DNA of 63,974 bases, filler included, from Porpidia crustulata (Eukaryota): assembly GCA_964255105.1 (NCBI GenBank). It is 3 parts of 3 records of this genome, joined end to end, with 100 filler letters (N's around TTAATTAATTAA, not from the genome) between each part and the next. Parts side by side here need not be neighbours in the genome. Positions count along the whole stretch, not along the records: positions 45,322 to 63,974 come from CAXUWE010000171.1; 2 more parts are not named here. The stretch is one strand, 5' to 3'. Of this stretch, positions 1 to 63,974 are shown one piece after another. The first letter of the stretch is position 1; each line of letters begins with the position of its first letter. The notes beneath the pieces were generated by a model. The model was given only the letters and a program-made list of their open reading frames with translations, had not been told where the DNA came from and did not search any database. A program made the translations under genes and the position numbers.

Positions 1-1538
1 GAATACGACGCTAATGGTGAATGAAAGGAGAAGGCGAAGTCTTAAGTAGGATATCGAATCTCTGATCGAATTGTGCGATTGAAGGCGGAGATACGATTCT
101 GAGATTTATCGTTGGTAGGCTCTGATGGCTTTGGCTGGAAAAGGAACGGACTACCCTCAGGGCTGAGAAAATCGGAAGAGGATTCCAGCGCTCGATCTGA
201 CCTAGAACTCGTCACCAAGCCTGGCCACCTGTGTGGTAAAATGAATGCAAGTGGGTCCAAAGACGTTCGAAAGAAGTTCGTTGATAAGCGGCGAGCTCTT
301 CAAGAAGTAGAAACGACATGTGAAGCGAAAGGTTAGTGAGGAAGAAAATGTTGAGATTCACTGGTCTTCTAGTCAGGAAAGTGAACGATCTCGAGTCATC
401 CAACGATAGTAGTATTTTGAGAGGGTATGAAAACCAAAGAAGTGGCGTGGACTATAATGGTTTTACCAACCGCTAAGTTTCCACAAAGTCAATTGGCTTT
501 TAAAAGACCTCGAAGTTCTGCTGACATGTGGCGACGACGGTCGGAAGGCTTGGTATGACGCATGGACTACGCCTTCTCCTAGTTGGAGCCTTGAGTATTG
601 ACAAGGTTTTCCGGCGAGTTTATGGAGGATAAACTGTTTCAGTATTGGCTTTCCGCACTACTATGATCGATTCGTCTTTGGTAGGTACGTTGATTGCTGA
701 ATGGGTGAGCCTGAGAAATGGTCAACATTAGTTTTCATAGCTCTTAAGTTTTTTAAAAATATGAAAGATTAATTTCTTGAGGGTACTTACTAGATTCATC
801 TAATAAGTAGAACGCTTTAGTTTTATTCTACCCATTGATAGTCGATTGAGTGAGGAGGTTGGTCTCTTCAGGATTTCGAGGTAGAAAGCAAGAGGATTCT
901 CTAAGGACACATCAACGAGGCCTCGAATTATATCTCTGGGGTCGTATGCCATGGTGGGAAAAGCGCCACCGCAAATCAGGCTCAGAATAGCGGATGGACT
1001 GTTTGCCTGAAACTACTCTGAAGTAGTGATAGGAGAATCAAGAATCGTACGAGATGTAATGAAGGTGGATTTAAGAGGAGCAATTCCTAAGGGACTAGCA
1101 ACGCTATCAGATCAACGCATTGCTTCCAGATGGCAGATTCTGCGAAAAGTAGCTCGAAATAGAAGTTCAGCGGCCTCAGAGCTTTGCCAGACGCCATCGA
1201 TCTACTGACTGCAAGAAATATACGGCCGGTCATTACTCAGGTAACACCACAACGTTCGTAGGCGTTTGGTCGGCGATCTTGTACCACCTCGGGAACGGAT
1301 ATTCTAAAGGGGGTTTGAATGGGCGCTGAGGTATATCGCGTGTGTTGAACGGTTGTCCCAAGAGCAGCTGAAGCTTACAAGGATGATTCAGCCGTGGACT
1401 TTCCTTTTCTGGAAAGGTATCATCGTACAAATATCGATTACTTACGGCAGCATCAAGCTTCGTCTTCTTATCACGCCCGAAGATTGGCGGAACGGGTGAT
1501 GGTGTAACAATGTGATACTGCCATTGGCAATCCTTATA
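1..1538 (-). pseudogene. Decayed intron-containing gene relic, product unknown; probably runs off the left edge
   Basis: Protein-like minus-strand segments (YHIVTPSPVPPIFGRDKKTKLDAA | LQLLLGQPFNTRDIPQRPFKPPLEY ... DGVWQSSEAAELLFRATFRRICHLE ... LSLICGGAFPTMAYDPRDIIRGLVDVSLENPLAFYLEILK) are joined by a phase-0 GTAAGT...AAG intron (1445-1374), with a second GTAAGT donor at 790. In-frame TAG/TGA stops occur at 1202-1204, 1112-1114, 1013-1015 and 800-802, plus at least one frameshift. Confidence 0.45.
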
Positions 1539-4500
1539 CTATGTCATAGAATTAGAGCCGGATAAGAAATGGCAGGCGAGGGGACGACAGTTGTCAGGGT
1601 CTGGATACTGCACCGTCATATTAAAATACTGTGCCATTATCACTTTAGGGGTCAGAAGGCCATATCGTCTCGTATCTTTGGAGCCAGTCGATCAAATCGT
1701 GGCCGTGCCTTCTGTAATCGTTGTAGAGAATTTTCCAATTGCCATACTGCTATGTTCTGGGCGGCATGGGGCATAGTATGTTCTCTCTTCAATTATCAAG
1801 CGCTTTCCTTTGCATGGGCGGGTCGGAAGCCTTGGTGTTGACACTAAAGCTCGTGGCTTGGTTTGCGGATCTCGACGTCTCAATGATGTGATGAGTTATA
1901 ATGCAGGTTTGAGGCCATGTGCTTCTATCTGTGTTTGGGTTCAACGATATCGCCATTTAATGCTCAGCGCTCGCGAGCTCGGCAAAGGATGTCTATAGCC
2001 GAGCGAAAGGTACCGGGAGTTATCTACCCGCCAACTTAGCAACGATTCCAAATATACTGATCTATCATTGAGGCAAGACTTAGCCAAAAATTCATAGAGT
2101 AGAAGGTAGATCAATGCTGTGAAACTGCGGCTTCTGACCGCGGTGCCTGGGATCGATGAACTGTATGGTTAGGACATCGAATGAACGCTGGGGCTTTTTA
2201 AGTACTTTCCGCTAATGTAATGCCCTCGTGGAAGCAAGCCGATCTATTGCTAGGATCGTGTCGCAAGTTCATGCGTAGACGTGGTTGAGGGGGAGATATT
2301 GTATCACGTTTCTGCCCCTTTAATCTTGGGTGGATTTGAACGCACCAACAGATTCAGGAGAATGAAAGTTGTCGGTACCCTTCACGCAAGTGGTCAAAGG
2401 TTCCTTTCAGAGTAGAATGAAAGAAGGCAATCAATGGCTTGTTTAGCGTTGAGCAGATAGAAGTGGTTGGCAGGACCAAAACGGATCCGCACGGTTTCTC
2501 GCTTGATGTTTCACGGTTACCACCTGAAGTCAAGGCACACGACCAGAGAGCTGGAGCTCTGCTCACAGCGAGGATCTTCGGCTTCGTTCCAATGAGAAGA
2601 GAAACTTGAACCGACTTGTAAGCCTTGCAGTACTGACCTCGGCCTTGAACGGCGGACTGCAGATCGTGTACTATCACAAGTTGACGCAATATCTGCCATT
2701 TCAACAGATACGAGGCGAACCAATGCTTGCCGCTACTCATTACTGTAAAACAATGTGAGCACATCAAGTTCCAAGGCAACGTCTAATGGTCTTTTGATGG
2801 GGATAAGTCATAGGTTTGAACGAGGTCGAGAAATTGGCTTGCCACGAACGGCAAGCAAGATAACCCCTTGGTCCGGGGAGAGGAGCGCTGACATATCCTC
2901 CGGTGGCTCAATACTTCAGTTTGACGGTATTGACATAGATAGTACTAGGTTATTTTTGAATGATGGTAGCACCGTGAAGAAGCAGCTGTCTTTTACGCAG
3001 CGGGCCCAACATTAGAGAACGTTTTGTGACTATGACCGGATACGTGATATCAAGACTTAGGACTGCAAAATTACAGAGCTAGGCTTAAACGGTAGAATCA
3101 GCCTGGTCAATGATGTCGCTGTCTCTGGTCCTGCCGGACTGCAATGAACATTCTTGCCAGGGGCAAGCTGATTCCAGCGCATATACTAATATCGATGAGC
3201 AAATGACCGTCTAGCTACTCAGTGTCAGAATCGAACCACGGCTCGAGAATTGGGGGAAGAGGGTCTGCAGTCAATAACCCTCGTAAGTTCATGCCTCCCA
3301 CGGACTCCGCATGCAAGCCCCTGAAGGCAAAGTCTCCGGTAGTATGATGGGTCAATGCCAGGGATGAGCGTCGTCACACCTTGCCTCAATGGGGCCTGTA
3401 TTGAGCCACACCATAGAGATCTTTGAAACATTTCAGATATCCGTCGATTCGCAGTCACAACAGTCTCTTGTTATCTTTTCCGGAAACCTGGATCTGACCT
3501 TTGTCTCATTGCCGCCTCCTGCGGATATATAAGAACAGCCCTACCATGGCAGAGAATATCTGCTACTATATTTAGGGGGCTTGGCCTTCCATGATTAAGC
3601 AGCAAACCTCGTAGCCCAGAGCTCAATGCATTTGAGTATACTAGTCCCAATCCTACATCACATGTCTACTACTCGACACAGTAAGCCAGGACTACCACAA
3701 AAAATCCAAGAAGTAGTCTTGGTCTGGTGTGTTGAGTATATAGTAGCTGTAGAATTTCGGGTCATGCTTTCATGCAAAGTTGAGACACTCGTGGCTCAAT
3801 ATCACGATACGGCATGTATAATGCATCTCGAGAACGAACGAAGAATTACAGCAATGTCGAGAGATCGTGGAAACCCCAGATTTCGGGTACTATCATGGTA
3901 TCAACAGCTTAACCTCTTGGTATGTGCGTTGATGAGATTAGCCGGCCGTGTTGTTTTGCGGCGGATATACCCCCACGAAAATGTTGCCTGAATCAATGAG
4001 GCCTCGCTACCGGAGGGCTCGCAGGCAACTTGATAGGGAAAGACAATCATGAGAAGGATTTGGGTGAATGACCACGCGCTTCGGGAGATTCTGCAACCAG
4101 ATGTATCATGGATGGCACGTATCTGCAAGGCATGTTTCCGAGTCAGGTTGAAAGACCGAAGGTTGCCAAACTGGAAACGCCCCCAGCTCGATTCTCGGCC
4201 AGATCTTCATGGTATCGCTATCGAGAATAGGATCCCAATCTAAGTCCTTGACGACGGACGTGAAAACGCAGAATACCTGATGCTAATTTTTAGAATCGTC
4301 GAGACTTTCCGGACAAGCATTTTGATACCGCAAGAAGGGATGAGCAACCCCTGAAAGATCGAGTGCATATGTCGATGTTTGCCGATGGGAGGCCTGAACC
4401 AGATGGTAAAGCTCCAACAGCCTTGCAGCTTCTTTGTATTATGAAGATTTCAGCCAGCACCGTTTCATCGCGACCCGTACAGCATCCGCGGTCCAAATCC

Positions 4501-6998
4501 TACACAGCTTTTCAGACGGCAAGGTATTCTGGTATCCCGGTTCCTCGGATGTATGGAAAGAGAAGCCGCTCTAGGTTGAGCTTTCAAGCGTTCACATGTG
4601 TCTCCAACCCTCGTTTAATCAGTCAACGCCATTCGACAGTCAGCAAATTTGAGATATGTCATTCAATCTATTTCTGTGATCTTCATTATAAGGCCTTATT
4701 GTGGGTAGTAGACTCCGTCCGACGATGTGTGCAGATTTTGCACAAGCTCCTCTATCTTCCAGTCTGGATAACGCGCGACCAAGGCGCCGTGCAGTAGGAT
4801 CTAATCAGAAAGCCTGTGACTTGTATGGATTGGCGTTAGCCCTCAGATCAGCGCCATTCTCATAGGCTAGTACCACCTCATGACTCGGAAGCATCCCACT
4901 TGGTTATTGCGCCAGAGAATCGCATTGACCCCGACTGCATACGGAGGTGAAAGAGAAGACGGTAACCCACGACGCGCCTCTATGTACTCGCGGGGAAACT
5001 TCGCTTCACCCATACCTTCTTCAAGTTTTGTGGTATAGTCAGAAATATCTTCCCGGACCATGCGTCCCGAAGTGTTAACGCCGTTACGGAAGGGGAACCC
5101 TAATCGCTAATCCAGTCAAATGCACAGACTGCAACGGTATCTGATACAAGGTATCCTGACATCCATTTGCAGAAAATTCAGGGGTATCTGCTATCAGGTG
5201 CGGAAGTCTTAGTGACGGCCTATCTTATGACATAACGTTGATGGCCGCTGACCGCACAACCGTTTCGATACGTACGCGAAGGCTATTCATTGTATATTTA
5301 AGTTGATTGCGAAGCCAGAGTAATCGTGTTTTTCGTCCTTCAAGATTGACTTACGATTTCCGACTTCATTCTGAACCTCATACTAAGTTATTGTATTCCC
5401 TAGGCCCTCTGTCCTAACACTTGAATTGAGAGAATCTCTGTCTCTTGGTATAGAACGTACACAGCATGGCGTTGGTCTTGATCTCTCATACTCTTGCCTG
5501 AAGATTATCATGCTATACTTGGTGTTCGAGAAGAAGCTGGCTAACCGAATCGCAGACCAGGTGCATCGTCAGGCAACAACAAAGATTCATCCCGAATGAA
5601 AGACCAGATGTTTCGAGACGTCCATCACTCGTATACGCCCTCGATGAAGAGGTATCTCGACGAGAAAGATAGATATGAAGCTTTCCTTGCAGGCCAACAT
5701 GGTAAAGAAGATGGCAATGGACAGACAATGAGCCGGAACATGCAAATCTGGGGCAAATCTTGGGAGCGTCAAGGTGGTGACTGCAATCCGAAACAAGGTA
5801 TGCTGCGCATCAAGAATCTTCTCATGCCGTCGATGATTTTGAAATCTTGCAGGAAAGCCTAAGATCTAGGCGATATTGGCATGTCTACAGTAGTGTAGCC
5901 CACTTATACTCTCGGTAGATGCGAAAGTTAGATGGAGTCCTTCTTTGAGCTGGCCAGACATAAGATAGTTTAGTCCTCACGTTCTTTGAGTCAGATAAGG
6001 GATGATAGGGGGTATTAGCTTACGAAGATTGAGGAGTCGGATATAAGTTTAGCATCGTCTTTTGTTACCGAGGAAAATCAACACTTCTCATTACCATATT
6101 AACGACAAATGTTCTGTTTGCTGCGATGATCACGCGACTGATATATGCCCAACACTCTGCCTTGCAATGAGTATCCTAATAATTGAGGAATAGCTCGCGC
6201 ATATTGCTGACGAGTGAATCAATGCTCAGTCCCACTCCGACGATGAACGCTATAAACTGTTAGTACATCATGAAGATAATAAGGAAATTTACAGCGTTAC
6301 ATTTCGCGATGAAAGGAGAACCTGAGGATTCGGTCTTGTACGAGAATCAATGTCATGCTAGTATGAGATCCACAGCTTCTACTATTAGATCTGCCGTTAG
6401 CTGTGCGGCGGATTCCAGCTCAGGCAGTATACTGTAGCAATACATTTCTGTCTAGTCATGGTTGCGAACATTAAGATTCAGTCCTTGATGGGCTTTAGAG
6501 CGTTCTTAAGAATAGGCCGACCTATTTCATCGACCTACACTATGATGCTCGATCGTATTCACTCTGGATTGGCGAAAGATTCAAATGGGTTCTCGAAAGA
6601 CTTTCATACCCACCGCTTGGAGATCGCGAGTGTGTACCTGCAGATAGTGGTAGCATTTGATTTGAGAGAGTGCATGCAAGCAGGTGGCAGGACGACGTCG
6701 TTGGTGGACCGGATAAGGTTTTGGACAGGGGCCAAGCGAAGCAGACGACGCTAGAGCCATTTGAGCCATCTACAAGAACGAGACTCTTCTCCCGGTAGTC
6801 GTGCAATATCCATTTGCGTCTAAGGCTCATCGTCTGTCTGCTTGTCGTATCTTTCGCAGAACCGTATGAACGCATGTGTGTTGAATCTCAAATCAAACAT
6901 GCCTTCCTATGCTGATACTTGACTCCGGGTCAATGGTCATCGTCGTTAAGGCTAGCTCTTAGTCAATTGGACCTCTCGACGCCTGTCATCGTCTGACG

Positions 6999-8462
6999 AT
7001 GGCTGCTGAATTCCTCAGAGGTCATGGCATTGACCTCCAGAGAGAGATGTCCAATGCGCAATTTGGTCAAGCGTCAGAGGCGTCTAGCGTGTCAAATTTG
7101 ACTATTCCCAGTCCGCCCCGACAGCCAATATCCAAAATCCAAGGCGTGCGATTACCAGCGAAGCCTTCGAATAGCTTGTGGGATATAATTTTGAATGAAA
7201 AGAAAATCCATTCTGTCTCGCCTCATGAGCCGTCGCTCGTGCGTCGGTTCTGTCCACCAGACGTCGTTGATGCCAGGGAGCGATTTCTCACACCGTCCCT
7301 ATGTCATCCCCATATCCATCTCGATAAATGCTTTTTACTTTCTGACTCTAAGTATTTCGACCTTGAAATAGTCAAAGGTGACTTTGCTGAAGCACTAGAG
7401 CTTACCGCTAAGGCAAAATCAAGGTTCGAAGAAGTTGATCTTATGAGAAGAGGGCGTTGGCTTATAACCGAGAGCATAGTCGCAGGCGTGACTTCTATGC
7501 GGGCATTTGTAGAAGTGGACGCTACCGTACGCTTCAAGTGTCTAGAAGCAGGCTTGAAGCTTAAGAAAGAGTTCAGGGATCGCTGCGAGATTCAGATCTG
7601 TGTTTTTGCACAAGATCCTATCATGACTCCGGGCAAGAATTCAGAAGGCCGCAAACTCATCGAAGAAGCTATGAGCATGAAAGGCGTCGATGTTATTGGA
7701 AGCACGCCGTACGTGGAAGGCGATGACAATAAGATGCGTGAGAATATCGACTGGGCCGTATCGGCTGCGTTAAAGTACGGGAAACATTTAGACTTTCATC
7801 TCGATTACAACCTCAACACTAGCCAAGCCGCACTCACCGACTACGCAGTAAAAATACTCAAAGCACAACACTGGAATGCTCATACCCGAGATAAAACCAT
7901 CGTCCTCGGCCATTGTACTCGATTGACTCTTTTCACCGCCGAACAATGGCGCCAGCTTCGCACCCACATTTCCGACCTCCCCCTATCCTTCGTCGGTCTT
8001 CCAACCTCCGACATTTTTATAATGGGTAAACCCTCGGACGAAGAAGGCGGTGGCCAACGCGTACGAGGAACCCTCCAAATCCCGTCTATGATACAAAAAT
8101 ACAATCTCCAAGGCTCCATTGGCATCAATAATGTTGGTAATGCTTTCACCCCGCATGGAAGTTGCGATCCGATGGGTATTGCGAGTATGGGAGTTGGACT
8201 GTACCAAGCCGGAACGAAGCGAGATACTGAGCTACTATTCGAGTGTGTGAGTACCAGGGCTAGAGCCGCGATTGGGCTCGCGAAGGGTGAGTTGGGATTA
8301 AAGGAAGGGGATTATGCGGACTTTGTGCTGTTCTGTGCGAAGAAGTCGGAGGACGAGAACACGGCGTACAAGGCAAGAAGACGCAACACTCTCCAGGAGA
8401 TCATCTACGACCCCCCAGGCGAGCGCAGAACGGTATTCAGGGGCTGTTTGCTGGCTCCGTGA
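6999..8462 (+). CDS. Metal-dependent amidohydrolase, cytosine deaminase (CodA)-like
   Basis: Intronless 487-aa ORF with metal-ligand motifs HPHIHLDK, DFHLD and LGHC, the GVTSMRAFVEVD motif, and the C-terminal beta-sandwich motif GLKEGDYADFVLF. Confidence 0.88.
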   Translation: MAAEFLRGHGIDLQREMSNAQFGQASEASSVSNLTIPSPPRQPISKIQGVRLPAKPSNSLWDIILNEKKIHSVSPHEPSLVRRFCPPDVVDARERFLTPSLCHPHIHLDKCFLLSDSKYFDLEIVKGDFAEALELTAKAKSRFEEVDLMRRGRWLITESIVAGVTSMRAFVEVDATVRFKCLEAGLKLKKEFRDRCEIQICVFAQDPIMTPGKNSEGRKLIEEAMSMKGVDVIGSTPYVEGDDNKMRENIDWAVSAALKYGKHLDFHLDYNLNTSQAALTDYAVKILKAQHWNAHTRDKTIVLGHCTRLTLFTAEQWRQLRTHISDLPLSFVGLPTSDIFIMGKPSDEEGGGQRVRGTLQIPSMIQKYNLQGSIGINNVGNAFTPHGSCDPMGIASMGVGLYQAGTKRDTELLFECVSTRARAAIGLAKGELGLKEGDYADFVLFCAKKSEDENTAYKARRRNTLQEIIYDPPGERRTVFRGCLLAP

Positions 8463-9800
8463 TCTGAACGGAATCAATAGAGTCATCATTCGCTACATTA
8501 GCTTCTCCAAGTTACCGAATCTCACTAGATCTAACATATCCGTTCATCAATCAATGACTCGACGGAAGCCTACTAAAGAACCGAGGACATCGCCGTCAGC
8601 CAATACGAAATTTTGAATTCCTCCAGAATCACTCCTCCCGCTTTCGGAGGCCAGTATGAACCAGCGAGATTAACAGGTGGTCCGAGGCAGCAAGCGTCTC
8701 ATCACAAACAAACCAACCCATGACTACGATTACTTGTATTACGTTAGGGGCGCCATGGCTGCCCCATTTGTCTACGAAATCTCATCGCCTTCAGCCCTCA
8801 AAGGCGTTGGCGAAAGCCAGAGCCAAGTGTACCAAACTCACGCTCACAATTCATTCCCAACCGCACAAAATCAATCTCAAAAAGGAAGTCAATACGCAGA
8901 CAACCCCGCTTTTAAATATTCGCCCCCAAGCACAAATGTATCAGTCCAACGAAACCACGGATCCGCGCCGCACCTTCCTAACCCACACTTCCTCTTTCCA
9001 ACGACAAGAACGCACAACGCGGTGGTCCGGCGGATCATAGGCTGCAACTGACATCATGTCCAGGTGCAGTATCTTGTGTAAACGGTCCCACAGCCACGGT
9101 GTTTGGAAGGAAAGCATTTGGGGCAGTTCTGGATACGGTGGAAGGTGTTGATGGTTGAGGATGGAGTTCGGGCGGGGTTTTCCTTGATGGTTTGCAAAAG
9201 ATCGATGGGGGTGGAAATAAAAGTGTTGCGCTGCATTGCGTGCTGAGTTCGTGGTGTTGGTTTCATCTAGACTCCTGGCCCACTGCCAAAGCCCGCGCTT
9301 GCTGTGCCAGTTTTTGTGAATAGTCGATGAGATATGTGTGTTTTCCATGAAGGTTGGTGAGGTATTGCTCTGACAGATGATTTGGCTGTTTGTGGAAAGT
9401 GCGATGGGATTGTGGGGACGTGGATGGCTAGATGCTTGGGGGCTTTGTTGTGGATGGTATCTTGGATACATTTGGGGGTTATGAAATATTTCTAGCAACA
9501 CGCGGTAGTAGCGCTGTTTCATTTAACAACCGTGTGCCACCAGCCTTGACGATGTCACCGATGTACTCGTATGCCGATTCGATGTTATGAGTCTTGGGCC
9601 TTTGCAGAAGTCTTTGAGAGATCCTGAACGCTGGGTACATCGCGAGACACGGTTGTAGAATGGATGAGCATTTTGATAGCCGTATTTGACTAGAGTCTTT
9701 TGATCCATGGCTGGTAGCAGTTACGGTTTGAATTGAGAGGGCACCCTCTTCAGATGTAAGAGCGAGATATATTCTGTAATTGTCTGATTTTATCCAATAC

Positions 9801-9948
9801 TAGAACATAGGTGCAGCGGTAAAGCGGGTCGTTGAATGCGGCCAGCCATTACACCAGTGTCACGGTATAAACCGAATCTCCTATGATAGAAGACCTAGCC
9901 GGGATTTAGTTTTTAGACATGGCGTGAGTTCGATCCTGGGTGTTGACG
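9801..9948 (+). pseudogene. Degenerate tRNA-like / Pol III A-box and B-box element
   Basis: A-box-like TAGGTGCAGCGG at 9808 and B-box GAGTTCGATCC at about 9926-9936. Partial acceptor pairing (AACA/TGTT), hairpin GGTCG-TTGAATG-CGGCC, and a T-run downstream. The T-stem and acceptor stem are mismatched. Confidence 0.3.
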
Positions 9949-10108
9949 GTTTCTATCTTTACCTTTTGCTTCTTGCTGTTTCATCTGAGGATTCGTGAGC
10001 GATGACGACCTCCATTTCCTTGTAGAATCATTTCCAGCAGTACGTTCCCGATCCTTAGAATATGGTCTACTCATTAGGGTTCTTGAAAGTAACGCGGCAA
10101 CGGATCGG

Positions 10109-10214
10109 ATTAGCAGGCCCCTCAGATCTCTGCGCTTGGCTATGGTATCGATGAAATATTAATTAGCTGGCCCCTTAGATCTCTGCGCTTGACTGTGGTG
10201 TTTATGAAGAATTA
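10109..10214. repeat. Imperfect 53-bp tandem duplication (2 copies)
   Basis: attagcaggcccctcagatctctgcgcttggctatggtatcgatgaaatatta (10109-10161) versus attagctggccccttagatctctgcgcttgactgtggtgtttatgaagaatta (10162-10214). Confidence 0.9.
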
Positions 10215-10233
10215 GGCAGTCACGTCCCTTCAT

Positions 10234-11308
10234 TCATTCTGGCTCCTGGTCTTTCCAATTTTCCCTAGTAGCTTCAACGTCGATACCGCAAACTTTAGCT
10301 CTACTCACAATACTCTTCGCCTTGCCGACCACAGGCGCGTCAATCATTTTACCATCCATTGTCCAGGCTCCTCTCCCCTGTTGATCGGCTTTCTCATTGG
10401 CAACCAAGATCCTTACAGCCCACGCTACCTCCTCGCTGCCAGGTGCAAAAGCACTCTGCGCAGTTTCAACCTGGCTGGGATGAACACACTGTTTTCCATT
10501 GAAGCCTAATCCCTTACCGCCAAGACACTCTTCTTCGAGTGTCTTGAGACCTTCTTCGCCCTTATAAGAGGTGCAGACAAGATCAATGGTTGACGGCAAA
10601 TTGTGAGCTCGACACGCAGTTACTATTGCTGATCTAGCATACAAAAATTCGGTCAAAGATGGTGTTCTCGTCAACGATAGATCCAGTGCAAAATCTTCGG
10701 CAGCGAAGATGAGACCTTGGAGAAAAGGAGTAGATTTGCATATGCTTGATAGATCAGAAAGAGCTTTGGCAGATTCAATGAGAGCTAAGATGTTAAGAGG
10801 CGGTGATGACGAAGTGGATGAATTGAAGACAGAAGAATGTCTTGATGGAAGTAGGTGACGTATCGCATCTGTGACGAAGTGGAGGTCGGAGGCTGAGTTT
10901 ACTTTGGAAATGACAATGGTATCGACGTTGGGTGCTTTTAGCTGGACTTCATCAATTGGCGAAGGTAAATTAGGGCAAGACGGATTATCATACAACTTCT
11001 GTCAAGTCGTCCAGAGCTAAGCCTGTATCTACGGCATTGATACGGACAGCGTTTTCTTTGATGCCTCTGGGTCGTGGCTTTTGAAGAATACTCCGGATAT
11101 TCGACCTCGCCTCCACTTTCTTTCCAGGAGTGACTGAGTCCTCGAGGTCATACGCTACGCAGTCGACGGTCAGCTCCCGTGACTTCTCGAGCATCTTTTG
11201 CGACGACCCGGGTACTTCAAATACTATTAGTCTTCTGAGATATATGTAAGTTCTGGGGAGGGTACCATAAAGTAGTGCTCGCCGCACGATTGGTTGAGGA
11301 ATTCTCAT
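10234..11308 (-). CDS. Citrate lyase beta subunit-like (CitE/CLYBL, HpcH/HpaI aldolase family), 3 exons
   Basis: Spliced product reads RRALLYVPGSSQKMLEK, AYDLEDSV, AVRIN, LIESA, LIFAAEDFALDL, GFNGKQCVHPSQV, DGKMIDAPV. Introns are 11265-11215 and GTATGA...CAG near 10997-10942. Confidence 0.92.
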
Positions 11309-11657
11309 GATGCCTCGTTGCAATTGAAACAGATACTAGGAACTTCTAAGGCCTCTATAATGCCTTTCTTCTGCTATGGCATTATGAAGCAAATTCTTTA
11401 AAGGAACTTGGAGGAAGTGGGAGGCTCGCAGGCGCCAAGCACATAATTTCCTTATTGGGAAAGGCGTCTGAAACCTCCTCAAAGCAGCCCTAATGGTGTA
11501 AGATCCCTGAAATATGACGTACAGCAACGATGTAGGCACTGTTTCAGCTCTCGACCTCTTATCCACAAACAATCAATCAACCCCATACCAATCCAACACG
11601 AACCATCCTCAACTCTAAAACCCTCAAATCAAAAACCCTTGACACCTAACAAACACA

Positions 11658-11921
11658 ATGTCTTCCGACAAAGAACCCCAGCAGGGCGGCCTCCTCTCCG
11701 GTGTCGGATCCCTCGTCGGCGGGGTCGCCGGCGTTGCAGGCGGTGCTGTGGGCGGCCTCACAAACACCCTGGGCGAGACTGTCGGTTCCGTGGGTAAGGG
11801 AGTTGGGGATACACTTGGTGGAGTGACCAAGGGGCTCGGCGATACCACCAAGGATGTGGGGGGGATGGTGCAGAATACGACGAGCCAGGTCAGCGATAAG
11901 ACGAAGGAGGGTGGGAAGTAA
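11658..11921 (+). CDS. Small Gly-rich 11-mer-repeat protein (LEA/hydrophilin-like)
   Basis: 87 aa with a strong start context (CACAATGTC) after a CA-rich leader. Repeats: GGLTNTLGETV / GSVGKGVGDTL / GGVTKGLGDTT / KDVGGMVQNTT. Confidence 0.75.
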   Translation: MSSDKEPQQGGLLSGVGSLVGGVAGVAGGAVGGLTNTLGETVGSVGKGVGDTLGGVTKGLGDTTKDVGGMVQNTTSQVSDKTKEGGK

Positions 11922-13334
11922 GGAGGTGGTGCGGGAATGTGTGGTGGGCTGGGAATGGGATGGCATTGGGTTAAAGGGCAGAGCTTCGCAGGTGGTCGCT
12001 TCATGATTTGATGGGATTGGATGCGCGTTCGTGATTACTGTTACACGATGTGGCTTGAGTGCTTGTTACTGTATCTACGACCTGTGCTTTCACCACAATG
12101 CAATTGACTTTGTTCTACGTTGTGTTTGGGCCACGATCAACAGGTTGGGCATAGTGGAGGCAGTGCATCACGTATTAGGCGACATCGATATGAAAGAAGT
12201 TGGATGTACTGGTATGAGGATACTGTAAACCGGCAGAGACAGAAGACAAAAGATAGGAGAGTTCGGGCGAGATCCGATTATACATTACAATACAAAATTG
12301 GAAGGCTTCTTAAAGTACCGAGGTTTAAAAGGTACATACGTCTTGGATGTTTGATGAGTGTGACTTCCTGAAGGCAAGCAAACGATACAGCAAACTCTCA
12401 GAATCGACAAGTCAATGGTTGAAATGTGTAGACGTGTCTCGCATTCATGGTGTGCTGCTATTGGAGCCTGAGCGGGCAAGACTTAATTGAGTACACGACC
12501 CATTGTAACGCGTGTGAATGATAAGGAATAAGTTTCATCGACGAAGTATGAGACACGGGCTTTGAGAATCATCGAAGGATGGCTCGCCACGGATGCGCAC
12601 GAAAAGGGCATATCACGCTTCGTTGAGCCTATCGGTCATTTGGCCATTGGCGGTCAGCTCTACCGTGACAGAACCACAGATCAATAGAGACGACCGGCGG
12701 CAAATCCTTGTGCACAAGGTTGCAATCGGCAAGGAACGCAACCACCAAGGCCAAAGTGTCACAGGATTGTCATTGTTGTCCACTTATGGCGTCAAAGACC
12801 ACATCAGGCTCGGGCCGTGGTGTAGGGAAAATGAGCTTGCTGATTGGAAGCCACAATATAACGATTGTCCGTCCCATGTTGATAGCCTCGTTTTTGGCCG
12901 TTTCGGATGTGTACTTTGCATCCCCCCGGTAAGTGGATTTCACCATAAATATCCATACGTCGCGAGTACCTTATGAGTGTACGATGTAGGTATACTAACT
13001 GCATGATACACGGCTGTTGATTGGATGGTACACCAGATCTGTCCTTCGGTGGGTTGCCTGCAATGCAGTCAGATCAATCCGGTTTGGACCTCGATGTAAC
13101 ATGCACTTACAAACCCCCACGCAATATCAACCCAATCTGCCGTTAGCCATACGTTTCGTCGTTCTCTGTCCCTCGCTACCAAGGACATGGTCAGTGGTTC
13201 TGAAGCCTGCTGCTTATCTTCAGCCTTTTCGATCGACAGCGTCCCACAACTGGGAAATCCTATGAATCCGATTTTCTCATTTTGCACAGCCCGCCGGATC
13301 ACCCTGCGGTCGGCCTACTTGATAATCGATGCAG

Positions 13335-13376
13335 CCGTCGCACACTTCCTTGACCGTCGCACACTTCCTTAACCGT
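13335..13376. repeat. 19-bp tandem repeat (about 2.2 copies) upstream of the K+ transporter
   Basis: ccgtcgcacacttccttga ccgtcgcacacttccttaa ccgt. Confidence 0.85.
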
Positions 13377-13960
13377 ACGCAATCGCCTAGGGTTGTCCGA
13401 GGTGCTGAGAGATGTGATTGTGTGCAGTGACGGAGGGAACGGCATGTGAAAGTGGACACGCTGCATGCGGAGGATTACGTGAGATCTGAGGGATTTTTTG
13501 GTGGGGGTTGTCCCTAGGGGCAGTTTGTGCCTTGTGCACGTTGCTTCTCTCCATCACCCCATTCGAAACATCCAATTCGCGCACAACAGCACCCTAATCT
13601 TGGGACCTCTACGCTCGTACGATGGACATACAATTTACAGGCATTGTGGGCACGCATCTCTATCAATCGCTAGAAAAGCGTCTGATGTGTATGATAAGGT
13701 AAATTGATGTGATATTAGTAGGTGGTGACGAAGTTCCTGAATTGGGATGGTAGTTGCACGGTATTGGTGAAGAAATAAATGGTGTTGCTATGAACAATGA
13801 ATCACGATGTATCTATACTTACCTCTGCCGCCCTCTCGGCCTTGCCCTGACTACTTCGTATAACAACACACTACCTCCCACGTCTTGCAGCAGTTGTACC
13901 CGCCCGATGTTTTCTTCCCAATAACATCAAGCATTTTCCAGTCCTATCTGAACTCTGATC

Positions 13961-16812
13961 ATGTCTGAACCTGGGCATATTCAAGTTGTAGATGATGGCA
14001 TCCGCTCTGTGTCTAAAGAGGGGAATAGGGTGTATGCTGTGCGTCAGCGATCGCTAGGTTCAGACGATGTGGCAGACAGAGGAATCGAGGAGCTTGACGA
14101 TAGAGATATCAGGAAGAAACAGGTCCGACTGACTTTGTCTCCACGAACGAGCCTCTATACTGACAGAGTTCGAGGTCTTCGGCGGTAGCGCTCTGTTCTG
14201 GTAACGATGCTCACCAGCCTTGGTTACCGAGTTCTCTGAAGTGATGTTTCTGTCTAGGCTAGCTTATCAATCCATTGGCGTCATTTACGGCGACATTGGA
14301 ACGAGTCCGCTATATGTCTACTCGAGCACTTTCTCGTCCAATCCAAGTTATGATGATCTGGTCGGCGCCCTATCCCTGATCATCTGGACCCTCACGTTGA
14401 TGGTTAGCGTCAAATACATTCTCATCGTCCTGAGAGCAGACGACGAAGGGGAAGGAGGGACATTTGCAATCTACTCTCTGCTTTCCAGATATGTATGGAG
14501 TGTCTGCGCTTCGACTCTGGCTGAATTTTGCTAAGACCGTCCGTTTGCAGGCCCACATTGTGAGGCGAGATCCGAGGGAGGAGCAAACAATCAAGATGGA
14601 ACGGGTCAAGACTCAGGACTTGAAAAGGGGGAATCAAGCCACACGCTCATTCATCGAACGCAGCTCCATCCTGAAAACACTCCTGAAAGTTGTCGGAGTG
14701 CTTGGTGTATCTCTCGTCATGTCTGGTATCATTCCAGAATCTCCGTCGGACAGCCTGGATATTGGGGCTGATTGATCTGCTAGATGGCATTCTTACTCCT
14801 GCTCAATCTGTACTAGGTGCCATCCAAGGGTTGGATATTCGACTCGGACCATCTTGTCCGTACACTGACTGACTTTTTGACCTAGTCTCAATATAGTCGA
14901 CCCGACCATCACCAGTCCCACGATTGTTGGAGTCACTTGTGCTATATTCGTGGTACTTTTCGTCCTGCAACCACTAGGGACTTCCAAGATCGGCACTATG
15001 TTTGCTCCAATTGTTATCATTTGGCTGACGTTCAACCTTTCATTTGGCATCTACGTACGCTTAGCCACCCAAGCGGACCTTTCATTAGCTAATGGGGGCA
15101 CAGAATCTGGTTCATCATGACCACTCCGTTTTGAAAGCATTTTCGCCATACTTCGCCGGAGCGTATCTTGTCCGCAACAAAACGGATGGGTGGAGGTCCC
15201 TTGGCGGTATTTTGCTTGCATTCACAGGAGTAGAAGCTCTTTTTGCCGATCTTGGCGCCTTTACCATGAGGTATGCGGCTCCGCTGCTGATTTCGGCACC
15301 ATAATCTGACCAAGCCTCAGAGCCATCCAGCTTTCTTGGCTGTGCTTTGCATATCCCTGTCTCTTACTAGCCGTAGGTTACCTAAAATCCTGTAGCCATT
15401 GACGGGAGCAAATATTGAGAACTAATTGATTTGCGCAGTACATCGGTCAAGCTGCCTTCATAAGCGACGATCCCAGCGCGTACTCCAACCCGTTCTTTAA
15501 TTGCGTTCCGCCGGGAATGTTCTATCCAAGTCTGGTTCTCGCTATTCTTGCTTCCATAGTGGCCAGCCAGACTATGATCACAGCGACCTTTCAACTGCTG
15601 GCTCAAATTATTAAGCTATCCTATTTCCCACAGATCCGGTTGGTTCACACATCCAAGAAATTCCATGGCCAGATCTACATACCATGGGTAAATTGGCTGC
15701 TCATGATTGGCACCATTATTGTCACTGTTGCGTACCGAAATACGACCAAGCTTGGTGAAGCCTATGGTGTTTGTGTTATTCTTGTCACTTTTATAACGAC
15801 CTCGATGGTTTCGCTTGTTGCTGTCATTATCTGGCGCTTGCCAATCGTTGTTGTAGTCTTCGGATTCCTCATCTTCGGAGCCTTCGACGGCGTTTACCTT
15901 TCGTCTGCACTCACAAAAGTGCCTGATGGCGCCTGGCTCACATTGACTTTGGCCGTGATCCTTTCTTGCATCTTCGTATTGTGGCGCTTCGGGAAAGAAA
16001 ATCAATGGATTGCCGAAGCAGCAGATCATCTCCCTCCCTCGAACCTCCTGGTATCTTCCGAGGACCTCTCTCTTGCCAACGGAAACGAGAAAGGGGTCTC
16101 TGATCATACACTACGGCTCACGCATGCTTTTGGGGGTGCCATTGTCTCGCCAATTCAGGGTATGGGTATTTTCTTCGATAAATCGGGAAGTCCAAACACA
16201 ACTCCTACCGTCTTCATCCATTTTGTCCAGAAATTCCAGGCTGCCCCTGCTGTGGTCATATTTTTCCACATACGCACATTATCCTTACCCACTGTCGACC
16301 ACGGAGATCGATTTACCGTCACCCGTAGCATCCCTAGGGCTCGTGGATCGACATCATCAATGCAAAACTTTTTCCGCGTCACCCTTCGTCATGGCTATAA
16401 CGACGAAGTCGTCACTCGCGATCTTGGAATGGTCATCTACGAACAAGTTCGGGACTTTGTCATTCGTGAATCTCGCACTCCCGAACCGTTGCGGCCTGTC
16501 ATCGTTTCCTCTGGCTCTTCGACAGAGGAGTCAGAATCCTCGATGCCATCCTCAGCGGCCGATTTGCAGCAGCAGCAAGACCTTGTCCGTCATCGCCTTG
16601 ATCTCCTCGAGAGTGCCTACAACGATCAGGTTGTATATATTGTTGGTAAAGAGCAAATGCGAGTTCGTCGTGATCGCCATGTGCAGGGTTGGATACGAAG
16701 GTTCCTGCTCGGGTTTTTCTTGTGGATGAGAGGTAATACAGACAGCAAGGTTGCAAACATGAATATTGACGTGGACAAATTGGTTGAGGTTGGGTTTGTC
16801 AAGGTCGTATGA
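13961..16812 (+). CDS. HAK1: KUP/HAK/KT high-affinity potassium transporter, multi-exon
   Basis: Signatures [93 protein letters not shown], and C-terminal [10 protein letters not shown]. Several short introns lie between 14123 and about 15440. Confidence 0.95.
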
Positions 16813-17577
16813 CACGGATTCTTATCAAGGTCTGTCGAGGGCTGCGCGTTTATTACTTTTCCTTTCGCACTCACGAATGAGTGCCTATGATGGATCAACG
16901 ACAGTGTTGGATTGAAAAGGGTCGTACTGCAACGCGAGATGCATACTTCCGATCTAGATAATATGTTCGAGTTTTCTTGAAATCCAACCTTGCTTGTCTC
17001 ATGTGTGACTCTTTCTGTCCAGACATGCGTGAAGGTTGATCCCAGAACAGCCTTCTACCGGAAGGACAACACTGATCTTTCTTTTGTCGCTGCTCTGACC
17101 CATTTGAGCTCGACACACTTCGACTGTCCGATTGCCGATGAGGCGTAGTAAGTGAGGTGGCGCAGCAATCAATCAGCAATTTTTTGCGCCCCATTCAGCC
17201 GCGGCGGACAGGGCGCTTCAGGCGTCCGAGTTTTGCAAGGGTACAAACCTAGCTATTGAGGAATAAATTCATATTCAATCCCGCATTCTTGAAACAAGTC
17301 GTTCCAACACCGTGGCACATGGATTAACGGTATCCGGATTCTAGGATTGCGGAACGTGTAGATGGCATTGCACTTCGGGTGGACAGTCGTTGGTGAATAA
17401 GTAAGAGCTGTTTCGGTGGTCTTAAAACGCCGGAAAAAGGTCAGATTTGGGTAAAAGCCGAAAGTTGAGATGTGCGAACTAGAGCTTCTGGTGTTGTTTT
17501 TTGTAACAAGTTCGATCGCTCCTTTCTTCTTCTTCTTGCTTCTTTGCTTCATTACCCACGCCCTCGTCGCCATCAAG

Positions 17578-20500
17578 ATGGCTTTGCAGCCACTCACCGA
17601 AACAGAGGCTAATCCAATAAGTCCCTTAAGCAGACTTGTCGAGGAGCTTGGGCAGATTCGACAGTCCTTGAACAGAGATCCGTCACCGTCATCGCCTAAG
17701 ATCCGTAAGCAGCCCTCATCCGAATGGGTGAATTTTAGGGATTTTAATTGTAGCTAATCTCACCTACGGCTCGCGCGTAGCGTCAAGACTCAACCGTACT
17801 CGTCGTCCTAGGCTTCCTATTCCAAAGACACCTCCGGTACTCCCTTTCAAACCTTTGTGGTCGAAAAGCCCAACTTCGCCTCTGCTTGAACGTTCGCCAT
17901 TGAGTAGTCTCCTTTCACCTTCGTTATACTCGTCATTATTGAAGAGTCCTCTTGCTCTCCAGTGGCAGCGATACGACCCTTTGCGACGAGGCTATCCACC
18001 TGTCTCACCAAAAACCCGCAGATCCATTCCTTTCCTGTTCCCGCCAGTTGTGCCGATACCTCGTATTCCGACCAGATTGCCGCCGCCCCCACCAGCTTCA
18101 GCTTCCCCTGACCGCTCACCTGTAGAAACGCGCGTGACTTCATCCACGCCTGGCACTCTGCGTCCAGCTTCGCCTTTCCCCTCGGCAATTCGTCAGTCTA
18201 AGATAAGAATGGCTTCATCTCGTGAATCTCAATTTCTTGGCCCGACTTTGGCGGTAGGCAACGAGCTCTCCCGCCATAAAGTGGCCGCCATCAAGATTGC
18301 CAAAGACCAGGAGAAAGCAATCCACGAAAAGCTACGACGAAACGGTGACGAAATTCCAAAATATGAATTCCTCGAGTTGATTGGAAAAGGCTCATATGGT
18401 AGAGTCTTCAAAGCGTAAGTCCCAGCTCTTGAAATCCTCTCCATAATGCATCTTCTGCTAGTGCTATATATCTTTAGCATTCTGTATCGTTTATACCGTG
18501 TCTTGTCATCGCTATTCATTGCTAGATCGAAATCATGTCTCTTGAACACTATATGGGTCTCCTGCTTTTCAGTCTCACAGATAGCTCGACAACGTGTCAA
18601 TACTTGCCTGCGTACCCTTCTTAGATATAAAGCCTCGCCTTCCAGATGTCCTAATAGATACATGGACTACTATCTACCGATTAAGACTGCAGACTAGGCA
18701 GTTGATCTTCCGTGGAAGATGCGAAGTAGCCATTACTTCAAGGATGCCAGATGGTAGATCAATGCCTACCACTTCATTTAGACGCTAGATTGACGTTCAC
18801 TCTTCAACCGGCTAAATGGTAGATAATCAGCCACCTAGGCTTAGGATCGTGAACGCTTCCTTACGTCAGCTTGGCTGAACTCAGACTGATGATTGGTCCT
18901 TGACCTGTCTCTTGACTTTGTCTGGATTGCTGCAGTATACCGTATTTCCTGCCTTTCCGCGTATTATCTCATTCTACTTATTTTCCACTTCCTTCACTGA
19001 CTATGTTTGCTGACAAAACCCCGACAGAATCGATCAATTGTCCAGATCCATCGTTGCACTAAAGGTGATGGACGTCGATGACCACGATTACAAAGTGCAC
19101 CCAGAGGAGAAGGACGAGAGCATCGAGACAACTCTTCGTGAGATCAAAGTACTGCAGCAATTAAGAGATAGCAAGGCACGGAATGTCAATGCCATAATAG
19201 ATGCGTTCCAAATGCACTCCCAGCTGTGGATTGTGACTGAGTATTGCCCTGGGGGTAGCTTGCATACTTTGGTAAGTCTAATCTTAGTAATATGTACTTT
19301 ACCCCCGGCTTCCTTGTATCGCCGAACCATACTCTTTCCTCTTCACTTCCATCGTCTGTGTTCTCTATGGCTATGGCACTAGTATCTTCTAATTTCCTCG
19401 AGATTGATATTTTGATTTTCCCCCTTTCCTTTGACTCTGTAACGTGGATGTTTCCTTAACGTATGCGAAATCGTCTCATACTGTTAGCTAAGCATGAGCC
19501 GAATGTATCTCTGAGCTGAACAAGACTTCACATAGATCCAAGAATTCTCTTCTTAGAAGGAACATGTGTATGTGTATATGTGTATCTCACTCTGACTATT
19601 TGCTCATCCTTACTAAATACAGTGGCTTTTTACATAGCTGTAGCAGCTAGCGTCAAATTCATTTTCAAAACAATATATGCTAATAGCACCTAGATGCGTG
19701 GAACAGGCAATAAGCTGCCCGAAAAATACATAATCCCAATCGCACGTGAGTTAGCAGAAGCCTTGAAAGCCATACATGAAGCCGGGATTATACACAGAGA
19801 CATCAAATGTAAGCCAATAGACAGCTATATAGCTCTCTTTACCCCCATCACGGGTCCCTGCATCTGATAATAGAGCACGTTAGCTAACGAAACATTCATA
19901 TCAGCCGCAAACGTCATGATTCATGAAACCGGCAAGCTTCAAGTGATCGACTTTGGCGTAGCAGGCCTTGTGGAATCGAAGCTGGACAAAAGATCAACTG
20001 TGATTGGCACACCCCATTGGATGGCCCCGGAGTTACTCAAAGCAGCAGGACGTGACGGGGCAAGCTACAGTACAGAGGTGAGTTCTACGACGTTCTTACC
20101 AGAACGTCGATTCCCGTACCTCGATCACTATATTGACACATGTAGGTCGATGCATGGGCATATGGCATGACAATTTATGAGATTACAACAGGATATCCAG
20201 CACTTCATAGGGTAGAGGCGGGTCGTAGATTGGGCGTCCAACTTGGGCGGCAACCGCCCCGACTTGAGGATAATCACGAGTGGTCGACAGGACTACGTGA
20301 GCTCGTAGCATTCATCCTGGAGCCAAAACCAGAATACCGACCCTCAATGGCAGCTATCTTAGAGCACCCCTATATAAAATATTCAGAAGTCGCGCACCCA
20401 ACGGAGACATTGGCAGAGTTGGTAAAGGTCTTCTATCAGTGGGAGAATTCTGGCGGGCAGCGGATGTCCTTGTTCTTCAATGGGGGTGCTGAGGCTGCAC

Positions 20501-22323
20501 AATTTCCGGACACGCTCGAGAGCGAAGATGGTCGCTGGAATTTCAGTACAACAGCGAATTTTGAGCAGCAATTCACACACTCCAATCACGAACAAATCAC
20601 ATCAACTGAGCTTGTTTCCAGCCCGCAAGATCATGACATCGAAAAGAAAGATTTTGCAAGTACTACAGATGAAATATCTAGTACCTATTTGCATCAATCA
20701 AACGCATTTGTCTCTACACCACTTCCAGCTTTTCAATTCGACTTGTCGGATCAAACGCCTAATCCTGACCTACTTAGCAGCAGCGCCAATACCAATATCG
20801 AAGCCAGGGCTCACGAACTTACCGAAGCCATGAGTGCTGAGGATAAAGCTGTTGCCGAAGCGCGCATCAAGCGAGGAGAGAGAGCTCTACAGGGATTGTT
20901 TGACGATCGGCAGAAGCCTTATCAGTACGGACCAAAGGCCAACGTTAAAGATTCTAAATCTACTCCTTCGACCAATCGCCCTCGATCCGACCTTCCTCTC
21001 CGTGATGACAGTAGCGAATCATCAATTCATCATAAGGAGCTGATTATCACTCATAAGTCTGACGGCACTATGGAACTCCCTAACATTGATCTCACCAACA
21101 ACACAATCAAGCCAGGAGGTATCATGAAATTTCTCGGATCGGCCGATGAAGAAGGCGACAACGATGGTGGCGAGAGCTATGGAAAAGCACCAGGTGTAGA
21201 CAAGCGGGTAACCATGGACTGGAAATTCCCCACTCAACCTGAGGTCACGGTCACCGCAGCTGAAGGTGAAGCTGAGAGCAGCAGAGACGCAAAGCGGGAT
21301 ACCACAGCGTGGACGTTTCCAGCTGAAGCAATGGCTCCAAGAACAGACAGGCGCGATGCAACCACCTGGACATTTCCTTCTGAAGCATTGGCGCCACCAA
21401 TAAACGAATCTGATACAAATCCCAGCGTTTCACCTCGTGCAGACGTTCTTTCTCGTCCAGCTTTACGCCACATGGCCACCGCTCCAGCAGCACCTGAACT
21501 TCGAGGATCCGTCGGTGGGATGCTTGATCTCGACGCAATCTATGATAGCGAGCCATTCGACGACAACCTCTATGGCAGTGACGCTTTCCGTTCCGTTGCT
21601 ACGTCCGATGATGACGAGCTCTCATTCGAAGTCTCCAATTTGGCGACTCCAGTTCCGTCATCAACCGACGACAATATGTTTCCCGACTCTCCGGGGCCTA
21701 ACGATAGGCCCCAATACCCGCATCGGTACCCGGACGACTCGGACGACGAGTACTATGAGCCGTTCAAAGGGTCGCGCTCCGACGATCAGAAAATCTCCGA
21801 TAAGATAAACGAATATCTCGACGAGAACGGCATCACTGACGTCATGGAACGCGCTGCCCTACGGGGCAACCTCTTGCGCTCACGAAAGGAACTCCCCGCG
21901 CACCTCAAGGCCGACCAGGAGCGCGAAGGCCTCGGCCAATTTGCGGGCCGGGACTGGACCCCAGCATTGGGCCAATACCCGGCCCGTCTCCTGGGCCAAG
22001 ACACGTGGCGCCAGTACGATCACGCCGCCAACCCCGCTGCCGCCACCGTCCCGTACCCAATGGGAGAGCCGGCTCGCCCTGGCGACGACAATTTCCTGGG
22101 CTCTGGCCCTCTGCGCACCAATCTAGGCGGCGGCAACGCTCCTGGTGGTACCGGCGGAGAGGGCGCAGAGGATGAGGTGGGTGACGTGGCTCCGCCCAGC
22201 GCGGCGGCCATGCGCCAAGATGCGCCTACCTACGTTGTTGAGGCGGAACTTCGGAGGCTCCTCGGAGCTTTTGACGGAACTCTCGAGGCGTTGGGTGGGT
22301 TTTTCGAGGCGCATCGTGCCTAA
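17578..22323 (+). CDS. STE20/GCK-family Ser/Thr kinase, Nak1/Kic1-like, 6 exons
   Basis: Motifs LIGKGSYGRVFKA, VALKV, IHRDIKSANV, IDFGVAG, RSTVIGTPHWMAPE. Introns at 17705-17780, 18415-19027, 19272-19693, 19809-19904 and 20078-20145 all keep the frame. An alternative internal start exists at ATG 18209. Confidence 0.9.
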
Positions 22324-22611
22324 GCGGCTGGGTTGGGTTGGGGAGCTTGGAGGGAGTGGGGATATAAAATGGTGGGAATTGGGGAGGGAGTGTGGAGCAC
22401 TAGGCGTTTGGTGAGGATAAGGCGGAGGTCTCCAACCAGGGGCGTTCGAGCCAGACGATTACGCGCTGTAGTCTTGTAGTATAATCAAGCGAGCGCTATT
22501 TTCTTGTTTTCAAACGGGCATTTGAGCTACGACGTAACGGACTGAAATACTGGTAGATAGATGTATCAACGACATCTATTGAATAAGGTTTGGGGGGGGG
22601 AAGATAGGGGC

Positions 22612-22711
22612 NNNNNNNNNNNNNNNNNNNNNNNNNNNNNNNNNNNNNNNNNNNNTTAATTAATTAANNNNNNNNNNNNNNNNNNNNNNNNNNNNNNNNN
22701 NNNNNNNNNNN
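22612..22711. other. Artificial contig/scaffold linker
   Basis: 44 N + TTAATTAATTAA (stops in all six frames) + 44 N = 100 bp; identical to the linker at 45222. Confidence 0.97.
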
Positions 22712-25377
22712 TTTGAGATCCTGTGGTCCTCTAGGGATTGACCGGCGTATATTTGGAAGCTTTAGCATGGGATTAGGAGATATCTGAACAGTGGGATAGG
22801 GAATTCTTACAGTGCATGTTCGATTTCCAACGTCTCTTGTCGGAAACTGGCCCTTATTCTCGGCACATTGCTTTTGTCGACGTTGTTGCCTTCTGCCCCG
22901 GGGAGGTGGTAGTTGCTGCCTAACCACCTCTGCTTCAATTGATGTTCGAAGCCGCTCTGGATTACCGAGTTTTGAGCTAGCTCGCACATATCCACAGCAC
23001 TGAGTTTATAAATCTGCGCTGCCACTGAGTATTCTTCGATTAGAGGTTCTTTTGTGAAGGCGAATTGTAGAGGATCATCAGTAGAGAGGGATACGTTCAG
23101 CCCTCGTCGGAAGTATTGTAGGAACGGGTTTCGCTCATACGCTAGGAATAGGGCGTTGTTGCTGAGAGGAGACATGGCGATGCCAATTTGTTCGAGGTAG
23201 AAAATATATTGAAGTGTGGGGACCTTGCGCAGCAGGAGCCCGTGGCTTATACTATGACAGCATAGTACAGCAGCCGCCAGATGATCATGATCACCAGCTT
23301 CCCCACAATGCGGCCGGAGAAGAAAGGTGGTGAAACCTCGCTGCTTCCGCCAAGCATTTAGAGAAATGAGGTTGGCGAATAGATGATATATCCAGTAGGT
23401 GTACGGCGGATTTTGCTTTGTGTTCCATTCTTTCGCAGATGGGAACTTCCTATATAGACGCCTTTCAACCTTGCTCTCGTCGTCGACACTGTCGAATCCA
23501 ATTACACGCTGTAGGAAGACATGGAGTTTTGAATGGCTTTGGGGGTCCTTGGTGACCTCATATAAGGGCTGAAAGATGTTGATGATAACTTGCTCAAAGT
23601 TACTCATGCGCCCATCAGCTTTGTAAACGTTGTACAATCTTGGGATCTGGATGAGCCATCGAATGTTGTGGGAGATGAGTTTGTTGTCAACGACCCATGC
23701 CGCGAGCTTATCCCACTCGTCGATTGCCCGACCGTAGATCGAGATACGCCATTCCACCATCTGGTATTTACTTGACTCGAGGTCGGCAATAACCTCTTTG
23801 GTAATTTCGGCCAGATAACGCCCTTGGATGTAATTGTCGGTTTTGAGAAAGATTTCACGAAGCCTCGATTCTCCTATAGGATTGTACTTGAGATTGAATT
23901 TGTCAAATCGATGGAACGAATCGGTATGCGCGTGCATATCCAGGGTATCGATGCTCAAATCGTACGCAGTCAAGTTAATACTCTCGAATACTTCCCTTAG
24001 TGTTAAATGCTTCCCGTCCCGAAACATCACAGTATCCTCTGGAGACTTCTTCATCTTACTCTTTATGAACCTCAGCAAATGTTTCTGATTCATGCAAGCC
24101 GAATGATGTACATGCGTGTCTACCTTTCTCACATTGTAGAAGTCCCTATGAGGTGCCTTCTTCGAGTCTGCTGTTTCCTGGTACCCGTTCTCTAGAGTGT
24201 GTAAGGTAAAACGTCCTTCCAAAATTTCAAGTTCACGAAACGCAAAACTCTTGGTAGGACCATCAGACGCTACATCCTGGACTTCATCTAAGTCCATGTA
24301 GAAGTCACGTAGAGTCGGTACATGCATCATAGGTATGTCCGAATTTTCAGATTCGTAAACTCGATATATACCGTTTTGGTCAAGTTCAAACGTTGTATCT
24401 CTTTCTTTTTCCGGTAACGGCAAGATATCGGACATTTCAAAATCCTCGCCGATATCCTGGCCCATTTTTCTCCTCTTAGTTACAGGCGACTGTACCACAT
24501 GCTGCGGAAGGTCTTCTACAGCAAAAGTTGATGTCGCAAGAGGACTACGCAATTGATCAGGCTCAGATGATACAATCTTGCTGTTACTCAAGCTACCTGC
24601 AGCGGAATCTGCGCCTATGGGTCGGTTCTTGACATCATCCCATACAGGCTTTGGTGGTGGTGGATATATGGGCCAGTTAGGACTGTCCTTAGGGTTATCG
24701 TTCGGTCCTTGCAGGGAAAGCCTTATGTATTTTCGCCGAATATCCAGTACCCTTTTGATATTGACGAAGATAGCGTTGAGCTCTGGCGTAATGTCCAGGC
24801 CGTCTCTAGCCTTTCCAGCCGCTTGGGTGCCCAGATCAAAGGCACTGGCGCTGTGCATGCTTTCCCCTCCGTCAGCAGCAGCGAAGGAGTCCTCTTGCCT
24901 CCCGCCATCAAGGTGCACCTCATGAGTACCAAAGCCGTTGACATCTGGAGGTTGAGATTCACTATGTGAGTATGGATCTAAATTTGGCAGTGCAGTGTAG
25001 CCGAGACCACTTCCACGGGAAGCTTTGCTGGTACTCCGATTAAGTCCGGCCACATCGGCATCAAAGTTGGACGAGAAAGTTCTTGTCCGAGCGGGAGGAT
25101 TTTGAGGCTCCATATCCTGTTGTAAGGTTTCTCGCCTATGCCTTTGATAGATAAGCTTTGCTTCGATATGGCTCAATGACTTTTCTGAAGCGCGGTTGTA
25201 GTAAGCTGTTTTTGCTTGCTGTTCCTCTGCCGATAGCCCTTGTAGAGATTCATCTGAGGGCGTGCTTGCGCCAGATATACGCTGTATGTTTTGCGTGTCT
25301 GCTTGCACATGTGTACCCTCTGTGATTGCTATGCCAGTCCTGCTGGCATATTCCTTCTCTGAGTCTAGAGACAGCAT
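22712..25377 (-). CDS. AMD1: AMP deaminase, 3' end lost in the gap
   Basis: Motifs HRDFYNVRKVDTHVHHSACMNQKHLLRFIK, FHRFDKFNLKYNP, RPHCGEAG, SLSTDDPLQF. A GTAAG intron starts at about 22810 and the last exon (FQIYAGQSLEDHRIS...) stays open up to the Ns. Confidence 0.96.
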
Positions 25378-28114
25378 ACTTGGTGATATCGACGAACGTG
25401 GTTCAATAAAGACGAATAGTGTCAAGAACACTTACAAGTCAGCATCATACTTGTTTTATATGTCCCTTTCCGAAAGATTTACTTACCTGCAGAGATCAAC
25501 AGTGAGGCGGATTCCACGTAGTATCCGTGTAGACGATTTTTCTTGATCCGGTAAAGCGTGCCGAGTCCCACTAGTCACTCGCTAATGCAGGGCAAACATG
25601 GAGTGATAAGGCAGCACAACCCCCAATCACACATTTATTACTGGACGTATTTATTTTCACTTCTCAGATCGTGGACCACAGTACGACTCTTGGAAGCGGC
25701 AAGCTTGATAATCCGAGCCCACCATTGCCGTTGTGTCTCGCAGTCGAGCCAGTCTTGACTCTATTGTTTGACTCTCTTCTTCGTCTTCCATCATTTCTTC
25801 TCGTCTCGAAGTGTCCAGGCTCTCCTTCGTCAGCTTTCGCTAGTCGTATTACTGGAAGCAAGGATTGTCGTGTCTTCATGTCCATCACATTGCTTTTGTC
25901 TTCCATGGTCCGAAAGGTCCTTTCATCATCAATTGCACACTTACACCTTCAACCATAACTACAACTTTGCCGGGTATTTCAGCTTCAAACATGCGCAGAT
26001 TGAAACATATCCTGGCCATCATCTCCGCGATGGAGCTACAACGGTGAACTACTGTAGTAGACTTTTAACAACGACGTCTGTGTATTACAACGCCCAATCG
26101 ACTAATTATAAATGAACCCGGAAACAGAGCAGAAAAGTTGCGTATCTCACGACTGCGCAAGACTACCCAATTCGACTGGATTACAGATAACAAAGTCTAC
26201 ATCGCATTTGAGCGCAGGGCTTTCATCCTACTTTACTTATCTGTGTCCAACGATGCTGCTGGTGGTTGGAAGGCTAAGTCGTGTTCCTTTGACGTTTTGC
26301 TTCTACGCAAGAACTTAGTCCTTCTCTACGAGATTGGCCGGCTCAATCAGAATAATCTAGGCGCTTGTGATGACGTGTTGTGTAAGCTTGAAGCAAATGA
26401 TGCGCCTTCACTCAATGCAAAGAAAAAATCCGAGCATTAGAGATCTCTCTTTTTCGCTTCCCTTGATTGCTCAATACGACTCTGCTGGCCCAACAAATCC
26501 AAGCGAAGTCCTGGATTCGATGAGCATAATGGAATAGGCTTTGCCTACTTTACATAAGACCGACCTAATCACTATTCACGGAGACTGAAACGAAATCGAG
26601 AATGAGGTTGTCCGAACGGCAACGCACTTTGAAGTCTTTGTACTGAGTGGCAGCGCCGATGCCACTTTTAATTAGGAACCAAGAAGGCCAGAAACCGAGG
26701 AGGCTAGGATTCGAGGAGACTAGGATTTGGGGTGGATGGAATTCGAAATTGATGGGATTAAGGGTTTACTACATTTGACATCACCACAGACCGAGACAGC
26801 AATGTGGTCGCAAAGCAGGGATACTCATGTATGATACAACCACAGGAATCTTCTTCCTTTGACAGCTAGCAAAGCGGATACATCATTGCAGTGCCTTGAG
26901 ATAGCCATCCACAACCTTGTAACTACTTTGCCATCTCACACATTTTTAAAAACACACCAGTACATCTTTCCATCCCCCTTTTCCCAACCGCCCGAACCTG
27001 ACATCCTCATCTCTTCACCGTCCGATGTGACAAAGTATGGTTCAAAAAAAATAGTGGCCAGGATGAGATAGGGACGTCTTGATACCGTTGTTCTTCCTAT
27101 CTTCTAACTCATTGCATGAACCAATCATAGAAACATCGTCAGACTGCAAAACCTCTACTAACCTATGCTTCTTCCCAGATTTATATCATTATCACATTAA
27201 ACAAATGCAGACCATCTTTCGCGCCCCGCTTCTGCTCATTTCTTTGAAACTTCTCATCTTTATGTAGCCATCAAAACCCCACCCACCACTACCACGCTCT
27301 GCTTACATCAACCCCTCCCGAAGCCTCCTATCCTGCACACTCGCAGTACACATTGATGCCCAAAGCGGTCCCTCATTACGGTTTTCACACTACCTTCTTC
27401 TAATGGTACATTTAATTTAACTTTATCAAAACCCAAATCCTGCGAATCTGCGTCAGGAGATCGTCGGGACAGGCTTTGTCCCTCTCGGGCATGAAGAAAA
27501 AAAGGAGACATGTTGCTGACAAAAGTGAAAGCCTTTTCGTTTTTTTCAGCATGCAAAGGAAGGTGCAGGAAGCAGACAATCAGGGATTGCTCACTTATGT
27601 CGGCCTCGACTTCACATATTTTACCAATAATGACCTTGGCGTGCAATCCTTTACGACCGAGTCGGCACTAGGAGTTTGTCGATGAAGCAGTCATCGCGGC
27701 TGTTTGACATGTTCTGGCTGGGGTTTGGAAGGGAAGATGAACGAGACGAGGTTGATAACGATGCAGGGAAGATGAATTTGAATCCGACGAGTATATGGCA
27801 TTGGAAATCCAGTTCCGATTTACTACGTGCTGCGCCCCTTGCCAGATAATAGGGAGGGGATCGTTGAGGCAAGACCGGGCTCTGGCATCAGATTCCTGAC
27901 ACTCATTCCAAACTGTTGAAGTCTAGTTCTGCAGATAGCATTTCAGTCGCAAGAAAAATTTTCCCTGGCGCAAGTCCTTCCTTTACTTTATAAAACGTAG
28001 ATTCGACCTCGATCTTCCGACGTCAGCAGACATCAGACCATCTGCACAGCACGGCCTCCCAAATCCACGGTCTACAGTACCCCATACTCGCATCCCTCTC
28101 TCCCATTGCGACAT

Positions 28115-30605
28115 CTAATCATCCTCGATATCGTCATCACTGAGCCACAGTTTCCCAACCCTAGTCTCAGTTGCTGATGTACTTCCTTTTGCCTCCTTGC
28201 TCCTGGCATTATGCCTTTTGCCCGGTACCGACTGCGCCTTCACGGCAGTTTCGCCGTTGTCATTAGAAGTATCATCTAGACCCTCACCAATGCCGTTGAA
28301 CTTGGTGATCTTCTCTAGCTCGCTGCGGCTGCTTGGAGAGATTTTAGCGAGGTACGGCAGTCTTTCGAGTATCAACTCGAGTTTCGTGGAATAGATGTTT
28401 GCTCGAAAAGGTTCATGATGATGCTGGACCATCGTTTCGGCTGCTTCTTTCAAAGCCGCCTCTGTTCCACGGCGCGCATACCACGCATCAATCAAAGCCT
28501 CGACCTCCTCCTTCTTCCTCCCAATCCTCATGCTCATCGGCCAAAACATCTTGAAAGCATCGCTTCTTGGCACACTTTTCCCGCTCGGAGATCCACTGGT
28601 CGCATGTCTCTTCACCGGGTAGGGTAACGCGAAAATCAACCCCCTAACGGCAACATGGAAGGCAAACTCGTCTTGTCTCAGAACATCCAAGCCTCGTCCA
28701 CCACCGCTGAAGCTGAAACCTTTATCTGGGCTAAGGAGATCACTGTCAGAGAGTGCGTCTATACAATCGTTGAAGGCGTCTGCGAAGAACGAGGATTCAC
28801 AGGAGAGTATGTAATTCTCGTGTAGCGCGGCAATGAAGGTGCTGATGTCGGTACCGGTCTCATTGAGTAGATCCTGTACCAACACCTGCGAGACCATTGG
28901 CCGAGAATACTTTTGCATATGCTCAGATATCTGGTTGGTTGAATGCACTACCGTAGATTCATCTCTTTTGTTATAGACGACTTTTCCTACCGCGTGGAAT
29001 ATTCCTAAACTAGCTTCCCTCTGCGTAACCATCTCCAGGGCCTGTCGCTCCATCTTTGTAAGTATAGACACACCCTTCTTCCCCTTCAAAGCAACGCGGC
29101 CGCCCCAATCATCACCATCATCAGCCCTCAAACATAAGAATTCCAAGGAGCTGATAGCATTACGCACATCACCCACCTCGCCTAGCTTTTTGAGAACCGG
29201 GGGACCAGGAACGCGTCTGCGACCGGACTGTCTGGCTTCTTTTTGGATCACTATGTCAAGCGCCTTCGTAAGTAGAGTTGTGGCGATGGGATTGAACTCG
29301 ATATTAGTGGTGCCGGGGTGGGCTAGTATGCCTGGACCAAGCAGGCGATGGGCGGTGAAACTGTCGCTCGCAGCTGTTGTGACGGATTGATTGGTTTCAG
29401 TTATGATTAGAATTATCGGCGTAGGGGAGCTAGAAAGAGATTGGGCAGTGAGGTACTGAAAAATCGACGAGCGAAAGGATTGTAGGGTTGCGGATGCGCT
29501 CGTTGAGATATTCGGAAATTCTTCAACTAGAATGACCTTATTTTTTGTGCTCGTGGATAGCAAGCTTGAAGGGAGTAAATCCGCAGACGTTCCGCCACCA
29601 GTGAGCATTAAGCTGTTAAATTTCCCGCTCCGCTCGAGGAAGTCCTCAAATTGGGTGGACACTGAGATATAGCCTTCTGAGGAGTAGTCGGAGTTATTTG
29701 GATTTCTCCATTCCGTGACCTCAAAGTCCATTGCTTTGGCCAGGGTAGATATTGTAGCAGTCTTCCCAGCCCCTGAAGGCCCTTTCAGAATCAATAGTCG
29801 CTGCGAAGACTTAGCATACGGTTATCCAAAAACGAAAGGCAAACACACAGACCTTGCGCTCTCGACCCGAGAATACTCGTTCCAGCCAACTCCTGATGCT
29901 TGCCACTTTCTTTTTATGCACCATCAGCTCTTCCAGGTGGACAGGCGCATACTTCTCCGCCCACGGCTGTAGGTCCACCTCCCTATCCTTACTTGCTGCC
30001 AGTCTCACAGAGTCCTTCTCCGTAGCTCTCGTAACTCTCAGGAATCTTTGGCTCCCGCCAGCCGGCTTGTTCAGACCTGCCGACCCAGTGCGATCTGTAC
30101 TCGGCAGGGTAGGTCCCCTTCGAGTATCAATTGTAGGAGCTTTTGCATTCTGAATCGATGAGACATGCTGTAGCTCTTCGTCCAACGAGTCATCTTCTAT
30201 CGAGTCCTCCTCTTTTCCATCTAGGGCAGGACTTGACGGCTTTGGCTGGATTTCTTTCTTGGACTGTTGTGATACAATCGCTGCGTTGAAATACGCATGG
30301 AGAGATCCTTTCTCCTCACGTCTGGGCTTGTGGGGAGGATCTTCGGAAGATGAGCTAGGGCTCGCTAGAATTGGAGAAGCAGCGGAGTGCGATTTTGGAC
30401 TTTTATTTGGCTTCGTTCGAGATCTAGTAGGAAGATCCCGGGTTGTAATAGTACCACTCCTGAAGAACGCTACATGATCCCTTGAGTTGACTCTGTTCGG
30501 GACAGGAGCGCAGGCCCGATCCTTTCCAAGCGGTTCTATATCCTCATCTCCATCTGAAAGGACAATTGTGCGTCTCTTCTGCCTCTTTGGTGGTGGTGGA
30601 GCCAT
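28115..30605 (-). CDS. RAD17: Checkpoint clamp loader Rad17/Rad24, 2 exons
   Basis: PWAEKYAP..LEELMVHKKKV, Walker A GPSGAGKT, ILVEEFP, GDVRNAISSLEF, IFHAVGKVVYNKR, acidic C-terminal LSDDDIEDD. Intron 29852-29801. Confidence 0.93.
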
Positions 30606-31021
30606 GCCATGTTGGGAGGTTGTTCGTCGATGGTCTACTCCAATTGTGTGGCGTAGCCGATTTATCAATACATGCACAGGCACTTATTACTACCGCTATT
30701 CCAGTAATCAATTTCATGCATAGAAGTTTGGAGTTTCAATTTGACTGTAGAAGACTGCGCCATTTTACGGAGTATCTAGAAATCGAGCACTAATCTACAC
30801 CCAAACTTCAAACCTCATGAGCATAGATAAGCCGCTCTGGACCCAGATCTCCTTCCCTCGTTCAACAATAGATTTTCCAGGGAATTTCTTCCAGTGACCG
30901 CCGGTTATTCCTTCCCTTTGCCCCTTGCCTCATGCCCATTGCCTCCATAGAAATCTTCCATTGGATGGCAAGACGAAGCCCACGCAAGTGATGACGACTA
31001 TTAGACGAAGTCGATACTCAA

Positions 31022-34000
31022 TCACCAGAACCCTGCGTCTTTGAGCACGCTGGGTCTAGTACCAGTCCCTGCCTTGGGCCCTTTGTTAGAGTATCCAATG
31101 GTGTCCATCCTTGTAACAAGGTCTTTCGCGAGGGAGCTCAGGTCCTTCACGACACCTTTGGATAGGATATCCGTGGGTACCCACTTGGCTAGTTCACCGA
31201 TCTCCATCTTCTCATTCTCTCCGAGGATTGTGTCAGCGGCAAGGGAAGATAGAGAAAATTCCCACCATAATTTCCGGTCTTCGATCATCTCCGGCTGAGT
31301 TCTCGCTGTAGCGTGATATTCACACCGCTTGTCGGTCATCTGCCACACCTCGAGATCTTGTATTTCTCGCATACGAAGAACATTGTCGGGATACAGGTCA
31401 GACAAACGATGACAGGTTTCACGGTGGAGCATCGCCGATTGAATTCGAAGCTCGGTGGTAGCGGTCTTGGTAAAAAGCCCGAAGCTTTTGCCATCTGAAG
31501 ATGGAGCGACCTGTAGGTTTGCTACGATAGCCTTAGCCTCTTCGTAATACTTGTTGCTAATCTGTCCATGGGATGTGATTGAGAGGCGCGCATCCCATTG
31601 TCTCTTTGGAAAATGCCAATTTATGGCACCGATGAGTCGAGGAGGACTTTTTATATCGAGTTCACCATTCTCGCCGACTTCCACCACCAATTCTTCGCCT
31701 GACTGGGTTTCGCAAACAAAATAGTAGGCGACTTTCCGCGCACATACTTCTTCTTGGAAGATTCTCCGGCCGGATGTCAGCCTCAGGTTCATGATGAAGT
31801 CGGCGTCATTCGAAGAAGTGGTGAGCCTAGGTATCTCAGAACATTATTATAACGAATTTGAGTGGCCATGCAGCTTCAAGGGTAGACAAGGACTTACATG
31901 TTAGTGAATATAGTCTCCATCTTCCTACTTCCCTCATGAGCCGGAAAAACTTGGGACCACTTGTTGGGAGGGAAGGGCTGGTTCTTGTACTCCGCGGAGC
32001 CGGTTTGATGGTTAATCAGGATTCGTCCAAGGTGAACCTCTAACTTGACGAGCTCGGCACAGGACCGTGTCCAACCAAGAAGTTGTGCTGTACTTGACTC
32101 AAAAGACTTCAGCAGTGCAGTATTTCCTGATCCCACTTGAGTGGGCGCCTTCTGCTGGTTCATGGTGTGATTGAATTGACAGGTCTCAACTTCGCTGACT
32201 TGCTGAAGTCTCTCTTCAATGTCAAAAAGGCCGTTTCTTTCCTTGTTGTCTTGCTTTACTTTTCCCTCGACAGTCCGGAAATTTGTGCCCTGGTTACCAA
32301 CTCGCATAGCTTCCTCTTTAGGACCCATGGCAGTGAATTCCTGTCTAGCACCAACATTCGGCTGCTCATTTTTCCGCTCATGCAGTTCTTCGCTGGGATC
32401 GAAGCCTAGCAATGAGGTATTCGCCTTGAACTGCGGTAGAAATTTGACGTCCCACGTAGGCTTATTGTGTAGATACGACTCAGTCGATGTCTCCAGCTGC
32501 TTGGGCATGAATGGTGGTTCAATAGGGGGAGGATTGACTCTACTCGTAGGCATGGCTGCTTTTGCACTAATCGACTCGTTCGAGGTTGTGTGGTCGCTTT
32601 TCCAACTATCATGCTCGTCCCCAGCCCTCGAGCCAGACTTTGAGGCGCTTCTTGATGTACCATCTGCAGTGGTAGGGATCTTACCGTAATCAGAAGTAGC
32701 CACCGATGGTACTGGTGCTGGTGCTGGTAAAATTTCAAGTCCTTTGGGTTTACGAACTTTGATATGTCGAGGACGGACAACACTTAGGTCGGGCTTTGCT
32801 TGGACGTTGTCCGCAACAATATTAATTTCTCCAGGCTTTTCAACATGATCAATAGGAGCGAATGGATCATCCGCGGCAGCAGCACTCTCTTCCACCCATT
32901 GATCGATGGTGTGAATGACGGGGATTGTAGGCTTTGCAGTGGTATCACCTGATCCTTCGCTGGACTGGAGTGTCGCTTTGGGCCCGTTGTGGTAGATTTC
33001 TGCTTTGTAGCTGCCGTTTCCGACCGCATTATAGGGATAATCTTGCCAGAGCGCAGAGCCTTCTGTATTCGGTGGTCTTGGTCGAACCTTACGATCCAGA
33101 TCAACTCCACCTTCCGAGATCATCTCAATCGTCAGTAAATTTTGTATAAGCTTGAAATAGGGCGACGAAGTCGACAGCAGGGTGGTACTGAGCTTCCGGC
33201 TTAAGCTGCACTTCAGGGGGGACATTTGGAGCAAAACATCAACCTCTCCTTCCGGGATGTAGTAGTCGAATATGCTAGCTAATGTCGTCCGGCACATCTT
33301 CGAAATTAGCATCGGTGGCAATACATAAACGGTAGAACTTACCGCGGAGTCGTGAAGGATGTCCAGCTTGGTGGTCGCTTTTCCAACGTCCTCTTTACTC
33401 TCACCTCGTACCACTAGATCAACCTCATTTAATGCCAAATCTATGCGGCAGTTGGTAACATTCCCGATCCTACTCAGTAGATCGGCACTGAAATTCAAAC
33501 CGCCATAGGTGCGTTCTTTCCCTCTTGCAGGCTTCCATGTTCTTATGATGCTCTCGTGATTAATCAGGAGCAGGTCGGTGCTGTCTACAACTTCAACGCC
33601 ATCAGCCTTGATCATGGGTACGCCTTGAAATACTCTTTGATCTAGATCAGCGTTTGCTGATCCACGAAGTGTGCCAGGGAACCTCTGGATTTTTGCTTCC
33701 TAATAGAGATTATTCAGTACAGAAAACACGACGAGGAGCTGATAGCTGACCTCAAACAGATCAAGGTCCCTGTCAACCTCGGCATCAATGTATCTTCGGA
33801 GAAGACCGATGAATACTAGTAGGGCCCCATCATCGCCTTTGGTACACCGAATGATAAAATGCTGCCATAGGTCAGCGTGGAGCTTCACTATGAGGGAGTC
33901 ACTAAACTTACGTTCCCTTCGTGTCCAACCTCAACCTTTCGAGTTTCCATCGACGCTCTTAATCAGCAACATCAGTAAGGCAGCTATGAGAATGCTGTGA

Positions 34001-34162
34001 CGAATTCTTACTCGAATTGCTCTAGGATATCGTGTTTCTATATCGATGCGTCAGTCGGCGTCGAGCACGTGTTGGAAACTCACAACAAATCAATTGGAAA
34101 CCTACCGCTGCATTGCTGAATTCGTATAGTGAGGCAAAGATATGGGTGGTACTGTCGTCCAT
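31022..34162 (-). CDS. Conserved hypothetical fungal protein with a KH-like N-terminal segment, multi-exon
   Basis: Exons splice in frame from MDDSTTHIFASLYEFSNAA|KHDILEQFE|ASMETRKVEVGHEGN|HFIIRC... into ORFs 31894-33615 and 31022-31792. The segment LLSRIGNVTNCRIDL...LVVRGESKEDVGKATTKL is KH-like. Confidence 0.75.
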
Positions 34163-35166
34163 TGTTATGATGGAACAACACCAGCGGCGTCGACGTTGAC
34201 GATAAGACAGGCACAACTCCACGCAATCTAACAGAATCAGATTGCAGAAAGAGGTGTTCAGGGTATCCGCATGGACTCTAGGGGATGGATGAGATCAAAG
34301 TCAAATAGTGGAATAGTGACCCTCCTGAAGAACGGATAATGGGATGTAAGGCTTGTTCGAAGATTTTGCTGGTGGGTGAAGACAACGCGAGAAGGAGTGA
34401 AGGTTAGAAGCCACCTACACGCGGTACCTACGGTACTTTAGCTATTAACACTAACATACGATGAGCCACCTAGGAAGGTGAAAGGTCGCTATCACTGTGT
34501 TGGGAACCAGCGATGAATAAATCCATTTGGCAAAGGGAACGCGTGAAGTGAATTCCCAGTCTTGACCTTGAGGTCAATGAAAGGAAGAATGGAGAAGGAA
34601 AGCCCGATGGAAGGCCCTACAAGGAGCGGAGCCTGTACTAGTCTGGCCCAATTTTTTATGATAGGAAGAAATCAATTAAAATGCTGTCTTGATAGTATAA
34701 AACCTATGGTAGGTAATGTAGTTTGTTCAATTAGCATGGGAGGAGATTAATGATTGCTCCAAATTCTGCGTTTGCTAAGTTTAACGGAGTTCTGCATGCT
34801 TCATTTCGAGAATTCATCAGATCTTACAACGCTGGATGGCGGGAGCATGAAGGGAGATCTGGATAAGCTGTATAGCTGTACACCGCCGGGCAGTTACCTG
34901 ACGATCGAAATCTTGAGGGGCCAGGTTTTATTGATGCGTGGCACGGGGAAGGCACTGTCGGCCAGGTTGGTATACTCGCTGGTTATTCAATGCTTAGCTG
35001 TTGCAGGCCCATCGAGCTTGATGAATTAGGGAGGAAAGCCAATAGTATACATGCCTCTACAGAGCTGCCTCTGAAGTTCATCTAAAACGCCTTCGCAGTG
35101 CAGTTTGGGTATCATGATATCGTGACCAAGTCCTGTGGCTTCCAACAAAGCCCGCCATAGTAACCT

Positions 35167-36291
35167 TTACGCAGGAGTCCAGGCATTCCTCTGAATGTTG
35201 ACTACGTATCTCATCTCTCCAGTCACCTTATTCATATCCCCGAGAGCTTGGTCGACCGCACCTTCATTCCTTTCGCCTCTCTCCCTCAGCTCTCGAATTG
35301 ACTCTTCCTTCTCGGCCTTGTATTCTTCGAAATTGCGGAACAGCGTCTCCTTCGCTTTTTCCGTCTTGTCGCATTCCTGCTGGATTTGCTCCATGATAAT
35401 TTCATGATGAGCCAGCTTGCTTTTGTTCTCCACCGCACTTTCGCGGACGGTCTTGAAGTCTGCTCGAAGCTTCAAAAGTTGGCGTTTGTAGCTTTCCTCA
35501 ATGCCTTTCCAAGACTTGGAGAGGACATCGTATTGGACTGTCGCTCGCGCGGCCGCCTCTTTCTCTTCAATCAAATCTCTAGCAAGCCGTTCAACTGCCT
35601 CGTCGCGCTCTCTTCTGGTGACCTTAGTTTCACACTCTGCCTTCTCTCGCCGTAACCTTTCGGCTTCGAGGTCCAACTTCAGCTCCTCGATCTTCCTCTC
35701 TCTTTTCGCTAATACGGTCTTCTCCAGCTCTTGCATCGATATCAGATTCTCGTTCGACACCCGAAGATTTGTCAAAGCTAATCGGGCTGCTTCGCTCCTC
35801 CGAGCTTCTTCCTCTAACCTGACTGTTGCAAGATTGTTGTCAAGCTTGAGGCGGTCTACTTCAGCATTGAGCCTCTCTATCACTTTGCCTGACGCGCCAG
35901 TTATCACTCGGCCGCCAGAAGAGGTCCATTTTGTGTCAGTGCCTGCGCTATTGGGGGTGCCTGGATGCGGCGAGTCTTGAGAGAAGTCCACATTAGAGAT
36001 CAGTGAGGATGGGATACGATTGCGAGATACTGAAGGTCGCTTCGTGGGTGTGGTATGGTCATCAGGTCTTAGCTTCTGAGAACCCACTGAACCGCCTGAG
36101 GCAATATCTTTCTGCCTGTCGGCTGAAGCCGGATCAACGAAGAGACTACTGAAACCACTCAAGCTCATGGTGGGCGAGAAGACCTCGTCGAATGAAAGTT
36201 TTGGCGCCTCGTTAGCTGTTGGGGCAATGTAAGTATGGATTCCTTTGTTGCGAAATGTCACAGATCGCACAAAGCGGCGGATGTGGGACAT
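35167..36291 (-). CDS. Coiled-coil protein, She3-like (filamentous-fungal family)
   Basis: 374-aa single ORF: Ser/Pro-rich N-terminus, then SGKVIERLNAEVDRLKLD and a long heptad region ending GEMRYVVNI. The family name is from recall. Confidence 0.65.
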   Translation of the reverse strand: MSHIRRFVRSVTFRNKGIHTYIAPTANEAPKLSFDEVFSPTMSLSGFSSLFVDPASADRQKDIASGGSVGSQKLRPDDHTTPTKRPSVSRNRIPSSLISNVDFSQDSPHPGTPNSAGTDTKWTSSGGRVITGASGKVIERLNAEVDRLKLDNNLATVRLEEEARRSEAARLALTNLRVSNENLISMQELEKTVLAKRERKIEELKLDLEAERLRREKAECETKVTRRERDEAVERLARDLIEEKEAAARATVQYDVLSKSWKGIEESYKRQLLKLRADFKTVRESAVENKSKLAHHEIIMEQIQQECDKTEKAKETLFRNFEEYKAEKEESIRELRERGERNEGAVDQALGDMNKVTGEMRYVVNIQRNAWTPA

Positions 36292-36886
36292 GACAACAAT
36301 ACGCGACTAAAGACAATAAAGAGATAAAGCCTACTAGAACTCGTTCCCAGCCTGTATGTCCTCAGCCGTACCATATCATTTTGAGGACTGGATTGACGAG
36401 TTTTCATCATGGATTTAATAGTGAGTAAGACTACACCAAATTAGGTGGAGCCAAATTATTGGTACTAGCTCTCTTCATGGGAGTCGACAGACTATCCGAC
36501 TTGAGTGACTCTAATATAAACAACATGCACAGACAGAGAATGAAAATGAGTGAACAGGCATCTAACGTTGCAGGAAGGTGAAACCATACTTCATGATCAA
36601 CAGTTGGTTCCAGATGTCAAAGCGCGGGATATCGGCATCTAGCAAATAGCGGTCGATCGCTTGCGGACGCGGCTTAGGCGATACCTATCATGCATGTCCG
36701 TTGCACAGGGGACGGCTTGCAACGTACAAACTTGGGGAGCATTTGATGTCGTCTTTAGAGTACAGAGAGGATGGTCATTCTAATGGATACCTTCAATCTG
36801 AAGCAACTACGATAGGGGGTAATCAACGATGTATCGGAGAGAATCGGAGCCAGTGAGCGATGGCATGATTCCGGAGCTAAAGACCC

Positions 36887-38668
36887 TCACGTTCTCTTCT
36901 GTCCCCCGGAGCGCTTAAAGTCGGCACCTCTTCTACTGCTCCGGTCTCCTTGCTTCTTTCCTGACCCTGCCAACTTCATTGTCCCTCTTCCCTGTTTACT
37001 GCTCGCCCGATAACCTTCAAAGGCCACACGTTCGGTGGCTTGTATAGCTTCATTGACCTGTCGCTTCGGGATTACTGGTTCATCTACTGCATTGCGGAAT
37101 TGTGCGGCTTTAGCACGGCCCAGGAGTTTGCCAGCGCGCCCTGAAAGCGATTGAGTCTTCGAAGAAATCTTTGGCACATATGTCCCCATTGTTTTGGTTG
37201 CCTTACTGTGGACACCATGGCGTTGACTCCGGTCCTTGCTGCGTGTTGTCTTTCCAACGTTCTTCGCCCGCGTAACTCTTAGAGTACGAGGTAGCATGGG
37301 GGGAAACTTCTTTTCGTTATATGAAAGCGCCTTCTCTACGGCGTTAGCATCCTAAATATAGTTTGGGTATAGTTAGTCATTGGTAATGTGTATATAGCAG
37401 CTCTGCAATAACGCACCGTGAATTGGACATAAGCGAAGCCCTTGCCAACGCGAGTCGTCTTGTCTCTGACCACCCTGACACTTTCCACAATTCCGGCTTT
37501 ACCGAATTGTCTCCACATGCCTTCTTCAATGTCTGCTGGTTCTGTTGCTTTCCGCGGGCGCTTATTATTCTCTTCGTCCTCAGCAGCATTGATCGTAGTC
37601 ATGTCGTCCACAAATCCTAGATTACCAACGAACACGCATCTTTGATGATCTTGTTTGGCTGGATGAGCAACGCTATCCACGCGTAAATGCCGATCAAGAA
37701 CAAGCGTCCCGTTGAGTCTCTTCGAGGCTTCCCTGGCGCCTTGTTGGGTGGAGTAAACGGCATACGCATTAGTGCTCTTGGTTGTAGAATCCATGAGTTC
37801 CTTCTTAGCATAGGCGGCTTTCTTTGGCGCTCCTGTACTAGAGAACGCGGTAGAGCGAAATCGAAGAGACTCGACTTTATGGGTTGTATCCACTCTTGGT
37901 AGAGATGACAGGCAGGACGCAAGGTGGTCAAGTAAAACCTTCTTAGCGCTCTTGGATTTGATTGCTAGAGTGGATACATTTGCCAGGAAAACGGTTCGAG
38001 AGGCCTTCTCAATATCTGTGTCTTCTTTCGCTGCCTCCACGGTAGCGAGACTCTCGTGTTTTGGTATCTCGATAGGTAATTGCCGTTCTTCGTGATCCAC
38101 CAAGACCTGCACGCTTTCTGCTTCAGATGTGTTTTCATCTGGGCTTCTGTGGATCTCGGTAGCCCTCATCTGGCTCTTCTGATGCTTTTTGTTTCTTGTT
38201 GTGCGTTCTCTATTATTCTCTCTGGCTTCTTCCTGCACCAACCGGCGCATATATTTCCCTTCAATATCATCCTCCTCATCATTCCTTTTTCGTTTCCGGT
38301 TTTGTTTGCCAGCTATTGCGTGACCACTGCCTGAACCGATGGGCGTAATTGAAACTGTCTGGGTATTTACATCACTGTGAACGGTACTGTCAGATTCTTG
38401 GAGAGCTTCATCGATCTCTTGAGAGTTAGGTAGCCCAAAAGTCAATGTTCGTCCTAGTATAGAGGCATCTAAAGTCTTCACCGGACCAAGCTACTGTTGT
38501 TTCAGTATCCCGATCCTCAGTGTATCCTGGGATCTAAGTACTGACACTGGATGCGAAAAGCAAAGCTATAGTCGGATCGTAGCTATGAGGCATCACCCTA
38601 GCTGATTCGACGGTTGGAGCTGGCCTAGACTCAGCCTTATGAATTGTATGCGATTTGTTTCGCGCCAT
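36887..38668 (-). CDS. NOP12: Nucleolar RRM protein Nop12, 3 exons
   Basis: [69 protein letters not shown]; basic C-terminus. Confidence 0.92.
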
Positions 38669-39368
38669 GGGCAGTCAACTGCGTCGAGGCAGAATCATAC
38701 TGAAGTGCAAATATAATAAGTATGATTGCTGCGGTCAAATAGGCATAGGCGTAATAAAGTTATCCAACAGCGGAACTAGATCCTCCAAATCCGACTTATC
38801 AGCGGCGCTAGCAGGGATTGTCGGAATCAGGAACTGACGAGGTGTGTGAGTGCATCTCGCACCAGATCTAGTAACACTAAGGTACTTTCAGTCTTGAGAG
38901 CAACCTCGCATTACTGAACCCTCGTCCGGTCGTTCAATACCTTACTGTTCAGATTACATACGTACCGACGCTAGCTTGGGAGCCTTCGCAATTCCTGAGG
39001 TTCTTATGCCCTAACGGCGTATCCCAAGCTCTTGAGATCGAGACTAGAGAACCATCTCCCACACATCTTCTGAGCTTTTACTCCAACTTTACCTCGTCTA
39101 TTACCGACTCTACACATTTTACGTTTTCAGATGACAAATGCGCTTTCGATTATTTGATCGATCCGTTCCTATAACACTGAGTGTGTATCCCATGGGGCCC
39201 CCGTAGAAGTAAGATAAGTTCGCTCAATGCCAAAACGCCGATTCGCGCGTAACCTTCACACGATGAGCGCTGCTTTCTAATTAATTTGGTGGATACAGCG
39301 CCCTCAATATCTGTTGAATCTTCCACTGCGCCTGCGCTGAAGCAAGCATCCATCTTAAGTCCGCCACA

Positions 39369-41870
39369 ATGATGTCAATGAGCCCACAATTACCGCTTCA
39401 GATCACATCCCCCCAAAACATTGGTAGTCCGGCCCCAATTCTTGCAAACGGTATCGGATCTGGTGAACTGGCAACAAACGAGGAAGACGATCGCTCGAGT
39501 TCGTTGAGTGACATAGAGGATCGCACAGCGAATGCCGAGCCTGGACTTGCTTCTCGGAGTATTGGTGGAGGCTCAGAAGTGAATGATACCGAGGCAGAGA
39601 CTGAACGCTTGGAAGACTCACCCCAAAAAGCACGAGAACATAAAAATGTCGTCCTTGGTTCATCCAACAACGGAAGGGCAAATACTACCGACTTCGATTC
39701 AGTCTCTGCAATTGGTAGTCCGCATGGACTAGGGACCGTGGAAGACCCCAATGAAAGATATGTCGTCCGCAAGGCTGACACCACTGGAGCTAGGATAGAC
39801 CAAAACTCTGAAATATCGTCGCTTGAGGATTCTAGCGAGGACGTTGAAAAATTGTTACCTCGTGCAAATGCAAAGTCCAGGAAGCGGAAGCGACAGAGCC
39901 CACGCAGTGATAGCCAGAGTGAAGGCGAGAAGACTGAGACCATGCCAAAGACAAACGTCCAGCCAATTTTGAGTCAAGCTCCTACCCGTTTGATTTCCGC
40001 AATTATAGAGCCGAAGATTGAAAACTCCTATGCAGATAACGATTTCAATTCTGGTACCAACGATATGGGGCATTTTGAGATCGAGGTGGCGAGCTCGCAT
40101 TATTTGTCACCCTCCAAAACGAAGGGCAAGAAGGGCAAACGAAAGGCCAAGAAAACAAAGTATGAAGATCCTGAAAGAGCTAACACTGCTGCTGTGGGTC
40201 ACAGTGTTCAGAAAGACCAAGTTGACATTATGGAGCAAGTGGATAGTAATGGAGATGACGCAGAAACGGAGGATATCGCGGACAGCGTTGAGCCTGACCT
40301 AGCGGCGAGGACTGAAGAAGGACGTGAGTAACATGCTTCATGACAGCCAGAATTATCAGTTGATTTTCCCCTACCCGGAGTGTATGGCTCACTAAGTCCT
40401 TCTCAGTCATGAAGAAGAAATCGGCAATGGACTCTCTTGGCGCCATTGAGAAATGCTTTGCAACGTTACGTGATAAGTAAGTTGGGATTTACTTTCTAAT
40501 TGTAGCGTATCAGCTGACTCAAGACTATCGGAAGACTTTTCGATGAACGACTTGCACAGTACAACGACGAGCTCGCGATGTTAGGCCAGACATCACCTTC
40601 CCACCCAGAATATCTTGCCCAAAAAGAGATCGTTGATCGACATCGCGACGAGAAGATCGATTACGAGGAAACCCTTTTCAAGTACAAACTTATCGCGCTT
40701 CAAAAAAAAAGCATTGCGGAGAAAGCCCAGATACATTCGCAGTACATGCAATCAGTCCGAGAGATCCGTGATAGGAACCTGGAACAACTCAACAGGGAGT
40801 GGTACCAGGTTCAGCGCGAGAGAAGAAGTTGCGAGAACAGCGAGCCAGAATACGCGTACAAATTCTCGACGCGGAGGTCGCAACAAATCCGTCAACAAAC
40901 AGCATACAATAATGAAGTCTCTATACTTTCTGGCGTAGCTAAGTATGTTGGATTCCCTGCAGCGCCAGATATCATGAAAGCGAGGCCCAAAGAGATCGAG
41001 GACGACCTCGCTGGAATTGCGGCAGCGATGAATGTAGGTCACGAGCAAAGCTGCGCCTATCATAGATCCTTTGCTAAGACACAAACACAGCATACAAACA
41101 CACAAACTTCTAAAGCGGTTCAAAGACAACCGTCGTCACCGAGAGCTAATCCATCATCTGGGATCGCAGGGTTTCCGCGACAGAAGCCTGCTGCTGAAGA
41201 ACGCTTTTTGGAACAAAATCCCTGGGCGAATCCCCAACATCCTGCGCATCATCAGCAGCAGCACCCTGCACAACGACAGATTCCTCATATCTCGCGGCCT
41301 TCGAGCCCATTCTCCACTCCTGCTGGACAGCGACGGATTGTGGATCTTACTGCAGCGCAGGGCTCTGCCTCTACTGTTGCTGAGCCGCAATCCGGACCTG
41401 GTTCGTCTACAGGGCCCACACCAGCCACGGATGAACGAACAGGGAGGGTCTCTCAAGTTGCTCGACCATCTATGACCGAAACCACTTCGGCTGCCCCGCC
41501 GAGCAGGCTTGTCGAAACGCCCAGCATTAGTCACACGCCTGGCTCGCTGTTGGCAGAAGTACGGACTGAAAGAGCAAAGGATTCAGAATCCAGCACCGTG
41601 GGAGTCTCAGAAGCATCAAGTGGCCTTGGAGCCCCTGGACAAGATGTTTCAAGAATCTCGCATGATCTGAAATCGTCGGTTTCAAATAGCGGCATAACCC
41701 TGAGCTCGCCAACGAATCCCCCTTCATCCTCACAGACCCGATATGCTGTTGTCAAAGCCGGTGATACTTCACAGCTACCACACCCTTCGCCTACTCTGGT
41801 CGATCACGAACATCGCAGCTCCAATAGGATCCCTGCAAATGGAAACCAAGAGAGATTTGGCATCTCGTAA
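39369..41870 (+). CDS. DEP1: Sds3-like Rpd3L complex subunit (Dep1-like), multi-exon
   Basis: N-terminal DRSSSLSDIE and DTEAETERLEDSP; Sds3 coiled coil AMDSLGAIEKCFATLRDKLFDERL...HPEYL...AYNNEVSILSGVAKYVGFPAAP. Confidence 0.85.
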
Positions 41871-42479
41871 TTCATACTTTCTATATTTCTCTGGCACCTG
41901 GATTATGGTAGGTAATATCCAAGCGGCGACTTGGACGCAAGTACGGATGGAAACGACTTAGTTGATACGTTGTAATATAACGCGGCCGACATGTGTATAA
42001 CGAGGTTTACAAACGTGAAAAGTGTGATACCAGTCTTACGCAGTGCCTACCTGCTCGCGGTTCTTGCCTCCTCTTCACAGAGGATATCTGAGGTCATCTT
42101 CGGACAATTGTACTACAAGGACAAACAATTTGATTGTTATTTAAATTTTGAGCGCAGGCACCGTCATTTGGTGCCTCGTCTTTAAATGTTCATGGATGTA
42201 GAATTCCGAGCCTTTTCTGTGATCCTGCCTCGGACTTATGTTACTGGCTAGAACGACAGAAGATTCTCTATGGATCATTAATCCTGTGATACCTCGCCAA
42301 ATCAGGACACCTAGAGTGTTCTTTGTAAATATGTAGCCCAGGTCACCATAGCCTCCTGTAAAGTATCCAGACAGCTACGGCATTGCGCCACTGTAGGGCG
42401 GTGCTCTCTTTCCCCAATCGGGATCAACGCCACACCCTGCTACGACATCCTCCGTTCTCCTATCTTCCTGCTCAGCAAC

Positions 42480-44314
42480 ATGGTCCCTCAGCCTGCCCGC
42501 ACCAAGACATACACCCGCCAAACCCAGAATGCTGGGATTGGCGTGTTTGCATCAGAAGACATAGGCCCTGGAGAGCTGGTTCTGCACATCCCCCGGCCTC
42601 TGGTTTCGGCCCTCGATACTCCACATTTGACAGATACGTGTTATAGCTGCTATCTATGGCTTCCTGGAAATAAGGTGGACGAGGAACTTGAAGACGACGG
42701 AGCTCATCAGGTGTCTCTGAAGACGTGTACGGGATGCAAGGTCGTTAGGTATTGTAGTAAGGTAGGTTTGATCGGTTGGCATTTCTTCTATGGTCTACGA
42801 GGTTCTCGTTTGAGAAGCGTACTAGGCGGGTGTGCAATTTTTCTCTCTTTATAGTCTTTAGACACTTCAAGTAATCCTTGATGGACTCTCCTCCGCTTTG
42901 AAAGCATATTAATATGGCGCTTTGACTGTTTGACAAACATGAATACCTGGAAGTTGGAAAATTGCTATTTCCCATTTAAATTCCTTTTATTCAGAGTTGG
43001 GTTCCCAATGTACTAGAGCTTACTTCCTCTGCCATCAGCAATGCCAAAGCCAATCATGGAAGCACCATCACAAACACGAGTGCAATCTATTCAAAATCCT
43101 TTACCCGCAAGTCCTACCCAATACTGTCCGCATGATCGCCCAGATTCTGCTCCGAAGAAAGGCCAAATCACTGCCAGAAAAAGATTGGCAGGATTTTCTC
43201 AGTCTTCAATCGCACTTCGATGATTTTAAGTCACAGCAAAATAGGAGCGAACAGAATCGTACGACATGGGAGCAACTCGAGCTCATCAGTCAAGGTATCT
43301 ATAAGTATTCTGGAACATCCGAGTCATATGTGTTCGTGCAAGCATTGGTTGCTCGCGTAAGTCGGCTGGTAAACCCAAGATTCTCCCGTCGACAGCCTCT
43401 GACAACCGCGTCAGGCTTTGATCAACGGCCACACCCTCGTAACACCAAGTTTCGATCCCCTTGGAATCTATATCTCCACACACACCGCCCGTATCAATCA
43501 CTCTTGCGTCCCCAACACTGCTTGTGTCTTTTCAGGGCCATCGCTGTCCGTTCGATCGGTCGAGCCAATACCCAAAGATGACGAGATCTTCATCTGCTAC
43601 ACCGACAATAGTGTGAGTACTCCTAGTCGCCGATCTGAGCTTCAAACTCGCTATTTCTTCAACTGTAACTGCAAGGCTTGCCTCGGAGGAATGACTTGCT
43701 CCATCCCGGATACTCCCTTATCCCCTGGCGCTTCTTTTGACGCTATCGACGTTAAAGCGCTGAATTATCAGGCGGAGATCATTTCATCATCGCCTACAGA
43801 CCAAGCCAGACTGCTCACAAAGGCAATGGACCTTTTCACACCCTACAAATCCATATACCCAGTCCACCGCCAACCCTGGGCTTCTATCCGTCATAGTTTC
43901 ATGCTCGTCTTGATTGACGTACAAAATTGGCCTTCAGCACTCTCTCATGCCCTTAAAGCTTACTTTTACATTGATCCGGTTCACTGTCCCCAAACCTGGC
44001 ATCCCGTTCGCATCGTCCGGAAATGGGTATTACTCAAAGTGGTCTGTCAGATCGTATTTCTAAACGATACTGGTCAATTGGAGGAGCTCAAAAGGTATGA
44101 GATTGACTGGGCGATCGTGGGGTATGGATTATTACAAGAAGTGAGGGACGGGGTGGGCAGGAGCCATGGCGAGGATAATATTTTTGCCAAAGAGGTGGAG
44201 GAGATGCATGCGCAGGGGATTTTGAACCAAGCCAAGAATTTGAGGGTTGCTGGGATGGAGGTCTTAGAGAAGGAATGGACGAAGCTGAGGGCTATCGCAG
44301 ACGAAGTTGATTGA
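42480..44314 (+). CDS. SET and MYND domain (SMYD-type) lysine methyltransferase, 3 exons
   Basis: GIGVFASEDIGPGE; MYND CYSC..CTGCKVVRYCSKQCQ..W..HHKHEC; SET RINHSCVPN and EIFICY; post-SET CNCKAC. Introns 42762-43038 and about 43357-43414. Confidence 0.9.
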
Positions 44315-44908
44315 GGAGTGCAAGATTCAGCACGCATGATGTACTATCATATTCTAGATTCGGTTCTTGCTTCCAGCAGATCTGAAGCAATACGGAATAA
44401 TGTGAAAGGGCGTAAACCAAAGACGATAAGTGAGCTGTACGATGACGCAATACACATTCTGGATAACATTGAGATTTTGATAGGCATAGAAAGGGGGCCG
44501 AGGATGACATGTAATCGCGAACATGAATTGAAACAGGATGTTGGAGAAAATTATTATACAGATACGACGCCGATGAGGCCGACATCCACACTTGACGCTG
44601 ATCCTAGACTACATTTGCAGACATGGCGGCTTCGTGTTTACTCGATAAATATCCTCGATCTCCGTAAAAGCGACAGGAGACTAGCAAGTGAGTATGTTGC
44701 CCATTGGCGGCTGAGGTGATTCGGAGTCTGTGGGGAGTGACTTCCTGGAATAGGAGTTTGATCAGTCATGCGTGCGATCAGGACTGATGACTGTGTTGGA
44801 TAGAGGTGCCCAGATCGAATAGTGGACAATGAAGAATAGATGAGGTGATTGTGAAAGGAAATAGAAAATAGTGGATGATTTTGCTTCTTCAGTCACAGTG
44901 TAGACAAC

Positions 44909-44950
44909 ACGCGTTCTTATTCACTCGTCAGCCAGACGCGTTCAACGCGA
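44909..44950. promoter_or_regulatory. Cluster of MCB-like elements (ACGCGT x2, ACGCGA x1)
   Basis: ACGCGT at 44909-44914 and 44936-44941, ACGCGA at 44945-44950, about 150-200 bp upstream of ATG 45104. Confidence 0.5.
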
Positions 44951-45103
44951 CGTGCGCGATAAGCGATTTGGTAAGGCCGAGAAACGCCAACCTAATACGG
45001 CAAGGACGATATTAAATCAGTGTCACTTTACTTCCATTGAATTGCCCTGCTAAGCCGAATAGTGCATCAAAGCACTTCAGCATTGAGGGAATGATTCTTG
45101 AAG

Positions 45104-45221
45104 ATGAGTGCTTCAGGATTCACATTTCCTCCCCCCCCTCCCCCTCCTCCTCAAGCTCCCCAACCCTACCCTAGCTACCCTCAGAATGGCAATGCTCAAC
45201 GAAATGGCTATGGTACACAGG
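45104..45221 (+). CDS. 5' fragment of a gene truncated by the gap (Pro-rich N-terminus)
   Basis: MSASGFTFPPPPPPPPQAPQPYPSYPQNGNAQRNGYGTQ is open up to the Ns and is too short for the ORF track. Confidence 0.65.
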
Positions 45222-45321
45222 NNNNNNNNNNNNNNNNNNNNNNNNNNNNNNNNNNNNNNNNNNNNTTAATTAATTAANNNNNNNNNNNNNNNNNNNNNNN
45301 NNNNNNNNNNNNNNNNNNNNN
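45222..45321. other. Artificial contig/scaffold linker
   Basis: 44 N + TTAATTAATTAA + 44 N. Confidence 0.97.
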
Positions 45322-45586
45322 GCACCAAGCCATCAAACCATTTCCCCTTCCTCAACCCCATCGTCCAATCCCCCCGACACCCTCCACTCATCTCCCTCCC
45401 ATCCACAACCAACATCCATCCTCAAAAATCCTCCGCCACAAAAATGAACAGCCAGCCACGGCGGGGTATCACATCGCTAAAACCGCAGCACTTAAGTCGT
45501 CCCAAAAACTCATCTCCCCCGGTCGGTCCCTCGTTGCTTGTCCACTAACATCTACTAAAAAAATGTGTTTTCCATGCTCGTGAGTC

Positions 45587-48500
45587 TCAGGCGTGCGGCA
45601 CGCCGGCCGCATCGCCGAGCCATCTCCGGACGCCTTCGCGGAGACTGCTATCGGCCATGCCTCCGCGTTTCCCTTCGTTCGCGTCTCTTAGGCCCGGTTT
45701 GCCGGATTTCCCATACTCCATCTCCGCGCTGACGCTCAGAGCGACCTGTTCCAGAGCGCCTAGAACCATTTTCCGACATTCGCTCCTGGGTACTTCGAGG
45801 GAGGGGCTGTGCTCGGGGATACGGTCTCTGTTGTTGCTGTTTTGTGAGACGTTGGGGCGAGAAGGGGATGGAGCGCGGGAAGGCGCACGCGATGAGGTAC
45901 CGGATTGGGCGAGCACGCGCTCGACGGCGTCGATGAGGGTGGCGTCGAGGTCCATGATGTGGGATTCATGGATGCGTTCGATTTCGGGGTCGGTGCCGTC
46001 CTCGGTGCGTTTGCCGATGCTGCGACGTTGTAGGCAAAGGCGTGTGACGGAGAAATTGGTGGCGTCTGCTATCAATGTTGTACAAATATCGGTCCACTTT
46101 TGAGACGGCAGAGAGTCTTCTCCCAGGGAGGTAGTAGAGGTAGAGGGCTGGTAAGGCTCGGCGCGCATTGAATGTTTAATATCTTCTTTAAGTGCGGCGT
46201 AGGGTTGCACGGCTTGAAGGGAAAAGTCTTGATGGTATTTCTTTAGCCAGCCAGCAACATCGATTACGGGGTCGGATCCTGCCGATAGAGGCTCGTGGAA
46301 TGAGTGGCGAGTGTGAACAGAGGAACGATCGTTGAAGCTGCTGGCAGCCGTCTGAGAGCCTTTCGGAGAACTCAAAGATGACGCGAAAGAAGAAGAGTAG
46401 GAATTCGTCATGGGAATGTCCACGTCAACAACACCATCATTTTCGTCAATGGATAGTTTCACTGGAAATTGTTCAGGTTTCGGTCTCACGGGAATGTTCT
46501 TTGCAGATGTGGTTGATTGGTTCGATAATTGGTATTCGGTAATATTTTCTGGTGAGCCGATGAGGGTGGTTGGATGTCGCAGGCTTTGCGATGTAGGTGT
46601 GTTGCCCTCCATGGAACCTCGATTCCTCGAAGCTTCTACGTCTTCCACCATTCGAGCTAATTTATTGCTGGATCGTGCACTCCCAAAATCTTTGGGGACT
46701 CCAGAAATTCCGAGCCCCTCCTGCGACGACGCCACAGCATCACTATCATCGGTAGACGAATTCCGTCTCACACTCCAGAAACCACTGATTACGCTGCCCC
46801 ACCCTCGCGAAGACTGGGAGCCCGAGATTGCTTGTGCGCGATCATTGCTCTCAGACCGAGAAAGTGTATGTTTCAAAGACAGAGAGGCAAGGCTCCCACT
46901 ACTGCCAGGCCTCGGCTCGGCCGAAGTGCCCATCCATGGTTCTTTCGAGTAGCTGGAGAAATGAGGCACCAGTATGGGAGGTTCTGGTGTTACTGTGGCC
47001 GTCGTTGTGGTGCTACTTTTACGGGTCAACACGTTTCCTGAAGAAATCGGAAGTGGCAAAGTTCGGATAGACATGACATCAGAAATTCGTCGGCCATGCT
47101 GTAGGACCTGAGACTCCCCAGCACCATAATGCCGACCTGTAAAGCTGACAGATCTCTCATGCCTAGTATTTATTCCGCCTCGACTTGCTTTCGATCTCCG
47201 ATTGATTGACCGGCGAAGAGACTGCTGTCGAAGCATTGAGACACCGGATGGGGGCGACTGGGAGTAACCAGCATTTGATAGGGATGATGCAGGTCGAGAT
47301 ATTGCATTGTAATTATGATGACGATCATTTGGCAAGAACGCGGAGAGTAGAAAGATGAGTCTTCTAGAAGCCATCTTATCCGGAGACACAATCACAGTGC
47401 GGTGTTGAATCGTACTTATCTCTCGAAGCGAGCCGTGAAGAAGCTGAGTATGCCGACAACGATACCAGCTTGGCCCAAGAGAATCTAGCCATTCGGTGTG
47501 GCACCCGAGGAAGGCAGTTAATAGATTGAACAGGAAGAAATTCTGCTCTCTCCCTCCAGCCCATCGTCCCGCCCAACGAGCCTCTTCTCGCCACATGCCC
47601 CACCGTCCTTGACCAGCAACAACCCGTTTGATATTCAGAGCCAGCGCAACCCGATTTCCGGCGGCAGAAGCCTCTTGCTGAATATCGCTAAATTGTTGAA
47701 GTGCCCCTGGTTGAAGTTGGACCGTTCGCTGTGACGGCGGCTTTGGCTGCTTCAATTTCAAATTTGTTTGCGACCCGCCAGCCTCGTTATTTGTACCGAT
47801 CGGCATTGTTAGCGACCTCGGAAAATTTTCTGAGGCTTTTGTTAATAAATCATGGATTCTGTTTCGTGCAACTATTTCGAGAGATGATATAGCTCGCGTC
47901 AATATATTCCAATGCGCGACAACATATTCTAGATTACGCTCAGCATTATTGACACACATAACAGAGTCTAGAGGATCGTTGCACGGTAGTATGTCGATGG
48001 GTAATGTACCCAGCTTAGTGGTTTCGGGTGCCCAGACGTTAGATGTACCAGGTCGCAGACCGAGCGTCAGTGAACGCTGGTGAGTAGCTGGTAATTGTAG
48101 GACAATGGCGACTGCATAAGTAGGGGTCTTCAATCGCTTTGCCTCATCGGGTTTTTCTGAAGGTTTCGGAGGTCGTGTGCTTGGGTCTTCGATTCTTTCA
48201 TTTGCAAAGTCTGCGGAAGATGATTTCGTAGCTATCTGCTCATGGCGAAGATTCGATATGGGATCAACAGAGAATAGTCTCGTAATTAGGATGGAAGTGC
48301 TTTTGAAACGTAGTGCACATGGATCTACTTCTTCAACTATCGATTGAGAAACTAATTCATGTAAATCCTCCGCGGTGGTTGATCGCTTTAGAGGTGTACG
48401 TTTCTTTGCGAACATACGAGCATTAGCTGGCTCTGGTATTGTCGGAATAAACCCTCCACCAGCGGTGATATTAGAGGATCTAGGTGGCTTGACATGCAAT

Positions 48501-49216
48501 TTCGTACTGGAGATCAACGGTAGACCAGTGGATCCAAACATACATCCTAATAATGCTTCCGTTTCCTCTTTGTTCTCTCTTACGAGACGGCCCTGGGTGG
48601 TTTCGCCTTCACTAGTTACCTGCCTTGTGTCACATCTCTGAAGTCTGGGATTACTGAAAGCCCCTGTGGGTGTCTCAGGGGAACGAGGTAGACTTGGTGA
48701 CGCGTTTGACGATAGAGATTGAGGCATCTCTGCGAGCGAAGAATTCCGGCTGTGCCACCTCCTCGCTGCAGTACGCGAGCCATGCCTTGTCAGATCTACT
48801 GGCTTCGGCTCTTCTTGTTCGTCGCGTTGGATCGCGCCTTTCGCACTTGCTTGTTGAATGGCGGATGAAAGAGGAGGCTGAGAATCATATAAAATTCGGG
48901 GCTGCTGAGAGATTACATTGCCATCTTGCGCTATGATTACTCGGATATCCCGAGGGCTTTGTATATCCAGACCCCCCCGATCATCGGGACTGTTGGCAGC
49001 AAGAGCCGTTGATGATGACTCGGTATGCTGAAGAGGATATGTTTGGCATTGCGCTTGCCCTAAAGCGGTGACGTCTGGATACAGAAGATTGGAGGTATGG
49101 GCTTCTTCCGTCACCGATTCCAGTGGTATGTGTGGCCTTGGGGAGTGCGGAGCTGTTGAGACAGGCGTCGAATGAAACAGCCGATGTAGGCCGGAGACTG
49201 GCAGCTCCATGAACAT
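45587..49216 (-). CDS. Folliculin-interacting protein (FNIP/Lst4-like); start codon uncertain
   Basis: About 1200-aa ORF with LESVTEEAHT..LLYP, DIRVIIAQDG, LLGCMFGS, SSTKLHV, ILITRLFSV, VVAGQGRWGMWREEARW, RRLIFLLSAFLP, VAGWLKKYHQDFSLQAVQPY. Confidence 0.85.
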   Translation of the reverse strand: MFMELPVSGLHRLFHSTPVSTAPHSPRPHIPLESVTEEAHTSNLLYPDVTALGQAQCQTYPLQHTESSSTALAANSPDDRGGLDIQSPRDIRVIIAQDGNVISQQPRILYDSQPPLSSAIQQASAKGAIQRDEQEEPKPVDLTRHGSRTAARRWHSRNSSLAEMPQSLSSNASPSLPRSPETPTGAFSNPRLQRCDTRQVTSEGETTQGRLVRENKEETEALLGCMFGSTGLPLISSTKLHVKPPRSSNITAGGGFIPTIPEPANARMFAKKRTPLKRSTTAEDLHELVSQSIVEEVDPCALRFKSTSILITRLFSVDPISNLRHEQIATKSSSADFANERIEDPSTRPPKPSEKPDEAKRLKTPTYAVAIVLQLPATHQRSLTLGLRPGTSNVWAPETTKLGTLPIDILPCNDPLDSVMCVNNAERNLEYVVAHWNILTRAISSLEIVARNRIHDLLTKASENFPRSLTMPIGTNNEAGGSQTNLKLKQPKPPSQRTVQLQPGALQQFSDIQQEASAAGNRVALALNIKRVVAGQGRWGMWREEARWAGRWAGGREQNFFLFNLLTAFLGCHTEWLDSLGPSWYRCRHTQLLHGSLREISTIQHRTVIVSPDKMASRRLIFLLSAFLPNDRHHNYNAISRPASSLSNAGYSQSPPSGVSMLRQQSLRRSINRRSKASRGGINTRHERSVSFTGRHYGAGESQVLQHGRRISDVMSIRTLPLPISSGNVLTRKSSTTTTATVTPEPPILVPHFSSYSKEPWMGTSAEPRPGSSGSLASLSLKHTLSRSESNDRAQAISGSQSSRGWGSVISGFWSVRRNSSTDDSDAVASSQEGLGISGVPKDFGSARSSNKLARMVEDVEASRNRGSMEGNTPTSQSLRHPTTLIGSPENITEYQLSNQSTTSAKNIPVRPKPEQFPVKLSIDENDGVVDVDIPMTNSYSSSFASSLSSPKGSQTAASSFNDRSSVHTRHSFHEPLSAGSDPVIDVAGWLKKYHQDFSLQAVQPYAALKEDIKHSMRAEPYQPSTSTTSLGEDSLPSQKWTDICTTLIADATNFSVTRLCLQRRSIGKRTEDGTDPEIERIHESHIMDLDATLIDAVERVLAQSGTSSRAPSRAPSPSRPNVSQNSNNRDRIPEHSPSLEVPRSECRKMVLGALEQVALSVSAEMEYGKSGKPGLRDANEGKRGGMADSSLREGVRRWLGDAAGVPHA

Positions 49217-49684
49217 GGTGAAGACAAATAGGATAAGTAACCCGGCGGAATAAATCTTAGCAACATTGGCGCCAACTAGTCGCCAGCTGCACATTTATTA
49301 CGGCTGAGAGTGCCATATTCTCTTGCGATTGTGGGCTTGGAAGGCGTGCTCAGCGTTGATGCTGAAAGATGAAGATCGTGTGGGGTACAAAGGTTGAGCA
49401 GTGGCAGCGGCGGTATCTTCATGAGTTGTAGTCTTTAGAAAAGACGGTGAAAGATTCTACGCTAAACCGCCCTGTAAGGCGCAGTCACTGCATCAAAAAT
49501 TGACCCGTTGAGAATTCAAACACTCCAAAACAAAACCCAATAAGAGAACACTTAAAATATCAACACGGGTAAAATCTCATTATAATACGATATGACTAGA
49601 AACGTCTGTCTGTCTTACATAGATAAATCTTATATCACGGATTGTAGTTCAGTCAATGGCTACGCTTCGAGAGGTCCTGAGATA

Positions 49685-52600
49685 TCAGCTTTGTATGCCT
49701 AGTTTTGCTCGCAACTGTTGGACACCTTGTTTGAGATCCTTGACAGGTTCAGACCAGTTGATCGCTATAAGTCCCTTTCCTTCCGCAGTGGCCACCAGTA
49801 CGACAGCATCAGCAGCAGTATTTCGAATCTATCATGTGAGAAATTAGTAATCGTTCTGTCAAAGCCTGCCAGAGGAAAGCGCTCAGACCAACCTTTGGGA
49901 ATGGATGTAAGAGCAAGGAACACAACTGAGCAAGTGCCTCTTTCCTCGCAGCACCCACAGTGGCGAGCCCAGAGTAGATTTTGACAGCCGCTTCTAATTT
50001 GCGGACATTGCTAGATCTATAGTGGGTCTTATGAATTACATTGAGCAGCTTGGGCCACCTTGGAAGAATCAGCGTCGTTCCTTTAGTAAAAGGTCAGCGT
50101 GACTCACGGGAAGCCATATGGTTCAAGACATTGCATGACTCCAACATCGAAAAGAAACCCGAGTGTGTCTAGCGCAGGAGCGAGAAGCCTGTCAGTGAGG
50201 ACGTTCTCATGAACGATGTTCACGAGAGACTGGCAGAGATTAAGAAGCTCATCTTGGTCAAGGTCCTCGCTATAATGTATCAGGGCTGCTCGAGATGACC
50301 AAAGCAGCGATTCCGACCCGGCACCGGCTGAGGTGAGATAGCCTTTAAGGAGAGGCGTTCTGACCCAGTCGAGAGAGCACAACGATAGTAGTTGGCGAAA
50401 GTATGTCTCTGTTGATGTGTCCGAGATATCTAAAAGTTCTCTATAGATGTATTAATTAGCCAATGCCGAGGATGGCCTTGTCCTCGAATCTTACGACAAT
50501 GGCCTGGTTTGGTCTCCAAAGACAGCCCAGTGGTCCCTCAAAATGGACCATGCTCGGAACCTGACTTTGTCAAGTTTCTCACAGGCGAGACCGCAAATTC
50601 TGGATACCAGATCTTGTATTACTTCTTGATCTCTTAGAAGACCATGCTTCAGTGCTACGCTAACGGCATCAATGGCTTCCATCCGGACCATAGATCCTAC
50701 ATCCCCTCGCCGGTCGGTGGTGTAATCATTGAGACAAAGCCTGAGCGCAGTTGTTATAGAAACGGTCGTCACTAATATTTATCAGTTCGTAAACTCCTGT
50801 AAGCATGCCTCTTTGTTCGTACCATTGCCTCGAAGAATTCCAGAAGCTAAACTGCGAATGGCGGCAACTCGTGATTCAATCTCAACCCCTGGGCCAGTTT
50901 GGGATAATAGGCTATTTACGACAGTCTGCTGGATTTCTGTCAGAATATCTGGATCGTCTGCAAGGAAGTGGTGAAAAACAAGGCCGAGGGCTGCAATGAC
51001 CCCGAAAGCCTTGGCTCCACCACGCGATTTGTTCGAATTATCCCGACCGAGTATACCCACCCATTCGTGAACCAGAATCTCTCGCTCACTGTCGTTGAGA
51101 AGGCTAAATAAGTTGTCGGCAGCATTGGCAGACATCGTCACCACGATATCTTCTGCACGATTTAAACACAGATTCAAAATGTCCGTGCACCTTGAGATCT
51201 CTGTACTAGTTGGGTACGGTGAACTTAGTTGAGGCATATCTGTCAAGTTAGACCCAGAGAAGCGAGCAAGTACTGAGAGAAAGGCACACGAAGCTTCTGC
51301 AATCAAATCTGGCTTAGTACCCAACAATGCTTGCCCATCTTTGAATAGGGGCGATTGAGGATCGAATAACTTCCACAAGGCTACTATTGATGTCAACGCC
51401 CGCACTTCTAGGCTCTTTTTCTCGAGTAAAGCTTCACGAATAATGGCCGCCAAGGCGAGAAGCAAGCCATGCCGCTCCTCGACTTGACGCATTGGGGTTC
51501 TTCTCAATATGTCACACACTTTTGCCAAGGCCACAGGAATATTACCTGTACCGCGACACACGGCCAGGGACCCAATCGCTAATGCAGACAGACGACGAGT
51601 TGGCGCATCTGGCGATCCTAAGCCTCTCCACTTCAGCACACCGTCTAAGATACTCTCCCAGTACAGAGGATCTAATATCGATGCGTCTATGGCTACTTCC
51701 TGTACTGCTCTCGACCGTAGCGCCACAGCGTGGTAGTCTACGACCTGCACGAGCGAGATACCCTCGACTATCACATCAGGGTGACGGCCTATCAGTTCTT
51801 GTAAAGCGGCTGATGCACCTCGGCGAATGTTACCGGACAGGTCCAACGTTGCTGCAACTATTATCTCATTAGCCAAAGCTTGTAGTACTGTAGTAAGATG
51901 CTCATGGCTGTTGGCCGCTTCAACCATAGACGCATCGATCATGCACAGTTCCTCCGAGTTGTATCGCCTCGCTAGTGCCCATATACCGAAGCATGCTGCA
52001 TCTCGGACGTTCGTGCCAATGGACCCGCCGACAGAAGATCGTTGCTCAAAGCGAAGCGCAAGTATCAAAGCATTCAATATACTCGGTAATTGTTCTGGCG
52101 GCGGTGAACGTCGGTAGAGGAGATGGGATAAGGTCAGAATAAGCCCGTGCCATCTTAGAGCATCAACAGCCGTTACATTACGCTTAAGCGGACCCAGGAT
52201 AGACTGTTGCGCAGCACCATTAGCAAGGACTTGGCCAGTCGAAATATCTTCCCACAACATGTTCTCCTCTAGGCTCCCAACAATCGCATCGACCACCTCT
52301 GCGGCCATTGCTGATTCTAGTCTTACGACAACGACGCTTAGTGCCTTGCTTGCTGCGTACCTGACTGGGGTATCCTTGTCGGCCAGGCTGTTAAGTAGGT
52401 GCTCAATCACTTCTTCTAATACATCCGAAGGTAAATCGGGAAATTTGGAAATTGTGTTTGCAGGGTCGAAAGAAATCGTTGAGATCGTTATTGCTCGGAG
52501 GATTTTAATGATTGATTTCCGTGCAAGCGCCGATGAATTTATCATATTTGAAGATTGACTTTGAGCGCTGGTGATGCGCTGTACGATTTGAAATATTTTA

Positions 52601-53591
52601 CCAAGGAATGGGCCTATTGTTTCTTTCCTAGCTGAAGTGACTACACCGCTGAGAAATGATAGAACACCAATATGAGCGTATATCGTCTTCGGAGGGGCAT
52701 CACTGGGCTGAAAATCCAGAGACAAAAGTGCCCAGCGGATAAGAGAGGAGGGTAGATCAAGAGCAAGCATATCTGGTCGCAGAACTAAACGGACAAGAAG
52801 AAAATGCGCTGCTTCACGCTCTTTGCTGGCAGATCCTATGTATTTCAGAGATAGAGCAATTACACGTTTCGCGATAGTAGGAGCGTTTTGGGGCAAGGAT
52901 ACTTGCAAAGCCGCTTCGTCGGCTTCAATGATTGTAGTTGACGAAATAGAAGACAAATCAAAAGGCGTCAACATAAGATGTGACAGCCAAAGAAGCATGA
53001 TGTATCGCTCTTCCCATACCATAGGTCCATAATCAAAAGAAGGCCCATCCGCCCTATTTTCGAACGGCTTCTTCCATGCCCCAAACGCATTAAGCATCGG
53101 CTCGAGGTATTTAGGTTCGTTGGCCATAAATTGGCATATGACCTTCTCTCCCCGAATCTTGCAAAGAGTATAAAGTATTTTGCAAACTGCTCTTGGCAGC
53201 GGATACAGCCATGGCGAAATTTCACGAATGGTAGATCGATAGCGCTTGGCATGATTGCACATATAAGCCAGAAAGGCGGAGACAAGAATTTGGAGCAAAT
53301 TGCTTAATCTAGGATCCAGCAATTGTGGCCACTCCTGGAAAGGCTCCAACTTTGATGGCCAGAATATTAGAACTGCCTAGTTTCTAAAAAATACCACGTG
53401 GGACTTACCAGAAGTGTTAGGCTATGAGCTTTAGGAGCCTTGACCAGCTTACGTACGACGTCCCCAGGCAGTATAGCCTCTGTATTGAGTGACGATTTCC
53501 ATAATAACCGGGGCAGGGAGACTTCAAACTCAGCGAGACGGCTAGCTGACGTTCGCTGAAGCTTGATCTCACTGTCATCTGAGACGTCCAT
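49685..53591 (-). CDS. Tubulin-folding cofactor D (TBCD/Alp1/Cin1), multi-exon
   Basis: EPFQEWPQLLDP, WEERYIMLLWLSHLMLTPFDL, DKDTPVRYAASK, GTNVRDAACFGIWALARRY, IRRGASAALQELIGRH, LNDYTTDRRGDVGSMVR, LLLHPFPKIR; stop at 49685-49687. Confidence 0.93.
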
Positions 53592-54249
53592 TGCAGAAGG
53601 TCGAGATGGAACGGCTGGTCTGTGTATGAGCTATTGAGAAGTTGGGACGTGATATTGCTCAAGGCGACCGTCTTAAATCCTCGCGACTTTCATATAAGCA
53701 GGTAGGCATTTTAGACTGTGTTAGACAGCGCGGCAATTGCCATGGAACGCGTCAATGTAGGTACTAGATCCAGATGCTACTGTCACCTTTGATGCATCGT
53801 TGGTTTGTCCATTCGACTAAGCCCAAGCAGATATAATAATTTCGAAATGTCCTTCTTGCTCCCCCCCACAGAATCATTACTGACTAGTGTCGTTGATTGA
53901 TTAGATAAGGACTGTGTACGTAAGCTGGAAAACTTGGACAGAGCTCGATGATTGGATCGCGGTAGGACAATCTGGAAGGCTGAGAGCTCTTGAAGTCTTA
54001 TCGTCGAGGCTACTGATGTCGAACGTTCATGCTGCTTTCATCCGATGTTATGTACAAGGACGTCAAATGTTCGAAGCACTCAAATCCTTCGAAATCAACA
54101 GCAGATCAACAACAGAAGAACGTTTTACAAAGGATACTCATAACGGTGTCAAGCTTGGGACTTGGAACGTGCACTAGAGACCAGTCTCGATTTTGCTTGA
54201 CACATCTCCGAGGAATCAAGGCCATCCCGCCCCGACCTCCGTCCAATCG

Positions 54250-56984
54250 ATGGCCGATGAAACCTTGGTCGATGAGGCTGAACAACGCATTTTATTTGGG
54301 ACGAATGAATCTAACGGCTCCCCTCATGGCCAAACAAAGCCTACCAAGGCAAAGTCGCGTCAAAGGGAGAAGGAATCGGTTGCCTCGGCCAAGAGGCGGT
54401 GCGTTAGTACTGCTTGTATAGCATGTAGGAGAAGAAAGTCAAAGGTGTGCCATATACTCCAGTCACTGAGGGAGTAGAAATTTAATGTATAATACTGCAA
54501 TGCGCTGACACGAAGCTTTGGAATCAGTGCGATGGGAACACACCAAGCTGCGCAGCCTGTGCGTCCGTCTACGGTACAGAGTGTGTTTATGATCCAAATT
54601 CCGACCACCGGCGTAAAGGGGTGTACAAAAAGGACATTGATAACCTAAAAACGCGCAATTCGACGTTACAGACTCTGATTCAAGCTGTTCTCAATTACCC
54701 CGAGCATGAAGTACCAGACTTGGTGAAGCAAATAAGGACATGCGAGAGCTTGGATGATGTCGCCGAATCCATAATGACTAAGGACAACGGTCTTGAGGAC
54801 GACCGAGAAGATGATGAGTCCCCCCTTACGGAGAATGGGCCGCTTACCGGCGTGCCGAAGTTTGAAGCTGAATTATCCGGAAAGATGGGGGAGTTGCGTT
54901 TAGATAATGGCTCTGTTAGCTTCGTTGGAGGGACCTCGAATCTCATCTTCCTCGGATCAGAGTCGGACGACGAAGATTCAGGGTCAAATGACGAGGTGGA
55001 GCAATACCAGCAACTGGCGGACCCCATCACTTCTTGGACAGAGGTGACTGCGGATCCTGATCTCGTTAAACATCTGCTTAGCATGTACTTTACATGGCAC
55101 TACACGTACTTTACCACCCTGTCCAAAAGCTTGTTCTATCGCGACTTTCTTCTTGGAAAGCCACCACCAAGCACCAAACGCAAGACCGAATACTGCACTG
55201 AGTTACTAGTAAATGCCATGCTAGCTCTGGGTTGTCACTTCACATCATGGCCGTTGGCTAGGGACGATCCACAGGACTCCGCCACAGCGGGTGACCATTT
55301 CTTCAAAGAGGCCAAGCGATTAATTCTAGTCAATGACGAGCACGAGCATCCAAGGCTCGCAACGGTCCAAGCACTAGCATTGATGTCAGTGCGAGAAGCC
55401 GGGTGTGGCCGAGAAGCAAGAGGATGGGTCTACAGTGGAATGAGTTTTCGTATGGCATATGATCTTGGGCTTAACGTCGATTCCAGTTCTACAAGTCTCG
55501 AGGAGCAAGAGGTGGATGCTCGAAGGATCACAATGTGGGGATGCTTTTTATTTGATAAGTATGCTTGAATGATCATTTTGCTTGAGCATAAATTTACCGA
55601 TCTTAGGTGTTGGTCGAACTATCTCGGGCGGCAACCGCAGCTGCCGCTATCCAGCATAGCGGTGCCAAAGATTGATGTTTTCCCTATGGAGGATGCTAAT
55701 ATTTGGTCACCTTACACGGATGTGGGAGTCGGTCAGGCGCATTCCCAACCATCGAGGACGCGCGCTGTGGCATTGCAAATCTCCCAACTTTGCGAGATTA
55801 GTAGCGATCTACTGCTATACTTTTATCACCCAACTCATTTGGAGAAGCCAATCGGCAAGCAGGCAGAACTGAAGAAATTGGGCGAGCTACACACCAGGCT
55901 AGAGGCTTGGCGGAAGAATTTACCTAAAGAGATGGAACCGAAGGAGGGCCAATTGCCTCACGTGCTAGTCATGCAGTCAGTATTATTTTACCTGAAGTCC
56001 TTGTTGATTGACTGACCTTGACATAGTATGTTCTTTCAATTGCTGTTCATTCATCTTTTTCGCCCCTTCCTCAAGTATAAACAAGCTAATTCCCCCTTAC
56101 CCGCACACGTATCACCTCGGAAATTTTGTACCCACGCTGCCGCCATGATTTCTAAACTCCTTCGTTTGTACAAGCGGACCCACGGCTTGCGACAGATCTG
56201 TAATATTGCGGTTTACATCGCGCATTCCGCATGCACCATTCACTTGCTGAACCTGCCCGAAAAGAATGCCATTAGAGACATTGTCCATGGATTGAAACAT
56301 TTGGAGGAGATTGCTGAAGGCTGGCTCTGTGCTCGAAGAACACTTGCTATACTGCATATTTTAGCGCGTCGTTGGCAAATAGAACTACCAGAGGAGGCTG
56401 CAAAGGTTTTGGCCCGCACGGACGCCAAATTTGGCCCGCTCAAGTCTCATGACCAGCAATCACCGAAGTCTGAGGCCTACTCACCTCCACCTCAGGTACA
56501 AAGGGAGCCTGTACAACAGAACATACAGAACACCAACGCCTCGTTTGCCATACCTACGAACGGTTTTTACGCAGGCGCTGGTATGATGAATGCCACTCCT
56601 ACAGCGGAGATTCATCAACCCAACGGGCTAGCGGCTGCTCCTGTCCGATCGACCGTTGACTACAACCGGAAGCCGCGGCAGCAAGCCTTCATTCTGCCTC
56701 AGGTGCAGCAAGAGCTATGGAATCAGGATCGCGCTTCACGGGGCGCGGCGGCTCAGACTTCGCCTTCGATATTGTTCGGAGGCGTCCCTGCGTTAATGGA
56801 CGATAGCCACGAGTGGTGGTACAAAGATTCACAAGGATTGATCTCAAATTGGAACGGAATGGACCAAGAATCAGCCATGATGGGGAACCGAGCTAGCAAC
56901 AATGACATGAATTCCGCCGATTACGCCCATTCCTATGCTTTCTCTGGGGATCCCAACTCGACTTCTCCCAACGGCTTGCTCTGA
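54250..56984 (+). CDS. nirA: Zn2Cys6 nitrate-assimilation transcription factor NirA/Nit-4, 4 exons
   Basis: KRRCVSTACIACRRRKSK|CDGNTPSCAACASVYGTECVYDPNSDHRRKGVY, a fungal TF middle domain, and LYKRTHGLRQICNIAVYIAHSACTIHLLNLP. Confidence 0.93.
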
Positions 56985-57568
56985 GGCCGACATCCTCTGC
57001 TGATGGCAATAATGATCTGATGATTGGGAGCTCCAGCACGATAGATTCAGGATAGGAAATACGGCTCGCCGGATAAGGATGGGAATTGGGAAAGGACGGC
57101 CGGCATTGTGACGGTGCCGTGTTCGGCGGGATATTTCATGAGATTACGAATGATATAGGGTTTATCTAAGAGTTTTAGATGTATCGATAACGACAATGTA
57201 TTTTCAGGCTCGTGCGCAAGTTGTCCCTACCAATGAAGTGAGCAGACGAGAGTGGTCTTTAGCGGTCTTGAGCTCTTTGAAAGTCAAATGGCTCAATGGA
57301 TTAGGCGAGTTTGGTATTTCTAGAAAATGGCGCTAGTCGAGACACTGTCAGCCTCTCTAATCCAACGAAAAGAAACGTGCTTGTTATTGATAATAAACCC
57401 CTTCCATGTATTAAGTGGGGGCTCCAATTTGCATGATCAGTTACTCCTTATTTATCGCAGAGGAACTGTCGATGAATTGTTATCGTCAGGAAAGACGCCT
57501 TTCAAGTCCATGGGCAAACGATCTGAGAGTCCCCCACCAACTTCGAGCGGCCAGCAGTCTTGACAGCT

Positions 57569-58416
57569 ATGTCGTCTACAGTAGGCGCTAAATGCGACCA
57601 GATCATAAGGGGAGCGAGCTAACAATGAGACTTGACCTGCAGGACCCGAATAATCTCAATCGAATCAGGAACAATCAGCGCAGATCAAGAGCCCGCCGGA
57701 AAGAGTATTTGCAGGAACTGGAAGAAAAACTTCGGAAATGTGAGATCATGGGCGTTGAGGCCTCAATGGAAATCCAAGCATCTGCTAGGCTTGTAGCTGA
57801 GGAAAACAAGCGGTTGCGAGCACTTCTACAGTCGCGAGGTATTATGGGCCACGACATCGATGCTGCGCTTGGGATGTCAGGCGCTGGCGTTAATGCCCCA
57901 CAAAGTACTGAGATGCTCGAGGCGAAACTTAACACAAAGAAGCCATGCGTTGATAGAGAGTGTAACAAAGGCTGCTCTCCACCACAACCAGGCACGCTGA
58001 GTCTTACATCGACAACTTCAGCAGTTCGAGGGAGCACCTACAAGCGACCCGTGGCCTTGATGCCGTTGACGACAGTGCTCACGAACCCTTCGTCGCTACC
58101 GACAAGTCCTGCTTTGAGAAACCGACTGAGTAGTAGCTCTCTGACAAGTAATTCTATAGCAACACCTGCATTTTCCTCCACCGAACCATCTTTACCGTTT
58201 GGAAATCATTACAACCACGCATCTCCCGACCTTAGCGCTGAAATTTCCTTGGGTAACGATACCTCCTCATGTACCTTCGCTGCCAGTATTATCGCAACTA
58301 TGAGAGCAGATGTCAGCGCTGAAGATGTCAAGGCTGATTTAGGCTGTGGTAAAGATGCCGAATGCAAGATCGATAATGCTACTTTCTTCACAGCAATGGA
58401 CCGGTACACTGCCTGA
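57569..58416 (+). CDS. bZIP-like transcription factor, 2 exons
   Basis: Mini exon MSST (57569-57580), intron GTAGGC..GCTAAC..CAG (57581-57642), then RIRNNQRRSRARRKEYLQELEEKLR...GVEASMEIQASARLVAEENKRLRALL and a Cys-containing C-terminus. Confidence 0.85.
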
Positions 58417-58800
58417 TTCTGCATTTCACCATTAGATGAGCTGGGCGACCTTTTCTTCTGCTACGCATAGATAGCGTTTGTCTTGATCAATAATTCTTGC
58501 TTGGACAGAAAAATTTCTTTGTTCGACTTAAACAGACCTCGCCTGACCTTATTGAGAGTGCTATAAGTCTGCCCATCATTACCACAATGCTTTGTTCTTT
58601 CTTGTTGATAGTCAGACCGTTCGCGGAAATTGAGAAGGCCCAAAGAGCAGACATGGCTCGTTTGGAGGTTTTCGCCTTGTTGTGGATCCATGAAGCTTTG
58701 AGTATTTTCTTACGAAGTTATTGCTGCCATGACACATCAAGCACGGTAGTCTCAAACCCCCCTGTGATATTTGCCTTCTCCGATTGTTCTTGCGGCACCA

Positions 58801-61800
58801 ATGGCTCCAAAATTGACGCTGAAGCATAAGGGAGTAGCCAACCGTATAGAGGCTCCGGCGAAAAGCCCAGATGAGGGGCCCTCGATTCCAGAAACTGAAC
58901 AAGCACGTACATTACTGTGGCAATCAAAAAGTGCAACATCGACCATTGCTAAAACGCCCCGTGCGAAATCGCCGGTTTCTACTGGCAGGCGATTACTCTC
59001 CAATCCCAAGCCTCCCAAGGATAAGATATCATCATGTGGAATTTACGAATCATCCTTTCCGGATTGGAATACGTCGACACTGCCGAGACATCTCCAAACC
59101 TACCATCTTTTACAGGAAGCATTGATTCCTTCACCAACAATCTCGCACACGCTGACAACAAAATGGGTCAAACTGGATGACGCGCGAAAGGCTGCATGGG
59201 CTCGAGTTATCGCGAATACGTCTAGCGGAATCTGCACACTGTACAATTATATCCGCAAGAACGAAATGGAGGTTGATCAGCTCCTTTTTAGTCGAGAACT
59301 ACTGTCGAAGTGTCCACGGGGTTTTATATGCAGCCTTAACAAGGAAGATGCCACGGGTCAATTTAAAGATTCTATGGATTCGAGGCCCGAGAGCGAGACC
59401 GAATCGTTGCCGGAGCTTAGGAGGAAGTAGGTCGAAGGTGACCATGTTCTTCCTCTGTGAGTTCTTCAACGGGTATACTGCTCCACGTAGATTCACATCT
59501 TTCTAATGTTGATCTCAGGGATCCCCAGGCAGGCGGCGAGCATTGGCAGAAAGCTGCAAACGGACAAGCGCTTTCCAGTGTCCACAAATGCTTGGAATTT
59601 CGCCGTCTTAATGTTATTAACGAGGATCACTATGGATTTTTCATTGCTAATGGCACTTTAGCTCCGCTTTCCATTAACGGCGTTTTAACTGGTCTGAATA
59701 CGGTGGCTGGACCCCTGCCAGACTTTGCAGTAATCGAGGCCGAGGATTTTGTGTTCTTTTGGTGGTGTACTGGCAAGGGGGTCAAACACTTACCCGATGA
59801 TTTGCCTCTAGCGAATGTGCGTATTGTCCAAAGGTGGCTCACTGTTCTGACAGCTTTGGTAGGAAGGTTGGAGTGAACCTGGTGGCTCGAAGAGATCGCA
59901 CGAAGTAGCTGATGGGTATGAGAATCCCCATGATGAAGCACCAGTTGTCAAAAAAGCGAAGCTCGATGACGGTTTGTAATTCCGATTCACGAGTCTCTTT
60001 AAGATGGCTGATAATGTTTAGGCGAAGGAAGACTTACTCGGTCCCGTTTGAAGGTTTCTCGAACAAAGATTATCTTGAGGCCTCCACAACAAAGTCTCAC
60101 AGAACAATCAAACAATGCAGATACATCTAAGCCAGAAACGGATCAAACTCTAGCTACTGTGAAGACTGCTCCACGCCTGGGTAAATATTATATTGACGTT
60201 GAAACCAACAGTTCTAGTGCTTTACCGACGACTTGGATAGCAGATTACAAAAGCCGCTTGGATGCAGGCAATGCAAACGCTCAGCGGATAAATAGGGGGA
60301 ACGATTATTTAGGAGTGTCCCATCAGCTCACGGCCTCGAAAGTCCTATATGAAAATGACGTTTTCCTCCCAATAGCTGCCAGTTGGTACGGGTTGGTGAA
60401 ACGGGATGTCCACTTTGCTTTTGGCGGCAAACGTCTATTCGAGTGGGCGCAATTCGATGACAGCCATGGAATGACATGCGTGCTGTCTCCAAATGCATTC
60501 ATTATACCCCTTGTCTTCAATGCAGATATGACAGATCTACCCGGAAAGACGTCAGGACAAGGGAAAAGGCCTGCAAAAAGCACCAGTAAAGGTCGGGGTA
60601 AGCAGAGTCAGGAGAATTCCAAGAAAGCCAAGACTACTACAAAAACAAATCTACCCGGTGAAGGATCTCCTAGACCTTCGAAAGTAGCCCAGCCAAGAAA
60701 ATGCAATCATGGTATAATAGCCATTGCTAAGTATGCCGATGAGCCTCAGAGCAATCAATCCTTAAGTCTGACATTTATGGATTCACAATCAAATCCAAAG
60801 AACTACGACCGATTCAGCAAAGCAGCGAAGAATATCTTCCGTTATTCGAAATGGGTCAAACATTGGCCAGCGTGTACTGATGAAAATTGGGCAATAGTCC
60901 CTCAGCAAGGACGTTCCAATTCGACACCTGTCGCCTCCGGTGTTCATGTCGTACTAAATGCCTGGGCTTACATGCTCGATATACCTTTGGCTCCTAGTGC
61001 GAGGCTCGACAAAAACTTCTATACTGAGGCTCGGAAACTGATGCGGCTAGCCCTTAAGGGATGCCTAGATAGCGAAACAATTCGAGCCTTCCTGCAAGCT
61101 TACAAGTATGTTATACCGCAAGACCTAGCAGAGATTCGACACAGAGAGGAGGAGAGTTCAGCCTTGGTAGACAGCTTCCGTCACATGCAAAGTGAGTATA
61201 TGAATGATGAGATCTTTAATGAGATCATAGACCAAATTCACAGAGATGAATCTCCAAGTGGCGCAAATGAAGCAGACAATACAAGTTCTGGAGATAGAGG
61301 GAACTCCCGTGACTCAGATGGGGATCTTTCTGATAGGATTCCTCCACTTAGAGTGACTAGTGGACTAGGGAGCGACCCTTCGTTGCAGGATATCAAATTT
61401 GGGAGGCCAGGGTCAAGCCAACCACTTTCTAGTGCGGACTTACCGCAACCCGAAGTAAGACTTGCAGATATAGGTGGGGGTCAATTGGGACCAGAGAGTG
61501 ACCCACTAACAACTAATGTGCCACAGTCTGAGGCAAAAATACCATCGTCGAAATCATGGGACAACATTTTGATAGATGGGTTACAACGCTACTGGGATCG
61601 CTATCACGACCGAATATGCGGCATGATAGGACTTATGCCAAAATCGATCCGGACACCACCAATGGTTGGCATGATGATCCTGTTTTCCTTGCCATCGCTT
61701 CATTGTGGCAGGGTCTGCGTATAAAGGGGGTGGCTTTTGGTTACAGCATGCCGGCCACCTTTTATGGGGCCCGCCCCCAGAATACCATAATTCCAGGCGA

Positions 61801-63974
61801 GACTGTTGTCCATGGGCCACGACCCCTGATTATGCCGCTCTTGTTCAGCCCAGACGAAATGGCTTCATATCTGGGTGACCAACGCCCATTTTCGGACGAA
61901 ATGGTTGAAACCCATGGTGAAGGTGCTGAATTGGAGACCAAGGGCGCCAAAAGCCAGGATCGGTTCTATAAACGCAAACATGCTCAAGACCTAGGAGTAC
62001 TCCTCGGTCATTTCATCCTAGCCATAGCTAGAAAAACCAATGATGACATTATTCAGATCTCTATAATGAATAGCAGTGTGAAGCACATCGCAAAAGCAGC
62101 TGTTTCCAAGACAGTGCGCAGCCTTGTCACCAACAAAGGTTGGCTGGGCATTGATCAAGGAGGAGTTCAAAATTTGCCGAGGACCGTTTTCTTGACGTTC
62201 TGACGCAGAGACTTGGGAATACCTGTGGGATATATGTTGTTCTCAATGCTTGGGCATATATGCTGAATATTCCAATCCGAATAGAGAGATTTCTTGGCCA
62301 ACATCGATGGTTTCCTCACCATAAGTTCCATGAAAATGCTGCGCTTATATTCGATATGGCCGTGGAAGGATTCATGGATTCTTCGACTATCCAAGCTTTC
62401 CTGAATGTGTGGGGGTACGCGGAGGATCAAGATGTGAATGATCCACAAGTACATGTCCAACGAGTGGATACTGCAGAGATGGATTTGGACACGCTTGCCA
62501 CGATTGTGAACGATGAACGTGCTCTTGAAAGAATTGCGTTGGGAGTCCTACCAACGCCAGAAATTCCATACGAGCCATCGGAAGAAGACGTTACTAAGTT
62601 GATGCGAATGGGTTGGACAAGAGAAAGTGTAACCCATGCCTTGATTCGAATGCGTGGTCTCTTGCAACCTGCTATCACGATTCTTCTGGAACAAAGTAAC
62701 ACAGCTAGTCCGTCTACGCAGAGAAGTATACAACGTTCACCACCTGGATCCTGGCCTGACCACTCCTACGACGACATTGACCTTACCCTCGTGGCAAGCA
62801 TCAGCAATAGATCCTACAACACTGCGGTTCTGGCAATGGCTGAGGCTGGTGGAGAGGTCGAACTCGCCAAGGATATTGTATCTCAATATAGTGCATCTCA
62901 CAGTAACTCGCCTCCCTCTCCACCATCGCCTGATACGCAGCCTAGCTCCAGGCACTCGGTGAATAATCAAGGATCATCTACTTCAGGGTCATCGCCTTCT
63001 CAGCCCGGCGGACAGACTAGGACTAGGATATCGTCAAGTAGTTCAGCTCTGGACATATCGCAGGAGGAGCTGAACGCACATCTAGAAATATATCAGTGGT
63101 CGGAAGATCAATTCAGGGCTGAAATGGCCAAGCATCACGGAGATGGCAAGGCCCTGTTTGAAGAGGTTAAGATAAGGCTAGCAAGAAATACCGAAGCTGC
63201 AGGAGTTGCTGAAAATTCTGGGGGAATTGGAGCGTCTCAGGTCCAGGAGCAGCAGAGACGGGTTGAAGACACTGAAGATGAGGCGTTGACCGCATCCAAA
63301 GTCTTGAAACTCAAAATAAGGCTGATCCTAGCCAAAGATTCTAAACCCATACAGAAGCTAACCCCTGCCGAAGAATTTGACGAAGACCCGGAAGCGCTTT
63401 TCGCCTCTGACGCTGAGGATTTGGTTAATCCGGAAGAAACCCCTCGAAAACTAGGCGCTGATGATAAATGAACAAAATACTCTCGCGGATCAATTAACGA
63501 AGCCTACGAATTGGCCAGCTCCAATTGAGAATCCCGAGGTCGATACCAATTTCATCGTCGAGCGTACACAAACTCAAGCTCGAGCCCCCAGATCCGAAGA
63601 AACGCTACCCCTGGCGGTAGAAAACGCACCCGCGGACTAGTTGCTTTCAAATGACAGCCACCTAATCCACCGCTCCGATCCCGATCCTGCCATCAGGCAA
63701 AACCCCCCACGAGCTCCAGCCCCCAGCCAAGAACAAGACCAACCCCCATTCCCCAACTCCTCAACCAACAACACCGCCAAACCTTCCGAAATCACCTCCA
63801 TCAGCAACACTGTCGACATCGCCAAACTCCCTCTCCTCCCCATTGCAAGCCCCTAGCGCTTTCAAACGCATCACTCTGTCGAACGTGTCGGGTGTCCGGA
63901 AATGCTGGATCAAGCGATGGATTATGCGGGGGAGGATATTGGGACGCTGACTGCTATTGGGCATTCGAGAGAGG
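58801..63974 (+). pseudogene. Disrupted multidomain gene: FHA-like + 2 Ulp1-like (clan CE) protease domains + UBA-like repeats
   Basis: Introns 59427-59518, 59817-59862 and 59972-60021 join the first ORFs in frame. A duplicated domain carries VFL.IA..W.GL, H.I.AIA, M[DN]S, Q..[SC]G..VVLNAWAYML.IP and G..DS.TI.AFL. Frameshifts occur at about 61612, 62172 and 63467, and TAG stops at 63638 and 63854. Confidence 0.72.

Follow-up and report, generated by a model that had tools for sequence, protein, structure and literature searches.

The end of the window (the whole 63,974-nt stretch of Porpidia crustulata DNA that was analysed) is probably best explained, taken as a whole, by a gene for a multi-domain ubiquitin-like-protein protease that has been disabled in this genome. 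We are confident that the gene belongs to a Pezizomycotina-specific, hitherto uncharacterised family of such proteases with the architecture laid out below.

One gene across six open reading frames

Six ORFs lie on the + strand, at 58768-59430, 59442-59876, 59863-59977 (short, frame 1), 60015-61724 (ORF C, 569 aa), 61532-62203 (ORF D, 223 aa) and 62155-63471 (ORF E, 438 aa). The first-pass annotation had proposed that they form one gene through three phase-compatible introns plus frameshifts, and this holds: predicted exons 1-4 join into 911 codons with zero stops, and the same gene at a syntenic metagenome locus, L001, is one frame of 1675 codons. The prediction is a single multi-exon gene on the + strand that runs from the ATG at 58801 past the window end, with the following features.

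58801..59426, +, exon 1: N-terminal region from the start codon on, with M-A-P-K start and IPSP and GF(I/L)C motifs
59427..59518, +, intron 1 (predicted): 92 nt, GTAGGT...CTAAT...CAG, phase 2
59519..59816, +, exon 2: conserved FHA-like beta module
59817..59862, +, intron 2 (predicted): 46 nt, GTGCGT...CTGAC...TAG, phase 0
59863..59971, +, exon 3: short acidic/basic linker, G-Y-E-N...K-K-A-K
59972..60021, +, intron 3 (predicted): 50 nt, GTTTGT...CTGAT...TAG, phase 1, from signals and phase alone
60022..60293, +, exon 4, first part: basic linker ahead of domain 1, frame 0 open
60294..61124, +, Ulp-like domain 1: clan CE fold
61125..61604, +, inter-domain linker: frame 0, ending with a conserved S-W-..-I-L-..-G-L just before domain 2
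61605..61630, +, zone of frameshift 1: from frame 0 into frame 2
61655..62149, +, Ulp-like domain 2, N-terminal half: frame 2, HMM 92.5 bits
62160..62175, +, zone of frameshift 2: from frame 2 into frame 1
62167..62433, +, Ulp-like domain 2, C-terminal half: frame 1, HMM 88.1 bits
62569..62697, +, UBA domain 1: Pfam-matched stretch 62578-62658
62764..62889, +, second helical segment: resembles a UBA in its position alone
63049..63189, +, third conserved helical segment: ...Y-Q-W-S-E-D-Q...
63469..63471, +, frame-1 stop codon, end of ORF E
63472..63895, +, interval from the frame-1 stop to the terminal UBA-like piece
63896..63974, +, start of terminal UBA-like segment: frame 2, cut by the window end

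Introns 1 and 2 are at positions homologous to L001 introns, which supports the gene model. At the first position L001 has the same acceptor context and a GC donor, and intron 2 is homologous to a 48-nt L001 intron (GTCCGT...CTAAT...CAG) with the common acceptor context TTCT.A..GCTTTGG.AG. Removing intron 3 restores frame 0 with no stop, and L001 is intronless there and reads through. The weak points of the model are this lack of conservation of intron 3 in L001 and the GC donor needed for L001 intron 1. When single introns from ORF B to ORF C were enumerated, the signal pairs were poor throughout; comparison with L001 resolved the gap by placing the small frame-1 exon 3 between them.

Exon 1 is 38% identical to L001 exon 1 over 198 aligned residues, with the M-A-P-K start in both, and can be aligned with the N-terminal regions of P0154, P0157 and P0159. 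Exon 3 is 45% identical to the start of L001 exon 3 over 33 aa, and its E-N-F-N-D...K-R motif is also found in P0157; this linker appears to resemble a nuclear localisation signal. The basic linker of exon 4 is probably disordered. Tblastn alignment to two orthologues, P0007 and P0008, begins at 60195-60213 and stays in frame 3 up to 61604. A lesson for annotation is that the ORF-level protein calls P0007, P0008 and P0154 split the gene at introns.

Protease, UBA and FHA-like domains

ORF C and ORF E share a repeat with 28/70 identical residues (E 5e-13), in an alignment that takes in the cores VHVVLNAWAYMLDIP / IYVVLNAWAYMLNIP and GCLDSETIRAFL / GFMDSSTIQAFL, and ORF C and ORF D share 21/62 (E 2e-6). 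At the DNA level, no repeat between the two domain copies was found. With the family HMM, copy 1 falls at 60294-61124 and copy 2 at 61655-62149 plus 62167-62433, near the 60330-61130 and 61660-62440 at which a domain had already been seen twice.

The residue order His...Asp...Gln...Cys-Gly reported in the first pass is found in both copies as His...Asp/Asn...Gln...Cys/Ser-Gly. Domain 1 has H-D-Q-S in the catalytic columns (His 60708-10, Asp 60780-82, Gln 60906-08, and Ser 60936-38 at the Cys position), and domain 2 has H-N-Q-C (His 62009-11, Asn 62069-71 at the Asp position, Gln 62206-08, Cys 62224-26); the latter set is acceptable for the clan, but the two frameshifts split the domain. For the C-terminal half of domain 2, the alignment with P0007 shows 46% identity over 192 aa (E 2e-51). 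The Ser for Cys in copy 1 is also present in the orthologues P0007 and P0008, and one orthologue is also without the His. The description of the gene as a "double protease" is not supported on these grounds, and domain 1 is a predicted pseudo-protease that has lost its catalytic Cys.

Assignment of the domains to clan CE (Ulp1/SENP-like), also made in the first pass, is borne out by the fold and by Pfam matches in relatives. Predicted structures were made for domain 1 and for the N-terminal region. The Ulp1-type alpha/beta fold is found in the predicted model, and Foldseek gave three matches at E<=1e-3 with SENP5 and Ulp2 on top. RickCE and Ulp2 led one PDB profile search, Ulp2 and a Chaetomium Ulp1-like protease led another, and the PDB profile matches fall at the His/Asp and Gln/Cys motifs. 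The Pfam Peptidase_C48 model (PF02902, gathering score 20.7 bits) has no match at E<=1 in window ORFs C, D and E or in five close relatives. It scores above cut-off in 8 of 79 scanned relatives, namely 7/26 of the long ones and 1/53 of the closer ones (P0010, 23.3 bits), and in P0069 the match is on the exact stretch that aligns with the window's domain.

Across the family, chains have from 1 to 6 CE domains. The catalytic columns are H-D-Q-C in 149/255 domain instances and H-[DN]-Q-C in 173/255, and canonical catalytic residues are present in 66 of 78 last domains versus 44 of 105 non-last domains. The first domains group in a clade apart from that of the last domains, which makes the duplication an old one.

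The gene was also said to end in UBA-like helical bundles, and this stands for one of them: a C-terminal UBA is supported, as judged from profile scores. The window UBA (PF00627, ORF E residues 142-168) scores 21.3 bits against a gathering score of 22.4 (E 2.4e-4), the homologous stretch of P0007 is that protein's own Pfam UBA match (24.2 bits), and P0008 has a UBA of 45.7 bits at the equivalent place right after domain 2. Another 53 relatives include seven with UBA-type matches at E<=1e-3, four of the seven being above cut-off. The second and third helical segments have no Pfam match at E<=1. The second aligns with P0007 and P0008 segments containing '...ERAGGNIAKAEE...', and the third weakly resembles the tail of P0008 (36% over 22 aa, E 0.23).

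The terminal UBA-like piece lies 425 nt past the stop, in another frame. It is 44% identical to the UBA-like C-terminal end of P0007 over 25 aa (E 0.05), and P0008 matches too. For a single intron from ORF E to this piece, there are 24 stop-free GT/GC..AG joins, all with poor donors. Frame 2 was also considered as a decayed coding frame over 63455-63974, where it has two stops; 739/5000 shuffles do as well, so this count is no evidence of decayed coding.

Exon 2, with the core FF.N....INGV....AGPLPDFAVIE....FWW, is, on sequence comparison, a genuine conserved module fused to the Ulp-like domains. The module HMM matches 33 of 149 non-self relatives, all of which were collected by the protease domain alone, and the module is N-terminal of the Ulp-like domains in P0157, P0159 and the single-ORF P0075. 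The first-pass description of it as FHA-like is in part upheld: the module is conserved, and FHA domains dominate the matches in fold searches with a low-confidence model, but the FHA profile (PF00498) has no match in the window ORFs at E<=1 or in nine relatives at E<=5. No FHA protein came up at E<=10 in PDB searches with profiles A2, A4 and A5, and the ESM Atlas gave no usable match for P0154 or exon 2. FHA domains, which are eleven-stranded beta-sandwiches, bind phosphothreonine through residues in Gly-Arg, Ser-x-x-His and Asn-Gly loops. In an alignment of seven module sequences, with the FHA loops mapped by eye, the N-G turn is the sole invariant feature, and the Ser-x-x-His-like S-S-V-H of the window is absent from L001, L002, P0154 and P0157. 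The module differs from FHA domains in these respects, and the earlier term "phospho-reader" is not supported for it.

Frameshifts and the state of the gene

At both shift sites L001, P0007 and P0008 continue in one frame. The sequence from 61582 to 61664 lacks any GT dinucleotide, so an intron cannot account for shift 1, and there is no homopolymer >=4 at this site. At shift 2, frame-2 homology stops at 62164-62170 and frame-1 homology begins at 62158-62173; there is an A4 run at 62169, and the window is about six residues shorter than P0007. A 44-nt GT..AG intron at 62167-62210 was rejected as the cause because frame-1 homology to P0007 begins inside it, at 62173. Given that the L001 gene is open for its whole length, we infer that the frameshifts are specific to the Porpidia crustulata genome. 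With these frameshifts, both within domain 2, and a disordered 3' end, translation from the ATG at 58801 would end at 61722-24, ahead of domain 2.

We believe that the gene is inactivated in this genome, a recently inactivated pseudogene being the likeliest reading. The gene product is most likely non-functional here, as the gene is broken, and the annotation of this copy should carry a "disrupted" flag. The three frames are open for 569, 223 and 438 codons with no nonsense mutation within conserved parts, which leaves two options for the lesions: they are very recent, or they are errors. The latter would mean that the gene is intact and functional, with the frameshifts and the odd 3' end due to assembly or sequencing errors or to a minor haplotype, which we consider unlikely. 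Long frames free of internal stops fit this alternative, as does the A4/T3 run that adjoins shift 2, but the length difference of about six residues from P0007 there is beyond a single-base error, shift 1 lies in sequence without such a run, and other window ORFs, of 874, 864 and 1235 aa, are open. A separate k-mer assembly of run X1 (Logan) is identical over 58700-63703, with no indel. Its depth is just 11.7 and X1, for which the read type is not recorded, is perhaps the assembly's own sample, so this identity is not independent proof.

Orthologues, family and proposed function

A tblastn and related-sequence search for intact orthologues, suggested in the first pass, was run, and P0007 and P0008 read through where the window is shifted. 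L001 is syntenic with the window locus, with amino acid identities of 69% for the bZIP neighbour and 77% for the upstream ORF. NCBI has a gene model in Hypocenomyce scalaris (P0157, 1149 aa) and another in Toensbergia leucococca (P0159, 1538 aa), each annotated as one gene, and P0075 has the module and a protease domain in one uninterrupted ORF. At 50% identity, the family comprises at least 227 clusters. Its members were found in Lecanoromycetes and Dothideomycetes, filamentous ascomycetes, in agreement with the earlier suggestion of a lineage-specific family.

These orthologues make it very improbable that the locus holds two or more genes, an N-terminal FHA-like one (exons 1-2) and a downstream Ulp-like one with its own start. 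The ORF-based calls P0154 (293 aa), P0007 and P0008 each carry one part, and a short ATG-initiated ORF starts at 59909, but ORF C has no ATG ahead of domain 1, the three predicted introns are phase-compatible, and the module shares a chain with Ulp-like domains in L001's single frame, P0075, P0157, P0159 and the 33 relatives with a module match.

Ulp1-like domains are known as cargo of some plant and other transposons. Despite the large and fast-evolving family (identity to L001 is 38-58%, whereas the neighbouring genes reach 69-77%) and the varying domain number, we regard transposable-element cargo as the least credible origin, because the window and L001 loci are syntenic, the neighbours are housekeeping genes, the gene is single-copy within the 64-kb window, there are no flanking terminal or direct repeats (the sole repeat is a 24-nt, 79% inverted match), and Pfam scans of 79 relatives contained no transposase domain.

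A disabled member of a multi-domain protease family remains our preferred reading, and the family differs from known systems in several ways. The window domains are only 9-15% identical to Ulp1, SENP1-3, SENP5 and NEDP1/SENP8 (MEROPS C48, clan CE; PF02902), and the residue after the catalytic His is Phe or Gly, not the Trp that is highly conserved in that group. Compared with this group, the fungal chains have two to six domains, with decayed upstream copies, an FHA-like module and UBA. By sequence and by Foldseek, Ulp2 (5lnb) ranks first or second among the matches. Ulp2, SENP6 and SENP7 are similarly long proteins with large non-catalytic regions, and their preference for polymeric substrates may extend to the fungal family; unlike it, they have a single catalytic domain, and they rely on SUMO-interacting motifs and are not known to employ UBA domains or a second, dead protease fold. 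The bacterial CE-clan deubiquitinases and mixed Ub/Ubl proteases RickCE, SseL, XopD and NopD are secreted effectors with a single CE domain, whereas the window gene is chromosomal and fungal, with introns and conserved synteny. USP5, USP13 and USP25 also combine a protease with UBA-type ubiquitin-binding modules, and the N-terminal region of USP25 is among the weak profile matches (E 0.066), but their protease part has the clan CA USP fold and no homology to the fungal family.

Our literature search turned up nothing on fungal tandem Ulp/C48 domains combined with UBA or FHA; the "tandem Ulp1" of one paper refers to neighbouring Ulp1 paralogue genes on Colletotrichum minichromosomes, a different architecture (PMC10779208).

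The gene has, in order, an N-terminal region, the FHA-like module, a short acidic/basic linker, an H-D-Q-S CE domain, an H-N-Q-C CE domain, at least one UBA and a UBA-like end cut by the window. For intact orthologues, we tentatively propose a division of labour among these domains, as a possibility that falls somewhat short of even. The last CE domain would be an isopeptidase that takes off a ubiquitin-like modifier (SUMO, NEDD8 or ubiquitin), and the dead upstream domain may keep its fold and bind a modifier without cutting. The UBA domains would add ubiquitin binding, favouring chains or mixed SUMO-ubiquitin conjugates, and the FHA-like module and linker may bring the enzyme to nuclear targets.

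Eukaryotic clan CE proteases are described as single-domain and SUMO- or NEDD8-specific (PMC4961225). The fungal family contrasts with the described enzymes in having 1-6 CE folds per chain, with catalytic residues mainly in the last, and in its added UBA and FHA-like modules. It is a doubtful idea that intact members make up a novel class of CE-clan enzymes in eukaryotes, directed at ubiquitin or hybrid SUMO-ubiquitin chains. Such a chain editor would read one modifier with its dead Ulp fold, cut with the live one, read ubiquitin with the UBA domains and be targeted by the degenerate FHA-like module. If true, filamentous ascomycetes alone would have a self-contained chain-editing machine, and the stated rule that eukaryotic CE proteases act on SUMO and NEDD8 only (PMC4961225) would be broken. 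The family provides a natural series of enzyme/pseudo-enzyme pairs within one polypeptide, and a candidate, open to testing, for a eukaryotic CE fold that edits ubiquitin or mixed chains.

Gene structure and the orthologous locus

A pattern search with a conserved nine-residue motif returned two metagenome-contig loci, L001 and L002. On the minus strand of L001, a bZIP neighbour and an upstream ORF (77% amino acid identity to that of the window) are followed by the gene, and L001 is the locus orthologous to the window gene. Its exons (5165-4534, 4443-4146 and 4097-3, minus strand) form, once joined, an open frame of 1675 codons, and the last of them is represented by the related protein P0008, called from an internal Met. 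The L001 interval 4533-4444 (minus strand), which is homologous to window intron 1, would require a GC-AG donor (GCGTAT); a GT donor two bases further was rejected because the phases are incompatible. Comparison with L001 fixes the exon-intron structure of the window gene, in which the introns are predicted, and exons 1-4 join into 911 open codons that end at the stop at 61722-24.

Open frames (stop to stop) and predicted gene structure
58768-59430 (+), ORF A, frame 1
59442-59876 (+), ORF B, frame 0
59863-59977 (+), short ORF, frame 1
60015-61724 (+), ORF C, frame 0, 569 aa
61532-62203 (+), ORF D, frame 2, 223 aa
62155-63471 (+), ORF E, frame 1, 438 aa
58801-59426 (+), exon 1, by comparison with L001
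59427-59518 (+), predicted intron 1, 92 nt, GTAGGT...CTAAT...CAG, phase 2
59519-59816 (+), exon 2, by comparison with L001
59817-59862 (+), predicted intron 2, 46 nt, GTGCGT...CTGAC...TAG, phase 0, homologous to a 48-nt intron of L001
59863-59971 (+), exon 3, by comparison with L001
59972-60021 (+), predicted intron 3, 50 nt, GTTTGT...CTGAT...TAG, phase 1, without counterpart in L001
from 60022 (+), exon 4, by comparison with L001

That these ORFs are parts of a single gene is also supported by other relatives: P0157 and P0159 are annotated as single genes in which the exon-2 module precedes two or three Ulp-like domains, P0075 has the module and a Ulp-like domain within one ORF, and L002 shares the three-part layout.

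The gene directly upstream is bZIP-like (N-N-Q-R-R-S-R-A-R-R-K-E-Y-L...; 57592-58416, plus strand) and its position is conserved at L001 (5568-6467, minus strand; 69% amino acid identity); it had no significant Pfam match at E ≤ 1. Between the window and L001, identity is 38-58% by segment for the gene under study versus 69-77% for the two upstream genes; within the same genome pair, its evolution is much more rapid than that of the genes beside it.

Within the gene, conservation is highest in exon 2 (58% identity to L001, versus 38-45% elsewhere). An HMM of this module matched 44 of the 170 proteins compared. Of 149 non-self relatives that had been identified with only the protease domain, 33 are among these matches. 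In the 36 matched proteins where both positions were seen, giant Dothideomycete proteins among them, it lies N-terminal of the protease-domain stretch. The first-pass annotation had proposed that exon 2 looks FHA-like; by sequence, neither Pfam (E ≤ 1 and E ≤ 5) nor three PDB profile searches returned an FHA match.

A tandem clan CE domain

The proposals that a domain with a near-identical core occurs twice, and that it belongs to clan CE, both held up. ORF C aligns to ORF E with 28 of 70 residues identical (E 5e-13), including the VLNAWAYML cores, and to ORF D with 21 of 62 (E 2e-6). An HMM of the family, the related Ulp-like-domain proteins of filamentous ascomycetes, delimits the two copies.

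60294-61124 (+), copy 1
61655-62149 (frame 2) and 62167-62433 (frame 1) (+), copy 2

No repeat between the two copies was detectable at the DNA level, which makes the duplication an old one. Exon 1 (59048-59071) and domain 2 (62268-62291) share one inverted match of 24 nt, 79% complementary, that is probably due to chance.

Copy 1, used as query in a complete HMMER search, matched 227 cluster representatives at E ≤ 1e-3; 95 of these reach E ≤ 1e-10 and 36 reach E ≤ 1e-30, the closest being P0007 (1183 aa, 43%) and P0008 (1331 aa, 41%). Named relatives are all "hypothetical" or automatically named, such as the [quoted passage not shown] of Byssothecium circinans (Dothideomycetes) and Plenodomus lingam; Toensbergia leucococca and the Lecanoromycete Hypocenomyce scalaris are also among them. 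Many relatives are ORF-level calls on fungal contigs, cut at introns, so domain counts per protein are lower bounds.

Pfam gave no match for the window's Ulp-like domains or for five close relatives, while Peptidase_C48 was passed by 7 of 26 long relatives and, among 53 closer ones, by P0010. In the relative P0069, the Pfam C48 stretch (924-1034) falls within the stretch matched by the window domain (924-1073). Against PDB sequences, the top matches of the family profile were RickCE, aligned over the His/Asp motif (E 0.068), and Ulp2, aligned over V-P-Q-Q...C-G-V-H-V-I-L-N (E 0.46), and those of a broader profile were Ulp2 (E 0.011) and a Chaetomium Ulp1-like protease (E 0.025). Copy 1 was modelled with AlphaFold2 from an alignment of 15 sequences (pLDDT 70.6, pTM 0.71), and among solved structures Foldseek matched the model to SENP5 (E 2.1e-4) and Ulp2 (3.8e-4), then to Ulp1, NEDP1, NopD and XopD. 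The repeated domain has a clan CE fold.

The catalytic residues occupy HMM columns 139, 163, 205 and 215, and among the 255 domain instances that span all four the sets are H-D-Q-C in 149, H-N-Q-C in 24 and H-D-Q-S in 24. Copy 1 of the window is H-D-Q-S (His 60708, Asp 60780, Gln 60906, Ser 60936), a set shared by P0007, with Y-D-Q-S in P0008; copy 2 is H-N-Q-C (His 62009, Asn 62069, Gln 62206, Cys 62224), as is copy 2 of P0008. By these residues, the double protease of the earlier description consists of a pseudo-protease and, after it, a probable protease. A decayed upstream domain and a canonical last domain are the rule across the family: H-[DN]-Q-C is found in the first domain of 28 and the second domain of 53 of 61 two-domain proteins, and across all multi-domain proteins in 66 of 78 last domains versus 44 of 105 others. 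A FastTree phylogeny of 88 domain cores, restricted to proteins with at least two cores (P0157, P0159 and those numbered up to P0048) and excluding single-core and more distant proteins, has a 41-tip clade made up entirely of non-last domains (support 0.89) and a 33-tip clade made up entirely of last domains, so the tandem arrangement is ancestral.

Family-wide (P0002-P0164), 301 instances cover both the Gln and the Cys position, and in 41 of them the nucleophile Cys is changed to Ser. This natural replacement recurs in a CE fold and may merit biochemical attention.

Frameshifts and the 3' end

With P0007 and P0008 as queries, the tblastn match to the window stays in frame 3 up to 61604, passes to frame 2 (about 61577/61670 to 62164-62170) and then to frame 1, where it begins at 62158/62173. 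L001, P0007 and P0008 each keep a single frame through both places.

~61605-61630 (+), frameshift 1, tblastn frame change against P0007/P0008
~62160-62175 (+), frameshift 2, adjoining an A4 run; window about six residues shorter than P0007 here

No intron is possible at frameshift 1, because 61582-61664 contains no GT; this stretch also has no homopolymer of four or more. Contigs built by Logan from sequencing run X1 match the window exactly from 58700 to 63703, without an indel and at a word depth of 11.7; the assembly may itself derive from this run. Elsewhere in the window, long ORFs of 874, 864 and 1235 aa are uninterrupted, and their products are ordinary housekeeping proteins. We consider it unlikely that the frameshifts are sequencing or assembly errors, and believe that the locus is probably a recently inactivated pseudogene. 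Translation from 58801 would end here at 61722-24, leaving only the FHA-like part and the dead CE domain.

A clean intron was searched for in the 425 nt after the frame-1 stop (63469-71) and none was found. The frame-2 piece 63896-63974 matches the last UBA-like segment of the orthologues (44% over 25 aa, E 0.05), so the gene continues past the window end. The window copy is a broken member of the family.

The stretch 6963-56981 is an ordinary gene-dense fungal region.

within 6963-56981, amidohydrolase
15430-16809, HAK-type K+ transporter
22810-25431 (-), AMP deaminase
28118-30683 (-), Rad17/Rad24, with an intron of ~55 nt
within 6963-56981, Sds3-like
within 6963-56981, SET
45590-49294 (-), FNIP-like
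50785-53376 (-), tubulin chaperone D
54486-55565, Fungal_trans factor

C-terminal segments and a proposed division of labour

Residues 142-168 of ORF E score 21.3 bits against Pfam UBA (cut-off 22.4) and align to the part of P0007 matched by Pfam UBA (24.2 bits). P0008 has a Pfam UBA match of 45.7 bits at the equivalent place, directly after domain 2, and tblastn pairs the window UBA stretch with its second UBA-like segment. UBA-type matches at E ≤ 1e-3 were found in 7 of 53 further relatives, four of them above the cut-off, and the C-terminal positions of the broad profile match archaeal MTH177 (E 0.014) and the USP25 N-terminus (E 0.066). Two further helical segments are conserved with the orthologues and had no Pfam match.

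62764-62889 (+), helical segment
63049-63189 (+), helical segment

Another relative, P0027 (884 aa), combines a Ulp-like domain with OGFr_N (PF04664, 77.3 bits, residues 352-461), an accessory architecture that differs from that of the window gene.

In intact orthologues, we propose that the last CE domain would act as an isopeptidase, and that the dead upstream CE fold would retain a modifier-binding surface and serve as a reader or substrate clamp. Ubiquitin binding would fall to the UBA domains, and the FHA-like module, together with an acidic/basic linker (with K-K-A-K in the window and K-R-P-K at L001), would steer the protein to nuclear partners. We found no description in the literature of an architecture with an FHA-like module, tandem Ulp domains and UBA. 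One study describes eukaryotic CE proteases as SUMO- or NEDD8-specific and bacterial ones as adapted to ubiquitin, with accessory domains added (PMC4961225). The architecture of this family is new and its kind of protease already known, and we infer that the proposed division of labour would fit a role on polymeric or mixed SUMO-ubiquitin conjugates.
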